A stretch of DNA of 64,000 bases from Escherichia coli. Lineage in GTDB: Bacteria > Pseudomonadota > Gammaproteobacteria > Enterobacterales > Enterobacteriaceae. The notes under the pieces were generated by a model, which was not told the DNA's origin, made no database searches, and worked only from the letters and a program-made list of their open reading frames with translations. The stretch lies in assembly GCF_030013595.1 (NCBI RefSeq), contig NZ_CP122768.1; one strand, given 5' to 3'. This document shows, piece after piece, positions 1 through 64,000 of the stretch; positions within the stretch are counted from its first letter, which is position 1; each line of letters begins with the position of its first letter. The position numbers and the translations under genes were made by a program.

Positions 1-373
1 CACAGTCAACCACCATGCGAATACGCTCTTCATTACCGATATTGCCAGGGTTAATACGCAGACAATCGACGCCGTATTCCGCTACTTTCAGCGCAATGCG
101 ATAGTCGAAGTGGATGTCAGCCACCAGCGGCACGTTAACCTGCTGTTTGATGAGTTTGAACGCTTCTGCCGCGTCCATCGTCGGTACTGAGACACGGACG
201 ATATCAGCGCCAACGCGTTCCAGCGCCTTGATTTGATTGACCGTTGCTTCGACGTCTGTCGTACGCGTATTGGTCATGGACTGTACGGCGATGGGAGCAC
301 CATCGCCAATCGGCACATTCCCAACGTAAATACGTGTTGATTTTCTACGTTGAATTGGAGCCTGGTTATGCAT
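1..373 (-). CDS. ispG: 4-hydroxy-3-methylbut-2-enyl diphosphate synthase IspG, N-terminal ~124 codons (gene runs off window start)
   Basis: Reverse-strand translation reads [23 protein letters not shown]...[20 protein letters not shown], start codon near 371-373; recognised as E. coli IspG/GcpE N-terminus. Confidence 0.85.
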
Positions 374-399
374 GAAAAATCTCCCGCGTTACCCGTCTG

Positions 400-1413
400 T
401 TACTGCGCCGGTGATTGTTCGGCATTGAGGGTCAGACGCGCAACCTGGTTAGTTCTGATAAAACGACTCAGATCGACAGGTTTCCCTTGATACTGGATCT
501 GTACTGCGGCAGGCGCACCAATTTTCAGTTTGTACGGTGCCTGGCCGGTTAAGTTCAAATTACCGTCTTTACGCTGCATACCGCTAAACAATTTTTTACC
601 GGTAGCATCAGTGACCTCCAGCCAACAATCGGCAGTAAAGTTCATCACCAGCGCATTCGGATCAGCCACCGGCGTGGTCACGCCAGCCTGATCGGTTGGC
701 AACGGCGCAGCACCATCTGGCGTTGTTGTTGCCGTTGGTGCCGGGGTCGCGGCGGTATCAACATTTGCCTGCGAAGGCGAAACAACCGCATTCTGTTGCG
801 GATCAACAGCTGGTGCTGGGGCAGTTACGGCAGGTGTTTGCGTGTTGGTTGCGGTAGTATCCACAGACGCTGGCGGCGTGGACGTTGTAGCCGGGTCTGT
901 AGTTGTCGACGTATTTAACGGAACACTCTGCCCCTGCTCGCTATTACTGCTTAGTTCCGCCGAAGATTGATCGGCCATAGTGGTGATCTCTTCCTGCTGA
1001 GCCTTGTGGTCTTGCCACCACCAGGCACCGCTCAGGCCAATGACAACAAACAACACCAGCCAGGTGAAGGTCATCAGCCAGCCGTCGCGTTTTTTGCGGC
1101 GTTTACCGAGGGAAAAACTCTGCATCGGCGCAACTTTTGCAGCCCGTAGTGGAGCCTGCTTTTCCAGCCCTGGCAGCAGTTCTTCTTCTGGAATATGTAC
1201 CAGACGCGCATAAGAGCGGATATATCCGCGCAGGAATGTTGAAGCAAGATCGGCGGGTGCCTTATCTTCTTCAATGTCGCGTACCGTGGAAACCTTCAGG
1301 CAAAGTCGCTCGGCAACGGCCTGCTGACTAAGTCCTAGTTGTTCGCGAGCATTACGCAGGCGAGCGCCGGTAGTAAGTGCTTCATTTTGGTCGTGCGTGG
1401 CTTCAGTATTCAT
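400..1413 (-). CDS. rodZ: cytoskeleton protein RodZ (HTH, TM segment, Pro/Thr-rich linker)
   Basis: ORF track 337 aa; HTH motif [12 protein letters not shown], low-complexity T/P/A linker; position downstream of ispG as in E. coli. Confidence 0.92.
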
Positions 1414-1697
1414 TCGCTGCAGGTACGTTTAAATGAGAATTGAGATGCCGGTGAACCATCATGCTCACCCACACCGCGAAACATCCGTTAAGTTAACCGT
1501 TATCATACAGTATAAGACCGTCTGTGTGCTCGTGACAAAGCCCACATTCACTAAGGCTAACTTACTGTTGCATCGTTACATACTGCCTTAAAGTCAGCAA
1601 AAACGCACCGTTAATATTGACCAGACAATTGCAACTTAATACTTCATTCATAAAAGATTACGCCACGGTACATAAAGTAACCGTGGCGTAATGGCTA

Positions 1698-2852
1698 TCA
1701 GACCGCTTTAATGTCGATGGCTTCACCCTGCATCCGTTTACGCAGAGTACGTTTCGTACGGTCGATAACATCGCCCGCCAACTGACCACAGGCAGCATCA
1801 ATGTCATCACCACGAGTTTTACGCACAATAGTGGTGAAACCGTAGCTCATCAGCACTTTTGAGAAACGGTCGATACGGCTGTTCGAACTGCGTCCATACG
1901 GCGCGCCCGGGAACGGGTTCCACGGGATCAGGTTGATCTTACACGGCGTATCTTTCAGCAGTTCCGCCAGTTGGTGCGCGTGTTCAGTGCCGTCGTTAAC
2001 GTGGTCAAGCATCACGTATTCAATAGTGACTCGGCCCTGATTGGCGTTGGATTTCTCCAGATAACGGCGCACCGCAGCAAGGAACGTTTCGATATTGTAC
2101 TTTTTGTTGATCGGCACAATTTCGTCACGAATTTCGTCGTTCGGCGCGTGCAGGGAAATTGCCAGTGCAACGTCGATCATATCGCCCAGTTTATCCAGCG
2201 CCGGAACTACACCGGAAGTGGAAAGCGTCACGCGACGTTTAGACAGGCCAAAACCGAAATCATCAAGCATGATTTCCATCGCCGGAACGACATTGTTCAG
2301 GTTGAGCAGCGGCTCGCCCATGCCCATCATCACTACGTTAGTGATTGGGCGCTGACCGGTGACTTTTGCTGCGCCGACGATTTTCGCTGCACGCCACACC
2401 TGGCCGATAATTTCCGATACCCGCAGGTTGCGGTTAAAGCCCTGCTGGGCGGTGGAACAGAATTTACACTCCAGCGCACACCCCACCTGCGAAGAGACGC
2501 AGAGCGTGGCACGGTCGTCTTCCGGGATATACACCGTTTCAACGCGCTGATCGCCAACGGCGATCGCCCATTTAATGGTGCCGTCAGATGAACGCTGTTC
2601 TTCAACCACTTCCGGTGCACGGATTTCCGCCACCTCTTTCAGTTTGCCGCGCAACACTTTATTGATGTCGGTCATCTCATCAAAGTTGTCGCAGCAATAG
2701 TGATACATCCACTTCATCACCTGATCGGCGCGGAAGGGTTTTTCACCTAAATCTTTAAAAAACTCCCGCATCTGCTGACGGTTGAGATCCAGCAGGTTGA
2801 TTTTTCCATCTTTCGTGGTGACGTTTTCAGGTGTGACTAATTGTTCAGACAT
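1698..2852 (-). CDS. rlmN: dual-specificity 23S rRNA/tRNA m2A methyltransferase RlmN (radical SAM)
   Basis: ORF track 384 aa; radical-SAM CxxxCxxC motif (CALECKFC); synteny. Confidence 0.93.
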
Positions 2853-3001
2853 ATGCTATTCCGGCCTCGTTATTACACGTTATGGCCCCTGGAGGGTTGA
2901 AAAAAGAAACGCCCCGGTGAGCGGCTGCTCGTCCGGGGGCGCTGCATTGTACAAATTCTGGCGCACGGATGCCACGTTTGCACGCGGCATTTACGAAATT
3001 A

Positions 3002-3433
3002 TTAACGGGTGCGCGGGCACACTTCGCCTTCGCCGAAGAAATAAGCGATTTCGCGAGCGGCAGATTCGACGGAATCAGAACCGTGGGTACCATTTTCGGT
3101 CAGGCTGTCAGCGTAATCAGCACGCAGAGTACCGGCCAGTGCGTTTGCCGGATTGGTCGCGCCCAGCAGATCGCGGTGACGCTGAACAGCATTTTCACCT
3201 TCCAGCACGGAAACCACGATCGGGCCAGAAGTCATGAATTCAACCAGGCCATCAAAGAACGGTTTTCCATCGTGTTCAGCATAAAAGCCACGAGCCTGTT
3301 CAACGGTCAGGTGCAGCATTTTGGTGCCGACAATTTTGAACCCTGCAGCTTCAAAGCGCGCAAAGATACTACCAATCACGTTTTTTGCTACCGCGTTCGG
3401 TTTGATGATGGAAAAAGTACGTTCAATAGCCAT
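3002..3433 (-). CDS. ndk: nucleoside diphosphate kinase
   Basis: ORF track 143 aa [15 protein letters not shown]...; canonical NDK sequence. Confidence 0.95.
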
Positions 3434-3581
3434 TTTTACCTCTGTAAATTGTTCTGTTGTTGTCTGTACCAGCGTACGAGATGGCGCGGATTATAATGAG
3501 CAACAGAGCCGTTGACTATTGATGAAGGTAACATTTTTTTAAAATAAACCTAGTTTAAGCAACAATCAGGGACAAAACAGA

Positions 3582-5894
3582 CTATTGCATGACAAATTTC
3601 ACTGTCGCGATTTGCCCCACCTCATCCATCACCAGCAATTGATAATCGCCTTTATCCATCAAATGCAGGGTCACGTTGTGCCCGCGTTCAGTTAACGGTT
3701 CGCCATTCAGAAACCACCAGCGTTCACCTGCCCCTCCACTTGATTGCAACGGCAAAGTCGCTTCCGCTGCGCCCGGTAAACGTTTAATAATCGCGCCATC
3801 GCGAACACCTGTCAGCTGCAGTGGGAGTTGTGCATCGTGACCGTATGGCGGGCAAATTGTCGAGGCCGGTGGTAAGCGCACAGCGCGGCGTTCTGATGCG
3901 GGCAACCAGGGTTCCAGCGGTAGCGGCCAGACATTTATCATTTCTTGTCGCGCCTGAGGGCAATCAGCGGCAACACGTTTACCGTTTTCATCCAGCCAGA
4001 TGGGGAAACGAATGCCATTAATGCCTTCCTGCTCCGGCAGTAATAGAGTTGGCGGCTGACTCCCGTCCAGCAGCCAGGTTGCCAGGCGGCGGCGACAGTT
4101 ACCGTCACCTTCCGGCAAAGACTGTCCGCCTGGCCAGCAGATAACGCCACGAGTGACTGAGTTCGGGCGCGGGTCTTCCGGCAGATTCGCACTGCGCGAC
4201 AGTAAGATATTATTGACCTGATTCAACAATGGTACGGCACTGGCAAAGCCAAACTGACCAACAACGGGCGTGCCGTCCGGTCTGCCAGTCCAGATCCCAA
4301 TAACATAGCGAGCGTTAACCCCAATCGCCCAGGCATCACGATAGCCATAGCTGGTGCCCGTTTTCCATGCCAGTGGGGCAACGCGCGGCAAGGCACCATC
4401 CGGCAAGGGTTGCGCTTCATCAGCCATAATCCGGCGAATGATCCACGCAGCCCCCGACGACATTAAAGGCCGTTCAAGCAGCGGATCGTCAGGCTGTAAG
4501 CGCAATTTACCTGCCTTGCCGTGGCGAGCAAACGCGGTATAGGCCGCCGCCATATCCCCCAGTTTTGCACCAGCGCCGCCGAGAATGAGCGAAAGATTCG
4601 GTGCAGCACCGTTGGGCAAATATAACGGCAATCCAACATTGCGTAACTTTGCAGCAAACCGTTTCGGCCCATAGGCTTCCAGCACCTGCACAGCTGGTAA
4701 ATTCAGCGAGCGCACCAGCGCCTCGCTCATGCTGATCGGGCCATGAAAACCGCTATCAAAGTTACCTGGTCGATAATCACCGGTGCGCCGGGGGACGTCT
4801 TGCAGCAGTGATGCCGGGTGGATCAATCCTTCATCCAGCGCCAGAGCGTAAACAAACGGTTTGAGCACCGATCCTGGCGATCGGATCGCATTGACCATAT
4901 CAACATGACCAAAGCGTGAATCATCGTTGAGATCAACCGAACCCACCCAGCCGCGAACACGCATATCGGTATGATCAACCACGATCATCGCCAGTGAGCT
5001 GCGCGGTGGTAATCGTCCTTTCCAGTTTTGCGCCAGTTCTTCCAGACGTCGTTGAAGACCGGCATCCAGCGTCGTAACGATTTTGTCGCTTTTGCTTTTA
5101 CCGAGCATCATGCGCGAAAACAGCGGTGCCAGTTGCGGCATTTGTCGGGGTGCCAGCCAGATGGGTTCTTCCCTTGACTCTTTTACCTGCTCACGGGACC
5201 ACACACCTTGCGCAGCCATCCGTTCGAGCACTTTATTACGCGCGGCTTCGGCACGCTCCGGCCAACGATCCGGGCGAAGACGGCTGGGCGCTTGCGGTAA
5301 CACCGCCAGCATTGCCGCCTCGGAATAGCTCAAATTTGCAGGCGACTTCCCGAGATAAGCCCAGCTTGCCGCACCGATCCCCTGTAACGTACCGCCAAAC
5401 GGGGCGCGGTCAAGATACAAGGTCAGAATTTCACGCTTAGACAGATGCCACTCCAGTTGCAACGCGCGCCAGAGCTGGCGAATTTTGCCGCCAAATGTTT
5501 TGGGGTGAGGATCAAGCAAACGAGCAACCTGCATAGTGAGCGTGCTGCCACCGGAAATAACCCTTCCCGAAGTGAGATCTTGCCATGCTGCGCGCGCCAC
5601 CGAGAATGGATTCACCCCCGGATGCTTCCAGAACCAGCGATCTTCATAATTGATCAGCGCTTCAAGGTAACGTGGAGAAACATCTTCGATTGTTACCGGA
5701 TAACGCCAGATGCCTTCCGCATCGGCAAAGCGCCAGAGCGGCGTCCCATCCTGCGCCACAACCACTCGTGCGGGATTGACTTCATGCAGCGGTAGAGGCC
5801 AGAGTTTATCTGCTCCCCACGCTGCAAGAAAAAGGAGAAATGGCGCAGCTGCCAGCGTTATCCAGCAGCCGCGTTTGGTTAACAAGCGAGGCAT
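3582..5894 (-). CDS. pbpC: penicillin-binding protein 1C (peptidoglycan glycosyltransferase)
   Basis: ORF track 770 aa; start codon immediately follows yfhM stop (TAA-ATG adjacency at 5892-5897). Confidence 0.92.
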   Translation of the reverse strand: MPRLLTKRGCWITLAAAPFLLFLAAWGADKLWPLPLHEVNPARVVVAQDGTPLWRFADAEGIWRYPVTIEDVSPRYLEALINYEDRWFWKHPGVNPFSVARAAWQDLTSGRVISGGSTLTMQVARLLDPHPKTFGGKIRQLWRALQLEWHLSKREILTLYLDRAPFGGTLQGIGAASWAYLGKSPANLSYSEAAMLAVLPQAPSRLRPDRWPERAEAARNKVLERMAAQGVWSREQVKESREEPIWLAPRQMPQLAPLFSRMMLGKSKSDKIVTTLDAGLQRRLEELAQNWKGRLPPRSSLAMIVVDHTDMRVRGWVGSVDLNDDSRFGHVDMVNAIRSPGSVLKPFVYALALDEGLIHPASLLQDVPRRTGDYRPGNFDSGFHGPISMSEALVRSLNLPAVQVLEAYGPKRFAAKLRNVGLPLYLPNGAAPNLSLILGGAGAKLGDMAAAYTAFARHGKAGKLRLQPDDPLLERPLMSSGAAWIIRRIMADEAQPLPDGALPRVAPLAWKTGTSYGYRDAWAIGVNARYVIGIWTGRPDGTPVVGQFGFASAVPLLNQVNNILLSRSANLPEDPRPNSVTRGVICWPGGQSLPEGDGNCRRRLATWLLDGSQPPTLLLPEQEGINGIRFPIWLDENGKRVAADCPQARQEMINVWPLPLEPWLPASERRAVRLPPASTICPPYGHDAQLPLQLTGVRDGAIIKRLPGAAEATLPLQSSGGAGERWWFLNGEPLTERGHNVTLHLMDKGDYQLLVMDEVGQIATVKFVMQ

Positions 5895-8800
5895 TTACGG
5901 TCTGACAATCAGCAAATCTTCAGCCGCGCCGGTCGCCCGCCATTGGGGAACATACATTGATTCCACCATCGGTTGCGGTACCTGATACGTTCCCGGCGTC
6001 ACCGCCCGCGCCAGATACACCAGCGTTACCGGTTGGTATTCATCAACGGCAACCGCCGCCACAAAGCGATCATCACGGAACTCAATGTGCTTAATGCTCG
6101 CCTGCTGCATCTGGTTCAGTAAGTTTTGCACTTCGCCACCACTTTGCTCCAGGCTGGCGCTACCGTTCGCCAGATTCTGGTTTTCCAGTTCCAGACCCGC
6201 AGGCAGCAGATCCACGACTAACGCATCCGGCACGCTGTTACTGGCTTTTACCTGCAACCAGACCAGCACCAGATCGCCGCTACGTAACGAGTCCAGCGAT
6301 TTACTCTTACCATCAGTACCAAGAATATGACGCTCGATTTGCAGCACATTGTTCGCCGGTAAAGGTGCGGATTGCGGATAACCGCTGGCATCCACACGCA
6401 GCCATAACGGCTGATCGCCACTGTTGGTCGCCTGCAAGGTGGCAAGTTGATCGCTATTCAGATTGCTGTTTAGCGTTTTCTCGCCTGTCAGCGGCTCAGC
6501 TGAGAAAGAGGTTTGCGCCTGCCATTTACCCGGTAAATCCTGAATCGTACGGGCAGCCAGGAACAACGCGTTGCTTTCCTGGGTCGATAGCCAGCGTTCA
6601 CCAAATGCCTGCTGCGAAAGCGTGTTCAGCAAAGTGTTCTGCTCATCGGGTAGCAGTTTATTTTCTTCCAGCAAGGAGAGCATCAACGCGTTGTCGCGCA
6701 GTGGACTACCGTAATCACCCAGCCATATCCGCTCATCACTATTACGCGGCGTTTTCAGCGCCAACGCAATTGCTTCTTCACCACGCGTCGCATCACCCAT
6801 GGTTTTCAGCGCAACGCCAAGTTGCAGCAGCGGTAAACCAGAAGCGGCATCTGCACGATGCTCCCAGATTTCACGCAGCGCACCCAGTGGAGCTTTTTGC
6901 TGACGGGCCAGCACCAGCGCAGCGTAAGACTGTACGGCGAATTTACTGGCTTTGAGATTATCCGCGTACGGGATCGACATCATGCCCGGATCTTGTAAAT
7001 AGCGCAGCAGACGCTCATTTCCCCGGTTAATGACGTCTGTCGGCACGCTGTACCCCTGCTCACCTGCGCGGACCAGGAAATCCATCACGTAAGCCGTCAG
7101 CCAGTACTCTTCGTCACCGTTTTTATCCCACAGCGCAAAGCCGCCGTTATCACGTTGCATTTGCAGCAAACGGGAAACGCCGATATCGACCGATGCACGG
7201 CGTTTCTCATCACTGTCGCCTTTGATGCCCAACGCCTGCAGTTGGGCTGCGTTGGTATAAAGTGACGGGAACAGGCCGCTGGCGGTTTGCTCAAGACACC
7301 CGTACGGATACGCTTTTAACTCTTTGATATAACGTGCGATGTTCAGCGGTGGTTTGCCGCTCAACAACAATTGCCCTTCCAGCGTAACAGGTGAGAAGTT
7401 TTGCAATCCATCCGCCGGAATCGCCCATGTCTCACCAGGCTGTAACGCCGTACCGTAATTAACCGTTTGTGCCGGGAACGCCGGACGGACGCCGATTTTC
7501 CACTGCTTATGCTGATCGGCAACGGTTTCACCCGGTAACGCTAACCCGCTAATGGTGGCCTGAATTTCTCCATCGCCATAACCCGGCAATGCTCGCACCG
7601 GGATAAACAGCGTAGTACGCACACCTGGCGCTAATTCAACGGCTGCGGGTGAAACGCTGACCAGTTCAAGCAAACCACTGGCGGTCAGGGCAACGTTCAG
7701 TTTTTGCGGTTTATCGGTAAGATTAGTGATATCCAGCGTCAGACGCGAGGTATCGCCACTCGCCATAAAGCGCGGCATGTTCAGTTCAGCAATCACAGGT
7801 GCGGCAACTATCACTTTGCTTTCGTTGCTACCGAAGTCATCTACCGTCCAGGCTTGCGCCATGACGCGCAATTCACCGTTAAAATCGCCAATCGGCAGTG
7901 TAACCGAGCCTTCGCCCTGTTCGTTGAGCGTTACCGGCAGCGCCTGCTGCGCGACAATATTGACGTGATTGACCGGCGGTTTACCACCACGTTTCAGCTC
8001 ATCACCATCGCCACCAAAACGCAGAGCTGCCAGACGCCCCTGACCTTCAATGACCTGACCGTAAATATCGTAAATGTCTGCACCATAGCGTTTCTGACCA
8101 AAGAACGCCTGCCACGGATCGGGGGTAACGTAATCAGTAATATTCAGCACACCGCTATCAACGGCAGACACCAGCACATTCACCTGTTTTGGCATCTCAC
8201 CATTTTTATTGCTGGCTTTAATTTTCACGGTTAATGGCTGATTGGGGCGCATTTTGGTGGGGGTTTCCAGCGCCAGATCGAGACGACGGTTTTCATCGCC
8301 AAGCGGCAGATGCAACACCCCAACTGCGCGTTTTGGCGTCGCAGAGCGAGATTTATCGCCAGGACGTACCACCAGCGTACTTAAATACAAATCATGACGA
8401 TTCCAGGTTTTATCGACCGGAATCGTCAGATCCAGCCCTTGAGCCGGAACATCAATCTCTTGCCACCACAGCGGCCCTTCACTGGACTCGACCATCGCAT
8501 AACCTTTACCCGCCGTTGGCGCGGCAATATGCAACTTAATGGTATCACCAGGGCGATAACTGGCTTTATCCAGTTTCAGCGTGACACGGTCGGGTCGCAC
8601 GGCACCGCTCCCGTCGCTGTTGTCCTGCCAGCTATAGCCAGCCCAGAAACGCACACTACTGACCGCTTCATTCGGCGCTTTGACTTCCAGACGATAAGCG
8701 CCCCACTCTACCGGGAAACTGACTTTACCGGTTTCATCTGCCTGAAGATCCAGAGTTTGTTCATTTTCAATCAGATCTTTTTGATCAAACTGTGACTGCC

Positions 8801-10856
8801 AGCCTTCATCTTCTGACCAGTTCCAGTAGTAATCGCGGCGTTCGCGAATCAGGCGCACCTGCAAGCCCGACACGGCTTTTTTCACGCCTTGCGCATCGCT
8901 ATAAACGATGTCAAAAGCGGCGTTACTGCCTTCATCAACAATGGGCTGTTTCACCGTGCTGTCAGTGCGATAATCGTAAACCGATTTCGAGGCGAACTGC
9001 GGACGGATCCCCGGCAATGCATCGGCAGGCCAGATAGCCTGCTCAGCGCGGCGCGTCACCGGGCGACCGCCCGATTCCAACAAACTACCCTGGAAAATAA
9101 CCTGTAATGGGGAATGCGTTTCCTTCCACTGGCTTTCTGTAGAAACTTCGCCACGCCCTTTATCATCCAGCGTCAACTGAACTTCATCCAGCGTGCGGGA
9201 AAGATTTTCGGCAGCTATATCGCCGAATTCGAAACCAGGTAAGGCTGACACAGCTTCACGCAGTGGGCGCAGGAAAAGTTGCCCTTGCAAAGTATTACCA
9301 TTAGCAGGCGCACCATACAGGTAGTACCCCACCACGGAAAATCTCACTTCATCTTTCGGCGTTAGCGGGGTTTTCTCACCAGTCAGATTCAGCGCCATGC
9401 GCTCTGGCATAAAATCTTCGACGTGGAAATCCCACATCCGGTACTGGTTATCGCCCGTGTTAGCACGAATATGCCACATACCGGTTGCCGCATTGCTATC
9501 GAGTGGCCAGGTAAAGTGGTAGAGGCCATTCTCCGGCTGACTAACGACGCTCCTGAGTACCTGCCCGTCGGGTTTAATCACGTCTAACTTGATGGGTTGA
9601 TCGGGCAATGCTTTTCCATCTGCATCACGCAATAAACCATTGAGGATGACTGTTTCACCAGGGCGATAAAGATCGCGCGGGCCAAACATGAAAAACTGTT
9701 TGCTATAGCCTGGCGCGCCAGCAATGTTAAATTCTGCTAAGTCCAGCGCCGGAAGTTTTAAATCGAGTAGCGTTGTCTGACCGTCTTTACGCGCCAGCAG
9801 TAATGCCGCGTTTTTATCATTTTCCAGCTGCACATGCCCCTGAGCATCACTGGTTGCCTGAGTCAGAGTCTGCCCTTTCTCATTTAATAAAGAGACTTCT
9901 ATTCCTTGCTGGGCCGCGCCGTTTTCCAGACTTTGGGTAAAGATATCCAGACGATTGTGATAACGGTGAGCTGAAACGCCGATATCACTTAACGTAAACA
10001 GCGTCGCGGGATTACTGTAATCGTAACGTCCAGCCTGATTCATCACAGCCAGATACACGCCTGCCTGCTGAAGCGGTTTGATATCACCCAGCGGCAGCAA
10101 TAATTTTTCACGGGTGTTACGCGCAGGATTGAGATCAAACCGTCCGGTATAAACCAGATCCGCCATCTGCAGCAGTTTTTCAGACTGCCAGTTCGCCAGC
10201 GAATTGCGGTATTCCCATTGGCTAATGAATGCAGGCAGAGATTCGGGCTTCACACGGAAGAAGTTAACATCAACATTGTTAACGTTGAGCGCCATTACCG
10301 GCAGCCCTTCAATAACTTTACCAGGTAACAACGAACCACGGCTGGCAAAACCGACGCTGGGTTGGATATCGCGGGTAGTTATAGTTTTTTCGTAATCTTT
10401 ACTGAAGGTTGCGTTGTTGAGTGCTTTGACCTCCTTGCCAATAGTGACGATCAAATCACGTTTCGGTTCGAGGTGGCGTAAACGCAACTCTTTAAGATTA
10501 TCTGACAGCTCCCAGGCACCATCCACTTTGCCGCTTTTCTTATCGACGACATGGATAACGCGTGAGAAATCCTGATCCGGGTCGAGAGGGATGGAGAATG
10601 TCAGCACCAGCGTGGCTGCGCCATCAAGTTGAACTTCAGAGAGATCCAGCAATGTCAGCGCCTTACCGGCACTCTGTTGGGCCAGTTTTTGTCGCTCCGG
10701 CGCGGAAAGTTTTGCTGAACTCACGTTTTCTGAAGAGGCCGCTTTAGTAACTTCAGAAGGCGCATCTTTTTTCACCGCTGTTGGCGCGTTATCGTTGTTG
10801 TCGCACCCTGCCAGCGCCAGCATTAGCATGCAGGCGGCTACGCGTAACTTTTTCAT
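5895..10856 (-). CDS. yfhM: alpha-2-macroglobulin family lipoprotein YfhM (ECAM)
   Basis: ORF track 1653 aa; lipoprotein signal MKKLRVAACMLMLALAGC; thioester motif CLEQ present; cotranscribed with pbpC. Confidence 0.92.
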   Translation of the reverse strand: MKKLRVAACMLMLALAGCDNNDNAPTAVKKDAPSEVTKAASSENVSSAKLSAPERQKLAQQSAGKALTLLDLSEVQLDGAATLVLTFSIPLDPDQDFSRVIHVVDKKSGKVDGAWELSDNLKELRLRHLEPKRDLIVTIGKEVKALNNATFSKDYEKTITTRDIQPSVGFASRGSLLPGKVIEGLPVMALNVNNVDVNFFRVKPESLPAFISQWEYRNSLANWQSEKLLQMADLVYTGRFDLNPARNTREKLLLPLGDIKPLQQAGVYLAVMNQAGRYDYSNPATLFTLSDIGVSAHRYHNRLDIFTQSLENGAAQQGIEVSLLNEKGQTLTQATSDAQGHVQLENDKNAALLLARKDGQTTLLDLKLPALDLAEFNIAGAPGYSKQFFMFGPRDLYRPGETVILNGLLRDADGKALPDQPIKLDVIKPDGQVLRSVVSQPENGLYHFTWPLDSNAATGMWHIRANTGDNQYRMWDFHVEDFMPERMALNLTGEKTPLTPKDEVRFSVVGYYLYGAPANGNTLQGQLFLRPLREAVSALPGFEFGDIAAENLSRTLDEVQLTLDDKGRGEVSTESQWKETHSPLQVIFQGSLLESGGRPVTRRAEQAIWPADALPGIRPQFASKSVYDYRTDSTVKQPIVDEGSNAAFDIVYSDAQGVKKAVSGLQVRLIRERRDYYWNWSEDEGWQSQFDQKDLIENEQTLDLQADETGKVSFPVEWGAYRLEVKAPNEAVSSVRFWAGYSWQDNSDGSGAVRPDRVTLKLDKASYRPGDTIKLHIAAPTAGKGYAMVESSEGPLWWQEIDVPAQGLDLTIPVDKTWNRHDLYLSTLVVRPGDKSRSATPKRAVGVLHLPLGDENRRLDLALETPTKMRPNQPLTVKIKASNKNGEMPKQVNVLVSAVDSGVLNITDYVTPDPWQAFFGQKRYGADIYDIYGQVIEGQGRLAALRFGGDGDELKRGGKPPVNHVNIVAQQALPVTLNEQGEGSVTLPIGDFNGELRVMAQAWTVDDFGSNESKVIVAAPVIAELNMPRFMASGDTSRLTLDITNLTDKPQKLNVALTASGLLELVSVSPAAVELAPGVRTTLFIPVRALPGYGDGEIQATISGLALPGETVADQHKQWKIGVRPAFPAQTVNYGTALQPGETWAIPADGLQNFSPVTLEGQLLLSGKPPLNIARYIKELKAYPYGCLEQTASGLFPSLYTNAAQLQALGIKGDSDEKRRASVDIGVSRLLQMQRDNGGFALWDKNGDEEYWLTAYVMDFLVRAGEQGYSVPTDVINRGNERLLRYLQDPGMMSIPYADNLKASKFAVQSYAALVLARQQKAPLGALREIWEHRADAASGLPLLQLGVALKTMGDATRGEEAIALALKTPRNSDERIWLGDYGSPLRDNALMLSLLEENKLLPDEQNTLLNTLSQQAFGERWLSTQESNALFLAARTIQDLPGKWQAQTSFSAEPLTGEKTLNSNLNSDQLATLQATNSGDQPLWLRVDASGYPQSAPLPANNVLQIERHILGTDGKSKSLDSLRSGDLVLVWLQVKASNSVPDALVVDLLPAGLELENQNLANGSASLEQSGGEVQNLLNQMQQASIKHIEFRDDRFVAAVAVDEYQPVTLVYLARAVTPGTYQVPQPMVESMYVPQWRATGAAEDLLIVRP

Positions 10857-11062
10857 TTTTCATCCCTGCCACAATGGCCCGTTAGCAACGTCGAATAATT
10901 ATTATGCGTGAGAATTTACGTTATGTAATTCAGTATCACGCCCATACAATCCGAATTTTAGTGAGAATTGTGGCTCAGACAGCCAAATCAGTCTCTTTTG
11001 CTTGTCGCTTTTCACTAAACATCCGACAATTTAGCCTAACCCCGGCAAAAATGGAGATGCCT

Positions 11063-11908
11063 ATGTCCACGACATGGTTTGTAGGAGCCGACTGGCTCGC
11101 CGAACATATTGATGACCCGGAAATTCAGATTATCGATGCCCGCATGGCGTCGCCTGGACAGGAAGATCGTAACGTTGCTCAGGAGTATCTGAATGGACAT
11201 ATTCCCGGCGCAGTGTTTTTTGATATCGAAGCGCTTTCTGATCACACTTCCCCGCTTCCGCACATGCTGCCGCGCCCGGAAACGTTCGCCGTGGCGATGC
11301 GTGAGTTAGGCGTTAACCAGGATAAGCACCTGATTGTCTATGACGAAGGTAATCTTTTCTCAGCCCCACGAGCATGGTGGATGCTGCGCACCTTTGGTGT
11401 AGAGAAAGTGTCGATTCTGGGGGGTGGACTTGCAGGCTGGCAGCGCGATGATCTGCTGTTAGAAGAAGGTGCAGTAGAGCTGCCGGAAGGAGAGTTTAAC
11501 GCCACGTTTAATCCTGAAGCCGTGGTGAAAGTCACCGATGTGTTATTGGCAAGCCATGAAAATACGGCGCAAATTATTGATGCCCGCCCGGCTGCACGTT
11601 TTAACGCAGAAGTTGATGAACCTCGCCCAGGTTTACGTCGCGGACATATTCCCGGCGCGTTTAACGTTCCGTGGACAGAACTGGTACGTGAAGGCGAACT
11701 AAAAACGACCGATGAACTGGATGCGATATTTTTTGGTCGCGGCGTAAGTTATGACAAACCTATTATCGTCAGTTGCGGTTCTGGTGTAACGGCAGCCGTG
11801 GTTTTGTTGGCACTCGCGACGCTGGATGTGCCAAACGTGAAACTGTACGACGGCGCATGGAGTGAATGGGGCGCACGGGCAGATTTACCGGTTGAGCCAT
11901 TGAAATAA
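11063..11908 (+). CDS. sseA: 3-mercaptopyruvate sulfurtransferase
   Basis: ORF track frame 10904..11908; start trimmed to MSTTWFVGADW (281 aa); rhodanese active-site CGSGVTA. Confidence 0.9.
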   Translation: MSTTWFVGADWLAEHIDDPEIQIIDARMASPGQEDRNVAQEYLNGHIPGAVFFDIEALSDHTSPLPHMLPRPETFAVAMRELGVNQDKHLIVYDEGNLFSAPRAWWMLRTFGVEKVSILGGGLAGWQRDDLLLEEGAVELPEGEFNATFNPEAVVKVTDVLLASHENTAQIIDARPAARFNAEVDEPRPGLRRGHIPGAFNVPWTELVREGELKTTDELDAIFFGRGVSYDKPIIVSCGSGVTAAVVLLALATLDVPNVKLYDGAWSEWGARADLPVEPLK

Positions 11909-11924
11909 GCTTTTTACAGGCAAT

Positions 11925-11953
11925 AAAAAACCGCCGAATTTGGCGGTTTTTTA
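11925..11953 (+). terminator. rho-independent terminator downstream of sseA
   Basis: Hairpin ccgccgaa/ttTggcgg followed by T-tract (aaaaaaccgccgaatttggcggttttttatt). Confidence 0.7.
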
Positions 11954-12099
11954 TTGCTGGTCTGGTTCGCGGCCTTTCCAGCAGGTTGACTTGTGTTGTC
12001 GGAGCAACGCAGGTGCTTCACAGCAAAGCAATACTCGCCAGTAACTCTCTTTTTGTCAAGCGAAAGAGAGTAATCATTGTTTATTTAGCGTATTATCGA

Positions 12100-12405
12100 C
12101 ACCGGCCCTTTCCGCCGTCTCGCAAACGGGCGCTGGCTTAAGGAAAGGATGTTCCATGGCCGTAAATGCAGGTGTTTCACAGCGCTTGCTATCGCGGCAA
12201 TATCGCCAGTGGTGCTGTCGTGATGCGGTCTTCGCATGGACCGCACAATGAAGATACGGTGCTTTTGTATCGTACTTATTGTTTCTGGTGCGCTGTTAAG
12301 CGAGGTAAATAATAACCGGAGTCTCTCCGGTAACAATTTACTGGTGGTTAACAAACTTCAGAGCAGCAAGTAAGCCCGAATGCCGCCCTTTGGGGCGGCA
12401 TATTT
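12100..12405 (+). ncRNA. ryfA: ryfA-type small RNA / timP mRNA, copy 1 (5' end not determined)
   Basis: Location between sseA and sseB where RyfA maps in E. coli; ends at hairpin gccgccc-tttg-gggcggc plus atatttt; contains small hydrophobic ORF. Confidence 0.45.
12236..12373 (+). CDS. timP: small hydrophobic protein, TimP-like type I toxin candidate (MDRTMKIRCFCIVLIVSGALLSEVNNNRSLSGNNLLVVNKLQSSK; may start at second Met)
   Basis: Own translation; ORF below the 60-aa track cutoff; hydrophobic TM-like core IRCFCIVLIVSGALL; position inside ryfA. Confidence 0.5.
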   Translation: MDRTMKIRCFCIVLIVSGALLSEVNNNRSLSGNNLLVVNKLQSSK

Positions 12406-12488
12406 TAGATTATCCGATGCTGTTTAAAGTCACGCAAAAAACCACCCCAGCGACGTTCATAGAATGGCGCAATATGTTCGGTAATAAA
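12395..12488 (-). pseudogene. duplicated 3'-terminal fragment of sseB (~30 codons) carried in repeat unit A
   Basis: Sequence ttagattatccgatgctgtttaaagtcacgcaaaaaaccaccccagcgacgttcatagaatggcgcaatatgttcggtaataaa is identical to the 3' end of sseB at 13083-13166. Confidence 0.8.
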
Positions 12489-12779
12489 ATAACCTAGCTT
12501 ATTAGTCCGAATTCAGACAAATATAAACAATTTTCGCTTAATATTAAAAATACTAACCAATAAAAGATATTACTTGAACATGTAATTTCACTTTCTTTAA
12601 ACAACAAAAAACCGCCAAAATCAGGCGGTTATTTGTTGCTGGTCTGGTTCGCGGCCTTTCCAGCAGATTGTATTACCGTAGTAATGCAAGCGCGTCTCAG
12701 CGGACACAATACTCGCCAGTAACTCTCTTTTTGTCAAGTAAAAGAGAGTTATTATTGTTCTGTTAGTGTATTATCCACT

Positions 12780-13085
12780 GCGGACCTTTCCGCCGTCTCG
12801 CAAGCGGGCGCTGGCTTAAGGAAAGGATGTTCCGCGACCGTTAGAGCAAGCGCGTCTCAGCGCTTGCTATCGCGGCAATATCGCCAGTGGTGCTGTCGTG
12901 ATGCGGTCTTCGCATGGACCGCACAATGAAGATACGGTGCTTTTGTATCGTACTTATTGTTTCTGGTGCGCTGTTAAGCGAGGTAAATAATAACCGGAGT
13001 CTCTCCGGTAACAATTTACTGGTGGTTAACAAACTTCAGAGCAGCAAGTAAGCCCGAATGCCGCCCTTTGGGGCGGCATATTTTA
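12780..13085 (+). ncRNA. ryfA: ryfA-type small RNA / timP mRNA, copy 2 (5' end not determined)
   Basis: Duplicate of copy 1; terminator hairpin 13060-13077 and T-tract overlap the sseB stop codon. Confidence 0.45.
12914..13051 (+). CDS. timP: small hydrophobic protein, TimP-like type I toxin candidate, copy 2 (identical 45-aa translation)
   Basis: Own translation of atggaccgcacaatgaagatacggtgcttttgtatcgta...agcagcaagtaa. Confidence 0.5.
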   Translation: MDRTMKIRCFCIVLIVSGALLSEVNNNRSLSGNNLLVVNKLQSSK

Positions 13086-13859
13086 GATTATCCGATGCTG
13101 TTTAAAGTCACGCAAAAAACCACCCCAGCGACGTTCATAGAATGGCGCAATATGTTCGGTAATAAAGTGGCTAATTCCTTTTTCCCCTTTTTTCACCTGA
13201 CAAATATCGATGGGTTCATCGCCAGGTAATGTATCGGTCGCTACACTTCCTGCCGCCTGAATAATTTCTTCGATATCACCATCGGCTTCAATGCCAATAA
13301 GTAAATTAGGCTGTGCCTCTTCGTTCTCTTTAATTGAACAAATAAAAGCACGCTTCACCGGCTTAATAGTTTTAAATAAGGTGGTGAGTGAATCAATCAT
13401 TTGTGCTGGTGGCTCTGCAACTTCCGATAATATCAGCGATTCACCGCCTTCCAGTACTTCCTGGCTGCTCAGCGGATTTCCTTCTTCACCAATCAGCAAA
13501 CTGATTTCACGCGGCATAAATTCTTTACCGGTTGGCAGTTTGGCATTAAGGAAGAGCGTTTCGCCAAGGGTCATCTCAAACAATGTGCGAACGGGCATTA
13601 CGACAAATGCCTGTTCGTCTTCAACCGCCTGTTGAAGTGCTTCTAACGAGGTGAAAAAAGGAATGACGCTGGTGCCGTCTTCTTTTTCCCAGTGCTGTAA
13701 ATCAAGCGCGCTATCTTCAACCACAGCCTCGCCCTTCGCCGCCGTACCAGGCACCCAGACGGTGGATTCCAGTAGCGTACGGAAAAAGGCCGGGCGGTGC
13801 GCCGGTTCGGTTGCTGCTTTTTCCAGCAGATCTTCAAGTTCGTTTTTTGTTTCGGACAT
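13083..13859 (-). CDS. sseB: SseB family protein (enhances serine sensitivity)
   Basis: ORF track 13083..13868; start trimmed to MSETKNELEDLL (258 aa). Confidence 0.9.
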   Translation of the reverse strand: MSETKNELEDLLEKAATEPAHRPAFFRTLLESTVWVPGTAAKGEAVVEDSALDLQHWEKEDGTSVIPFFTSLEALQQAVEDEQAFVVMPVRTLFEMTLGETLFLNAKLPTGKEFMPREISLLIGEEGNPLSSQEVLEGGESLILSEVAEPPAQMIDSLTTLFKTIKPVKRAFICSIKENEEAQPNLLIGIEADGDIEEIIQAAGSVATDTLPGDEPIDICQVKKGEKGISHFITEHIAPFYERRWGGFLRDFKQHRII

Positions 13860-13977
13860 AAGAACCACAATTCATTCAACGTTCGGGGCACAAGTGCCTG
13901 ATGCGCTACGCTTATCAGGCCTACAAGGGAATCTCAATCTATTGGATTTTCGCAATTTTGTAGGCCAAATAAGACGT

Positions 13978-15261
13978 TTACGCCGTTAACAGATTAGCAA
14001 TCGTGCGCACACCTAGCCCGGTCGCGCCCGCAGACCACTGTTCAACCGGCGATTTACGGTAAGTCGCCGAGCAGTCGATATGCAGCCAGCCTTGCTGATA
14101 GTTCTCAACAAAGTGCGACAGGAAGCCCGCCGCCGTGCTCGCGCCTGCCGGATACGCCGCGCTTCCGGTATTGTTCAGTTCCGCAAAGTTAGACGGCAGC
14201 TGGCTGCGGTGGAACTCCGCCAGCGGCAGACGCCAGAACGGTTCATTCTCCTGCGCGGCACTCGCCAGCAAGCGACCGGCAAGCGCATCGTCAAAACTGA
14301 ACAGCGCGTGATAATCATTACCCAGCGCAGTTTTCGCCGCCCCGGTGAGGGTCGCCGCATCAATGATCAGTTCCGGTTTCTGCGCACTGGCATCAATCAG
14401 GCCATCGGCCAGCACCAAACGCCCTTCGGCATCAGTGTTCATCACTTCAACTTTTTTACCGTTGCGATAGGTAATAATATCGCCCAGTTTGAACGCGTTG
14501 CCGCTGATCAGGTTATCCGCACAGCAGAGGAACAGCTTCACGCGCTTGTTCAGTCCGCGCGTAATGGCAAATGCCAGCGCCCCGGTAACCGTTGCCGCGC
14601 CGCCCATGTCCGACTTCATCGAGTCCATAAACGCAGTCTGTTTGATGCTGTAGCCGCCGGAGTCAAAAGTGATACCTTTACCTACCAGGCACGCGTACAC
14701 TGGCGCTTCTTTATCGCCTGTTGGGTTGTAATCCAGCGCCAGCAATACCGGGGAACGTTCTGAACCGCGCCCGACCGTGTGCAGCCCCATATAACCTTGA
14801 TCACGCAGATCTTCACCTTTGGTGATCCGATAAGTCACACGATCGCCCGCGACGTTGCTGATCAGATCAACAGCACGCTGTGCCAGTTGCGATGGTCCCA
14901 ATTCTTCTGCCGGTGCGTTGATGGTGTCACGCACCCAGTCGATGATCATCAGGCGGTTATCCAGTTCCTGCCGCTGGGCATCGTCCAGATCCGGCCACTC
15001 CACTTTACGCGTGCCTTTCGGGGCTTTGTAACCTTGCCAGAATGTCCAGCAGCGATCCGCATCCCAGCCTTCACCGCTTAACTGAACATGTTTGATGCCC
15101 AGACCGTCAATCTTGCGCGCCGCACGCTGGATCAGCCCCAGATCGTCTGCCCCGTTCAAATGCAGGGTAATGCCATCATTATTAATGCTGTAAGTCGCTT
15201 TTTCTCCCCAGCGCGCGTCGGCAGGTTGGGTAGAGAGGGTAATTTTCATCGCTTCTGTCAT
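13978..15261 (-). CDS. pepB: aminopeptidase B (M17 peptidase)
   Basis: ORF track 427 aa; M17 motif NTDAEGRL. Confidence 0.93.
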
Positions 15262-15319
15262 TTTAGTTATCCTTATTCGTTTAACAGCAAAACGGGCTAC
15301 CCCCAGGCAGCCCGTTCAT

Positions 15320-15520
15320 TTATTCGGCTTCGTCCAGCCAGACTAACAAAATCGCTTCGAGGATTTTCTCGTTGGATGCCTGCGGGTCGTCGTCGAAATC
15401 TTCCAGATCGCAAATCCACTGATGCATATCGGTGAATCGAACCGTTTTCGGATCAAGATCGGGATACGCATCGTACAGTGCTTCGCCAATTTCGCGGCTA
15501 TCGGTCCACTTAAGTCCCAT
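15320..15520 (-). CDS. iscX: Fe-S cluster assembly protein IscX
   Basis: ORF track 66 aa [17 protein letters not shown]... Confidence 0.93.
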
Positions 15521-15531
15521 ACTAACCTCTG

Positions 15532-15867
15532 TTAATGCTCACGCGCATGGTTGATAGTGTAACGCGGGATTTCGACCACTAAATCTTCGTCGGTAACGCG
15601 CGCCTGACAGCTTAAACGGCTTTCCGGCTCCAGTCCCCAGGCTTTGTCCAGCATGTCGTCTTCCTGCTCTGAGCTTTCCGGCAGCGAGTCAAAACCTTCG
15701 CGAACGATGCAGTGGCAGGTGGTGCAAGCACAGGATTTTTCACAGGCGTGTTCAATCTCGATACCGTTACGCAGCGCAACGTCGAGAATGGTTTCACCGC
15801 TATTAGCTTCCAGAACAGCGCCATCAGGACAGAGATCCTGATGAGGCAAAATAACAATCTTTGGCAT
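15532..15867 (-). CDS. fdx: [2Fe-2S] ferredoxin of the isc operon
   Basis: ORF track 111 aa [21 protein letters not shown]... Confidence 0.93.
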
Positions 15868-15868
15868 A

Positions 15869-17719
15869 TTAAACCTCGTCCACGGAATGGCCTTTCAGCG
15901 CACGACGAACCGACTGGTCCATGCGGCGAGCGGCGAAATCCTGGGTTTGTTTGTCTACGTTTTTAATCGCTTGTTCGATGGCGTCAACATCATCGCCCTG
16001 CGCCACTTCACTCAGGTGAGCGGCAGCATCGTCGATATCCTGACGTTCTGCGGCGCTTAACAGCGCGGCATCAGCAGCCAGCGCGCCGTGCAGACTTTCC
16101 AGCACACGCGCCGCTTCTACTTTTTGTTCTGCCAGCATACGGGCTTTTACGTCCTGCTCGGCATAGCTCATTGAGTCTTTGATCATCGAAGCGATTTCGC
16201 TATCGGTCAGACCGTAAGACGGTTTGACCTGAATAGACGCCTCAACGCCGGTGGATTTCTCCATCGCCGTCACGCTCAAAAGACCGTCGGCATCGACCTG
16301 GAACGTTACGCGAATATGCGCGCCGCCAGCCGGTAGCGCCGGGATACCACGCAGTGCAAAACGCGCCAGCGAGCGGCAGTCCTGCACCAGTTCACGTTCA
16401 CCCTGCATCACATGGATAGACATTGCCGTCTGACCATCTTTAAAGGTGGTGAAATCCTGGGCGCGGGCCACCGGAATCGTGGTATTACGCGGGATCACTT
16501 TCTCCACCAGGCCGCCCATGGTCTCGAGGCCCAGCGACAGCGGGATCACATCCAGCAACAGCATTTCGCTGTCCGGCTTGTTACCCACCAGAATATCCGC
16601 CTGAATCGCCGCGCCAATAGCGACGACTTTATCCGGGTCGATAGAAGTCAGCGGTGGACGACCGAAAAATTCGCCCACCCGTTCACGCACCAGCGGCACG
16701 CGGGTAGAACCGCCAACCATCACCACTTCCAGCACTTCATCAGCTTCTACACCCGCGTCTTTCAGCGCGCGACGACAAGCCAGTAAGGTTCGTTTTACCA
16801 GTGGCGCGATCAGTTCATTGAATTGTTCACGGCTGATTTCGCCCTGCCAGCCCGCAACGTTAACGGTCACGGAGTCCGCATCGCTCAGCGCGATTTTGGC
16901 TGCAATGGCGGCATCCAGCAGTTCACGCTGAACGCGGTTATCGCTACGATCAGGAATGCCCGCCTGCTCGCGAATATAATCCGCCAGCAGATGGTCGAAA
17001 TCATCGCCGCCGAGCGCGGAATCACCGCCGGTCGCCAGCACTTCAAACACGCCGCGACTTAAGCGCAGAATGGAAATATCAAACGTCCCGCCGCCGAGGT
17101 CATAAACAGCGATCACGCCTTCCTGACCGGAATCCAGCCCGTAGGCGATAGCCGCAGCGGTCGGTTCGTTAAGTAAGCGCAGAACATGCAACCCCGCCAG
17201 ACGCGCCGCGTCTTTGGTGCCCTGACGCTGGGCATCGTCAAAGTACGCCGGAACGGTGATAACGACACCATCCAGCTCGCCTGCCAGGGCTTCAGTTGCC
17301 CGCGCCGCCAGTGCTTTGAGGATGTCCGCAGAAACGCGCACCGGGTTCAGCAGCCCCGCCGCCGTTTCAATCATCGGCAGGCCGTTTTCGCTGGCCTGGA
17401 ATTGATAAGGCAGATGCGGATAGCGTTGCTGGATATCAGCCAGCGAGCGCCCCATCAGGCGTTTAACAGAACTAATGGTGTTGGCGGTATCGAGCGCGGC
17501 GTTAGTACGCGCGTCATAACCCACCGAATGCCCTTGCTGTTGATAGTGAACAACAGACGGCAGCAGGTGACGGCCTTCATGGTCGGCTAACGTTTCGGCC
17601 TGACCGCTGCGCACTGTCGCCACCAGCGAGTTGGTTGTGCCCAGGTCGATACCGGCCGCCAAACGACGCTGATGCGGCGCAGCACTCAAACCAGGTTCAC
17701 TAATTTGTAATAAGGCCAT
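15869..17719 (-). CDS. hscA: Fe-S cluster chaperone HscA (Hsp70 family)
   Basis: ORF track 15869..17773; start trimmed to [10 protein letters not shown] (616 aa); Hsp70 motif IDLGTTNS. Confidence 0.92.
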
Positions 17720-17735
17720 GTTTAGCTTCCAGAAA

Positions 17736-18251
17736 TTAAAAATCGAGCAGTTTTTCTTCGAGTTGTTCGGCACTGCTTCGCAGTTTATCGAGAAAACGCA
17801 GCTTACGCACGGTATCCGCCGCCGCGTCCCACGTCTCGTTGTCTAACTGTTCAACCATCAACTGATGGCGGGTATCAAACATCTTTTTCACACGTTTGAT
17901 AAAGCTTTCCAGCCGCGCTTCATCTTTCGCTTGTTCGATCTCGTCCAGTTCTTCGCGCAGCTCCAGCTGTTCCATCAGGAACGCGGTATCGCGCACAGTA
18001 TGCTGCTCGCTGGCGAGATCAAAACCGTGCAAAGAAAGCAAATATTCCGCGCGCATTAACGGATGACGCAGCGTTTGCCAGGCCTGGTTAATGGTTGCAG
18101 ATTGCTGTACGGCGGCGAGTTGTTCCGCCTGGCTTCCGCTGGCGAATTTATCAGGATGATACTGACGTTGTAGATCCTGAAAACGCAGGCTCAGCGCCTG
18201 GGTATCGAGTTGATAACGGGCAGGCAAGCCAAAGAGGGTGAAGTAATCCAT
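17736..18251 (-). CDS. hscB: Fe-S cluster co-chaperone HscB (J-domain)
   Basis: ORF track 171 aa [16 protein letters not shown]...HPD motif. Confidence 0.93.
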
Positions 18252-18346
18252 AACATTCTCAGGGCTGCGATCCGCCGCGATAACGGCGAATCAGGTAAAA
18301 CAAACCCCACGCGCAGGCGACCACGGTGGGGTTATCGGTATGCGCA

Positions 18347-18670
18347 TCAAACGTGGAAGCTTTCGCCGCAACCACACTCATCTTTGACGTTCGGGTTGGT
18401 GAATTTAAACCCTTCGTTCAGGCCTTCTTTTACGAAGTCCAGCTGCGTACCGTCCAGAAATTGCAGGCTTTTGCCATCGACCACGACTTTCACGCCTTTG
18501 TCTTCAAACACGATGTCTTCCGGCGTCGGTTCGTCAACAAATTCCAGTACATAAGCCATACCTGAACATCCGGAGGTTCTCACGCCCAGACGCAGGCCAA
18601 ACCCTTTGCCGCGGTTAGCCAGAAAGGTATTTACTCGCGCTGCTGCACTGTCGCTCAGTGTAATCGACAT
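18347..18670 (-). CDS. iscA: Fe-S cluster insertion protein IscA
   Basis: ORF track frame; start trimmed to MSITLSD (107 aa); C-terminal CGCGESF. Confidence 0.92.
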
Positions 18671-18686
18671 AACCAAACCTCAACTC

Positions 18687-19073
18687 TTATTTTGCTTCAC
18701 GTTTGCTTTTATAGTCCGCAATGGCGGCTTTGATCGCGTCTTCTGCCAGAATAGAACAGTGAATTTTCACCGGCGGCAGTTCAAGTTCTTCAGCAATATC
18801 GGTGTTTTTGATCGCCTGCGCTTCGTCGAGAGACTTCCCTTTCACCCATTCGGTGACCAGGGAGCTGGAAGCGATAGCAGAACCGCAGCCGTAAGTTTTA
18901 AAACGCGCGTCTTCAATGATACCTTCATCGTTGACTTTAATCTGCAACTTCATTACGTCGCCACAGGCCGGTGCACCCACCATGCCGCTGCCGACGTTCT
19001 CGTCGTTGTTGTCAAAGGAACCCACGTTACGCGGATTCTCGTAATGGTCGATAACTTTTTCGCTGTAAGCCAT
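18687..19073 (-). CDS. iscU: Fe-S cluster scaffold IscU
   Basis: ORF track 128 aa MAYSEKVIDHYENPRNVG...LPPVKIHCS. Confidence 0.95.
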   Translation of the reverse strand: MAYSEKVIDHYENPRNVGSFDNNDENVGSGMVGAPACGDVMKLQIKVNDEGIIEDARFKTYGCGSAIASSSLVTEWVKGKSLDEAQAIKNTDIAEELELPPVKIHCSILAEDAIKAAIADYKSKREAK

Positions 19074-19100
19074 TATAAATTCTCCTGATTCCGATACCGA

Positions 19101-20315
19101 TTAATGATGTGCCCATTCGATGCTGTTCAGATCCACGCCCTGCTTGTACATTTCCCACAGCGGAGAAAGGTCACGCAGACGACCGATGGATTTACGAACT
19201 AACTCGATGGTGTAGTCGATCTCTTCTTCAGTAGTAAAACGACCTAAAGAGAAACGGATAGAGCTATGTGCCAGCTCGTCGTTCAGCCCCTGCGCGCGCA
19301 GCACGTAGGACGGTTCGAGGCTTGCTGACGTACAGGCGGAACCTGAAGAAACCGCGAGGTCTTTCAGCGCCATAATCAGCGACTCACCTTCAACGTAGTT
19401 GAAGCTGACGTTGAGAATGTTCGGCGCACCGTGTTCCAGGTCACCGTTCAGGTAAACTTCTTCGATATCTTTGATGCCGTTCCACAGACGGTTACGCAGG
19501 CCGCGCAGACGTTCCATCTCGGTCGCCATCTCTTCTTTTGCGATGCGATAGGCTTCGCCCATACCAACGATCTGGTGAACAGGCAGAGTGCCGGAACGCA
19601 TACCGCGCTCGTGACCGCCGCCGTGCATTTGCGCTTCGATGCGTACGCGCGGTTTACGACGCACATACAGCGCACCGATACCTTTCGGGCCATAGATTTT
19701 GTGACCGGAGAATGACATCAGGTCAACTTTCAACTGGCTCAGGTCGATAGGCAGTTTGCCCACGCTCTGGGTTGCATCAACGTGATAGATAATGCCGCGA
19801 GCACGGCACATTTCGCCGATAGCCGCGATATCCTGCACCACGCCGATTTCGTTATTCACGTGCATGATAGAAACGAGGATGGTGTCGTCACGCATCGCTG
19901 CTTCAAGTTCTTTCAGGTCGATAATGCCATTACGCTGCGGTGCCAGGTAGGTGACTTCGAAACCTTCGCGCTCCAGCTGACGGCAGGTATCCAGTACCGC
20001 TTTGTGTTCGGTTTTACTGGTGATGATGTGCTTGCCTTTTTTCTGATAAAAGTTGGCTGCACCTTTGATCGCCAGGTTGTCAGATTCGGTTGCACCAGAG
20101 GTAAAGACGATTTCACGCGGGTCAGCGCCGACCAGATCGGCAATCTGATTACGGGCGATATCTACCGCTTCTTCAGCCTGCCAGCCGAAACGGTGAGAGC
20201 GGGAGGCCGGGTTACCAAAGGTTCCGTCCATCGTCATAAACTGCATCATTTTCTCGGCAACACGCGGGTCCACCGGCGTGGTTGCGGAGTAGTCGAGATA
20301 AATCGGTAATTTCAT
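19101..20315 (-). CDS. iscS: cysteine desulfurase IscS
   Basis: ORF track 19101..20339; start trimmed to [14 protein letters not shown] (404 aa); PLP motif SFSGHK. Confidence 0.93.
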
Positions 20316-20426
20316 TGCTCTATAAACTCCGTACATCACTCAATGCAAGGAACCAGGCTACCGGCTGGATGTACGACCGTGTTTACGGAGCGCGATACGC
20401 CCCGGCCTGATTCTGAATTCTTTTTA

Positions 20427-20915
20427 TTAAGCGCGTAACTTAACGTCGATCGCGTCTTGTGTGCGGGTGCGCGGCGCGTCGTGAGTATGCTGACGACCAG
20501 ACACATCCAGCACTTCCTGGTTATTAACCAGTTCGCCTAAAGTAATGTTGTTGAGAAAACCGGTGAGACGGTCGCTCAAATCACGCCACAGCGCGTGGGT
20601 CAGGCATTTATCGCCGCCCTGGCAGCCGCCTTTACCCTGACAACGGGTGGCATCTACAGATTCGTCAACGGCGCTAATCACTTCGCCAACGGCGATGCTG
20701 CTGGCATCTTTGCCTAACAGATAACCACCGCCTGGTCCACGTACGCTGGAAACCAGACCATTTTTACGCAGACGGGAAAACAGTTGTTCCAGATAAGAAA
20801 GGGAAATTCCCTGACGTTCGGAAATATCAGCCAACGGTACCGGGCCCGCTTCAGAGTTGAGCGCAACGTCAAGCATTGCGGTCACGGCATAGCGCCCTTT
20901 AGATGTCAGTCTCAT
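20427..20915 (-). CDS. iscR: Fe-S-containing transcriptional regulator IscR (Rrf2 family)
   Basis: ORF track 162 aa [19 protein letters not shown]... Confidence 0.95.
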
Positions 20916-20989
20916 GTCTTACTTCACCTCAAACTCGCCCCTGCCCGGGGTTTTTTATTGTAAAAGTGGGGGTATTGCATAGCAGGGTC

Positions 20990-21050
20990 AAGTCTGACAT
21001 TCCCGAGTAAATTGGTCAACTATTTACTTGACTGATTTAGTCGGGTATTT
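20990..21050 (-). promoter_or_regulatory. iscRSUA promoter region with candidate IscR type-1 boxes
   Basis: Reverse strand reads atacccgactaaatcagtcaagtaaatagttgaccaatttactcgggaatgtcagacttgacc, matching my recollection of the IscR-box pattern (ATAsyyGACTRwwwYAGTCrrsTAT) and a TTGACC -35-like hexamer. Confidence 0.55.
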
Positions 21051-21184
21051 AACCTTCAGTGCCATTTTTTTATCGTGGCGTTTGTACCTGTTGTCGGATG
21101 CGGTGTGAACACCTTATCCGACCTACGGTTCTGTACATTGTAGGCCTGATAAGACGCATTAAGCGTCGCATCAGGCAACCACTG

Positions 21185-21925
21185 TTATTCGGCCTTATTA
21201 CCTTTATTCTGCTGCTCTATAGAAGCCAGAATCCCGCGCAGGATATTCAATTCCTGGCTTTCCGGGCGCGCACGGGTAAACAGACGGCGCAATTTATTCA
21301 TCACCTGCCCCGGATGGTTTTCACGAATAAAACCGGTTGCCAGCAGCGTTTGTTCCAGATGACCATAAAAACGCTCCAGATCATCGACCAGCGGATACGG
21401 CGTCTCTTCATGCTCGACTTGTTCGCCATTTTCCTGAGTTGCCAGCCAGGCCATGCGCACTTCATAGGCAATAACCTGAACCGCCATCGCCAGGTTCAGC
21501 GAACTGTATTCCGGGTTCGCAGCAATCGCGACATGATAATGGCATTTCTGCAACTCTTCATTGGTCAAGCCAACACGCTCACGACCAAAAACCAGCGCCA
21601 CCGGGGTATTTGCCGCTTCAGCGACGCTTTTCAGACCGCATTCGCGCGGGTCGAGCATCGGCCACGGCAGCGTGCGGGAGCGTGCGCTGGTGCCCACCAC
21701 CAGGCTACAACCGGCTAACGCTTCGTCGAGCGTATCGACGATGTGAGCATTACCAATCACATCGCTGGCCCCTGCTGCCAGGGCAATCGCCTGGGAGTCA
21801 GGTTTCACCAGTGGATTAACCAGCCACAGATTGGTTAATCCCATTGTTTTCATGGCACGGGCAACAGAACCCATATTGCCGGTGTGTGACGTCTCCACCA
21901 GCACAATTCGAATATTTTGCAGCAT
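21185..21925 (-). CDS. trmJ: tRNA (Cm32/Um32) 2'-O-methyltransferase TrmJ
   Basis: ORF track 246 aa; SpoU-type MTase; synteny next to iscR. Confidence 0.92.
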
Positions 21926-22043
21926 TGTCTTTCTTCGTCTAAAGATTATTCGCGCATCTTATCATAAAACGAAGACAGATGCCGATCTCGCTGCTATACT
22001 CTGCGCCGTTTTCCCGTTCTTTAACATCCAGTGAGAGAGACCG

Positions 22044-22847
22044 ATGCATCCGATGCTGAACATCGCCGTGCGCGCAGCGCGCAAGGCGGGTAATTTAATT
22101 GCCAAAAACTATGAAACCCCGGACGCTGTAGAAGCGAGCCAGAAAGGCAGTAACGACTTCGTGACCAACGTAGATAAAGCTGCCGAAGCGGTGATTATCG
22201 ACACGATTCGTAAATCTTACCCACAGCACACCATCATCACCGAAGAAAGCGGTGAACTTGAAGGTACTGATCAGGATGTTCAATGGGTTATCGATCCACT
22301 GGATGGCACTACCAACTTTATCAAACGTCTGCCGCACTTCGCGGTATCTATCGCCGTTCGTATCAAAGGCCGCACTGAAGTTGCTGTGGTTTACGATCCT
22401 ATGCGTAACGAACTGTTCACCGCCACTCGCGGTCAGGGCGCACAGCTGAACGGCTACCGTCTGCGCGGCAGCACCGCTCGCGATCTCGACGGTACTATTC
22501 TGGCGACCGGCTTCCCGTTCAAAGCAAAACAGTACGCCACCACCTACATCAACATCGTCGGCAAACTGTTCAACGAATGCGCTGACTTCCGTCGTACCGG
22601 TTCTGCGGCGCTGGATCTGGCTTACGTTGCTGCGGGTCGCGTTGACGGTTTCTTTGAAATCGGTCTGCGTCCGTGGGATTTCGCCGCAGGCGAGCTGCTG
22701 GTTCGTGAAGCGGGCGGCATCGTCAGCGACTTCACCGGTGGTCATAACTACATGCTGACCGGTAACATCGTTGCTGGTAACCCGCGCGTTGTTAAAGCCA
22801 TGCTGGCGAACATGCGTGACGAGTTAAGCGACGCCCTGAAGCGTTAA
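22044..22847 (+). CDS. suhB: inositol monophosphatase SuhB
   Basis: ORF track 267 aa MHPMLNIAVRAARKAGN...; IMPase motif WVIDPLDGT. Confidence 0.94.
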   Translation: MHPMLNIAVRAARKAGNLIAKNYETPDAVEASQKGSNDFVTNVDKAAEAVIIDTIRKSYPQHTIITEESGELEGTDQDVQWVIDPLDGTTNFIKRLPHFAVSIAVRIKGRTEVAVVYDPMRNELFTATRGQGAQLNGYRLRGSTARDLDGTILATGFPFKAKQYATTYINIVGKLFNECADFRRTGSAALDLAYVAAGRVDGFFEIGLRPWDFAAGELLVREAGGIVSDFTGGHNYMLTGNIVAGNPRVVKAMLANMRDELSDALKR

Positions 22848-22991
22848 TGACTCTGGCGGGTGATGTCACTCACCCGCCCTCGCCTTTCAGGCGCTATTCC
22901 GAAATACTTCCTCACCGCTTTACTTTCTTTCGCCACTCTCCCACCATCTTTCCCCGATTAATGGATGATAAAGAAGTCGCAAGGAAAGGTT

Positions 22992-23846
22992 ATGGCGCTG
23001 CCAGTGAACAAACGCGTTCTCAAAATTCTGTTTATTCTCTTTGTTGTTGCCTTCTGCATTTATTTAATACCGCGCATCGCCATCAATTTTTTCTATTACC
23101 CTGACGACAAAATCTACGGTCCCGAACCCTGGTCGGCGGAATCCGTCGAATTTACGGCTAAGGACGGTACTCATCTGCAAGGCTGGTTTATCCCTTCTTC
23201 GACGGGCCCTGCTGATAACGCCATTGCTACCATTATTCATGCTCACGGCAATGCCGGAAATATGTCCGCCCACTGGCCGCTGGTCAGTTGGTTACCCGAG
23301 CGTAATTTCAACATTTTTATGTTTGATTATCGCGGGTTTGGTAAATCAAAAGGCACGCCGTCCCAGGCCGGATTGCTGGACGATACGCAAAGTGCCATCA
23401 ATGTGGTGCGCCATCGCAGTGATGTAAACCCACAACGGCTGGTGCTGTTCGGGCAGAGTATTGGCGGGGCGAATATTCTGGATGTTATTGGTCAGGGTGA
23501 TCGTGAAGGCATACGTGCGGTGATCCTCGACTCCACATTTGCCTCTTATGCGACCATCGCCAACCAGATGATTCCCGGCAGTGGCTACTTACTTGATGAG
23601 AGTTACAGCGGCGAAAATTACATCGCCAGCGTCAGCCCGATCCCGCTTTTACTCATTCACGGTAAAGCTGATCACGTTATCCCATGGCAGCACAGCGAAA
23701 AGTTGTATAGCCTGGCAAAAGAGCCAAAACGGTTGATCCTAATCCCGGATGGCGAACACATTGATGCTTTTTCCGATCGTCACGGCGATGTTTATCGCGA
23801 ACAGATGGTGGATTTTATCCTTAGCGCGTTGAATCCGCAGAACTAA
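22992..23846 (+). CDS. yfhR: alpha/beta hydrolase family membrane protein YfhR
   Basis: ORF track 22965..23846; start probably MALPVNKRVLK; GQSIGG nucleophile elbow. Confidence 0.85.
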   Translation: MALPVNKRVLKILFILFVVAFCIYLIPRIAINFFYYPDDKIYGPEPWSAESVEFTAKDGTHLQGWFIPSSTGPADNAIATIIHAHGNAGNMSAHWPLVSWLPERNFNIFMFDYRGFGKSKGTPSQAGLLDDTQSAINVVRHRSDVNPQRLVLFGQSIGGANILDVIGQGDREGIRAVILDSTFASYATIANQMIPGSGYLLDESYSGENYIASVSPIPLLLIHGKADHVIPWQHSEKLYSLAKEPKRLILIPDGEHIDAFSDRHGDVYREQMVDFILSALNPQN

Positions 23847-24036
23847 CCCATGATCGCTAGCACGATAATCATTCACAAAAACACCTTAAGACATGCTAAT
23901 CCACTGGTCAGAACAGTTTAAGATGAGAAAAATTCTGTGACGCTTGCCAACATTTCTGATGATTAGCATTCCCTTCGCCATTTCCCTGAGCAAACTTTAG
24001 CTATTCTTATCAATTATGCTTATGGGAGATCTACAG

Positions 24037-25317
24037 ATGATGCCTACGCTTGCTCCACCATCTGTCCTTTCGGCTCCCCAGCGCCGCTGCCAGATCTTGC
24101 TGACACTCTTTCAGCCGGGGTTGACCGCCACCACGGCAACTTTCAGCGAGCTTAATGGTGTGGATGATGATATTGCCAGTCTTGATATCAGCGAAACAGG
24201 ACGGGAGATCCTGCGCTATCATCAACTCACACTGACTACTGGTTATGACGGTAGCTACCGGGTTGAAGGTACAGTGCTTAACCAACGTTTGTGTTTATTT
24301 CACTGGCTACGACGTGGTTTCCGCCTGTGTCCGTCATTTATTACCAGCCATTTCACCCCCGCCCTGAAGAGTGAACTGAAGCGGCGCGGAATTGCGCGTA
24401 ACTTTTACGACGATACCAATCTACAAGCGTTAGTGAATCTCTGCTCCCGACGGCTGCAAAAACGCTTTGAAACGCGCGATATTCATTTCCTGTGTCTGTA
24501 TCTGCAATATTGTTTGCTGCAACACCACGCTGGAATTACGCCTCAGTTTAATCCGCTCCAACGTCGCTGGGCGGAATCCTGCCTTGAATTTCAGGTAGCG
24601 CAGGAAATTGGACGCCACTGGCAGCGTCGGGCGCTCCAGCCTGTACCGCCTGATGAGCCACTGTTTATGGCATTACTTTTTTCCATGTTGCGGGTTCCCG
24701 ATCCACTGCGGGATGCGCATCAGCGGGACAGACAACTGCGTAAGTCTATCAAACGTCTGGTAAACCATTTTCGTGAGCTGGGAAATGTTCGTTTTTATGA
24801 TGAACAGGGGTTATGCGATCAGCTTTATACCCACCTCGCCCAGGCGTTAAATCGCAGTTTGTTTGCCATCGGTATTGATAACACCCTGCCGGAAGAGTTC
24901 GCCCGCCTGTATCCACGCCTGGTGCGCACCACCCGCGCGGCGCTGGCCGGATTTGAAAGTGAATACGGCGTCCATCTTTCTGATGAGGAAAGCGGTCTGG
25001 TCGCGGTGATTTTTGGTGCCTGGCTAATGCAGGAAAACGACCTGCATGAGAAACAGATTATTCTACTGACCGGGAATGATAGCGAGCGAGAAGCGCAGAT
25101 TGAGCAGCAGCTACGCGAACTAACGTTACTGCCGCTCAACATTAAACATATGTCGGTAAAGGTATTTTTGCAGACAGGCGCTCCGCGCGGCGCGGCACTG
25201 ATTATTGCTCCTTATACCATGCCGTTACCGCTCTTTTCACCACCGCTGATCTATACGGACCTGACGCTGACAACACATCAACAGGAGCAGATCCGCAAAA
25301 TGCTCGAATCAGCATGA
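24037..25317 (+). CDS. csiE: stationary-phase inducible protein CsiE
   Basis: ORF track 24016..25317; start trimmed to MMPTLAPPSV (426 aa). Confidence 0.88.
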   Translation: MMPTLAPPSVLSAPQRRCQILLTLFQPGLTATTATFSELNGVDDDIASLDISETGREILRYHQLTLTTGYDGSYRVEGTVLNQRLCLFHWLRRGFRLCPSFITSHFTPALKSELKRRGIARNFYDDTNLQALVNLCSRRLQKRFETRDIHFLCLYLQYCLLQHHAGITPQFNPLQRRWAESCLEFQVAQEIGRHWQRRALQPVPPDEPLFMALLFSMLRVPDPLRDAHQRDRQLRKSIKRLVNHFRELGNVRFYDEQGLCDQLYTHLAQALNRSLFAIGIDNTLPEEFARLYPRLVRTTRAALAGFESEYGVHLSDEESGLVAVIFGAWLMQENDLHEKQIILLTGNDSEREAQIEQQLRELTLLPLNIKHMSVKVFLQTGAPRGAALIIAPYTMPLPLFSPPLIYTDLTLTTHQQEQIRKMLESA

Positions 25318-26448
25318 GGGAACAACTTTCGGGCGCAAAAACATTGCCGGAAGCGCCACCAGCGCCATCACCCAGAACACGCCGTGACCCAGATATTGAT
25401 ACAGGAAACCGGCGAAAACGGTCATGATCGCGATACTGCCGCCCATCGCGACGGCAGAGTAAACCGCCTGTAAACGGATGACTTCGCTACCCTGGCGAGC
25501 GGCAATATAGCGCATGGCGGCCAGGTGGCAGACCGTGAAGGTGCCGCAATGCAGAATTTGCACCACTATCAACCACGGCAACGCCGTCGTTGCTCCCATA
25601 ATGCCCCAGCGCACTACGCCGCAAATCGCTGAGATCAACAGCATATCGCGTGCACTACAACGGCGGAAAAGTTTATTACTCAGCGCAAAGATAATGACTT
25701 CCGCCACCACGCCCAGCGACCACAAATAGCCCACCGCCGAGGCCGAGTAGCCAGCAGCCTGCCAGTAAATGGCGCTAAAACCGTAATAGGCCGCATGCGC
25801 CCCCTGCAATAAACAAACGCAGGCCAGAAAGCGCCAGTTCTGGCGAACCAGCGCCAACCACGCTGACCAACCGGTGCTCTCCTGCTGGCGGCTTGCCCCT
25901 TGTGGCTGAATCGTCGGACGGATGAGAAAGCCGAGCAGCATGGATGCCACGCCCAACGTCAACAGCGCGAGGATCACCCGATAATCAAACATACTGACCA
26001 GTTTACCCGTCAACGCCGAGCCAATGACAAACGCCACCGAGCCCCACAGTCGCACTTTGCCGTAATCAAGCGGGAACTGCTTTTGCCACGTATTCGCCAG
26101 TGCATCGGTCAACGGTACCAGCGGTGAGAAAAAGAGGTTAAAGCCAATCATCACCAGCATCAGCCACGCTACGTGCGCCCCCGCCCAGAATGCGACAGCA
26201 AAGAGAAGTGTCAGCAGTGCCAGCACGCGCAAGGCGGAAATCAGGCGAGAAGGATCGCTGACGCGGGGCGCGATGAGCAAACTCCCGAGAAAACGGGCAA
26301 CCAGACCTGCCCCCAATAACAGGCCGATGGTTTCTGGCGTTAAACCAATCCCCTTAAGCCAGACGCTCCAGAAAGGTAGAAAAATGCCGTAACTAAAAAA
26401 GTATGTGAAATAGCCGAGCGCCAACCAGCGCGTGGATTGCAAAACCAT
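25309..26448 (-). CDS. hcaT: MFS transporter HcaT (3-phenylpropionate transporter candidate)
   Basis: ORF track 379 aa; 12-TM-like hydrophobic profile. Confidence 0.9.
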   Translation of the reverse strand: MVLQSTRWLALGYFTYFFSYGIFLPFWSVWLKGIGLTPETIGLLLGAGLVARFLGSLLIAPRVSDPSRLISALRVLALLTLLFAVAFWAGAHVAWLMLVMIGFNLFFSPLVPLTDALANTWQKQFPLDYGKVRLWGSVAFVIGSALTGKLVSMFDYRVILALLTLGVASMLLGFLIRPTIQPQGASRQQESTGWSAWLALVRQNWRFLACVCLLQGAHAAYYGFSAIYWQAAGYSASAVGYLWSLGVVAEVIIFALSNKLFRRCSARDMLLISAICGVVRWGIMGATTALPWLIVVQILHCGTFTVCHLAAMRYIAARQGSEVIRLQAVYSAVAMGGSIAIMTVFAGFLYQYLGHGVFWVMALVALPAMFLRPKVVPSC

Positions 26449-26607
26449 GAGTCCCTCCCGTCAGGAGGCGTTAGTCTGGGGTTAATCGAATGTTGGTGCA
26501 AGTTGAAAAATAAGAATATTCGAGCCTGCTTCCCGATGTCTGTAACACCAGTTCACAAGCACTAAAAAACTGCGATCCGCGACGCATGTTGCAAAAATAA
26601 TGCGTAA

Positions 26608-27498
26608 TTATGCCGTTACGCTTGCCAAACGTTCCTGCACAATGGCGATGAAATCGCGTAATGCCGGCTTCATCTCCCCTTTCTTCCACGCCATCAGTAA
26701 AGCAATGGAAGGCACATTTCCGGCAATGGGTCGAAATACCACCTGGCCGGTATTAAAATTATTCATATAACCGGGTATCAAAGTGACGCCCAGCCCCATC
26801 CCCACCAGATTCATGGTCACCAGAATATTCGTTGCTACCTGGACGATATTTGGCTGGCTGTTTTCTTGCGCAAACCACGCTTTAACGATCGGCGCAAGCG
26901 AACCGGAATACGCAGGATCAGTACTGACGAAATTCACGCCATCCAGTTGCGCGGCGGTGATCTCTTTTTCATGTGCTAAAGGGTGATCAACCGGTAACAC
27001 CACCACTAATGGTTCGTCAAAAAGCTCCAGATAATCAATCTCCGGGCTATAAACAGGATGGCGCATTAAGCCGACGTCGAGTTCACCACGGCGAATTTTT
27101 TCTTCCTGTTCCGTGGTGATTAAACTCACCAGCTCAATTAAGGTGTCTGGCTGTCTGAGACGAAACATCGGTAATACTTTTGGCAGTAAATTCACTTCCG
27201 CCGATGGCACAAAGCCAATGGTTAATTGTCTGTCTTCCTGAACAATTTTCCGCGCCCGTAATTTGGCATTTTCCGCTTGTTCGAGGATTGCCAGCGCGTC
27301 CTGGAGAAAACATTCTCCCGCCGCCGTCAACGCGACTTTGCGCTTATCCCTCACCAGCAACGGAACACCGACACAGTTTTCAAGATCGCGGATCTGGCTG
27401 CTTAACGAAGGCTGTGAGGTATGCAGTTTTTCCGCCGCACGGGTAAAGTTCAGTGCCTGCGCCACTGCGACGAAATAGCGTAAATGTCGTAGTTCCAT
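26608..27498 (-). CDS. hcaR: LysR-type regulator HcaR
   Basis: ORF track 26608..27591; start trimmed to MELRHLRYFVAVAQALNFTRAAEKL (LysR HTH). Confidence 0.9.
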   Translation of the reverse strand: MELRHLRYFVAVAQALNFTRAAEKLHTSQPSLSSQIRDLENCVGVPLLVRDKRKVALTAAGECFLQDALAILEQAENAKLRARKIVQEDRQLTIGFVPSAEVNLLPKVLPMFRLRQPDTLIELVSLITTEQEEKIRRGELDVGLMRHPVYSPEIDYLELFDEPLVVVLPVDHPLAHEKEITAAQLDGVNFVSTDPAYSGSLAPIVKAWFAQENSQPNIVQVATNILVTMNLVGMGLGVTLIPGYMNNFNTGQVVFRPIAGNVPSIALLMAWKKGEMKPALRDFIAIVQERLASVTA

Positions 27499-27597
27499 CA
27501 CCTTCCCCTTGTTATCGAAAAAACGTCTCAGCTGGTAGAAATTAACTATTTCACATATTAGCAACCAACCAGCAACATCCTTATAGCACAAAAATAG

Positions 27598-29509
<1,912 letters not shown>

Positions 29510-29510
<1 letters not shown>

Positions 29511-29830
29511 TGAATCGAATTTATGCGTGTCCCGTTGCGGATGTGCCGGAGGGTGAGGCTCTCCGGATCGATACCTCGCCCGTCATCGCCCTGTTCAACG
29601 TAGGCGGCGAGTTTTATGCCATTAACGATCGTTGCAGCCATGGTAATGCGTCGATGTCAGAAGGGTATCTGGAAGATGACGCCACGGTGGAGTGCCCGCT
29701 GCACGCCGCCAGTTTTTGCCTGAAAACGGGGAAAGCGTTATGCCTGCCCGCCACCGATCCGCTAACCACTTATCCAGTACACGTTGAAGGTGGTGACATC
29801 TTCATCGACTTACCGGAGGCGCAGCCATGA
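29510..29830 (+). CDS. hcaC: 3-phenylpropionate dioxygenase ferredoxin (Rieske)
   Basis: ORF track 106 aa; CSHGNA...CPLH. Confidence 0.92.
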
Positions 29831-30639
29831 GCGATCTGCATAACGAGTCCATCTTTATTACCGGCGGCGGATCGGGATTAGGCCTGGCGCTGGTCGAGCG
29901 ATTTATCGAAGAAGGCGCGCAGGTTGCCACGCTGGAACTGTCGGCGGCAAAAGTCGCCAGTCTGCGTCAGCGATTTGGCGAACATATTCTGGCGGTGGAA
30001 GGTAACGTGACCTGCTATGCCGATTATCAACGCGCGGTCGATCAGATCCTGACTCGTTCTGGCAAGCTGGATTGTTTTATCGGCAATGCGGGCATCTGGG
30101 ATCACAATGCCTCACTGGTTAATACTCCCGCAGAGACGCTCGAAACTGGCTTCCACGAGCTGTTTAACGTCAACGTACTCGGTTACCTGCTGGGCGCAAA
30201 AGCCTGCGCTCCGGCGTTAATCGCCAGTGAAGGCAGCATGATTTTCACACTGTCAAATGCCGCCTGGTATCCCGGCGGCGGTGGCCCGCTGTACACCGCC
30301 AGTAAACATGCCGCAACCGGACTTATTCGCCAACTGGCTTATGAACTGGCACCGAAAGTGCGGGTGAATGGCGTCGGCCCGTGTGGTATGGCCAGCGACC
30401 TGCGCGGCCCACAGGCGCTCGGGCAAAGTGAAACCTCGATAATGCAGTCTCTGACGCCGGAGAAAATTGCCGCCATTTTACCGCTGCAATTTTTCCCGCA
30501 ACCGGCGGATTTTACGGGTCCGTATGTGATGTTGGCATCGCGGCGCAATAATCGCGCATTAAGCGGTGTGATGATCAACGCTGATGCGGGTTTAGCGATT
30601 CGCGGCATTCGCCACGTAGCGGCTGGGCTGGATCTTTAA
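29827..30639 (+). CDS. hcaB: 2,3-dihydroxy-2,3-dihydrophenylpropionate dehydrogenase (SDR)
   Basis: ORF track 270 aa; SDR motifs [13 protein letters not shown]. Confidence 0.92.
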
Positions 30640-31851
<1,212 letters not shown>

Positions 31852-31947
31852 CCAGGATAATTAGCGAATATCTCAACGCCTGGGGCGTGGCGAGGTACCA
31901 GAGTGTGTATTACGTTTAAATCACATTATCTTGCAAAGGGATTGGTT

Positions 31948-32370
31948 ATGAACTCACTACGTTATTTTGATTTTGGTGCTGCCCGCCCCGTTTTGTTATT
32001 AATTGCCCGTATCGCCGTCATCTTAATTTTCATTATTTTTGGTTTTCCCAAAATGATGGGCTTTGACGGTACGGTCCAATATATGGCCTCGCTGGGCGCG
32101 CCGATGCCGATGCTGGCAGCTATTATTGCGGTAGTTATGGAAGTGCCCGCCGCGATATTAATCGTGCTTGGCTTTTTCACCCGTCCGCTGGCGGTGCTGT
32201 TTATTTTCTACACGCTGGGTACGGCGGTGATTGGTCACCATTACTGGGATATGACCGGCGATGCGGTTGGGCCAAATATGATTAATTTCTGGAAGAATGT
32301 CAGTATCGCTGGCGCATTCCTGCTGTTGGCAATTACCGGGCCGGGGGCAATTTCTCTCGATCGGCGTTAG
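31948..32370 (+). CDS. yphA: DoxX family inner membrane protein YphA
   Basis: ORF track 31903..32370; start trimmed to [15 protein letters not shown] (140 aa). Confidence 0.88.
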
Positions 32371-32378
32371 GAAAGATG

Positions 32379-32396
32379 CCGGATGCGGCGTGAACT
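32379..32396. repeat. left half of a REP palindromic unit (gccggatgcggcgtgaac), split by the IS insertion
   Basis: Joined with 33828-33844 it reconstitutes GCCGGATGCGGCGTGAACGCCTTATCCGGCC, the E. coli REP consensus as I recall it. Confidence 0.85.
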
Positions 32397-32859
32397 GAAC
32401 TGCACCCCAAATGTTGGACATAATCTGACATCTGAAGGTGCAGTTTATGAAACATTCATTTGAAGTAAAACTTGCCGCTGTAAATCATTACCTGGCTGGT
32501 CATGCAGGCATCATTTCTACGGCAAAACTCTTTCAACTTTCTCACACCAGCCTCTCACACTGGATTAATCTTTTTCTTCTTCACGGTCCTCGTGCACTGG
32601 ATTGCAGACACAAGCGTAGCTATTCTCCTGAAGATAAACTTTGCGTGGTTCTTTATGCTCTCGGGCATTCTGAGTCTCTACCCCGGGTAGCTGCCCGGTT
32701 TAACATTCCCAGCCACAACACGGTTAAAAACTGGATAAAAGGCTACCGCAAATCTGGTAATGAGGCCTTTATCAGGCGCAGGAAGGAGAAAAGCATGACC
32801 CGTTCTGATGATACCCATGAAAACGAGGCAAACATGACGCCGGAAGAGATGAAGAATGA

Positions 32860-33827
<968 letters not shown>

Positions 33828-33844
33828 GAACGCCTTATCCGGCC
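33828..33844. repeat. right half of the split REP (gaacgccttatccggcc)
   Basis: See 32379-32396. Confidence 0.85.
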
Positions 33845-33851
33845 ACTCAGC

Positions 33852-34052
33852 TCACTTCTTCGGTTGATCCTTTTTCGGCCTGTCGTCGTCATCGTCCCAC
33901 TTATCGTTGAAATCACGATGCGGGGGAAGCTCCGGCTTGTTGGCGAGAAATTTCTTATGGTCGACGCGCTTGAGATCTTTAATCACGTTCAGCAGGACGC
34001 CTACCAAAAAGACAATCACCAGAATCCACCAATATTTAGCCAGCCAGTCCAT
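33852..34052 (-). CDS. ypfN: small protein YpfN (UPF0370)
   Basis: ORF track 33852..34076; start trimmed to [21 protein letters not shown] (66 aa). Confidence 0.85.
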
Positions 34053-34079
34053 GCTTATTTCCTCTTGCAGAACCACTCA

Positions 34080-35207
34080 TCAGGCGACGAGCTGTTCCAT
34101 GATACGTTGATACATACGGGCAAGTAGCTGCAGGTCGGCAGCGTTCACACATTCATTAATTTTATGAATAGTGGCATTGACCGGCCCGAGTTCCACCACC
34201 TGCGCCCCCATGCGGGCAATAAAGCGCCCGTCGGACGTTCCGCCTGTGGTCAGTAGCTGCGGTTTAATTTCATTATAGTGCTCAACCGCGTTAACGACCG
34301 CATCCACCAGTTTACCTCGCGCGGTCAAAAATGGCTGCCCGGAAAGCCACCAATCCACCGTATAGCGCAGTTGATGTTTTTCAAGCAGGGCAAGTACCTG
34401 CGCTTTGATCATCTCATCAGTCAGTTCGGTACTGAAGCGGAAGTTAAACTGCACAAACAGTTCACCCGGAATAACGTTGTTACTGCCCGTTCCCGCCTGA
34501 ATATTGGCAATCTGCATACTGGTCGCCGGGAAGAATTCATTGCCCTGATCCCACTCAATAGCCACTAATTCATTAAGGAAAGGTGCTGCGCGATGTACCG
34601 GATTGTCAGCCAGATGTGGGTAGGCAACATGCCCCTGCACGCCATGAATGGTGAGGTTGCAGGTTAACGATCCGCGACGACCATTTTTCACCACATCACC
34701 TACCACTTCGATACTCGACGGTTCGCCAACCAGGCAGTAATCGAGACGCTCATTACGTGCCATCAACGCTTCGACGACTTTTACCGTACCGTTATGGGCA
34801 CTGGCTTCTTCATCAGAAGTGATCAGAAATGCCAGTCGCCCCGTATGGTTGGGATGTTGTGCGACAAAGCGTTCTGCCGCTACCACCATCGCCGCCAGCG
34901 AGCCTTTCATATCTGCCGCACCGCGCCCGAATAACATGCCATCACGAATGGTGGGTTCAAACGGCGGATTGATCCAACGATCGGCGTCGCCAGGCGGCAC
35001 CACGTCGGTATGCCCGGCAAAGGCCAACGTTTCACCTTGCCCACGCCATGCCCAAAAATTCTGCGTATCGGCAAAATCCATGCGTTCAACGGTAAAACCG
35101 ATCGCCTGCAAACGTTCAATCAACAAAGCCTGGCATCCTGCGTCATCAGGACTCAGGGAAGGGCGGCGAATAAGCTGTTGTGTCAGCTCAATAACCGGGC
35201 ACGACAT
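34080..35207 (-). CDS. dapE: succinyl-diaminopimelate desuccinylase
   Basis: ORF track 375 aa [26 protein letters not shown]... Confidence 0.94.
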
Positions 35208-35210
35208 AGA

Positions 35211-35585
<375 letters not shown>

Positions 35586-35947
35586 TTATGAGAATAAATA
35601 CTCATTTAAGAGTGAAAACATTTTGCCTGCAAATGATTATCAGGAAATATAACATTATCGAAGTATTCAAATTAACAACTATTAAATAATATTAAACATT
35701 TTTAACGTAAACATTAAGAATATTCATCTTGTTATCTGTCTGTATTTTAAACAGAATTAAATCAGTATTAGATGCCGTATGAATATCTCGAAATGTTGCT
35801 GTGTATCACATACAAATCATCACCGCAGGACCATAGTATTTACATAAGGTTTGTCCCCCGGAGGTAGTCATCGCAGCAATCGAGTAAATTAGCTTCACCA
35901 CGGTATATTGTTTCCGTAGAATACCCATAATTATAAGAGAGGTTGTT

Positions 35948-36007
35948 ATGATTGAACGTGAACTGGGGAACTGGAAAGACTTTATCGAAGTTATGCTTCG
36001 TAAGTAA
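35948..36007 (+). CDS. ypfM: small protein YpfM (19 aa, MIERELGNWKDFIEVMLRK)
   Basis: Own translation; SD gagagg 6-7 nt upstream; not in ORF track (below size cutoff). Confidence 0.7.
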   Translation: MIERELGNWKDFIEVMLRK

Positions 36008-36067
36008 TTCCTGAGACAAAGTACAAACAGCAAGAACCCGCTGAGCAGGTTCTTAATCGGAAAGTTG

Positions 36068-36102
36068 AAAAAGGCGACACATTGGCATGTCGCCTTTTTT
36101 AT
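36068..36102. terminator. bidirectional rho-independent terminator between ypfM (+) and acrD (-)
   Basis: aaaaaggcgacacattggcatgtcgccttttttatt: hairpin with A-tract on one side and T-tract on the other. Confidence 0.7.
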
Positions 36103-36105
36103 TGC

Positions 36106-39100
36106 TTATTCCGGGCGCGGCTTCAGCGGGAAGCGGCGGCGCACCAGCACAAAGAACAGCGGCACGAAGTAAATAGCCAGAATAGTGGCCGAAATCATCC
36201 CGCCCATTACGCCAGTACCCACCGCATGCTGACCACCGGAACCGGCACCCGTGCTGGTTGCCATTGGCAATACGCCGAAGATAAATGCCAGCGAGGTCAT
36301 CAGAATCGGGCGTAAACGCTGACGGCAGGCGTGGAGCGTCGCTTCAAACAGGTCGTGGCCTTTTTGGTTCATCTCGTTAGCAAACTCGACGATCAGGATG
36401 GCGTTTTTCGCCGATAAACCAATGACCGTTAACAGGCCCACCTGGAAGTAAACGTCGTTTTCCAGCCCGCGCATCCAGGTTGCCAGCAACGCGCCGATAA
36501 CCCCCAGCGGCACGACCAGCATTACCGAGAACGGCACCGACCAGCTTTCATACAGCGCCGCCAGACACAGGAATACCACCAGCAAGGAAATGGCGTACAG
36601 CGCCGGAGCCTGCGCGCCGGAAAGCCGCTCCTGATACGACATCGCCGTCCACTCCAGACCAAAGCCGTTTGGCAACTGCTTCACTAACGATTCCATAATA
36701 TCCATCGCCGTACCGGTACTGACCCCCGGTGCGGCTTCCCCAACAATCTCAACCGCAGAATAACCGTTATAGCGTTCCAGACGTGGCGAGCCTGTCTCCC
36801 AGCGTGAGGTCGCGAAAGCAGAGAAGGGCACCATGCCGCCATCTTTATTTCGGACATACCAGAGATTGATGTCATCTGGCAGCATGCGATACGGCGCAGC
36901 TGCCTGCACATAGACTTTCTTCACGCGACCGCGATCCATAAAGTCATTCACATAGCTCGAACCCCAGGCGGTTTGCAGTGTGTCGTTAATATCGTCGATA
37001 GCAACGCCCAGCGCCTGAGCTTTACGCTGGTCGATATCAATCTGCAACTGCGGACTGTCGTCGAGGCCGTTATGGCGCACACGGGTTAGCTCCGGGTTTT
37101 CCGCTGCCAGCGCCAGCAACTGGTTTCGTGCTGCCATCAGCGCATCGTGACCCGCTCCAGCGTGGTCCTGCAACTCCATATCAAAACCCGCAGAACTGCC
37201 AAGACCGCTAATTGCTGGCGGGCTGCTGGCGATAACGCGAGCTTCTTTAATCTTGTTAAACGCCTTCGTTGCACGTTCGATAATGGCAAACGAGGTGCCG
37301 GTCTTACTGTCGCGTTCGCTCCAGTCTTTCAGGCGGATAAACATTCGCGCCACGTTTTGCCCGTTACCCCCAGGGCCAGAACCAACGGTGGCAAACACCG
37401 ACATGATGTTGTCTTTTTCATGGGTGAAGTAGTATTTCTCGATTTGCTCAACGACTTTCAGGGTCTGTTGTTGGGTTGAACCGCTGGGCAACTGTACCGA
37501 GGTAGTAAACATGCCCCGGTCTTCCAGTGGCAAGAACGACGTCGGCAAACGCAGGAACAGGAACACCATGCCGCCAAGCAGCAGGACATAAATCACAATC
37601 CAGCGCAGGCTACGGTGGAGAATTTTCGCCACCCCTTTTTCGTAGCGTTCGGCGTTGCGGTTAAACATCTGGTTAAACCAGGCAAAAAAGCCTTTTTGCC
37701 CGTGATGCTCACCCTTTTTCAGAGGCTTAAGTAGCGTGGCACACAGAGCCGGAGTGAGGATCATCGCTACCAATACTGACAGCACCATCGCCGCAACAAT
37801 GGTAATAGAGAACTGGCGATAGATGGCACCGGTGGTGCCGCCGAAGAAGGCCATTGGTACAAATACCGCCGAAAGCACCATCGCAATCCCGACCAGTGCC
37901 CCCTGGATCTGCCCCATCGATTTACGTGTGGCTTCGCGAGGAGTGAGTCCTTCCTCACTCATAATACGTTCGACGTTTTCCACCACCACGATGGCATCAT
38001 CCACCAGCAGACCGATCGCCAGCACCATCGCGAACATGGTTAAGGTGTTGACGCTGTAACCGAAGGCGTAAAGCACGGAGAAGGTTCCCATCAACACCAC
38101 CGGCACGGCGATAGTGGGTATCAGCGTGGCGCGGAAGTTTTGCAGGAACAGATACATAACGAGGAAAACCAGGGCGATAGCTTCCAGCAGCGTTTTCACC
38201 ACGTCTTCAATGAAGGCTTTAACAAACGAGGTGGTTTCATACGCCACCTTGTATTCCAGTCCATGCGGGAAATACTGCGCCAGCTCGTCAAGACGATTGA
38301 GCACCAGCTCCGCTGTCGTCATTTCGTTCGCGCCGGAGGCCAGTTTCACCCCCAGCCCGGAGGCTGGCTTACCATTGAAGCGGCTAAGATAATCGTATTT
38401 CTCCGCCCCCATTTCGACGGTGGCGACATCGCCCAGCCTTACCTCTGAGCCGTCCTGATTCACCCGCAAGGTGATATCGCGGAACTGTTCTGGTGTTTGC
38501 AGCAGTGACTGGGCGTTAATGGTGGCGTTGAGCGCCTGCTTATCGACGGAAGGCGTACCACCAAGTTGCCCAACCGCAATCTGCGCGTTCTGTGACTCAA
38601 TGGCATCAGTGACATCTTTAGCCGTCATCTGGAAACTGTTGAGTTTCGCCGGGTCCAGCCAGATACGCATGGAATATTGCGAACCATAGGCATCGATATC
38701 CCCGACGCCATTCACGCGGCTTAACGGATCCTGAATATTACTGGCAACGTAATCGGCAATATCCTGTTTATCCATCGAACCATCGGTAGAGACGAAGGCA
38801 ATGGTCAGAATGTTGGTATCGCCGGTTTTACGCACCGTCACGCCCTGATTTTGCACCGCCTGCGGTAACTTTCGCATGGCTGATTGCAGCTGGTTTTGTA
38901 CTTGCTGCACGGCTTCGTCCGGATCGGTGCCTGCTTTAAAACTTAAAGTGACAGATGCCTGGCCGGTGCCACTGCTCTGAGACGACATATACATCAGATT
39001 ATCGAGACCGGTCATATTTTGCTCGATAACCTGGGTCACGGTGTTTTCCAGCGTCTGGGCCGATGCGCCGGGATAGTTAGCGGTCACTCGCACATTCGGT

Positions 39101-39219
39101 GGCGCGAGATCGGGGTATTGTTCAACGGGCAATGAAAAAATCGCCAGGGTCCCTGTCAGACACAACAGGATTGCCAGCACCCAGGCAAAAATGGGGCGAT
39201 CAATAAAGAAATTCGCCAT
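36106..39219 (-). CDS. acrD: RND multidrug efflux pump AcrD (aminoglycoside efflux)
   Basis: ORF track 1037 aa [23 protein letters not shown]... Confidence 0.93.
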
Positions 39220-39382
39220 TAAAAGAGGACCTCGTGTTTCTGCGTATCGTTGTAGGCTTGACTTGCTTCACTGTAGCGGCAAGGTACGAGCCAATCGTGG
39301 AGAAAAAAAGGAGTTAATGTAAATTATCATGCCCTTTTATAGTGAACCTAAAGTGCCAGTATTCTTTGGTCAGTCGGAGGCA

Positions 39383-41083
39383 TTACATCAGCTGGCTTTC
39401 CTCACCCTCCGCAGAGCGAAAGCTAATACTCACTAACGTGCCGCCGCCGGAAGGTTGTGAAAAAGTCAGCGTCCCACCCAGCCGTTCCGCGCGTTCGCGC
39501 ATGATATTCAGACCATAATGGCCTTCGGGTTCTTTCGGTTCACCGATGCCAATCCCGTTGTCGCGAATATAGACCGTGTGATTGCCATCCGGCGCAGTGA
39601 CGCAGCTAACGGCGATTTCGCTGGCGTTGGCGTGCTTCATCGCATTCAGCACCGCTTCGCGAATAATTTGCAACAAATGCACCTGCATTTGCGCATCCAG
39701 CGCCAGGGTTGGCAGACGGCAGTCGAGGGTCAGTTTAGCGCTGGTTTGATTTTGTAACGTATCCAGCATTTCACGTAGCGCAGAGGGGAGATCTGCCTGC
39801 TGCAGCGTCAGGCGGAAAGTAGTTAACAGCTCGCGTAACTGCCGATAAGCATCATTCAACGCTTGGGAAAAATCGGCCATGATACTTTGTGCGGTGGCGT
39901 TATCTTCCGGTATCGAACGCTTCAGTAACGTCAACTGGATACGTAAGTAAGAAAGTACCTGAGCCAGCGAGTCGTGCAATTCGCGGGCGATGGTCGCACG
40001 TTCTTCCATCAACAATAACTGCTGAAAATGCTTCTGCGCCTGATTAAAGTACAAACCGCGTCCCAGCATCGACGAAACACTGTTAAGCAGCGGTTCTGAT
40101 GATGAAACGTGACTATTTTGCCAGTGCAGTTCGCCGTAAACCGTCTCTTGCATTGTCACCGGTAAAATCTGCATCGGCAATTCCGGGTTTGGTTTCCCTT
40201 CGCTAATCCGCCAGTTTTCACCGACATTTAACTCCAGATATTCAGCCGCTTCGTTGTCGCGAACAATCTGCAAAATATGGCGGAAACAATGCACATCAAT
40301 CTGGCTGGTGTTCAGCGCCTGCGAACACTGATACAACACCTCCAGGCGACGCTTGGCCTCGTGGAGATCGCGGGTCTTTTCTTCTACTGACGCCTCCAGC
40401 GAACGGTACAATTTATGCAGCTCGCTCGACATCTGGTTAAAGGTTTTGGCAAGCAGGCCAAGCTCATTCGGCAGGCTGGTATCCAGCGGTGGCGAGTCGA
40501 ACTGCCCGTGTTCAATACGCTGACTGGCGGTAACCAGCTGATTCAGCGGGGCAACCACCTGATGGCGTATGCGGCGCAAAGTAAAAAAGACCAGCGTGAA
40601 AATACCGATGCCGCCAGCCAGGGAAATTGCCACCACCAGCAGCATTTTGCGTTCAGCGTAGTGCTGTAAAGCCAGCACGAACAGGTCTATCTGATTAACA
40701 TAATTATTAATATTGGCCTGATACCACGGCAAGTCGCCCTTGCTGAGCCGATTATTCATCTCCAGCCAGTTGGCATTCAGATGCGCATAGCGGGTTTTTA
40801 CTGCCTCTGGCACATACCAGACGTTGAGATTGGTTAATACCGGTGAATGCAGTGCCTGCTGAAATAACTGGCGATGTGCATTGAGTTGTGGACTGCCACT
40901 TTGCAAGTCGTAGCCCAGGCGGTAACTCTGCATACGCAGCGATCCGGCAATATTGATAGCCTCAGCATCGCGCAAACTGCTCGCCAGAGTTAGCAGAGCG
41001 ATACCCGTGGAAAGAATCGACAGCAGGACAATGTAAAAAAAGGCCCGGGCCAGACTGGCCGAGACGGGTCGTTTAACAATCAC
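39383..41083 (-). CDS. narQ: nitrate/nitrite sensor histidine kinase NarQ
   Basis: ORF track 39383..41098; HAMP plus HisKA_3 (ELHDSLAQ) plus ATPase domain; exact start uncertain. Confidence 0.88.
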   Translation of the reverse strand: MIVKRPVSASLARAFFYIVLLSILSTGIALLTLASSLRDAEAINIAGSLRMQSYRLGYDLQSGSPQLNAHRQLFQQALHSPVLTNLNVWYVPEAVKTRYAHLNANWLEMNNRLSKGDLPWYQANINNYVNQIDLFVLALQHYAERKMLLVVAISLAGGIGIFTLVFFTLRRIRHQVVAPLNQLVTASQRIEHGQFDSPPLDTSLPNELGLLAKTFNQMSSELHKLYRSLEASVEEKTRDLHEAKRRLEVLYQCSQALNTSQIDVHCFRHILQIVRDNEAAEYLELNVGENWRISEGKPNPELPMQILPVTMQETVYGELHWQNSHVSSSEPLLNSVSSMLGRGLYFNQAQKHFQQLLLMEERATIARELHDSLAQVLSYLRIQLTLLKRSIPEDNATAQSIMADFSQALNDAYRQLRELLTTFRLTLQQADLPSALREMLDTLQNQTSAKLTLDCRLPTLALDAQMQVHLLQIIREAVLNAMKHANASEIAVSCVTAPDGNHTVYIRDNGIGIGEPKEPEGHYGLNIMRERAERLGGTLTFSQPSGGGTLVSISFRSAEGEESQLM

Positions 41084-41288
41084 ACGCGTCTTCTCCACAA
41101 AAAATCATTAATGTTCCAGTTCGCTGAAACGCAATTTAGTCAGTGATGGGATTATTTGATCTGCCACAGTTTATCGCGAAATAGTTACTTATTCTGGGCA
41201 CATGAACATTGCCGATTCCCCTGTAAGTCGGGTAATAACAACACTCATATAAAGAATAAGGTTTTTACAACCAAAAAAGAAGGTCGTT

Positions 41289-43268
41289 ATGAATCGTTTT
41301 ATTATGGCCAACAGTCAGCAATGTCTGGGTTGTCATGCTTGTGAAATCGCCTGTGTCATGGCTCACAATGATGAGCAACATGTCTTGAGCCAACACCATT
41401 TTCATCCCCGAATTACGGTTATCAAACATCAGCAGCAACGTAGTGCCGTGACCTGTCACCATTGCGAAGATGCGCCCTGCGCCCGTAGCTGCCCTAATGG
41501 CGCAATCAGCCACGTTGATGACAGCATTCAGGTCAATCAGCAAAAGTGTATTGGCTGTAAATCCTGCGTGGTGGCCTGTCCATTTGGTACGATGCAAATC
41601 GTCCTGACACCCGTCGCGGCGGGCAAAGTAAAAGCCACGGCGCATAAATGCGACCTTTGTGCAGGGCGCGAAAACGGTCCTGCCTGTGTCGAGAATTGCC
41701 CGGCGGACGCGCTGCAACTGGTCACTGACGCCGCACTCTCTGGCATGGCGAAATCCCGCCGCTTGCGCACCGCACGTCAGGAGCATCAACCGTGGCATGC
41801 CAGTACCGCGGCACAAGAAATGCCGGTAATGAGTAAAGTCGAGCAAATGCAGGCAACGCCCGCGCGTGGCGAGCCGGATAAACTGGCGATTGAAGCGCGC
41901 AAAACCGGTTTTGATGAAATTTATCTGCCATTCCGTGCCGATCAGGCACAACGGGAAGCCTCGCGCTGCCTTAAGTGCGGCGAGCACAGCGTTTGTGAAT
42001 GGACCTGCCCGCTGCATAACCATATTCCACAGTGGATTGAACTGGTGAAAGCCGGAAACATCGACGCCGCCGTCGAGCTTTCTCACCAGACCAACACCCT
42101 GCCGGAAATTACCGGACGCGTTTGTCCGCAAGACCGTTTGTGTGAAGGTGCCTGTACTATTCGCGATGAGCACGGCGCAGTAACTATCGGCAACATTGAA
42201 CGCTACATTTCAGATCAGGCGTTGGCGAAAGGTTGGCGTCCTGACTTAAGCCATGTCACCAAAGTGGACAAGCGGGTGGCGATTATCGGTGCGGGTCCGG
42301 CAGGGCTGGCCTGTGCGGATGTTCTGACCCGCAATGGCGTGGCGGTGACGGTGTACGATCGCCATCCAGAAATCGGTGGCTTGCTCACTTTCGGCATTCC
42401 TTCTTTCAAACTGGATAAATCCCTGTTGGCACGCCGTCGGGAAATCTTCAGCGCGATGGGGATTCACTTCGAACTCAATTGTGAAGTGGGTAAAGATGTC
42501 TCTTTGGATTCGCTTTTGGAACAATACGACGCGGTCTTCGTTGGCGTAGGCACTTACCGTTCCATGAAAGCGGGTTTACCCAATGAAGATGCGCCGGGCG
42601 TTTATGACGCCCTGCCGTTCCTCATCGCCAACACTAAACAGGTGATGGGACTCGAAGAGCTACCGGAAGAGCCGTTTATCAATACCGCCGGACTCAACGT
42701 CGTGGTACTGGGCGGCGGCGACACCGCGATGGACTGTGTGCGTACCGCGCTGCGCCACGGCGCGAGTAACGTCACCTGCGCTTATCGTCGTGATGAAGCT
42801 AACATGCCAGGCTCGAAGAAAGAGGTGAAGAACGCCCGCGAAGAGGGGGCCAACTTCGAATTTAACGTCCAGCCGGTGGCGCTTGAGCTGAATGAGCAAG
42901 GTCACGTTTGCGGAATTCGTTTCCTGCGCACACGTCTTGGCGAGCCGGATGCCCAGGGGCGTCGGCGTCCAGTACCGGTGGAAGGCAGTGAATTTGTCAT
43001 GCCAGCCGACGCGGTGATTATGGCGTTTGGCTTCAATCCACACGGGATGCCGTGGCTGGAGTCGCACGGTGTAATGGTAGACAAATGGGGCCGCATCATC
43101 GCGGATGTGGAAAGCCAGTACCGTTACCAGACCACGAATCCGAAAATCTTCGCCGGTGGTGACGCCGTGCGTGGTGCGGATCTGGTGGTTACCGCAATGG
43201 CAGAAGGACGTCATGCTGCACAGGGGATTATTGACTGGCTGGGGGTAAAATCAGTCAAATCTCACTGA
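41289..43268 (+). CDS. aegA: Fe-S / FAD-dependent oxidoreductase AegA (GltD-like)
   Basis: ORF track 659 aa; multiple CxxCxxCxxxC ferredoxin motifs and Rossmann GAGPAG. Confidence 0.92.
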   Translation: MNRFIMANSQQCLGCHACEIACVMAHNDEQHVLSQHHFHPRITVIKHQQQRSAVTCHHCEDAPCARSCPNGAISHVDDSIQVNQQKCIGCKSCVVACPFGTMQIVLTPVAAGKVKATAHKCDLCAGRENGPACVENCPADALQLVTDAALSGMAKSRRLRTARQEHQPWHASTAAQEMPVMSKVEQMQATPARGEPDKLAIEARKTGFDEIYLPFRADQAQREASRCLKCGEHSVCEWTCPLHNHIPQWIELVKAGNIDAAVELSHQTNTLPEITGRVCPQDRLCEGACTIRDEHGAVTIGNIERYISDQALAKGWRPDLSHVTKVDKRVAIIGAGPAGLACADVLTRNGVAVTVYDRHPEIGGLLTFGIPSFKLDKSLLARRREIFSAMGIHFELNCEVGKDVSLDSLLEQYDAVFVGVGTYRSMKAGLPNEDAPGVYDALPFLIANTKQVMGLEELPEEPFINTAGLNVVVLGGGDTAMDCVRTALRHGASNVTCAYRRDEANMPGSKKEVKNAREEGANFEFNVQPVALELNEQGHVCGIRFLRTRLGEPDAQGRRRPVPVEGSEFVMPADAVIMAFGFNPHGMPWLESHGVMVDKWGRIIADVESQYRYQTTNPKIFAGGDAVRGADLVVTAMAEGRHAAQGIIDWLGVKSVKSH

Positions 43269-43335
43269 TAGCCTGCGCAGACAAACCCGGCTTCACAGCG
43301 TAAGATAATTGTTCATTTCGCGCTGTGGAGTCGGT

Positions 43336-43911
43336 ATGACGCAACAAATCACCCTCATTAAAGACAAAATTCTCTCCGATAACTATTTCACCCTGCACAA
43401 CATTACTTACGATCTCACGCGCAAAGATGGCGAAGTTATCCGCCATAAACGTGAAGTTTACGATCGCGGTAATGGTGCAACGATCCTCCTGTACAACGCG
43501 AAGAAAAAGACCGTGGTTCTGATTCGTCAGTTCCGTGTCGCTACCTGGGTTAATGGCAATGAAAGCGGGCAGCTGATCGAAACCTGCGCCGGGCTGCTGG
43601 ATAACGACGAACCGGAAGTGTGCATTCGCAAAGAAGCGATTGAAGAGACGGGCTATGAAGTGGGCGAAGTGCGCAAATTATTTGAACTGTATATGTCGCC
43701 AGGCGGTGTGACTGAGCTAATCCACTTTTTTATCGCCGAATACAGTGACAATCAGCGCGCTAACGCCGGTGGCGGTATCGAAGATGAAGATATTGAAGTG
43801 CTCGAGCTGCCGTTCAGCCAGGCGCTGGAGATGATCAAAACCGGCGAGATACGTGACGGTAAGACGGTGTTATTGCTTAACTATTTGCAAACGTCACATT
43901 TAATGGACTGA
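43336..43911 (+). CDS. nudK: GDP-mannose pyrophosphatase NudK (Nudix)
   Basis: ORF track 43309..43911; start trimmed to [11 protein letters not shown] (191 aa); Nudix box present. Confidence 0.88.
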
Positions 43912-44036
43912 AAAATAACAATAATATTTCGTTGTTTATTATTGGCTCAATCCGATAAATCCGATTGAGCCGCGCTACCTGCGCAACGAAGATACGACTT
44001 GTGCTGTTTGTTTGAACTTCTGGGGTCGTACCGTCC

Positions 44037-45080
44037 ATGCGCTATCGCATTTTCCTTCTCTTTTTTTTCGCTTTGTTGCCGACGTCTTTGGTGTGGGCGG
44101 CACCAGCGCAACGGGCGTTTTCCGACTGGCAGGTCACCTGTAATAACCAAAACTTCTGCGTGGCGCGTAATACGGGCGATCATAACGGACTGGTGATGAC
44201 CCTGAGCCGCAGCGCCGGGGCGCATACGGATGCCGTTTTACGTATTGAGCGCGGCGGGTTGAAGTCGCCGGATGCGTCTGAAGGGGAGATAGCGCCACGG
44301 CTGCTGTTAGATGGCGAGCCGTTGGCGTTAAGTGGTGACAAGTGGCGGATTTCACCATGGTTATTAGTAACCGATGATACGGCAACCATCACCGCGTTTT
44401 TGCAGATGATTCAGGAAGGGAAGGCGATCACCTTACGCGACGGCAATCAGACCATTTCTCTGAGTGGCTTAAAAGCGGCGTTGTTGTTTATAGATGCTCA
44501 GCAAAAGCGCGTTGGCAGTGAAACCGCGTGGATAAAGAAAGGGGATGAACCGCCGCTCAGCGTACCGCCCGCGCCTGCGCTGAAAGAGGTCGCGGTGGTT
44601 AACCCAACGCCGACGCCACTCTCACTCGAAGAACGCAACGATTTGCTGGATTATGGAAACTGGCGGATGAATGGTCTGCGCTGCTCGCTTGATCCGTTAC
44701 GTCGTGAGGTGAATGTCACTGCGCTGACCGATGATAAAGCGCTGATGATGATTAGCTGTGAGGCAGGGGCCTATAACACCATTGATTTGGCATGGATTGT
44801 GTCGCGTAAAAAGCCACTGGCCTCGCGCCCGGTTCGGTTACGTTTGCCGTTCAACAGCGGTCAGGAGACGAATGAACTGGAACTGATGAACGCAACATTC
44901 GATGAAAAATCGCGTGAACTGGTGACCTTAGCAAAAGGGCGCGGATTAAGCGATTGTGGCATTCAGGCGCGCTGGCGCTTTGACGGTCAGCGTTTTCGCC
45001 TGGTGCGTTACGCCGCAGAACCCACCTGTGATAACTGGCATGGGCCAGACGCCTGGCCCACGTTATGGATCACCCGTTAA
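44037..45080 (+). CDS. ypfG: DUF1176 family exported protein YpfG
   Basis: ORF track 347 aa with signal peptide MRYRIFLLFFFALLPTSLVWA. Confidence 0.88.
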   Translation: MRYRIFLLFFFALLPTSLVWAAPAQRAFSDWQVTCNNQNFCVARNTGDHNGLVMTLSRSAGAHTDAVLRIERGGLKSPDASEGEIAPRLLLDGEPLALSGDKWRISPWLLVTDDTATITAFLQMIQEGKAITLRDGNQTISLSGLKAALLFIDAQQKRVGSETAWIKKGDEPPLSVPPAPALKEVAVVNPTPTPLSLEERNDLLDYGNWRMNGLRCSLDPLRREVNVTALTDDKALMMISCEAGAYNTIDLAWIVSRKKPLASRPVRLRLPFNSGQETNELELMNATFDEKSRELVTLAKGRGLSDCGIQARWRFDGQRFRLVRYAAEPTCDNWHGPDAWPTLWITR

Positions 45081-45097
45081 ACAAAATCCCAGATGCG

Positions 45098-45162
45098 CCC
45101 CTAAAAAGCGCACGGACCGTCCCCTCGCCCCTCTGGGGAGAGGGTTAGGGTGAGGGGAACAT
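45098..45162. repeat. GC-rich palindromic intergenic repeat (Box C-like) between ypfG and tktB
   Basis: cgtcccctcgcccctctggggagagggttagggtgaggggaaca; near-identical copy at 59844-59892. Confidence 0.55.
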
Positions 45163-45182
45163 ACAGCATCCGGCGATCACCA

Positions 45183-47186
45183 TCAGGCACCTTTCACTCC
45201 CAGCACCTTATGCGCTTTTGCCACAATATTCTCGGCGGTAAAGCCAAAGAACGGGAACAGCTTATCTGCCGGAGCAGATTCCCCATAGCCGGTCATCCCG
45301 ACAATTGCCCCTTTCAGACCAACATATTTGTACCAGTAATCGGCGATGCCTGCTTCCACCGCCACGCGAGCCGCAACGTTAGAAGGCAACACCGACTCGC
45401 GATATTCCTCATCCTGGGCGTCGAAAATATCGGTCGAGGGCAGGGAAACTACGCGTACATTGCGACCTTCTCCTGCTAATTTCTCTGCCGCTTGCAGGGT
45501 GATTTCCATCTCTGAACCGGTGGCAATCAGAATAATATCCGGCTTGCCGCCGCTGTCTTTCAGCACATAACCACCACGAGCAATCTCTTTAACCTGATCC
45601 GGCGTACGTTCCACCTGGGCCAGATTCTGCCTTGAGAGGATCAGTGCCGTCGGTCCGTTGTGGCGCTCAACGGCCAGCTTCCAGCCCACCGCTGCTTCCA
45701 CCTGATCGCACGGTCGCCAGGTGCTGAAATTTGGCGTTAAGCGCAGACTGGCCAGTTGCTCAACAGCCTGGTGCGTCGGACCATCTTCGCCCAGACCAAT
45801 TGAGTCGTGGGTATAAACCATAATCTGCCGCGCTTTCATCAGTGCCGCCATCCGCGCGGCGTTACGGGCGTATTCAACAAACATCAGGAACGTCGCGGTA
45901 TACGGCACAAAGCCGCCGTGGTGCGCAATGCCGTTGGCGATAGCGGTCATGCCAAATTCACGCACCCCGTAGTGAATGTAGTTGCCCGCCGGATCTTCCT
46001 TCAGCGACACAGAACCTTTCCAGATGGTGAGGTTGCTGGGAGCCAGATCCGCCGAACCGCCGAGCAACTCAGGAAGCAATGGCCCGTATGCGTTAAGCGT
46101 ATTTTGCGAAGCCTTACGGGTAGCGATTTTCGCCGGATTCGCCTGTAATTCATTGATATATTTCTGAGTCGTTTTCTCCCAGTCCTTCGGTAAACCACCG
46201 CTCATCCGACGGGTAAACTCTTCTGCCAGTTGCGGATGAGCCTTTTTATAGGCGGCAAACTTCTCATTCCAGCTCTGCTGCGCTTTTTCGCCTTTTTCGC
46301 GGGCATCCCAGGCGTGATAAATCTCTTTAGGGATCTCAAATGGCGGATGGTGCCAGCCCAGTTTTTGCCGTGCCAGCGCCACTTCTTCTTCCCCCAGTGG
46401 TGCGCCGTGCGCCTCTTCCTTACCTGCTTTATTCGGCGAACCAAAGCCAATCACCGTACGGCAGATAATGAGCGACGGCTTATCTTTCACGCTTTGCGCT
46501 TCAAGGAGCGCTTCCTTCACCGCCTGCGGATCGTGGCCGTCGATCTCGTGGATCACATGCCAGTGATAGGCTTCAAAACGTTTTGCTGTATCGTCGGTAA
46601 ACCAGCCTTCGGTTTCACCGTCGATGGAAATACCGTTATGATCGTAAAAACCAATCAGTTTGCCCAGCCCCAGCGTGCCCGCCAGCGAACAGACTTCGTG
46701 GGAAATACCTTCCATCAGGCAACCGTCGCCCATAAACACATAGGTGAAGTGATCGACAATTTCATGATCCGGCTGGTTAAACTGCGCCGCCAGTGTACGC
46801 TCTGCTATCGCCAGCCCGACGGCGTTCGCCAAACCTTGTCCAAGTGGACCGGTGGTGGTTTCAACACCTGGCGTATAACCAATCTCCGGGTGACCTGGGG
46901 TTTTTGAATGCAACTGACGGAAGTTCTTCAGCTCTTCCAGCGGCAGGTCGTAACCAGTTAGATGCAGCAAACTGTAGAGCAGCATCGACGCGTGACCGTT
47001 GGAAAGAATAAAGCGGTCGCGATCATACCAGGTTGGGTCGGTAGGGTTATGTTTAAGAAAATCGTTCCACAGCACTTCGGCAATATCAGCCATGCCCATC
47101 GGCGCGCCGGGATGACCAGAATTGGCTTTTTGTACCGCATCCATACTGAGTGCGCGAATCGCATTGGCAAGGTCTTTTCGGGACAT
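45183..47186 (-). CDS. tktB: transketolase 2
   Basis: ORF track 45183..47249; start trimmed to [27 protein letters not shown] (667 aa). Confidence 0.93.
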
Positions 47187-47205
47187 ATAACACTCCGTGG
47201 CTGGT

Positions 47206-48156
47206 TTATAGTTTGGCGGCAAGAAGATCTTCCAGTTTGCGTTGATCAACGGCGAACAGACGAATGCCTTCAGACAGTTTTTCTACCGCCATCGCATCCT
47301 GATTGTGCTCCCAACGGAACTCCGCTTCGCTCATGGGAGCTGGGCGTGGGAACGTCTGAGAAGGTGGGATTAATTTACGTACCACTGGCGAAACTTTTTC
47401 CTGTAGCTCCTTCAGCAAATTCGGTGCGATAGTCAGTCGGTCGCAGCCGGTTAAGGCGAGGATTTGTTCGGTGCGACGGAAGCTCGCGCCCATCACAATG
47501 GTTTCATAGTGGTGTTGCTTATAGTAGTCGTAGATATTGCGTACTGATTTAACGCCCGGATCTTCTTCCACCACATACGGGTCCATCGGCTTGCGTGCCT
47601 GATACCAGTCATAAATACGCCCGACAAACGGCGAAATCAGAAAAACGCCTGCTTCTGCACAGGCCCGCGCCTGTGCAAAAGAAAACAGCAGCGTCAGGTT
47701 GCAGTTAATACCTTCTTTTTCCAGCTCTTCTGCCGCGCGAATTCCTTCCCAGGTTGAAGCCAGCTTGATCAAAATACGTGATTTCTCAACGCCTTGTTGC
47801 TGATACAAGTCCACCAGATGGCGCGCCTTCTCAATACTCTTTTCTTTATCAAAAGAGAGGCGTGCATCAACTTCTGTTGACACGCGACCGGGTACGATTT
47901 TGAGAATTTCAGCACCGAAATTGACCGCCAGTTTGTCACACGCTGCGACCACCTGTTGTTCCTGGGTCTTGCCATTTTTTTTACCCCAGGCGATAGCATC
48001 GTCTATTAAATGCTCATATTGTGATAATCCGGCAGCCTTGAGTAACAGCGAAGGATTGGTGGTGGCATCCTGGGGATGATAATGGCGAATGGACTCAATA
48101 TCGCCGCTGTCTGCCACGACAGTAGTGAACTGTTTGATGCCGTCTAACTCGTTCAT
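47206..48156 (-). CDS. talA: transaldolase A
   Basis: ORF track 316 aa [23 protein letters not shown]... Confidence 0.93.
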
Positions 48157-48444
48157 AGGAAATACTCCTTGAAAAGTAAAGTGTTAGATGAGTGCGTTAA
48201 TTCACACTTCTGAGAAATTTCGCTAAACGCATCAAAAAAGCATAGCAGACAGGCATGGTATTGCTGGATTAAGCAGGTAACATCAGTGTTATAGGATTAT
48301 TACCAAAACATTATATTAATGGTGAGAGTTTGGACTTGCTCAAAGTCTGTAGACTCCGGCAAGGTAATAATGTGCGCCACGTTGTGGGCAGGGGCTGTTG
48401 CCCACACACTTTATTTGTGAACGTTACGTGAAAGGAACAACCAA

Positions 48445-50724
48445 ATGGATGACCAGTTAAAACAAAGTGCACTTGATTTCCATGAATTTCCAGTTCCAGG
48501 GAAAATCCAGGTTTCTCCAACCAAGCCTCTGGCAACGCAGCGCGATCTGGCGCTGGCCTACTCACCAGGCGTTGCCGCACCTTGTCTTGAAATCGAAAAA
48601 GACCCGTTAAAAGCCTACAAATATACCGCGCGCGGTAACCTGGTGGCGGTGATCTCTAACGGTACGGCGGTGCTGGGGTTAGGCAACATTGGCGCGCTGG
48701 CAGGCAAACCGGTGATGGAAGGCAAGGGCGTTCTGTTTAAGAAATTCGCCGGGATTGATGTATTTGACATTGAAGTTGATGAACTCGACCCGGACAAATT
48801 TATTGAAGTCGTCGCCGCGCTCGAACCGACCTTCGGCGGCATCAACCTCGAAGACATTAAAGCGCCAGAATGTTTCTATATTGAACAGAAACTGCGCGAG
48901 CGAATGAATATTCCGGTATTCCACGACGATCAGCACGGCACGGCAATCATCAGCACTGCCGCCATCCTCAACGGTTTGCGCGTGGTGGAGAAAAACATCT
49001 CTGACGTGCGGATGGTGGTTTCCGGCGCGGGTGCCGCAGCAATCGCCTGTATGAACCTGCTGGTAGCGCTGGGTCTGCAAAAACATAACATCGTGGTTTG
49101 CGATTCAAAAGGCGTTATCTATCAGGGCCGTGAGCCAAACATGGCGGAAACCAAAGCCGCATATGCGGTGGTGGATGACGGCAAACGTACCCTCGATGAT
49201 GTGATTGAAGGCGCGGATATTTTCCTGGGATGTTCCGGCCCGAAAGTGCTGACCCAGGAAATGGTGAAGAAAATGGCCCGTGCGCCAATGATCCTGGCGC
49301 TGGCGAACCCGGAACCGGAAATTCTGCCGCCGCTGGCGAAAGAAGTGCGTCCGGATGCCATCATCTGTACCGGCCGTTCCGACTACCCGAACCAGGTGAA
49401 CAACGTTCTTTGCTTCCCGTTCATCTTCCGTGGCGCGCTGGACGTTGGCGCAACCGCCATCAACGAAGAGATGAAACTGGCGGCGGTACGCGCGATTGCA
49501 GAACTGGCCCATGCGGAACAGAGTGAAGTGGTGGCTTCAGCTTATGGCGATCAGGATCTGAGCTTTGGTCCGGAATACATCATTCCAAAACCGTTTGATC
49601 CGCGCTTGATCGTTAAGATCGCTCCTGCGGTCGCTAAAGCAGCGATGGAGTCCGGCGTGGCGACGCGTCCGATTGCTGATTTCGACGTCTACATCGACAA
49701 GCTGACGGAGTTCGTTTACAAAACCAACCTGTTTATGAAGCCGATTTTTTCCCAGGCTCGCAAAGCGCCGAAGCGCGTCGTTCTGCCGGAAGGTGAAGAG
49801 GCGCGCGTTCTGCATGCCACTCAGGAACTGGTAACGCTGGGGCTGGCGAAACCGATCCTTATCGGGCGTCCGAATGTGATCGAAATGCGCATTCAGAAAC
49901 TGGGCTTGCAGATCAAAGCGGGCGTTGATTTTGAGATCGTCAATAACGAATCCGATCCGCGCTTTAAAGAGTACTGGACCGAATACTTCCAGATCATGAA
50001 GCGTCGCGGTGTCACTCAGGAACAGGCGCAGCGTGCATTGATCAGTAACCCGACAGTGATCGGCGCAATCATGGTTCAGCGTGGCGAAGCCGATGCAATG
50101 ATCTGCGGTACGGTGGGCGATTATCATGAACATTTTAGCGTGGTGAAAAATGTCTTTGGTTATCGCGATGGCGTTCACACCGCAGGTGCCATGAACGCGC
50201 TGCTGCTGCCGAGTGGTAACACCTTTATTGCCGATACATACGTTAATGACGAACCAGACGCAGAAGAGCTGGCGGAGATCACCTTGATGGCGGCAGAAAC
50301 TGTCCGTCGTTTCGGTATTGAACCGCGCGTTGCTCTATTGTCGCACTCCAACTTTGGTTCTTCTGACTGCCCGTCTTCGAGCAAAATGCGTCAGGCGCTG
50401 GAACTGGTCAGGGAACGTGCACCAGAACTGATGATTGATGGTGAAATGCACGGCGATGCAGCGCTGGTGGAAGCGATTCGCAGCGACCGTATGCCGGACA
50501 GCCCTTTGAAAGGTTCCGCTAATATTCTGGTGATGCCGAACATGGAAGCTGCCCGCATTAGTTACAACTTATTGCGCGTTTCCAGCTCGGAAGGTGTGAC
50601 TGTCGGCCCGGTGCTGATGGGGGTGGCGAAACCGGTTCACGTGTTAACGCCGATCGCATCGGTACGTCGTATCGTCAACATGGTGGCGCTGGCTGTGGTT
50701 GAAGCGCAAACCCAACCGCTGTAA
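48445..50724 (+). CDS. maeB: NADP-dependent malic enzyme (malic enzyme domain fused to PTA-like domain)
   Basis: ORF track 759 aa [23 protein letters not shown]... Confidence 0.94.
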
Positions 50725-50741
50725 TTCATTCTTAACTCTCA

Positions 50742-50775
50742 CGCTTACCCTGAATATTCAGGGTAAGCGGTTTTC
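50742..50775 (+). terminator. rho-independent terminator downstream of maeB
   Basis: Hairpin cgcttaccctgaa-tatt-cagggtaagcg followed by gttttcc. Confidence 0.7.
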
Positions 50776-50779
50776 CTGA

Positions 50780-51016
50780 AATATATTAGTAAAGCTTATT
50801 ACTGAGTTTACGAATAATAAAAAAAGCAGTATATGAAATATCTCGATATTATTTTATTTATATTCATGCGTCGCATATGAAAGTTTATTCATAACAGTAA
50901 ATATCTCTCCATTCTTAGTGATCTACCTCACCTTTTAAACGCGCTTGCCGAATTTTGTTATTTACTCTGACGAAAAATTGTCACGATACACGAAAGTTTT
51001 TCACAGGCGGCGACTC
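50780..51016 (+). promoter_or_regulatory. AT-rich upstream region of the eut operon (expected main eut promoter)
   Basis: AT-rich 240 bp directly upstream of eutS; no specific boxes called. Confidence 0.35.
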
Positions 51017-51352
51017 ATGGATAAAGAACGCATCATTCAGGAATTTGTGCCCGGTAAACAGGTCACACTGGCGCATCTCATCGCGCATCCCGGCGAGGAA
51101 CTGGCGAAGAAAATCGGCGTTCCTGATGCGGGCGCAATCGGCATTATGACGCTAACTCCCGGCGAAACGGCGATGATCGCCGGTGATTTAGCACTAAAAG
51201 CCGCCGATGTGCATATCGGTTTTCTCGACCGTTTTAGCGGCGCGTTGGTGATTTATGGCTCGGTGGGTGCAGTAGAAGAAGCGTTATCACAAACCGTCAG
51301 CGGTTTAGGGCGTTTATTAAATTATACGCTTTGTGAAATGACCAAAAGTTAA
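51017..51352 (+). CDS. eutS: ethanolamine-utilization microcompartment shell protein EutS
   Basis: ORF track 50945..51352; start trimmed to [15 protein letters not shown] (111 aa). Confidence 0.9.
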
Positions 51353-51364
51353 TACGAGGCATTC

Positions 51365-51844
51365 ATGAAACGAATTGCGTTTGTGGGTACCGTCGGGGCA
51401 GGAAAAACAACGTTATTTAATGCGTTGCAGGGAGATTATACCCTCGCCAGAAAAACGCAGGCCGTAGAATTTAATGATAAGGGTGATATTGATACGCCGG
51501 GTGAATATTTTAGCCATCCCCGCTGGTATCACGCCTTAATTACCACGCTACAGGATGTGGACATGCTGATCTATGTCCACGGCGCGAATGACCCGGAAAG
51601 TCGGTTGCCTGCCGGGTTGCTGGATATTGGCGTCAGCAAACGGCAAATCGCCGTCATCAGTAAAACGGACATGCCAGATGCTGACGTCGCCGCAACGCGA
51701 AAGTTATTGCTTGAGACGGGCTTCGAAGAGCCGATTTTCGAGCTAAACAGCTACGACCCGCAAAGCGTGCAGCAACTGGTGGATTATCTGGCATCTCTCA
51801 CCAAACAGGAGGAAGCAGGTGAAAAAACTCATCACAGCGAATGA
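51365..51844 (+). CDS. eutP: EutP (P-loop GTPase-like, acetate kinase activity)
   Basis: ORF track 159 aa; Walker A GTVGAGKTT. Confidence 0.92.
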   Translation: MKRIAFVGTVGAGKTTLFNALQGDYTLARKTQAVEFNDKGDIDTPGEYFSHPRWYHALITTLQDVDMLIYVHGANDPESRLPAGLLDIGVSKRQIAVISKTDMPDADVAATRKLLLETGFEEPIFELNSYDPQSVQQLVDYLASLTKQEEAGEKTHHSE

Positions 51845-52520
51845 TATTCGTGAAGCACACGCGCGCGGCGAACAGGCAATGTCCGTGGTTCTGCGCGCCA
51901 GCATTATTACCCCGGAAGCCCGTGAAGTGGCAGATCTACTGGGTTTTACCATCACTGAATGTGATGAATCGACCCCGGTAACGGCGTCCGTTCCCGCCTG
52001 CGTGCCAGCCGATAAAACCGAAAGCCAGCGTATCCGCGAAACCATCATCGCCCAGCTACCGGAAGGCCAGTTTACCGAAAGCCTGGTCGCGCAGCTGATG
52101 GAAAAAGTGATGAAGGAAAAACAGTCACTGGAGCAGGGTGCAATGCAGCCGAGTTTCAAATCGGTTACCGGCAAAGGCGGCATCAAAGTGATTGATGGCA
52201 GCAGCGTCAAGTTTGGTCGTTTTGACGGCGCACAGCCACACTGCGTCGGATTAACGGATCTGGTCACCGGAGACGACGGCAGCAGCATGGCCGCTGGTTT
52301 TATGCAGTGGGAGAACGCCTTCTTCCCGTGGACCCTGAACTATGACGAAATCGACATGGTACTGGAAGGGGAACTGCACGTTCGCCACGAAGGCGAAACC
52401 ATGATCGCCAAAGCAGGCGACGTGATGTTTATCCCGAAAGGCTCCAGCATCGAATTTGGTACGACATCCAGCGTGAAATTCCTGTATGTCGCCTGGCCGG
52501 CTAACTGGCAATCCCTATGA
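51819..52520 (+). CDS. eutQ: EutQ (cupin-fold acetate kinase)
   Basis: ORF track 233 aa; overlaps eutP 3' end. Confidence 0.92.
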   Translation: MKKLITANDIREAHARGEQAMSVVLRASIITPEAREVADLLGFTITECDESTPVTASVPACVPADKTESQRIRETIIAQLPEGQFTESLVAQLMEKVMKEKQSLEQGAMQPSFKSVTGKGGIKVIDGSSVKFGRFDGAQPHCVGLTDLVTGDDGSSMAAGFMQWENAFFPWTLNYDEIDMVLEGELHVRHEGETMIAKAGDVMFIPKGSSIEFGTTSSVKFLYVAWPANWQSL

Positions 52521-53320
52521 AAGATTTCATCACCGAAGCATGGCTAAGAGCGAACCATACGCTCAGCGAAGGCGCAGAGATCCATCTCCCTGCGGACAGT
52601 CGCCTGACGCCCTCTGCCCGGGAGCTACTGGAAAGCCGCCATCTGCGCATCAAGTTTATTGACGAGCAGGGCCGCCTGTTTGTTGACGATGAACAGCAGC
52701 AGCCGCAGCCCGTTCACGGGCTGACCAGTAGCGATGAACATCCGCAGGCGTGCTGCGAACTGTGCCGCCAGCCGGTGGCAAAAAAGCCGGACACTCTGAC
52801 TCACCTGTCGGCGGAAAAAATGGTCGCCAAAAGCGATCCGCGCCTCGGTTTTCGCGCGGTTCTCGACAGCACCATTGCGCTGGCAGTGTGGCTGCAAATT
52901 GAACTGGCAGAACCGTGGCAGCCGTGGCTGGCGGACATCCGCTCGCGTCTTGGCAATATTATGCGTGCCGATGCGCTGGGGGAACCGCTGGCCTGCCAGG
53001 CGATTGTCGGGCTTTCTGACGAAGATCTGCATCGGCTTTCTCACCAGCCGCTGCGCTATCTTGGTCACGATCATCTGGTGCCGGAAGCCAGCCACGGGCG
53101 CGATGCGGCGTTACTCAATCTGCTACGCACCAAAGTGCGGGAAACCGAAACCGTAGCGGCGCAGGTATTTATCACCCGCAGCTTTGAAGTATTACGCCCG
53201 GACATCTTGCAGGCGCTGAACCGCCTTTCCAGCACGGTCTACGTGATGATGATCCTGAGCGTAGCGAAACAACCGCTAACGGTGAAGCAGATCCAACAAC
53301 GACTGGGGGAAACGCAATGA
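52517..53320 (+). CDS. eutT: EutT corrinoid adenosyltransferase
   Basis: ORF track 267 aa; 4-bp overlaps with eutQ and eutD. Confidence 0.92.
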
Positions 53321-54333
53321 TTATTGAACGTTGTCGTGAACTGGCGTTGCGAGCGCCCGCCAGAGTGGTTTTTCCGGATGCGTTAGATCAACGTGTGCTG
53401 AAAGCCGCGCAATATTTACATCAACAAGGTCTGGCAACGCCCATTCTGGTCGCCAGCCCGTTTGAACTTCGTCAGTTTGCGCTCAGTCATGGCGTGGCGA
53501 TGGACGGGGTTCAGGTTATTGATCCACAGAGCAATCTTGCTATGCGGGAAGCGTTTGCGCAGCGTTGGTTGGCCCGTGCGGGCGAAAAAACGCCGCCGGA
53601 TGCGCTGGAAAAACTCACCGATCCGCTGATGTTCGCTGCCGCAATGGTCAGCGCCGGGATAGCGGATGTCTGTATCGCGGGCAATCTCTCTTCCACGGCG
53701 AATGTGCTGCGTGCCGGATTACGCATTATTGGCTTACAGCCAGGCTGTAAAACGCTCTCCTCCATTTTCCTGATGCTGCCACAGTACAGTGGCCCCGCAT
53801 TGGGCTTTGCCGATTGCAGCGTAGTGCCACAGCCGACGGCGGCGCAACTGGCGGATATCGCGCTTGCCAGCGCCGAAACCTGGCGCGCCATCACCGGAGA
53901 AGAACCGCGCGTGGCGATGTTGTCGTTTTCCAGTAACGGCAGCGCCCGTCACCCCTGCGTTGCCAACGTCCAGCAGGCGACAGAAATCGTCCGTGAGCGC
54001 GCGCCGCAGTTGGTAGTCGATGGCGAGTTGCAGTTTGACGCCGCCTTCGTGCCGGAAGTGGCGGCGCAAAAAGCGCCTGCCAGCCCGCTACAAGGCAAGG
54101 CCAATGTGATGGTTTTTCCGTCGCTGGAAGCCGGAAATATTGGCTACAAAATCGCACAACGACTCGGCGGATATCGTGCCGTCGGGCCATTGATACAAGG
54201 GCTTGCCGCGCCGATGCACGATCTCTCTCGTGGTTGTAGCGTGCAGGAAATTATCGAGCTGGCGCTGGTGGCAGCTGTGCCGCGTCAGACAGAAGTGAAC
54301 CGCGAAAGCAGTTTACAAACACTGGTTGAATGA
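53317..54333 (+). CDS. eutD: EutD phosphotransacetylase
   Basis: ORF track 338 aa; PTA family. Confidence 0.92.
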
Positions 54334-54371
54334 ACGGTCCCGTTCTGGACCCTGATAAAGAGGAAAGCACA

Positions 54372-54665
54372 ATGGAAGCATTAGGAATGATCGAAACCCG
54401 GGGCCTGGTTGCACTGATTGAGGCTTCTGACGCGATGGTGAAAGCTGCGCGCGTCAAGCTGGTTGGTGTTAAGCAGATTGGCGGCGGCCTGTGTACTGCC
54501 ATGGTTCGTGGTGATGTTGCAGCCTGTAAAGCCGCGACCGACGCAGGTGCTGCAGCGGCACAGCGTATCGGCGAGCTGGTATCTGTACACGTTATCCCGC
54601 GTCCGCACGGCGACCTGGAAGAAGTCTTCCCGATCGGCCTGAAAGGCGATAGCAGCAACCTGTAA
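54372..54665 (+). CDS. eutM: microcompartment shell protein EutM (BMC-H)
   Basis: ORF track 54330..54665; start trimmed to [26 protein letters not shown] (97 aa). Confidence 0.92.
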
Positions 54666-54771
54666 TCACCCTGTGTGACGTCGATTCGGGCGTCACGCTC
54701 TCTCCTTTTTCAGTTTACCTTCCGCGGAGGGTAGGGGGAGCTTTTACCTGAAATACGCCACGGAGGCGGGT

Positions 54772-55059
54772 ATGAAACTGGCAGTCGTCACTGGACAAAT
54801 TGTTTGTACCGTACGCCATCACGGACTGGCGCATGACAAATTGCTGATGGTGGAAATGATTGATCCACAAGGTAATCCTGACGGGCAATGCGCCGTCGCC
54901 ATCGACAATATTGGCGCGGGAACCGGGGAGTGGGTGTTACTGGTGAGTGGCAGTTCCGCCCGCCAGGCGCATAAAAGCGAAACGTCACCGGTCGATCTGT
55001 GCGTGATTGGCATCGTCGATGAGGTGGTGTCTGGCGGTCAGGTAATTTTCCACAAATAA
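54772..55059 (+). CDS. eutN: microcompartment vertex protein EutN (BMC-P)
   Basis: ORF track 95 aa MKLAVVTGQIVCTVRHHGL... Confidence 0.92.
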   Translation: MKLAVVTGQIVCTVRHHGLAHDKLLMVEMIDPQGNPDGQCAVAIDNIGAGTGEWVLLVSGSSARQAHKSETSPVDLCVIGIVDEVVSGGQVIFHK

Positions 55060-55070
55060 GGCAGAACATC

Positions 55071-56474
55071 ATGAATCAACAGGATATTGAACAGGTGGTG
55101 AAAGCGGTACTGCTGAAAATGCAAAGCAGTGACACGCCGCCCGCCGCCCTTCATGAGATGGGTGTTTTCGCGTCCCTGGATGACGCCGTTGCGGCAGCCA
55201 AAGTCGCCCAGCAAGGGTTAAAAAGCGTGGCAATGCGCCAGTTAGCCATTGCTGCCATTCGTGAGGCAGGCGAAAAACACGCCAGAGATTTAGCGGAACT
55301 TGCCGTCAGTGAAACCGGCATGGGGCGCGTCGAAGATAAATTTGCCAAAAACGTCGCTCAGGCGCGCGGCACACCAGGCGTTGAGTGCCTCTCTCCGCAA
55401 GTGCTGACGGGCGACAACGGCCTGACTTTAATTGAAAACGCGCCCTGGGGCGTGGTGGCTTCGGTGACGCCTTCCACTAACCCGGCGGCAACCGTAATTA
55501 ACAACGCCATCAGCCTGATTGCCGCGGGCAACAGCGTCATTTTTGCCCCGCATCCGGCGGCGAAAAAAGTCTCCCAGCGGGCGATTACGCTGCTCAACCA
55601 GGCGATTGTTGCCGCAGGCGGGCCGGAAAACTTACTGGTTACTGTGGTCAATCCGGATATCGAAACCGCGCAACGTTTGTTCAAGTTTCCGGGTATCGGC
55701 CTTTTGGTGGTGACCGGCGGCGAAGCGGTAGTGGAAGCGGCGCGTAAACACACCAATAAACGTCTGATTGCCGCGGGCGCTGGCAACCCACCGGTAGTGG
55801 TGGATGAAACCGCCGACCTCGCCCGTGCCGCTCAGTCCATCGTCAAAGGCGCTTCTTTCGATAACAACATCATTTGTGCCGACGAAAAGGTACTGATTGT
55901 TGTTGATAGCGTAGCCGATGAACTGATGCGTCTGATGGAAGGCCAGCACGCGGTGAAACTGACCGCAGAGCAGGCGCAGCAGCTGGAACCGGTGTTGCTG
56001 AAAAATATCGACGAGCGCGGAAAAGGCACCGTCAGCCGTGACTGGGTTGGTCGCGATGCGGCGAAAATCGCGGCGGCAATCGGCCTTAAAGTTCCGGAAC
56101 AAACGCGACTGCTGTTTGTAGAAACCACCGCAGAACATCCGTTTGCCGTGACCGAACTGATGATGCCGGTGCTGCCCGTCGTGCGTGTCGCCAACGTGGC
56201 GGATGCCATTGCGCTGGCGGTGAAACTGGAAGGCGGTTGCCACCACACGGCGGCAATGCACTCGCGCAACATCGAGAACATGAACCAGATGGCGAACGCC
56301 ATTGATACCAGCATCTTCGTTAAGAACGGACCGTGCATTGCCGGGCTGGGGCTGGGCGGGGAAGGCTGGACCACCATGACCATCACCACGCCAACCGGTG
56401 AAGGGGTAACCAGCGCGCGTACGTTTGTCCGTCTGCGTCGCTGTGTATTAGTCGATGCGTTTCGCATTGTTTAA
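55071..56474 (+). CDS. eutE: EutE acetaldehyde dehydrogenase (acetylating)
   Basis: ORF track 467 aa; ALDH fold. Confidence 0.92.
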   Translation: MNQQDIEQVVKAVLLKMQSSDTPPAALHEMGVFASLDDAVAAAKVAQQGLKSVAMRQLAIAAIREAGEKHARDLAELAVSETGMGRVEDKFAKNVAQARGTPGVECLSPQVLTGDNGLTLIENAPWGVVASVTPSTNPAATVINNAISLIAAGNSVIFAPHPAAKKVSQRAITLLNQAIVAAGGPENLLVTVVNPDIETAQRLFKFPGIGLLVVTGGEAVVEAARKHTNKRLIAAGAGNPPVVVDETADLARAAQSIVKGASFDNNIICADEKVLIVVDSVADELMRLMEGQHAVKLTAEQAQQLEPVLLKNIDERGKGTVSRDWVGRDAAKIAAAIGLKVPEQTRLLFVETTAEHPFAVTELMMPVLPVVRVANVADAIALAVKLEGGCHHTAAMHSRNIENMNQMANAIDTSIFVKNGPCIAGLGLGGEGWTTMTITTPTGEGVTSARTFVRLRRCVLVDAFRIV

Positions 56475-56484
56475 GGAGTAACAG

Positions 56485-56910
56485 ATGGCGCACGACGAAC
56501 AATGGCTCACCCCGCGTCTGCAAACGGCGGCAACGCTGTGTAACCAGACGCCTGCCGCAACGGAATCTCCGCTGTGGCTGGGGGGGGATCTGGGCACCTG
56601 CGATGTGGTGTCGATGGTTGTCGACCGCGACGGTCAGCCGGTGGCGGTATGCCTCGACTGGGCCGATGTGGTCCGCGACGGCATCGTCTGGGATTTCTTC
56701 GGTGCGGTCACCATTGTTCGTCGCCATCTCGACACCCTCGAGCAGCAATTCGGTCGCCGTTTTAGCCATGCGGCGACCTCATTTCCTCCAGGTACGGACC
56801 CGCGTATTTCCATCAACGTGCTGGAATCTGCCGGGCTGGAAGTGAGCCATGTGCTGGATGAGCCAACCGCAGTCGCGGATCTGCTGCAACTGGACAACGC
56901 AGGCGTAGTG
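56485..56910 (+). pseudogene. eutJ: eutJ 5' portion (142 codons), interrupted by IS10
   Basis: Reading frame MAHDEQWLTPRL...LQLDNAGVV runs straight into the IS10 outside end at 56911. Confidence 0.9.
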
Positions 56911-58239
56911 CTGATGAATCCCCTAATGATTTTGGTAAAAATCATTAAGTTAAGGTGGATACACATCTTGTCATATGATCAAATGGTTTCGCGAAAAATC
57001 AATAATCAGACAACAAGATGTGCGAACTCGATATTTTACACGACTCTCTTTACCAATTCTGCCCCGAATTACACTTAAAACGACTCAACAGCTTAACGTT
57101 GGCTTGCCACGCATTACTTGACTGTAAAACTCTCACTCTTACCGAACTTGGCCGTAACCTGCCAACCAAAGCGAGAACAAAACATAACATCAAACGAATC
57201 GACCGATTGTTAGGTAATCGTCACCTCCACAAAGAGCGACTCGCTGTATACCGTTGGCATGCTAGCTTTATCTGTTCGGGCAATACGATGCCCATTGTAC
57301 TTGTTGACTGGTCTGATATTCGTGAGCAAAAACGACTTATGGTATTGCGAGCTTCAGTCGCACTACACGGTCGTTCTGTTACTCTTTATGAGAAAGCGTT
57401 CCCGCTTTCAGAGCAATGTTCAAAGAAAGCTCATGACCAATTTCTAGCCGACCTTGCGAGCATTCTACCGAGTAACACCACACCGCTCATTGTCAGTGAT
57501 GCTGGCTTTAAAGTGCCATGGTATAAATCCGTTGAGAAGCTGGGTTGGTACTGGTTAAGTCGAGTAAGAGGAAAAGTACAATATGCAGACCTAGGAGCGG
57601 AAAACTGGAAACCTATCAGCAACTTACATGATATGTCATCTAGTCACTCAAAGACTTTAGGCTATAAGAGGCTGACTAAAAGCAATCCAATCTCATGCCA
57701 AATTCTATTGTATAAATCTCGCTCTAAAGGCCGAAAAAATCAGCGCTCGACACGGACTCATTGTCACCACCCGTCACCTAAAATCTACTCAGCGTCGGCA
57801 AAGGAGCCATGGGTTCTAGCAACTAACTTACCTGTTGAAATTCGAACACCCAAACAACTTGTTAATATCTATTCGAAGCGAATGCAGATTGAAGAAACCT
57901 TCCGAGACTTGAAAAGTCCTGCCTACGGACTAGGCCTACGCCATAGCCGAACGAGCAGCTCAGAGCGTTTTGATATCATGCTGCTAATCGCCCTGATGCT
58001 TCAACTAACATGTTGGCTTGCGGGCGTTCATGCTCAGAAACAAGGTTGGGACAAGCACTTCCAGGCTAACACAGTCAGAAATCGAAACGTACTCTCAACA
58101 GTTCGCTTAGGCATGGAAGTTTTGCGGCATTCTGGCTACACAATAACAAGGGAAGACTTACTCGTGGCTGCAACCCTACTAGCTCAAAATTTATTCACAC
58201 ATGGTTACGCTTTGGGGAAATTATGAGGGGATCTCTCAG
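56911..58239 (+). mobile_element. IS10 (complete, 1329 bp) inserted in eutJ, flanked by 9-bp target duplication GGCGTAGTG
   Basis: Outside end CTGATGAATCCCCTAATGATTTTGGTAAAAATCATTAAG at 56911; inside end ...GGGGATCTCTCAG at 58239; direct repeat ggcgtagtg at 56902-56910 and 58240-58248. Confidence 0.95.
57018..58226 (+). CDS. IS10 transposase (402 aa)
   Basis: ORF track MCELDILHDSLYQFCPELHLKRLNSLTLACHALLDCK..., recognised as IS10/Tn10 transposase. Confidence 0.95.
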   Translation: MCELDILHDSLYQFCPELHLKRLNSLTLACHALLDCKTLTLTELGRNLPTKARTKHNIKRIDRLLGNRHLHKERLAVYRWHASFICSGNTMPIVLVDWSDIREQKRLMVLRASVALHGRSVTLYEKAFPLSEQCSKKAHDQFLADLASILPSNTTPLIVSDAGFKVPWYKSVEKLGWYWLSRVRGKVQYADLGAENWKPISNLHDMSSSHSKTLGYKRLTKSNPISCQILLYKSRSKGRKNQRSTRTHCHHPSPKIYSASAKEPWVLATNLPVEIRTPKQLVNIYSKRMQIEETFRDLKSPAYGLGLRHSRTSSSERFDIMLLIALMLQLTCWLAGVHAQKQGWDKHFQANTVRNRNVLSTVRLGMEVLRHSGYTITREDLLVAATLLAQNLFTHGYALGKL

Positions 58240-58659
58240 GGCGTAGTGGATATCGGCGGCGGCACTACCGGCATTGCCATCGTGAAAAAGGGCAAGGTGA
58301 CGTACTCGGCGGATGAAGCCACTGGCGGACATCACATCTCTCTGACTCTCGCCGGAAATCGCCGTATTTCGCTGGAAGAGGCGGAGCAGTACAAGCGCGG
58401 TCACGGTGAAGAGATTTGGCCTGCGGTGAAACCGGTGTACGAAAAAATGGCGGACATTGTCGCCCGGCATATTGAAGGGCAGGGCATTACTGATTTATGG
58501 CTGGCGGGCGGCTCCTGTATGCAACCGGGCGTGGCGGAACTGTTTTGCAAACAATTCCCGGCGTTACAGGTGCATCTACCGCAGCACAGTTTGTTTATGA
58601 CCCCGCTGGCGATCGCCAGTAGCGGGCGAGAGAAAGCGGAGGGGATCTATGCAAAATGA
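58240..58659 (+). pseudogene. eutJ: eutJ 3' portion, continues in frame after the IS10 and its target duplication
   Basis: GVVDIGGGTTGIAIV... to stop; 426 + 420 - 9 bp = 837 bp, the expected 278-aa EutJ length. Confidence 0.9.
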
Positions 58660-59836
58660 ATTGCAGACCGCGCTCTTTCAGGCGTTCGATACCCTGAATC
58701 TGCAACGGGTAAAAACATTTAGCGTTCCACCAGTGACGCTTTGCGGTCCGGGCGCGATGAGCAGTTGCGGGCAGCAAGCGCAAACGCGTGGGCTGAAACA
58801 TCTGTTCGTGATGGCAGACAGCTTTTTGCATCAGGCGGGGATGACCGCCGGGCTGACGCGTAGCCTGGCCGTTAAAGGTATCGCCATGACGCTCTGGCCA
58901 TGTCCGGTGGGCGAACCGTGCATCACCGACGTGTGTGCAGCCGTGGCGCAGTTGCGTGAATCGGGTTGCGATGGGGTGATCGCGTTTGGCGGCGGCTCGG
59001 TGCTGGATGCAGCAAAAGCCGTGGCGTTGCTGGTGACGAACCCGGATAGCACGCTGGCAGAGATGTCAGAAACCAGCGTTCTGCAACCGCGCCTGCCGTT
59101 GATTGCCATTCCAACTACCGCCGGAACCGGTTCTGAAACCACCAACGTAACGGTGATTATCGACGCGGTGAGCGGGCGCAAGCAGGTGTTAGCCCACGCC
59201 TCGCTGATGCCGGATGTGGCGATTCTCGACGCTACGCTGACCGAAGGCGTGCCGTCGCATGTCACGGCGATGACCGGTATCGACGCGTTAACCCATGCTA
59301 TTGAAGCGTACAGCGCGCTGAACGCTACACCGTTTACCGACAGCCTGGCGATTGGCGCAATCGCGATGATTGGTAAATCACTGCCGAAAGCGGTGGGCTA
59401 CGGTCATGACCTTGCCGCGCGCGAGAGCATGTTGCTGGCTTCATGCATGGCGGGAATGGCGTTTTCCAGTGCGGGGCTTGGGTTATGCCACGCGATGGCG
59501 CATCAGCCAGGGGCGGCGCTGCATATTCCGCACGGTCTGGCGAACGCTATGTTGCTGCCAACGGTGATGGAATTTAACCGGATGGTTTGTCGTGATCGGT
59601 TTAGCTTGGTTGGTCGGGCGCTGCGAACTAAAAAATCCGACGATCGTGACGCTATTAACGCGGTAAGTGAGCTGATTGCGGAAGTCGGGATTGGTAAACG
59701 ACTGGGCGATATTGGTGCGACATCTGCGCATTACGGCGCATGGGCGCAGGCCGCGCTGGAAGATATTTGTCTGCGCAGCAACCCGCGTACCGCCAGCCTG
59801 GAGCAGATTGTCGGCCTGTACGCAGCGGCGCAATAA
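58649..59836 (+). CDS. eutG: EutG iron-dependent alcohol dehydrogenase
   Basis: ORF track 395 aa; Fe-ADH family; intact but downstream of IS10 (probably polar). Confidence 0.9.
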   Translation: MQNELQTALFQAFDTLNLQRVKTFSVPPVTLCGPGAMSSCGQQAQTRGLKHLFVMADSFLHQAGMTAGLTRSLAVKGIAMTLWPCPVGEPCITDVCAAVAQLRESGCDGVIAFGGGSVLDAAKAVALLVTNPDSTLAEMSETSVLQPRLPLIAIPTTAGTGSETTNVTVIIDAVSGRKQVLAHASLMPDVAILDATLTEGVPSHVTAMTGIDALTHAIEAYSALNATPFTDSLAIGAIAMIGKSLPKAVGYGHDLAARESMLLASCMAGMAFSSAGLGLCHAMAHQPGAALHIPHGLANAMLLPTVMEFNRMVCRDRFSLVGRALRTKKSDDRDAINAVSELIAEVGIGKRLGDIGATSAHYGAWAQAALEDICLRSNPRTASLEQIVGLYAAAQ

Positions 59837-59843
59837 AAGTGTA

Positions 59844-59957
59844 CGGACAGTCCCCTCGCCCCTTTGGGGAGAGGGTTAGGGTGAGGGGAACAGAGTCGCG
59901 CCGGTGCAAACAATTACCCTCACCCCGGCCCCTCGGCTTCCAGAGTGAGGGAAAAAC
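59844..59957. repeat. pair of inverted Box C-like GC-rich repeats between eutG and eutH
   Basis: cccctcgcccctttggggagagggttagggtgaggggaa and inverted partner ttaccctcaccccggcccctcggcttccagagtgaggg; related to 45098-45162. Confidence 0.55.
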
Positions 59958-60005
59958 CCACTTTCAGCATTGGCAATAAATAACAACTAACAGGGAGTAA
60001 AGGCG

Positions 60006-61232
60006 ATGGGAATTAACGAAATCATCATGTACATCATGATGTTCTTTATGCTGATAGCTGCCGTAGACAGGATCCTGTCGCAGTTCGGCGGTTCTGCTCG
60101 TTTCCTCGGTAAGTTCGGTAAAAGTATCGAAGGATCCGGCGGGCAGTTTGAAGAAGGCTTTATGGCGATGGGCGCACTGGGCCTGGCGATGGTTGGTATG
60201 ACCGCGCTGGCACCTGTTCTGGCCCACGTACTCGGACCGGTGATTATCCCGGTTTACGAAATGCTCGGTGCAAACCCGTCAATGTTCGCCGGAACACTGC
60301 TGGCGTGCGATATGGGCGGGTTCTTCCTCGCCAAAGAGCTGGCGGGCGGCGACGTAGCAGCGTGGCTATACTCTGGGTTAATTCTCGGGTCGATGATGGG
60401 GCCAACGATTGTGTTTTCCATTCCGGTGGCGCTCGGCATTATCGAACCTTCTGACCGTCGTTATCTGGCGCTCGGCGTGCTGGCGGGCATTGTGACCATT
60501 CCGATTGGCTGTATTGCTGGTGGTCTGGTTGCTATGTACTCCGGTGTGCAGATCAACGGTCAGCCGGTGGAATTCACCTTTGCGCTGATCCTGATGAACA
60601 TGATCCCGGTACTTATCGTTGCGGTGCTGGTGGCGCTGGGGCTGAAATTCATCCCGGAAAAAATGATCAACGGCTTCCAGATCTTCGCCAAATTCCTCGT
60701 TGCATTGATCACCCTCGGTCTTGCTGCCGCGGTAGTGAAATTCCTCCTTGGCTGGGAACTGATCCCGGGCCTTGATCCTATCTTTATGGCCCCTGGCGAC
60801 AAACCCGGTGAAGTGATGCGCGCCATTGAAGTTATCGGTTCTATCTCCTGCGTTCTGTTAGGGGCGTATCCGATGGTGCTGCTGCTGACCCGCTGGTTTG
60901 AAAAACCGCTGATGAGCGTCGGTAAAGTGCTGAATATGAACAACATCGCGGCAGCCGGCATGGTGGCAACGCTTGCCAACAACATCCCGATGTTCGGCAT
61001 GATGAAGCAGATGGATACCCGCGGCAAAGTCATCAACTGCGCCTTCGCCGTTTCCGCTGCTTTCGCCCTGGGCGACCACTTAGGCTTCGCCGCTGCCAAC
61101 ATGAACGCCATGATTTTCCCGATGATTGTCGGCAAATTGATCGGCGGCGTAACGGCGATTGGCGTGGCGATGATGCTGGTGCCAAAAGAAGACGCGACCG
61201 CGGCTAAAACCGAAGCGGAGGCACAATCGTGA
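60006..61232 (+). CDS. eutH: EutH ethanolamine permease
   Basis: ORF track 408 aa; polytopic membrane protein. Confidence 0.92.
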   Translation: MGINEIIMYIMMFFMLIAAVDRILSQFGGSARFLGKFGKSIEGSGGQFEEGFMAMGALGLAMVGMTALAPVLAHVLGPVIIPVYEMLGANPSMFAGTLLACDMGGFFLAKELAGGDVAAWLYSGLILGSMMGPTIVFSIPVALGIIEPSDRRYLALGVLAGIVTIPIGCIAGGLVAMYSGVQINGQPVEFTFALILMNMIPVLIVAVLVALGLKFIPEKMINGFQIFAKFLVALITLGLAAAVVKFLLGWELIPGLDPIFMAPGDKPGEVMRAIEVIGSISCVLLGAYPMVLLLTRWFEKPLMSVGKVLNMNNIAAAGMVATLANNIPMFGMMKQMDTRGKVINCAFAVSAAFALGDHLGFAAANMNAMIFPMIVGKLIGGVTAIGVAMMLVPKEDATAAKTEAEAQS

Positions 61233-62632
61233 ACACTCGCCAGCTACTGAGCGTCGGTATCGATATCGGCACCACCACCACCCAGGTGATTTTCTCCCAC
61301 CTGGAGCTGGTTAACCGTGCGGCGGTGTCGCAGGTGCCGCGCTACGAATTCATCAAACGCGAAATTAGCTGGCAAAGCCCGGTGTTCTTTACCCCTGTCG
61401 ATAAACAGGGTGGTTTAAAAGAAGCGGAACTGAAAACCTTAATCCTCGAGCAATATCAGGCTGCGGGCATTGCGCCGGAAAGCGTTGATTCTGGTGCCAT
61501 CATTATCACCGGTGAAAGCGCAAAAACCCGCAACGCTCGCCCGGCGGTGATGGCGCTCTCCCGGTCGCTGGGCGATTTTGTCGTCGCCAGCGCCGGGCCG
61601 CATCTTGAATCCGTGATCGCCGGACACGGTGCCGGGGCGCAAACCCTTTCTGAACAACGGCTGTGTCGGGTCCTGAATATCGATATCGGCGGTGGCACCG
61701 CGAACTACGCCCTGTTCGATGCCGGAAAAATCAGCGGCACTGCCTGCCTCAACGTCAGCGGTCGCCTGCTGGAAACCGACAGCCAGGGGCGCGTGGTTTA
61801 CGCTCATAAACCGGGGCAGATGATTGTGGATGAGTGCTTCGGTGCCGGTACTGACGCCCGTTCGCTGACTGGCGGGCAGCTGGTGCAGGTTACCCGCCGG
61901 ATGGCAGAGCTGATTGTCGAAGTGATTGACGGAACGCTCTCGCCGCTCGCGCAGGCATTGATGCAAACCGATTTGCTGCCCGCAGGTGTTACGCCCGAAA
62001 TCATTACGCTTTCTGGCGGGGTAGGCGAATGTTATCGCCACCAGCCCACCGACCCGTTCTGTTTTGCCGATATCGGCCCGCTTCTGGCAACGGCGCTGCA
62101 TGACCATCCGCGTCTGCGTGAGATGAACGTGCAGTTTCCGGCGCAAACCGTGCGCGCCACGGTGATTGGCGCGGGTGCTCATACCCTTTCGCTCTCTGGC
62201 AGCACAATCTGGCTGGAGGGCGTACAACTGCCGCTGCGCAATTTGCCAGTGGCGATCCCGATTGATGAAACGGATCTGGTCAGTGCCTGGCAACAGGCGC
62301 TGATTCAACTGGATCTTTGCCCCAAAACTGACGCGTACGTGCTGGCGCTTCCCGCCTCGCTGCCTGTGCGTTACGCCGCGGTACTGACGGTCATCAACGC
62401 GCTGGTCGATTTCGTCGCGCGTTTTCCGAATCCGCATCCCCTGCTGGTGGTGGCCGGGCAGGACTTTGGTAAAGCTCTGGGCATGTTGTTGCGCCCACAG
62501 CTACAACAACTCCCGTTGGCAGTCATTGACGAAGTGATTGTCCGCGCGGGGGACTATATCGACATTGGTACGCCTCTTTTTGGCGGATCGGTTGTGCCGG
62601 TGACGGTGAAATCACTCGCATTTCCTTCCTGA
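61229..62632 (+). CDS. eutA: EutA ethanolamine ammonia-lyase reactivase
   Basis: ORF track 467 aa MNTRQLLSVGIDIGTTTTQV... Confidence 0.92.
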   Translation: MNTRQLLSVGIDIGTTTTQVIFSHLELVNRAAVSQVPRYEFIKREISWQSPVFFTPVDKQGGLKEAELKTLILEQYQAAGIAPESVDSGAIIITGESAKTRNARPAVMALSRSLGDFVVASAGPHLESVIAGHGAGAQTLSEQRLCRVLNIDIGGGTANYALFDAGKISGTACLNVSGRLLETDSQGRVVYAHKPGQMIVDECFGAGTDARSLTGGQLVQVTRRMAELIVEVIDGTLSPLAQALMQTDLLPAGVTPEIITLSGGVGECYRHQPTDPFCFADIGPLLATALHDHPRLREMNVQFPAQTVRATVIGAGAHTLSLSGSTIWLEGVQLPLRNLPVAIPIDETDLVSAWQQALIQLDLCPKTDAYVLALPASLPVRYAAVLTVINALVDFVARFPNPHPLLVVAGQDFGKALGMLLRPQLQQLPLAVIDEVIVRAGDYIDIGTPLFGGSVVPVTVKSLAFPS

Positions 62633-62643
62633 GGGAACGACTT

Positions 62644-63456
62644 ATGAAACTAAAGACCACATTGTTCGGCAATGTATATCAGTTTAAGGATGTAAAAGAG
62701 GTGCTGGCTAAAGCCAACGAACTGCGTTCGGGGGATGTGCTGGCGGGCGTTGCTGCGGCAAGTTCACAGGAGCGCGTGGCGGCAAAGCAGGTGTTGTCGG
62801 AAATGACCGTAGCGGACATCCGCAATAATCCGGTGATTGCCTATGAAGATGACTGCGTGACGCGGCTGATTCAGGACGACGTTAACGAAACGGCCTATAA
62901 CCAGATTAAAAACTGGAGCATCAGCGAACTGCGTGAGTATGTGCTGAGCGATGAAATCAGCGTGGACGACATTGCCTTTACCCGCAAAGGGCTGACCTCG
63001 GAAGTGGTGGCGGCGGTAGCGAAGATTTGCTCCAACGCGGACCTGATCTACAGCGCGAAGAAAATGCCGGTGATCAAAAAGGCCAATACCACCATCGGTA
63101 TTCCGGGCACCTTTAGCGCCCGTTTGCAGCCGAACGATACCCGTGACGACGTGCAAAGTATCGCCGCGCAAATCTACGAAGGGCTTTCCTTCGGGGTGGG
63201 CGATGCGGTGATTGGCGTTAACCCGGTGACTGACGACGTGGAAAACTTAAGCCGCGTGTTGGATACCATTTATGGCGTGATCGACAAATTCAACATCCCA
63301 ACTCAGGGCTGCGTACTGGCGCACGTCACCACCCAGATCGAAGCGATCCGTCGTGGCGCACCAGGCGGGCTGATTTTCCAGAGTATCTGTGGCAGCGAAA
63401 AAGGGCTGAAAGAGTTTGGCGTAGAGCTGGCGATGCTCGATGAAGCACGCGCAGTG
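62644..63456 (+). pseudogene. eutB: eutB 5' portion (271 codons of ~453) truncated by second IS10
   Basis: MKLKTTLFGNVYQFKDVKEVLAKANELRSGD... reads into IS10 inside end at 63457 (the ORF-track tail RDPLIISPKRNHV is IS10-encoded). Confidence 0.9.
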
Positions 63457-64000
63457 CTGAGAGATCCCCTCATAATTTCCCCAAAGCGTAACCATGTGTG
63501 AATAAATTTTGAGCTAGTAGGGTTGCAGCCACGAGTAAGTCTTCCCTTGTTATTGTGTAGCCAGAATGCCGCAAAACTTCCATGCCTAAGCGAACTGTTG
63601 AGAGTACGTTTCGATTTCTGACTGTGTTAGCCTGGAAGTGCTTGTCCCAACCTTGTTTCTGAGCATGAACGCCCGCAAGCCAACATGTTAGTTGAAGCAT
63701 CAGGGCGATTAGCAGCATGATATCAAAACGCTCTGAGCTGCTCGTTCGGCTATGGCGTAGGCCTAGTCCGTAGGCAGGACTTTTCAAGTCTCGGAAGGTT
63801 TCTTCAATCTGCATTCGCTTCGAATAGATATTAACAAGTTGTTTGGGTGTTCGAATTTCAACAGGTAAGTTAGTTGCTAGAACCCATGGCTCCTTTGCCG
63901 ACGCTGAGTAGATTTTAGGTGACGGGTGGTGACAATGAGTCCGTGTCGAGCGCTGATTTTTTCGGCCTTTAGAGCGAGATTTATACAATAGAATTTGGCA
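63457..64000 (-). mobile_element. second IS10 copy, inverted relative to the first, partial (runs off window end)
   Basis: Inside end CTGAGAGATCCCCTCATAATTTCCCCAAAGCGTAACCATGTGTGAATAAATTTTGAGC at 63457; same sequence as reverse complement of 58180-58239. Confidence 0.93.
63470..64000 (-). CDS. IS10 transposase, C-terminal part (truncated by window end)
   Basis: ORF track 63470..63988 translation identical to the C-terminal 172 aa of the transposase at 57018-58226. Confidence 0.93.
   Translation of the reverse strand, partial: CQILLYKSRSKGRKNQRSTRTHCHHPSPKIYSASAKEPWVLATNLPVEIRTPKQLVNIYSKRMQIEETFRDLKSPAYGLGLRHSRTSSSERFDIMLLIALMLQLTCWLAGVHAQKQGWDKHFQANTVRNRNVLSTVRLGMEVLRHSGYTITREDLLVAATLLAQNLFTHGYALGKL

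What the first reader, a model, noticed from the sequence alone, without database searches (positions are those of the whole stretch)
13058..13085. ryfA copy-2 terminator overlaps the sseB stop codon on the opposite strand
The hairpin gccgccc-tttg-gggcggc and its T-tract (13060-13084) terminate the + strand ryfA/timP transcript, while the sseB stop codon (13083-13085, minus strand) lies inside the T-tract. The convergent transcripts overlap at their 3' ends, a possible site of antisense interference between the sRNA/toxin locus and sseB.
Basis: inference. Interest (0 to 1): 0.25.

Follow-up and report, generated by a model that had tools for sequence, protein, structure and literature searches.

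The report
Shared hairpin ending ryfA and sseB
One GC-rich hairpin, squeezed into the 31 bases between the convergent E. coli genes timP (carried on the ryfA RNA) and sseB, marks the 3' end of both transcripts. This layout is real but ordinary: it is already in the K-12 annotation and in published 3'-end maps, and nothing shows that it regulates either gene.

Summary
The hairpin ATGCCGCCC-TTTG-GGGCGGCAT (13058-13079) is followed by ATTTTAG. The sseB stop codon (TAA, 13083-13085, minus strand) uses the last two T of that tract.

The hairpin is the conserved terminal stem of Rfam family ryfA. This copy spans 12780-13084 and scores 310 bits.

The overlap is not new:
- The MG1655 RefSeq record already shows ryfA and sseB overlapping by 2 nt.
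- Published Term-seq and RNAtag-seq maps of K-12 place the RyfA 3' end at the equivalent of 13083-13087.
- The same maps place the sseB mRNA 3' end just past the hairpin, at the equivalent of 13052-13055.
- The two RNAs therefore overlap by about 28-35 nt, which is the hairpin itself.

In the ryfA direction the site is a standard intrinsic terminator. In the sseB direction it has no U tract, and some transcripts continue about 160 nt further.

Across 80 species the contact with the stop codon follows a 4-5 nt shortening of the spacer. Salmonella and Citrobacter keep a 3-nt gap, and E. whittamii has a 174-nt insertion.

Regulatory "antisense interference" is untested, and four published datasets give no sign of it. 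Verdict: confirmed, already known, low interest.

The parts
12731..12758 (+). Sigma-70 promoter of ryfA copy 2 (TTGTCA-16-TATTGT)
   Evidence: The promoter scan finds it. The same hexamers are listed as the constitutive RpoD promoter for ryfA in the genomic SELEX table of PMC3946193.
12780..13084 (+). ryfA copy 2, the RNA that carries timP
   Evidence: Rfam RF00126 scores 310.4 bits over model positions 1-296. It aligns with K-12 ryfA b4440, 2653855-2654158.
12926..13051 (+). timP ORF (41 codons plus TAA stop at 13049-13051)
   Evidence: ORF list. [quoted passage not shown]
13058..13079 (.). Shared hairpin ATGCCGCCC-TTTG-GGGCGGCAT, read as a stem-loop in both transcripts
   Evidence: -18.1 kcal/mol on + and -17.2 on -. 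It is the conserved terminal stem of RF00126. The core is invariant in 10 species.
13080..13087 (+). U-rich tail ATTTTAGA holding the RyfA 3' ends
   Evidence: By K-12 equivalence, the Term-seq 3' end 2654157 maps to 13083, the TRS peaks 2654159-2654161 map to 13085-13087, and the RefSeq ryfA end 2654158 maps to 13084.
13083..13085 (-). sseB stop codon TAA, sharing 13083-13084 with the T tract
13083..13859 (-). sseB coding sequence (258 aa)
   Evidence: Pfam SseB N-terminal domain (82.7 bits) and SseB_C (103.9 bits); annotation. Its own constitutive promoter lies in the pepB-sseB spacer.
13052..13082 (-). sseB 3' UTR (about 28-31 nt), ending 1-4 nt from the timP stop codon
   Evidence: TRS 'Primary sseB' terminus 2654124-2654135, with peaks at 2654127/28/30 and a 3' UTR of 31 nt, transferred to window coordinates through the alignments.
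12891..12900 (-). Alternative sseB 3' end. Read-through transcripts reaching it are antisense to the whole timP ORF and its ribosome-binding region
   Evidence: TRS 'Alternative primary sseB' terminus 2653966-2653975, R 0.50-0.61, just past the antisense copy of the RyfA stem GCGGTC..GACCGC; coordinates transferred by alignment.
12380..12401 (.). Identical hairpin of ryfA copy 1
   Evidence: The two repeat units are 271/271 identical over 12218-12488 versus 12896-13166.
12405..12497 (-). 93-nt remnant of the sseB 3' end carried along by the tandem duplication. Its dead stop codon sits in the copy-1 T tract in the same way
   Evidence: PGAP pseudogene 'SseB, incomplete' in the closest record; self-BLAST.

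Best explanation
The site is an ordinary, compact, two-way 3'-end element between two convergent genes.

timP (on the ryfA RNA, + strand) and sseB (- strand) end only 31 nt apart, and one GC-rich hairpin fills that gap.

Read from the ryfA side, the hairpin plus the U-rich tail AUUUUAG is a standard Rho-independent terminator. RNA polymerase releases RyfA 4-9 nt after the stem, which is 1-5 nt inside the end of the sseB ORF (shown in K-12).

Read from the sseB side, the same palindrome forms an equally stable hairpin but has no U tract. Even so, most sseB mRNA ends 3-6 nt after it (shown in K-12), and a fraction ends about 160 nt further on, after a second hairpin that also lacks a U tract.

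My inference is that sseB transcription partly runs through the hairpin. The hairpin then fixes the mature 3' end mainly as a barrier to 3'-to-5' exonucleases, perhaps helped by pausing or by collision with polymerases coming from the constitutive ryfA promoter.

The T tract touches the stop codon because a 4-5 nt loss in the spacer brought the hairpin closer to sseB. Nothing indicates a dedicated regulatory link between ryfA and sseB.
For: Anatomy: searches show 31 nt between the two stop codons and a minus-strand tail UCGGGCUUACUUGCU.

Family: RF00126 scores 310 bits with the hairpin as its terminal stem.

Annotation: K-12 ryfA 2653855-2654158 and sseB 2654157-2654933 already overlap by 2 nt.

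Mapped 3' ends in K-12:
- RyfA: 2654157(+) in three conditions and 2654159-2654161 with R 0.99-1.0.
- sseB primary end: 2654127-2654130(-), R 0.59-0.95, hairpin -16.9 kcal/mol, only 2 U downstream, 3' UTR 31 nt.
- sseB alternative end: 2653971(-), R 0.50-0.61.

Both genes have constitutive sigma-70 promoters.

Comparison across 80 species:
- Full ryfA lies next to sseB in 10 species.
- The Rfam model end overlaps the stop by 2 nt in the window and by 1 nt in E. coli L005 and Superficieibacter L057.
- It lies 3 nt short of the stop in Salmonella and Citrobacter, whose spacer is 4-5 nt longer.
- It lies 174 nt away in E. whittamii, after an insertion.
- In genera without ryfA, sseB is followed within 3-15 nt by its own GC hairpin, often with a U tract (L028, L047, L052, L059, L062, L064, L065, L067, L069).
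- When ryfA has been lost, its hairpin is kept intact or nearly intact next to sseB in 3 of 5 remnants (E. albertii L004, C. sedlakii L018, Superficieibacter L049).

Base rate: 99 of the 1175 3' ends mapped in LB (OD600 ~0.4) are both 'primary' and 'antisense'. MG1655 has 165 convergent overlapping pairs, 146 of them with overlapping terminators.
Against: All 3'-end data come from K-12, not from the strain of the window. K-12 has one ryfA copy and a TTT loop instead of TTTG.

The mapped ends are steady-state RNA ends, so they cannot separate termination from processing.

Adams 2021 lists no minus-strand end here, so the sseB end rests on one study, although it appears in several of that study's datasets.

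The absence of regulation is argued from indirect negatives only.
Confidence: 0.78

Rival explanations
1. The hairpin truly terminates sseB transcription as well. It would act as a collision-type bidirectional terminator: polymerases from sseB and from the strong ryfA promoter pause at the stem-loop, meet head-on and are released. On this view the sseB 3' end is made by termination, not by trimming.
For: Both 3' ends flank the one hairpin with a 28-35 nt overlap. Both promoters are constitutive. The published model describes bidirectional terminators between convergent pairs that do not look like intrinsic terminators, do not need Rho, and use the hairpin as the pause site. No Rho termination region is reported at ryfA or sseB (files 2-4 without hits).
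Against: Local read-through at the sseB end is substantial (R 0.59-0.95, against 0.99-1.0 for RyfA). A second end lies 160 nt further on, again just after a hairpin with no U tract. That pattern is what exonuclease trimming of longer transcripts produces. In E. albertii and in genera without ryfA, sseB ends next to hairpins with no strong convergent sRNA promoter nearby.
Confidence: 0.3
2. One reading: the 3' overlap is a regulatory site (an excludon). Abundant RyfA RNA, or convergent transcription from its promoter, would lower sseB expression, or the reverse, through polymerase interference or RNase III cleavage of the RNA duplex.
For: A real 28-35 nt complementary overlap exists, and some sseB transcripts are antisense to about 190 nt of ryfA. 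The two hairpin loops (UUUG and CAAA) are complementary, so a loop-loop contact is conceivable (inference). The junction is present in 5423 of 5426 complete E. coli genomes.
Against: sseB, sseA, pepB and locus tags c3043-c3049 other than c3045 are absent from the 484 genes changed at |log2FC| >= 1.7 in CFT073 delta-ryfA. ryfA and sseB do not appear in any of the 10 supplementary tables of p19-captured RNase III dsRNAs, and such dsRNA is 37.9-fold less dense at convergent than at divergent overlaps. The pair is not among the 165 convergent excludons. Each RNA locks the overlap into its own hairpin of -17 to -18 kcal/mol. The contact is not conserved and is split by 174 nt in E. whittamii. Most relatives have sseB without ryfA.
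Confidence: 0.1
3. sseB read-through transcripts act as a second, cis-encoded antisense repressor of timP. Those ending near 12896 are fully complementary to the timP ORF and its ribosome-binding region, as in type I toxin-antitoxin pairs whose RNAs overlap at their 3' ends.
For: The alternative sseB terminus at 2653971(-) corresponds to about 12896, which is 30 nt upstream of the timP start codon at 12926. timP mRNA is abundant but poorly translated (PMC7667032).
Against: TimR alone accounts for the repression in Salmonella, where deleting timR induces TimP. sseB is weakly expressed, at 0.35-0.38 read starts per nt in the CDS. No dsRNA signal is reported here. The alternative end could belong to another antisense transcript.
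Confidence: 0.06

Closest known systems
The ryfA (b4440) / timP (b4812) 3' end as annotated in E. coli K-12 MG1655
   Same: It is the same locus, the same hairpin and the same contact with sseB. RefSeq has ryfA ending at 2654158 and sseB starting at 2654157. The mapped 3' ends agree.
   Different: The window carries two tandem ryfA/timP units where K-12 has one. Its hairpin loop is TTTG where K-12 has TTT.
Overlapping bidirectional terminators between convergent gene pairs (Ju, Li and Liu 2019; Wang et al. bioRxiv 10.1101/2022.10.23.513370)
   Same: Two convergent transcription units share one stem-loop between the gene ends, and the 3' ends of both RNAs flank the stem and overlap.
   Different: One direction (ryfA) is a conventional intrinsic terminator with a U tract. 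Whether the sseB direction depends on collisions and is independent of Rho was not tested. I could not check whether this pair is in the SEnd-seq list, because the paper is not held.
Canonical two-way intrinsic terminator (A tract, hairpin, T tract), for example the sseA/TimR hairpin at 11925-11950 in this same window
   Same: It is a shared hairpin between convergent units, with 3' ends mapped on both sides in K-12: sseA at 2653384(+) and timR at 2653353(-).
   Different: The sseA/TimR element has U tracts in both directions (AAAAAACCGCCGAATTTGGCGGTTTTTT). The ryfA/sseB hairpin has one only on the ryfA side.
Convergent excludons (ExcludonFinder, PMC12288877)
   Same: The 3' UTRs overlap because a terminator is embedded in the neighbour's transcript. 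The spacer is short: 31 nt here, against a mean of 95 nt in the excludon set.
   Different: The pair is not in the published list of 165, which does contain other small-toxin pairs such as yncP-hokB and ysaE-hokA. There is no evidence of mutually exclusive expression.
Type I toxin-antitoxin pairs whose toxin and antitoxin RNAs overlap at their 3' ends (B. subtilis txpA/RatA and bsrG/SR4; from my own knowledge)
   Same: A small membrane-toxin mRNA has its 3' end complementary to a convergent transcript.
   Different: The convergent RNA here is an ordinary mRNA (sseB). The demonstrated repressor of timP is the divergent sRNA TimR, which pairs with the 5' UTR.

Membership tests
Rfam RF00126 (ryfA RNA) | Covariance-model score at or above the gathering threshold (80 bits) over the full model, including the terminal stem-loop | tested here: met
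   310.4 bits over model positions 1-296 at 12780-13084. Copy 1 scores 311.1 bits at 12102-12406.
timP/TimR toxin-repressor module (Andresen et al. 2020) | Small ORF for a hydrophobic, signal-sequence-like peptide inside ryfA | tested here: met
   ORF 12926-13051 encodes MKIRCFCIVLIVSGALLSEV.... It is annotated as TimP in the closest record and in K-12.
timP/TimR toxin-repressor module (Andresen et al. 2020) | [quoted passage not shown] | tested here: met
   12686-12702 matches 12846-12862 at 17/17 on the same strand, so the minus-strand RNA is complementary. The terminator is at 12630->12610. A strong minus-strand 3' end is mapped at the K-12 equivalent.
timP/TimR toxin-repressor module (Andresen et al. 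2020) | Toxicity of the peptide on overexpression and its relief by the sRNA | not testable with these tools
   Shown only for Salmonella (PMC7667032). It is disputed for E. coli.
Rho-independent (intrinsic) terminator, ryfA direction | G+C-rich stem with a short loop, followed directly by a U-rich tract | tested here: met
   9-bp stem with 7 G-C pairs and a 4-nt loop; the tail AUUUUAGAUU passes the scan's minimum of at least 5 T in an 8-base window. The tract is short, with four consecutive U.
Rho-independent (intrinsic) terminator, ryfA direction | RNA 3' ends mapped a few nucleotides after the stem in vivo, with little read-through | tested here: met
   Published K-12 data: 2654157 and 2654159-2654161 with R 0.99-1.0. 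This has not been measured in the window's own strain.
Canonical bidirectional intrinsic terminator | A U-rich tract after the hairpin on both strands (an A tract upstream on the + strand) | tested here: not met
   The minus-strand tail is UCGGGCUUACUUGCU. TRS counts only 2 U downstream. The scan does not call the site on the minus strand.
Overlapping bidirectional terminator of a convergent pair (Ju et al. 2019 sense) | 3' ends of both convergent transcripts flank a single stem-loop and overlap | tested here: met
   K-12 has sseB ending at 2654127-2654130(-) and RyfA at 2654157-2654161(+), an overlap of 28-35 nt.
Overlapping bidirectional terminator of a convergent pair (Ju et al. 2019 sense) | Termination depends on convergent transcription (collision) and not on Rho | not testable with these tools
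   This needs promoter mutants or in vitro transcription. The only relevant observation is that no Rho region is listed here.
Convergent excludon | Transcript overlap detected by RNA-seq coverage in at least 50% of transcriptomes (published MG1655 map) | tested here: not met
   Neither timP-sseB nor ryfA-sseB is among the 165 listed pairs. Caveat: the method works on CDS pairs, and the annotation version it used is unknown.
Convergent excludon | Mutually exclusive expression, or RNase III processing of the overlap | tested here: inconclusive
   There is no p19 dsRNA cluster naming ryfA or sseB, and sseB is not in the delta-ryfA differential list. These are indirect negatives only.

The most novel reading that the evidence does not exclude
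The overlap could be functional. One version: the complementary hairpin loops and the 28-35 nt duplex couple sseB mRNA fate to the abundant RyfA/timP RNA. The other version: sseB read-through transcripts, which are antisense to the whole timP ORF and its ribosome-binding site as far as about 12896, serve as a second, cis-encoded repressor of the TimP toxin alongside TimR. Either version would tie a toxin-like module to the expression of a housekeeping neighbour.
Probability: 0.08. Interest if true: 0.4.

Novelty: already known. Interest (0 to 1): 0.12.

Why it matters
It matters little beyond bookkeeping. The site is a clean example of how two convergent genes 31 nt apart share one hairpin as the 3' end of both RNAs. 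It terminates canonically in one direction and non-canonically in the other.

There are two practical points:
- ryfA deletion mutants that remove the hairpin also remove the 3'-end element of sseB. Such mutants are used to assign virulence and stress phenotypes in UPEC, APEC and Shigella, so their design and complementation should take this into account.
- The comparative series (hairpin kept after ryfA loss in E. albertii; an insertion separating hairpin and stop codon in E. whittamii) offers natural variants for anyone studying two-way terminators.

If the improbable regulatory reading were true, it would add a second layer of control to the TimP/TimR module.

Tried and rejected
1. I first concluded that no sseB 3' end had been mapped, because Adams 2021 lists none on the minus strand. 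The TRS tables overturned this.

2. I inferred that the short U tract (four U) makes the ryfA terminator leaky into sseB antisense. TRS local read-through is close to zero (R 0.99-1.0), so I dropped the idea.

3. I proposed the hairpin ACCGGAGAGACTCCGGT + UAUUAUUU (13009->12993) as the sseB terminator. No 3' end is mapped there; the mapped ends are at about 13052-13055 and about 12896.

4. I looked for Rho-loading signals (C over G) downstream of sseB and found nothing clear; the maximum C/G is 1.9 in one 60-nt window.

5. Several sources held nothing usable:
- The Dar and Sorek 2018 and Conway 2014 supplements are not held.
- The SMRT-Cappable-seq tables have no entry.
- Ju et al. 2019 is not held.
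- A literature search for RIL-seq, ProQ and RyfA found only papers not relevant to sseB.

6. Single-sequence nhmmer could have missed diverged ryfA copies. I therefore repeated the search with a profile and with Rfam on 40 loci, and got the same presence/absence pattern.

7. I checked whether the type of sseB stop codon tracks the presence of ryfA. It does not: both TAA and TGA occur with and without ryfA.

Full report
**What is in the sequence.** The window region 10904-15261 is the E. coli sseA - ryfA/timP - sseB - pepB locus. Rfam finds two full ryfA copies, at 12102-12406 (311.1 bits) and 12780-13084 (310.4 bits). Copy 2 ends in the hairpin ATGCCGCCC-TTTG-GGGCGGCAT (13058-13079), followed by ATTTTAGATT. 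sseB (Pfam SseB and SseB_C) runs on the minus strand over 13083-13859, and its TAA stop occupies 13085->13083. Two of the four T of the tract (13083-13084) therefore belong to the stop codon. The timP stop codon is at 13049-13051, so the two convergent ORFs end 31 nt apart and the hairpin fills almost all of that gap.

**Is it more than chance?** Hairpin stability alone is not compelling. In a 56-nt context the fold is -19.6 kcal/mol with z = -2.1, and 9 of 200 shuffles do as well. Three other lines carry the argument:
- The stem is the terminal helix of the Rfam ryfA model.
- Its GCCGCCC/GGGCGGC core is invariant in Escherichia, Salmonella, Citrobacter and Superficieibacter.
- The 101-nt junction is present in 5423 of 5426 complete E. 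coli genomes.

**It is already annotated and mapped.**
- In MG1655 RefSeq, ryfA is 2653855-2654158(+) and sseB is 2654157-2654933(-), a 2-nt overlap.
- Adams et al. 2021 (PMC7815308, supplementary file 1) list a Term-seq 3' end at 2654157(+) in all three growth conditions, classed 'internal ryfA, antisense sseB'. This is the window's 13083.
- The TRS study (PMC10687069) calls a 'Primary ryfA,timP' terminus at 2654159-2654161, with a statistic of 0.99-1.0 that means almost no local read-through.
- The same study maps a 'Primary sseB' terminus at 2654127-2654130(-). It lies 3-6 nt past the antisense hairpin AUGCCGCCCAAAGGGCGGCAU (-16.9 kcal/mol), has only 2 U downstream, and gives a 3' UTR of 31 nt.
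- It also maps an 'Alternative primary' sseB terminus at 2653971(-).
- Transferred through the alignments, these ends correspond to window 13052-13055 and about 12896.

The two RNAs thus overlap by 28-35 nt, and that overlap is the hairpin.

**How it most likely works.**
- In the ryfA direction the element is a conventional intrinsic terminator, and this is shown.
- In the sseB direction there is no U tract: the tail is UCGGGCUUACUUGCU.
- Read-through at the sseB end is appreciable (R 0.59-0.95).
- The second sseB end, about 160 nt further on, again lies just after a hairpin with no U tract. That hairpin is the antisense of a conserved RyfA stem.
- This pattern is typical of transcripts that run on and are trimmed back to stable stems by 3' exonucleases. 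I therefore infer that the hairpin mainly acts as a 3'-end barrier for sseB mRNA.
- A contribution from pausing and head-on collision with polymerases from the ryfA promoter remains possible, as in the bidirectional-terminator model of Ju and Wang. Both genes have constitutive sigma-70 promoters.
- The data do not separate these two routes.

**Comparative evidence.** A scan of one genome per species with SseB returned 80 loci. A profile nhmmer search and Rfam both find a full ryfA next to sseB in only 10 of them, and none in 20 representative other genera.

| Lineage | Position of the ryfA model end relative to the sseB stop |
|---|---|
| This window | overlaps by 2 nt |
| E. coli L005, Superficieibacter L057 | overlaps by 1 nt |
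| Salmonella, Citrobacter | 3 nt short; the spacer (TTTCTTTTCTT or TTTCCTTTAAT) is 4-5 nt longer |
| E. whittamii | 174 nt away, behind an inserted repeat that looks like an ERIC/IRU element (the identification is from my own knowledge) |

- In genera without ryfA, sseB is followed within 3-15 nt by its own GC hairpin, often with a clear U tract.
- Where ryfA has been lost secondarily, its hairpin is retained next to sseB in 3 of 5 remnants.
- In E. albertii only the hairpin and about 20 nt survive between sseA and sseB.
- Taken together, the hairpin is useful to sseB and to whatever converges on it, while the exact contact between T tract and stop codon is incidental.

**Regulation?** Nothing supports antisense interference:
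- The 484-gene differential list of CFT073 delta-ryfA contains c3045, which is probably the deleted locus itself. It does not contain sseB, sseA, pepB or c3043-c3049.
- None of the 10 supplementary tables of p19-captured RNase III dsRNAs names ryfA or sseB. Convergent overlaps in general give 37.9-fold less dsRNA than divergent ones.
- The pair is not among the 165 convergent excludons of MG1655.
- Each RNA sequesters the overlap in its own hairpin of -17 to -18 kcal/mol.
- None of the ryfA papers I read discusses sseB beyond naming it as a flanking gene.

These negatives are indirect, so I leave about 10% for some interference. I leave about 6% for the idea that sseB read-through RNA, antisense to the whole timP ORF, helps to silence timP.

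[quoted passage not shown] ExcludonFinder reports 165 convergent overlapping pairs, 146 of them with overlapping terminators. The same window holds another example 1.1 kb upstream: the sseA/TimR two-way terminator at 11925-11950, with ends mapped on both sides in K-12.

**Verdict.** The regulatory suggestion is unsupported. The feature is already known and is a routine member of a very common class. Interest is 0.12.

Noticed in passing
window 11921-12488 and 12602-13166: The tandem duplication of the whole timR-ryfA/timP unit (period 678-682 nt) is a mosaic. The 3' 271 nt (timP ORF, hairpin and the last 84 nt of sseB) are 271/271 identical between the copies. The 5' 300 nt (timR and the ryfA 5' UTR) are only 72-90% identical. 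This suggests gene conversion or a recent exchange of the 3' half. About 160 extra copies of the junction among 5425 E. coli genomes imply that roughly 3% carry two units.
   Followed up: partly
window 11966-12030, 12640-12710, 12165-12181, 12846-12862: Each TimR copy matches its own RyfA copy (15/17 and 17/17) and matches the other poorly (12/17). The two units look like separate specificity pairs, in line with the RyfB1/RyfA1 specificity reported for Shigella dysenteriae.
   Followed up: partly
window 12119-12474 (absent from K-12); L003 857-956 and 1172-1290: K-12 lacks 356 nt of this arrangement (the ryfA copy 1 body plus most of the sseB remnant) but keeps both timR copies. The annotated TimR (b4811, next to sseA) is 15/17 complementary to K-12 RyfA. 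The second TimR-like gene lies directly upstream of ryfA and has a very strong mapped 3' end (2653679, 107,037 reads), but it has no matching site in K-12 RyfA (best 12/17). It is not annotated.
   Followed up: partly
window 12438-12648 (+): The Rfam 'IS128 RNA' hit (RF00125, 212 bits) consists of the tail of the sseB remnant, an AT-rich junction, and the reverse complement of the TimR copy-2 terminator. The strong experimental 3' end there is on the opposite strand ('antisense IS128'). The family may therefore describe a by-product of the duplication rather than an sRNA of its own.
   Followed up: partly
window 11925-11950: This is a textbook two-way terminator (AAAAAACCGCCGAATTTGGCGGTTTTTT) shared by sseA (+) and TimR copy 1 (-). 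K-12 3' ends are mapped on both sides, at 2653384(+) and 2653353(-).
   Followed up: yes
window ~12865 (+): Adams 2021 lists an internal RyfA 3' end at 2653940(+). It lies about 3 nt after the TimR-pairing site (12846-12862). It could be a product of cleavage guided by TimR, or of premature termination.
   Followed up: no
L004 3275-3348 (E. albertii); L018, L049, L008, L009: ryfA has been lost several times, leaving only its 3' end next to sseB. In E. albertii just the hairpin and about 20 nt remain between the convergent sseA and sseB stop codons. C. sedlakii keeps the last 73 nt. One Superficieibacter keeps the hairpin. C. braakii and C. werkmanii keep partial hairpins.
   Followed up: partly
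L006 3259-3432 (E. whittamii): A 174-nt insertion containing GGAGCTTACATAAGTAAGTGACTGGGGTGAGCG (an ERIC/IRU-like repeat, identified from my own knowledge) sits exactly between the ryfA T tract and the sseB stop codon.
   Followed up: partly
L084 (E. coli P276M) 597-945: This is the one E. coli genome of 5426 with a divergent junction. It has a degraded ryfA 3' end (164.6 bits), no intact hairpin, and an sseB annotated as a frameshifted pseudogene.
   Followed up: partly
window 12975-12980 and 13036-13038: Relative to the Rfam consensus and to Salmonella and Citrobacter, the E. coli timP region carries two small in-frame insertions (TAATAA and CAA). E. coli TimP is therefore 41 aa, against 38 aa in Salmonella.
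   Followed up: no
window 13893-13960: A REP-type palindrome (gcctgatgcgctacgcttatcaggcctac) fills the sseB-pepB spacer. Rfam gives a weak match there to ES036 (24.3 bits, below the gathering score).
   Followed up: no

Follow-up and report, generated by a model that had tools for sequence, protein, structure and literature searches.

Two separate IS10 insertions interrupt eutB and eutJ in the chromosomal eut operon of an Escherichia coli clone

The eut operon of E. coli and Salmonella consists of 17 genes (eutSPQTDMNEJGHABCLKR) with maeB, talA, and tktB as neighbours, and its P1/P2 organisation and EutR feedback loop have been described (PMC5821096). In E. coli K-12 MG1655 a 6,790-bp prophage, CPZ-55 (intZ, yffL to yffS), is annotated exactly in the spacer between eutA and eutB, a position also stated in the literature (PMC11148124). 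The other described system that bears on the present locus is IS10-Right of Tn10, which RefSeq labels "IS4-like element ISVsa5 family". IS10-Right is 1329 bp long (PMC11148124), has a canonical outside end (CTGATGAATCCCCTAATGATTTTGGTAAAA) and inside end (CTGAGAGATCCCCTCATAATTTCCCC), encodes a 402-aa transposase from base 108 as well as RNA-OUT, and is accompanied by a 9-bp duplication.

How does the locus in our window, the 64,000-nucleotide stretch of E. coli DNA analysed here (RefSeq assembly GCF_030013595.1, contig NZ_CP122768.1), compare with these systems? The ORFs, the RefSeq annotation of L001, and NCBIfam identify it as the chromosomal eut operon, in the canonical order (eutS-P-Q-T-D-M-N-E-J-G-H-A-B...) and adjoining maeB, and a profile search of the window returned NCBIfam equivalog matches for EutE, EutJ, EutG, EutH, EutA, and EutB. 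From eutS to eutA, the gene order, orientation, and ORF lengths are those of the 17-gene operon, and the neighbours maeB, talA, and tktB are the same. Identity to the intact operons of HCP5S3_I2 and GCA_020322815.1 is 99.9–100%; HCP5S3_I2, the nearest of 5,426 complete RefSeq E. coli genomes (99.9% identity), carries no insertion sequence in eut. The window differs in that eutJ and eutB are each broken by IS10, and eutC, eutL, eutK, and eutR lie beyond its end. With the exception of eutJ and eutB, every eut ORF in the window is intact and of standard length. The features are as follows, with the start of eutS taken from the RefSeq annotation of L001, which is 99.9% identical to the window.

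51017–51352, + strand: eutS (shell protein), intact ORF, 111 aa
51365–51844, + strand: eutP, intact, 159 aa
51819–52520, + strand: eutQ, intact, 233 aa
52517–53320, + strand: eutT, intact, 267 aa
53317–54333, + strand: eutD (pta-like), intact, 338 aa
54372–54665, + strand: eutM, intact, 97 aa
54772–55059, + strand: eutN, intact, 95 aa
55071–56474, + strand: eutE (aldehyde dehydrogenase), intact, 467 aa; NCBIfam NF011927, 736 bits
56485–56910, + strand: eutJ 5' fragment, codons 1–142 of 278; EutJ profile NF011660, positions 3–146 of 277
56902–56910, no strand: left target-site duplication of the first IS10, 9 bp, GGCGTAGTG
56911–58239, + strand: first IS10 (IS10 #1), complete, 1329 bp, IS10-Right type; outside end left, inside end right
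56956–57025, - strand: RNA-OUT antisense RNA (pOUT transcript) of IS10 #1; Rfam RF00240, 98.8 bits, gathering score 41
57018–58226, + strand: transposase gene of IS10 #1, intact, 402 aa; ATG at IS position 108
58240–58248, no strand: right target-site duplication of IS10 #1, 9 bp, GGCGTAGTG
58240–58659, + strand: eutJ 3' fragment, codons 140–278 and stop; NF011660, positions 145–276 of 277
58649–59836, + strand: eutG, intact ORF 3' of the eutJ insertion, 395 aa; NF011998, 882 bits
60006–61232, + strand: eutH, intact ORF, 408 aa; NF011665, 873 bits
61229–62632, + strand: eutA, intact ORF, 467 aa, with no prophage before eutB; NF007991, 1063 bits
62644–63456, + strand: eutB 5' fragment, codons 1–271 of 453
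63448–63456, no strand: left target-site duplication of the second IS10, 9 bp, CGCGCAGTG; right copy seen in contig L030
63457–64000, - strand: second IS10 (IS10 #2), inside end (CTGAGAGATCCCCTCATAATTTCCCC) first, transposase on the - strand, running to the window end

The end of eutA (62632) and the start of eutB (62644) are separated by an 11-nt spacer, and K-12 MG1655 has the same operon with the same spacer region. The preliminary description noted that eutA abuts eutB where K-12 has CPZ-55, and both the ORFs and the MG1655 annotation agree. Its phrase "ancestral, non-K-12 layout" is correct but describes something unremarkable: eutA directly adjoins eutB in 4,964 of the 5,426 complete E. 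coli genomes (91.5%), and since this is the usual layout the absence of CPZ-55 is not notable. The query for the eutA/eutB junction matched a median of one place per genome; a second eut locus is not an E. coli feature.

The element in eutJ differs from IS10-Right in nothing. Its left end, read directly, is the outside end CTGATGAATCCCCTAATGATTTT, and its last bases are GGGGATCTCTCAG; both canonical ends of IS10-Right are present, and its terminal inverted repeats match at 17 of 23 positions. The transposase belongs to the IS4 family (NF033591, 404 bits against a cutoff of 152), and the whole element is identical over 1329 nt to the one annotated ISVsa5/IS4-like in E. coli KFu021. Unlike the arms of Tn10, the IS10 elements in eut are solitary and lie outside any tet-bearing Tn10. 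RNA-OUT of IS10 #1 is transcribed in the direction of the outside end and lies antisense to eut. That pOUT is active is presumed from the Rfam RNA-OUT match and the published IS10 literature; a sigma-70 consensus scan of 56800–58700 found no promoter-like site and is uninformative for pIN and pOUT. The duplicated target GGCGTAGTG is single-copy in contigs L004, L028, and L001, and removing IS10 #1 together with one copy of the duplication in silico yields an uninterrupted eutJ identical to that of L004 and L028. As it stands, the 5' ORF of eutJ continues into the element and stops at 57078. The resulting fusion product of 197 aa returned no record in an exact-protein look-up; in the same kind of look-up a 152-aa IS-fusion fragment was found only in L006.

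The 544 nt of IS10 #2 that lie in the window are 100% complementary to 57696–58239, and the element, if full length, would finish near 64785. The 5' ORF of eutB enters it and ends at a stop at 63501; its product has 285 aa, the last 14 of which form the tail LRDPLIISPKRNHV. The fragment matches positions 2–268 of the 461 in profile NF011649 with 350 bits, under the cutoff of 554. An intact EutBC ethanolamine ammonia-lyase was not found in the window: EutB stops at residue 271 of 453, and eutC lies outside. Full-length EutB corresponds to chain A of PDB 3ABO across residues 1–453. The lost residues 272–453 are the 182 C-terminal residues, or 40% of the catalytic large subunit, and among them is Glu287, which has been described as a key residue conserved in ethanolamine ammonia-lyase (PMC4413051).

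The far side of the eutB insertion is seen in clonal relatives. The sister draft GCA_021649405.1 is 100% identical to the window in eut, and its contig L030 opens with 182 nt of the IS10 outside end, followed by CGCGCAGTG and eutB from nt 814, and then by full-length ORFs of eutC, eutL, eutK, and eutR. As seen in L030, the IS10 copy in eutB differs from IS10-Right at IS position 107 (G to A). The far-junction product was found in 12 contigs by a look-up that used the EutB I385 allele from L028 (GCA_020322815.1); the HCP5S3_I2 allele is T385. From these relatives we infer that the 3' part of eutB and eutCLKR are present in the source genome, the window itself showing the 5' junction alone. The preliminary description had eutJ and eutB both split by IS10. 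For eutJ this is confirmed by the complete element, its 9-bp duplications, and the match of both fragments to the EutJ profile; for eutB the window bears out the 5' junction, whereas the far junction and the 3' part come from sister assemblies only. Likewise, the eutJ insertion is upstream of eutG, eutH, and eutA as described, and a polar effect on them is predicted. Given the loss of 40% of EutB, we agree that the operon is almost certainly non-functional and consider the predicted Eut-negative phenotype well founded.

The same sister draft shows which insertion came first. Its contig L004 matches the window at 100% identity across 10.9 kb and has the same eutB-IS10 junction, but its eutJ is uninterrupted. 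Because one sister assembly thus has only the eutB insertion, the eutB hit is the older, and the eutJ insertion came later in a sub-clone. Contigs L005 (GCA_036246605.1) and L006 (GCA_008326365.1), 5.4–5.5 kb in length, are bounded by both IS10 junctions, and L028, whose operon is intact, carries the same alleles and is identical to the window across the 5217 nt that separate the two elements. Both insertions are absent from the 5,426 complete E. coli genomes, several public drafts have both, and the alleles are common to a small clone.

We propose, with high confidence, that two separate IS10 insertions, in eutB and then in eutJ, inactivate the chromosomal eut operon. In a lineage with active IS10, two cut-and-paste transpositions entered eut separately, each with its own 9-bp duplication. 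The first, into eutB codons 269–271, leaves a 271-residue EutB stub; since the stub lacks the C-terminal 182 residues, Glu287 included, ethanolamine ammonia-lyase is predicted to be dead. The second, into eutJ codons 140–142 in a sub-clone, places an extra block upstream of eutG, eutH, and eutA, and it looks like decay under relaxed selection once the pathway was lost. The promoter-proximal genes, from eutS to eutE, are intact, and P1 can presumably still induce them, while eutR, as the last gene, would be cut off from the positive feedback that P1 drives. Because the outside end of IS10 #2 adjoins the eutB 3' fragment, its pOUT points into eutB'-eutC-L-K-R and may support low constitutive transcription there.

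Could the loss of eutB instead be adaptive, with EutR sensing kept and catabolism abolished, so that the same eutB site is hit recurrently? In support of this idea, eutR is intact downstream, and EutR controls virulence genes independently of catabolism (PMC5821096). Moreover, L012 (run ERR11841091) carries an IS10-Left-type element at the same 9-bp eutB site in a different lineage, with 71 mismatches to L030 in 6000 nt and a different outside-end sequence. Two IS10 variants in two lineages therefore occupy the same CGCGCAGTG site, and in both the outside end is turned toward eutC-L-K-R. Other lineages have members of the same element family in the same operon: KFu021 carries IS10 in eutQ and NIID080884 an IS10-Left-type element in eutE, with 9-bp duplications AGCCGAGCT and TGCAGAACA, respectively, although the genes, sites, and lineages are different and each has one insertion as against two in the window. 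We give only a slim chance to the proposal that CGCGCAGTG at eutB codons 269–271 is a favoured recurrent target, at which insertion in this orientation abolishes ethanolamine catabolism and leaves, through pOUT-driven eutC-L-K-R, a locus that senses constitutively by way of EutR but has no metabolosome, and we regard the adaptive explanation as slightly less probable again. The recurrence can be explained by the target preference of IS10. The IS10 target consensus in the Kleckner-laboratory literature is symmetric, NGCTNAGCN, and both sites in the window (GCGNAGT) match four of its six specified positions. The L012 site is also GCGNAGT, a heptamer that occurs only six times in 11.2 kb. Two sites in eut, at 52561 and 62943, are perfect GCTNAGC matches, and neither is occupied. 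Furthermore, IS10 occurs in the searched part of eut in only 2 of the 5,426 complete genomes, which is no enrichment over a chance expectation of about 6, a rough estimate from ~4,400 chromosomal IS10 matching places with partial copies included. The 4,964 genomes with adjoining eutA and eutB keep that junction intact, and neither of the two eutB::IS10 junctions has a match in JGI metagenome contigs. A literature search on eutB and IS10 returned nothing relevant beyond a paper on K-12 cloning strains.

Four ENA metagenome scaffolds (L009, L013, L014, and L015) were considered as further hits at the eutB site and rejected, as none contains IS10 sequence. In each, the 3' part of eutB begins at exactly nt 805 after 100 Ns. 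The scaffolds break there because a common synonymous SNP at nt 804 (GCA/GCG) breaks the de Bruijn graphs of strain mixtures, and the eutB 3' look-up itself selects breaks between nt 791 and 811.

The two IS10 copies also invite comparison with Tn10. They are inverted, with their inside ends facing a 5217-bp cargo (eutJ'-G-H-A-eutB') and their outside ends pointing outward, the left at 56911 and the right as seen in L030. This geometry is exactly that of Tn10, and the arms are 100% identical; the 7.9-kb IS10/eutJ'-eutG-eutH-eutA-eutB'/IS10 segment could accordingly be a composite transposon, either one that has already moved as a whole or one that is ready to move and carry eut genes along. 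We consider such a unit very improbable, and as the origin of the structure it is refuted. Tn10 would call for a single shared 9-bp duplication and foreign cargo, and neither was found. Instead, each IS10 has a separate duplication (the pair of IS10 #2 by way of the sister assembly) and the cargo continues the flanking eut sequence collinearly and in frame, which argues for two separate insertions and no transposed unit. Similarly, L004 is a one-IS intermediate, so that the structure arose in place in two steps; the segment is on no genuine plasmid of the collection searched; and the inverted orientation arises by chance in one of four cases for two independent insertions. Full-length matches to IS10-eut-IS10 in a plasmid collection are all mislabelled chromosomes of 1.4–4.9 Mb with at most 97.5% identity. 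Finally, the notion that an assembler misplaced IS10 repeats into a truly intact operon, for which one may cite the multicopy state of IS10 in relatives (38 matching places for an IS10-containing query in HCP5S3_I2) and the lack of the junctions in any complete RefSeq genome, is barely credible against identical junctions in independent drafts (L004, L005, L006, L030, and 11 more contigs), contig breaks exactly where the repeat would cause them, correct 9-bp duplications at both insertions, and the sub-consensus target heptamer GCGNAGT common to both sites.

The disruption of eut by two separate IS10 insertions is an ordinary, well-understood pseudogenisation by a known insertion sequence and reveals no new element, mechanism, or gene arrangement. 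It is nevertheless a tidy example of stepwise decay, in which the catalytic gene was lost first and the second insertion came later, presumably under relaxed selection. Ethanolamine is a nutrient of the gut and urinary tract that confers a competitive advantage on E. coli, and the prediction that this clone is unable to use it is a useful strain-level annotation.

How did the eut operon of this genome come to be interrupted? The operon lies 3' of maeB on the + strand, within 50945-64000. Its genes were named from the RefSeq annotation of the 99.9% identical, intact locus of HCP5S3_I2, the closest complete genome, and from NCBIfam equivalog matches. Every eut gene in the window is an ORF of standard length with the exception of eutJ and eutB. 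The relevant features are as follows.

51017-51352, + strand: eutS ORF
Between eutS and eutE, + strand: ORFs of eutP, eutQ, eutT, eutD, eutM and eutN, in that order
55071-56474, + strand: eutE ORF
3' of eutE, + strand: ORFs of eutJ, eutG, eutH and eutA, then the start of eutB
56911-58239 (1329 bp), transposase on the + strand: IS10 #1, the copy in eutJ, its ends read directly
57018-58226: intact 402-aa IS4-family transposase of IS10 #1 (NF033591, 404 bits)
56956-57025, - strand: RNA-OUT of IS10 #1 (Rfam RF00240, 98.8 bits)

eutE is intact in the window, whereas the HCP5S3_I2 annotation places internal stops in eutE (L001 5572-6975) as well as in hyfI and nudK (L016 15876-16634 and 43794-44369); these stops may be assembly sequencing errors or true pseudogenes. 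The eutG-eutH spacer (window 59837-60005) ranges from 116 nt in strains KFu021 and NIID080884 through 169 nt in the window and HCP5S3_I2 to 216 nt in K-12, a variation that probably reflects differing REP-element content.

The preliminary description held that IS10 splits both eutJ and eutB, and both splits are borne out. The eutJ frame enters CTGATGAATCCCCTAATGATTTTGGTAAAA at 56911, IS10 #1 terminates with GGGGATCTCTCAG at 58239, and the 9-bp GGCGTAGTG directly flanks the complete element on both sides (56902-56910 and 58240-58248). The 277-position EutJ profile is matched in two pieces, 3-146 on the 5' side and 145-276 on the 3' side. This is a simple IS10-Right-type insertion just after codon 142 of 278. 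IS10 #1 is identical at every base to the KFu021 element, labeled ISVsa5/IS4-like in RefSeq, and its RNA-OUT is directed leftward, antisense to eutJ' and eutE.

In eutB, the frame enters CTGAGAGATCCCCTCATAATTTCCCC, a reversed IS10 inside end, at 63457; from there to the window edge, 544 nt show 100% complementarity with 57696-58239 of IS10 #1. EutB is interrupted past residue 271 of 453, leaving a stub that matches profile positions 2-268 of 461 and scores below the family cutoff. The window ends within this second copy, IS10 #2, and the far junction was taken from relatives' contigs: in L030, from the sister draft assembly GCA_021649405.1, 182 nt of IS10 outside end are followed by CGCGCAGTG and eutB from nt 814, and then by full-length ORFs for eutC (295 aa), eutL (219 aa), eutK (166 aa) and eutR (350 aa). 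Directly before the transposase ATG in L030 (~76; IS10 position 107), the eutB copy differs from IS10 #1 by a G to A change also found in IS10-Left-type copies; the change may be genuine, or it may come from short reads of several IS copies being merged into one consensus.

Comparison with other E. coli eut loci, proposed in the preliminary description, found neither insertion in 5,426 complete RefSeq E. coli genomes and both among draft relatives. Clone members were retrieved by exact-protein look-ups in public assemblies, where the far-junction product is present on 12 contigs. L004, a second contig of the sister assembly, is 100% identical to the window across 10.9 kb and stops 96 nt inside IS10 at the identical eutB junction; its eutJ is uninterrupted, with a single copy of GGCGTAGTG. 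Contigs of 5.4-5.5 kb from two further assemblies (GCA_036246605.1 and GCA_008326365.1) have an IS10 junction at each end, and GCA_020322815.1 carries the clone's alleles in a wholly intact operon. From these structures we infer that IS10 entered eutB cleanly, making a 9-bp duplication of its own, and that this event came earlier, eutJ::IS10 following in a sub-clone containing the window's genome.

The two copies are inverted with outside ends outward, the Tn10 arrangement, around a 5217-bp eutJ'-G-H-A-eutB' segment. A single transposed unit is rejected on three grounds: the two elements are flanked by separate duplications, the genes between them remain collinear with the rest of eut, and L004 represents an intermediate with only one of the insertions. 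A plasmid search placed the segment on no genuine plasmid. In principle the arrangement is capable of transposition, or of inversion via IS-IS recombination; neither is evidenced.

Is the eutB site preferred? In L012, a contig from Logan run ERR11841091, an IS10-Left-type outside end (1-38; TTTTTATCAA, not TTTTGGTAAA) is joined to CGCGCAGTG and eutB nt 814. Over 6000 downstream positions it shows 71 differences from L030 and belongs to a separate E. coli lineage, and by these sequences its insertion is an independent event at the identical site. GCGNAGT is common to both window target sites and the L012 site; an 11.2-kb stretch of eut holds just six such heptamers in all, and two perfect GCTNAGC sites are unoccupied. 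Further insertions lie in eutQ (KFu021) and eutE (NIID080884). As a common element, IS10 has near-full copies in 1,174 of the 5,426 complete genomes, with a maximum of 45 matching places per genome; these two eut insertions are no excess. Both eutB::IS10 junctions were absent from JGI metagenome scans. Four metagenome scaffolds with an apparent break at the same eutB nucleotide were set aside, a common SNP at nt 804 and look-up selection explaining the pattern. Separately, in another E. coli (L011, Logan SRR36207312, ~9129-10001), a phage-type integrase and phage genes adjoin eutB near nt 809, and a prophage-like element appears to lie inside eutB, at most 4 nt from the IS10 target; this contig surfaced solely since the look-up favours breaks just 5' of GTG at codon 271.

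As originally described, eutA (end 62632) adjoins eutB (start 62644), whereas in K-12 MG1655 the cryptic prophage CPZ-55 (2558691-2565480) fills exactly this spacer (PMC11148124). The layout was correctly called non-K-12 but is not distinctive: since 4,964 of 5,426 genomes match an 801-nt query over the junction without a gap, the prophage-free state is evidently the species norm and K-12 the unusual one.

Elsewhere in the window, an IS1397 (~32400-33843; junction 33828-33843) has yphA and the hca operon to its left in ascending K-12 order and ypfN and dapE to its right in descending order; HCP5S3_I2 collinearity begins only at 33828. Because these opposite orders flank the element and other strains have yphA-IS1397-yphB or ypfH-IS1397-ypfN (SK1402; 6 of 5,426 genomes), the arrangement suggests an ~80-kb inversion via recombination of two inverted IS1397 copies, its second junction beyond the window. 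Between sseA and sseB, the ryfA (timP toxin) sRNA locus is tandemly duplicated (12029-13084); comparison strain L017 has one timP annotated there.

12102-12406: full Rfam ryfA match
12438-12648: IS128 sRNA match
12780-13084: full Rfam ryfA match

What do the insertions mean for ethanolamine use? The large subunit of ethanolamine ammonia-lyase, EutB, aligns at full length with residues 1-453 of PDB 3ABO chain A, and the stub lacks 272-453, among them Glu287, a key conserved residue of the enzyme (PMC4413051). With these residues gone the lyase would have no activity, and a Eut-negative strain is expected, which supports, as a prediction, the earlier view that the operon is non-functional. E. 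coli normally has a single eut locus (the junction query has a median of one place per complete genome); the window's genome is known here from the window alone. IS10 #2 pOUT, by symmetry with IS10 #1, would be aimed into eutB'-eutC-L-K-R; in IS10, pOUT is a well-established source of outward activation. A sigma-70 consensus scan over 56800-58700 picked out no promoter and is no guide to pOUT activity. P1, controlled by EutR, transcribes all eut genes; the last of them, eutR, is also served by P2, a weak constitutive promoter (PMC5821096). The insertions would therefore also interrupt the P1-to-eutR feedback loop. The eut case is an ordinary two-step, clonally inherited loss of a catabolic operon to a well-known IS, with nothing new in kind.

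Follow-up and report, generated by a model that had tools for sequence, protein, structure and literature searches.

Two oppositely oriented IS10 copies in the ethanolamine (eut) operon of a natural Escherichia coli lineage

Described systems closest to the locus

Tn10 is roughly 9.3 kb long. The locus analyzed here lies in a stretch of 64,000 nucleotides of E. coli contig NZ_CP122768.1 (assembly GCF_030013595.1), the whole of which we call the window. It resembles Tn10 in having two inverted IS10 copies whose inside ends are turned toward the cargo, in the IS10-Right type of its transposase-encoding copy, and in its comparable length (~7.9 kb). It differs from Tn10 by its cargo, which is a piece of the host's own operon at its native locus with no tet or jem genes; by its target duplications, presumably one for each IS versus a single one around the whole of Tn10; and by its second copy, whose visible part is of the Right type and not of the diverged Left type. 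Nor is there evidence of the eut unit having moved.

In E. coli K-12 the insertion of prophage CPZ-55 near the eutA/eutB boundary is a natural inactivation of the operon. As in K-12, a mobile element here inactivates a dispensable eut operon near this boundary, but the element of K-12 is a prophage and not insertion sequences, and it creates no compound-transposon geometry. Structures with an integrase next to eutB, resembling the K-12 case, were also seen in L009 and L019. In strain NIID080884 a simple IS10 (ISVsa5 in PGAP naming), likewise of 1329 bp and with a 9-bp duplication, inactivates eutE. Its eutE copy is of the IS10-Left type, differing at 16 positions from the complete copy of the window, while the window has two insertions in one operon, separated by 5.2 kb. 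No relevant publication on IS10 in combination with eut genes came up in our literature search.

The formation of a compound transposon from two successive IS insertions is described for ISApl1-mcr-1-ISApl1 (Tn6330; PMC5821093). There, as at the eut locus, one IS flanks a chromosomal segment twice, and forms with one and with two IS coexist. The two differ in that Tn6330 carries a selectable gene and occurs at many loci and on many plasmids, whereas the eut unit, whose cargo is not selectable, has been seen at a single locus.

The two IS10 copies and the interrupted eut genes

The features of the region are the following.

56485..56910, + strand: eutJ 5' fragment, codons 1-142 (NCBIfam NF011660 EutJ, positions 3-146/277, 187.8 bits)
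56902..56910, no strand: left target duplication of copy 1, GGCGTAGTG (direct read; single copy at the empty site of L003)
56911..58239, + strand: IS10 copy 1, complete, 1329 bp, IS10-Right type, outside end left and inside end right
56956..57025, - strand: RNA-OUT antisense RNA (Rfam RF00240, full model 1-70)
57018..58226, + strand: IS10 transposase, intact ORF of 402 aa (NCBIfam NF033591, IS4 family)
58240..58248, no strand: right target duplication of copy 1, GGCGTAGTG (direct read)
58240..58659, + strand: eutJ 3' fragment, with repeated codons 140-142, codons 143-278 and stop (NF011660, positions 147-276/277, 192 bits)
58649..59836, + strand: eutG, intact, 395 aa (NF011998 EutG equivalog, 882 bits, full length)
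60006..61232, + strand: eutH, intact, 408 aa (NF011665 EutH equivalog, 873 bits, full length)
61229..62632, + strand: eutA, intact, 467 aa (NF007991 EutA equivalog, 1066 bits, full length)
62644..63456, + strand: eutB 5' fragment, codons 1-271/453 (NF011649 EutB, positions 2-268/461)
63448..63456, no strand: target of copy 2, CGCGCAGTG, near-side copy (eutB codons 269-271)
63457..64000, - strand: IS10 copy 2, only the 544 bp of the inside-end part (IS10 positions 1329-786), cut by the window end

Copy 1 starts with the outside end CTGATGAATCCCCTAATGATTTT, present once in the whole window against 0 occurrences expected by chance, and its terminus (58217-58239) is the reverse complement of the inside end CTGAGAGATCCCCTCATAATTTC. 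Both ends are exact matches to the IS10 termini, in inverted orientation, and are bordered by a perfect 9-bp duplication. A complete IS10 splitting eutJ at 56911-58239, as proposed in the first-pass annotation, was confirmed when the sequence was read again, with both copies of GGCGTAGTG in place. The ORF of copy 1 matches the NF033591 profile with 404 bits (cut-off 152), from which it is predicted to encode an intact IS4-family DDE transposase, and RNA-OUT scores 98.8 bits for a gathering score of 41. Across its 1329 bp copy 1 shows 100% identity to IS10 copies that lie beside tetD on many plasmids and are interrupted there by IS1. Judged by its sequence, copy 1 is an IS10: length, ends, transposase, RNA-OUT, duplication and identity with IS10-Right all agree.

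The order eutE-eutJ-eutG-eutH-eutA-eutB was recovered with the NCBIfam models, EutJ as two halves and EutB as its N-terminal 271 aa, and the region is colinear with the annotated eut operons of L001, L002 and L026. The scores of eutG, eutH and eutA all exceed the equivalog cut-offs. In eutJ the insertion lies after codon 142, and the two resulting pieces, of 142 and 136 codons, together account for all 278. The 5217 bp between the two inside ends comprise the eutJ 3' part, eutG, eutH, eutA and the eutB 5' part; the prime marks that the first-pass annotation gave to eutJ and eutB are therefore reversed. The eutB ORF extends 45 nt into IS10, giving a fusion product of 285 aa that is also encoded in draft assemblies.

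A second IS10, oppositely oriented and interrupting eutB at 63457, had likewise been proposed, and its inside end and 544 identical bp are indeed seen. The inside end is on the + strand from the first base, 63457, and the interval 63457-64000 is 100% reverse-complementary to 57696-58239 (544 nt), which assigns the visible part to the Right type and not to the diverged Left type. The window covers only 41% of copy 2, and its outside end and far-side duplication lie past position 64000. Copy 2 is probably complete. On its far side one would then expect IS10 positions 785 to 1, with ...AAAATCATTAGGGGATTCATCAG as the last bases, next CGCGCAGTG, and then eutB from codon 272 (GGCGCGGAGTTC...).

Related genomes and the probable order of the insertions

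Across 5605 + 5313 bp (~10.9 kb), the draft E. coli assembly L003 (GCA_021649405.1) matches the window without a single mismatch. It carries the eutB::IS10 junction, but its eutJ is uninterrupted and contains a single GGCGTAGTG; all other eut genes in its gene table are full length, and the flanks follow the normal E. coli eut order. Two other drafts, L004 (GCA_036246605.1, 2 samples) and L005 (GCA_008326365.1, 3 samples), have contigs running from inside end to inside end across the 5.2 kb, with 100% identity to the window and with both inside-end junctions. In the look-up of the 285-aa EutB'-IS10 fusion the only matches were short draft contigs. The exact-protein look-up had no entry for the 197-aa EutJ'-IS10 product, likely because its ORF goes 168 nt into IS10, past the breaks of draft contigs.

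These assemblies bear on whether the arrangement could be an assembly artefact that wrongly placed or collapsed IS10 repeats within the eut operon. Over the 544 bp that they share, the two copies have 100% identity, and identical repeats do mislead assemblers. Nevertheless independent draft assemblies, covering six samples, show exactly the same sequence at three junctions (copy 1 inside end/eutJ, and eutB/copy 2 inside end in its one-insertion and two-insertion forms); the duplication around copy 1 is perfect, and the eutJ halves sum to exactly 278 codons. An artefact is thus very improbable. The worry voiced in the first-pass annotation, that the copies might be repeats collapsed from elsewhere, is made unlikely by L004 and L005, since each carries both inside-end junctions.

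Neither insertion is found among the complete E. coli genomes (0/5426), while IS10 itself is present in 1967 of these 5426 (36%), in as many as 45 places in a single genome. The closest complete genome is HCP5S3_I2, with 99.9% identity and neither insertion. When the nearest relative's rare HemF allele was looked up, eutB was intact at all loci listed, in a result where similar places are collapsed and interrupted ones may be hidden. Elsewhere in the genome of the window, an IS-mediated inversion of about 96 kb is present at an IS1397 copy.

L003 has the insertion in eutB and an empty site in eutJ; therefore the two IS10 copies represent separate insertions. We consider it very probable that, in a natural E. 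coli lineage, IS10 of the Right type entered the chromosomal eut operon twice, by two independent and successive simple insertions. The insertion into eutB presumably preceded that into eutJ, assuming that the eutJ copy was gained and not precisely excised in L003. IS10 would first have entered eutB at CGCGCAGTG by cut-and-paste transposition, destroying the large subunit of ethanolamine ammonia-lyase and cutting off eutC, eutL, eutK and eutR from the operon promoter. The second IS10 would have entered eutJ later, at GGCGTAGTG, 5.2 kb upstream and in the opposite orientation, in an operon already dead. The Tn10-like geometry would be a by-product of both insertions. IS10 has a target preference with the consensus NGCTNAGCN, which both targets fit at 4/6 core positions by our count.

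Another origin was considered and ruled out, namely a deletion or inversion promoted by IS10 inside ends. From the known mechanism, such an event would give copies in direct orientation and inverted flanking DNA. At the eut locus it is the copies that are inverted, while the segment keeps its native orientation and a separate duplication surrounds copy 1.

No assembly of the window lineage yielded the outside end of copy 2. In the exact-protein look-up of the 183-aa product of the eutB 3' part, for which one amino-acid change in the fragment would hide a match, the outside-end junction appeared only in L010, from another E. coli read set and in a diverged background; repeating this look-up with a short flank added one further short contig only, a metagenome scaffold. 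An alternative product of the eutB 3' part, of 147 aa, is too common for an informative look-up. In L010 an IS10 occupies the exact eutB site, and its outside end is followed by CGCGCAGTG and by the remaining eutB through eutR. We sought the upstream contig of the L010 sample with 14 guessed fusion variants (EutB S137, G137 and T105; Right or Left tails; full or 279-281 aa), none of which is in the collection. The L010 insertion may be independent and not the event of the window lineage, because its outside end is of the IS10-Left type and because the sequence immediately downstream of the junction diverges by 1.0-1.3% from the nearest relative of the window. It is possible that CGCGCAGTG of eutB is a recurrent hot spot, struck independently by Right-type and Left-type IS10 across lineages.

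Alternatively, a deletion promoted by IS10, or recombination with a further IS10 copy, could have rearranged the far side of copy 2 and left the eutB 3' part no longer adjacent. This would account for the lack of a lineage contig joining the outside end to the eutB 3' part, given that the 183-aa call is made in other genomes, and the inversion at IS1397 is a precedent within the same genome. A missing match is nonetheless weak evidence when the exact protein is needed, a simple insertion is by far the commonest outcome of IS10 transposition, and the structure of a simple insertion is found at this very site in L010. We therefore judge a rearrangement improbable and retain a simple insertion at eutB.

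The enclosed eut segment as a possible mobile unit

The first-pass annotation had described a Tn10-like geometry and suggested that the segment could in principle move as a composite transposon. The geometry stands: the two elements lie in inverted orientation with their inside ends turned toward the eut genes between them, and copy 1 has its outside end pointing outward, as copy 2 would, given its orientation. No tet genes or further Tn10 cargo are present, as had been stated. As to mobility, a theoretical capacity is retained, while the native operon context, the separate duplication of copy 1 and the one-insertion precursor L003 speak against any use of it.

If the outside end of copy 2 is intact, synapsis of both outside ends by the transposase could mobilize the ~7.9-kb unit in the manner of Tn10. 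Outside ends can form a paired-end complex together, while the inside end, which lacks the IHF site, is unable to do so on its own (PMC3159471). This ability, the geometry matching that of Tn10 with the outside ends outermost as far as visible, and the predicted integrity of the copy 1 transposase would all favor a functional compound transposon moving, or maintained, as a unit with eutG, eutH and eutA. The surroundings of the unit argue otherwise. No single 9-bp duplication encloses the whole unit, the left flank GGCGTAGTG being duplicated around copy 1 alone and the target of copy 2 being the different 9-mer CGCGCAGTG; an uninterrupted eut operon aligns colinearly with the interior of the unit and with its surroundings on either side; and a precursor with one insertion exists.

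Its distribution points the same way. A second location of the unit was not found in the 5426 complete E. coli genomes, none of which has either insertion, nor in the plasmid collection or in two metagenome junction scans (one for each copy 2 junction, both empty). The plasmid collection has no true plasmid with the segment: the full-length E. coli matches are only records of 1.4-4.9 Mb with 96-98% identity, most likely mislabelled chromosomes. Finally the cargo appears promoterless, with eutJ and eutB truncated, and would thus offer no selectable function. A functional compound transposon moving or maintained as a unit is for these reasons very improbable. There is no sign that the eut segment ever moved as a unit, and its promoterless cargo could not confer ethanolamine use. 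Another proposal, which we put forward only tentatively and hold to be rather unlikely, is that of a newborn Tn10-type compound transposon, competent for transposition as a unit, in which IS10 flanks a group of metabolic genes of the host, and with its one-IS precursor surviving in a sister isolate.

Two successive simple insertions thus remain our preferred reading. What they amount to is ordinary: a dispensable operon recently put out of action by an insertion sequence that is already known. Eut function is probably lost, and we predict that the strain cannot use ethanolamine; annotations should treat its eut operon as non-functional and eutJ and eutB as pseudogenes. The inverted identical IS10 copies 5.2 kb apart also form a substrate for inversion of the segment and a predictable break point for short-read assemblies. 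The locus is a clean natural example of a dispensable operon decaying through successive IS insertions, and of how chance can produce a compound-transposon geometry, the intermediate still being present in a sister isolate.

IS10 copies in eutJ and eutB

The IS10 reported in eutJ by the first-pass annotation is complete: its coordinates, both of its ends and the 9-bp target duplication on either side can be read in the sequence. Inspection of 56700-58400 and 63300-64000 bears out the positions reported for both copies. The features of this copy (copy 1) and of the one entering eutB (copy 2) are as follows.

56911-58239: IS10 copy 1, 1329 bp, read directly from the sequence
Left terminus of copy 1: outside end, CTGATGAATCCCCTAATGATTTT, sole match in 64 kb (0 expected by chance)
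58217-58239: inside end of copy 1, right terminus
57018-58226: intact transposase ORF of copy 1, 402 aa (NCBIfam IS4-transposase model, 404 bits, cut-off 152)
56956-57025, minus strand: full-length RNA-OUT (Rfam, 98.8 bits)
56902-56910 and 58240-58248: target duplication GGCGTAGTG, on both flanks of copy 1
63457 to window end: IS10 copy 2, visible 544 bp, perfect inside end on the + strand at 63457

Copy 1 splits eutJ after codon 142, and in an NCBIfam profile search the two halves cover positions 3-146 and 147-276 of the EutJ profile. Copy 2 interrupts eutB after codon 271, the preceding 9 bp being CGCGCAGTG; over its 544 bp it is the exact reverse complement of 57696-58239 in copy 1, which, with the inside end at 63457, bears out the claim of a second IS10 in opposite orientation. 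The interval between the copies, 5217 bp, contains three full-length genes, eutG, eutH and eutA, preceded by the 3' part of eutJ and followed by the 5' part of eutB. Neither further IS10 sequence nor any tet gene is present in the 64-kb window, and the earlier statement on tet is therefore correct, as is, so far as it is visible, the Tn10-like geometry.

The core GCGNAGTG is common to both targets (56902-56910 and 63448-63456) and agrees with GCTNAGC, the IS10 target consensus, at 4 of 6 positions. Once the insertions are taken out, the + strand of the reconstructed 62-kb sequence has only eight such sites. The eut operon also has two perfect GCTNAGC sites, both unused.

The flanks are ordinary E. 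coli chromosome (dapE, acrD, narQ, tkt, tal, maeB, then eutS onward). The best complete genome, that of the pig isolate HCP5S3_I2, shares 99.9% identity with the eut region and with window 7401-32395 and lacks both IS10 insertions; neither is present in any of the 5426 complete E. coli genomes. The HCP5S3_I2 annotation gives eutE (L002, 2672-4075) as a pseudogene containing an internal stop, whereas the window has an intact ORF of 467 aa (55071-56474). In other E. coli contigs a phage integrase gene adjoins eutB (L009, 9129-10001; L019, 7697-9084), an arrangement like that of the CPZ-55 prophage that interrupts eut in K-12.

Elsewhere in the window an IS1397 (IS3 family, 32396-33827; junction 32378-32395) lies in the middle of a REP palindrome. 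On its left is the yphA side of the REP between yphB and yphA, and on its right the ypfN side of the REP between ypfH and ypfN; in HCP5S3_I2 both sites are free of IS1397. Window 7401-32395 matches that genome on the opposite strand, ~96 kb from the place predicted by synteny, which indicates a ~96-kb inversion from yphA to ypfH, with IS1397 at the join. A tandem pair of full-length ryfA sRNA genes (12102-12406 and 12780-13084; 311 and 310 bits), separated by an IS128 RNA (12438-12648), accounts for a 300-nt direct repeat at 678-bp spacing.

Probable order of the insertions

Draft assemblies of six samples contain exact matches to the 285-aa EutB'-IS10 fusion product, on contigs of three kinds. 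L004 (GCA_036246605.1) and L005 (GCA_008326365.1) match the window at 100% identity and run from the inside end of copy 1 through 5.2 kb to the inside end of copy 2. A protein of the L004 contig that belongs to the same cluster bears the NCBI name E. coli EutJ. The junctions are thus real, and an artefact of a single assembly is rejected.

L003 (GCA_021649405.1) has the eutB::IS10 junction and shows no mismatch to the window over 5605 + 5313 bp, but its eutJ is uninterrupted and GGCGTAGTG occurs there once only. The structure was thus built by two separate insertions. We infer that the eutB insertion most likely preceded that in eutJ: IS10 would have entered eutB first, and later the eutJ of an already broken operon. 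The alternative to this eutB-first order is that L003 lost its eutJ copy by precise excision. Every other eut gene of L003 is full length, so the inactivation is recent.

IS10 types and the far junction of copy 2

Copy 1 is 100% identical to IS10 copies adjoining tetD on many plasmids, the place of IS10-Right in Tn10. Sixteen positions set copy 1 apart from the IS10 found in eutE of strain NIID080884, whose outside-end variant, TTTTTATCAA, is the IS10-Left form. The visible part of copy 2 covers 7 of these 16 positions and is of Right type there. The NIID080884 element (L001, 4001-5329; duplication TGCAGAACA) is a third, unrelated IS10 in a eut operon, Left-type.

For the far junction of copy 2 we built the expected sequence and used its predicted 183-aa product as a query. 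It matched one Logan contig, L010 (ERR11841091 contig 62), seen in two samples plus one further similar place. L010 begins with TTGATAAAAATCATTAGGGGATTCATCAG, CGCGCAGTG and GGCGCGGAG in succession, then carries the remaining eutB, eutC, eutL, eutK, eutR and hemF. Thus, where an IS10 occupies exactly this eutB site in this orientation, an outside end and the predicted duplication are present. L010 probably belongs to a lineage other than the window's, because its outside end is Left-type and it differs from HCP5S3_I2 by 1.0-1.3% from 60 nt past the junction, against only 0.04-0.1% for the window. L010 1-38, compared with window 63448-63456, is a Left-type IS10 in a diverged background, and may reflect either a separate insertion at a favoured target or an allele transferred by recombination. 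No far junction from the window's own lineage came up with guessed upstream-product variants, a rare HemF allele, a short-flank repeat look-up or two metagenome scans. Copy 2 is very likely a complete simple insertion.

The unit as a possible composite transposon

Tn10 moves via its two outside ends; it does so far less often than a single IS10, and the rate drops with length. The IS10/Tn10 transposase works on any suitably oriented pair of ends; outside ends have an IHF site and can pair together, and an inside end alone forms no paired-end complex (PMC3159471). By mechanism the IS10-eut-IS10 unit could be a compound transposon; by evidence this is not shown. Of the composite transposon proposed in the first-pass annotation the geometry stands and the function is unproven, since the unit sits at its native locus with no duplication around the whole, and a one-IS precursor is documented. 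The segment was not found on true plasmids. The cargo lacks its own promoter, and without eutBC it cannot enable ethanolamine use.

IS10 occurs in 36% of complete E. coli genomes, in up to 45 places per genome, and with an element so common two hits in one dead operon are unremarkable; neither the element nor this type of arrangement is new. The simplest description is two IS10 insertions inactivating a dispensable operon, and loss of the eut operon is under way by different routes in close relatives.
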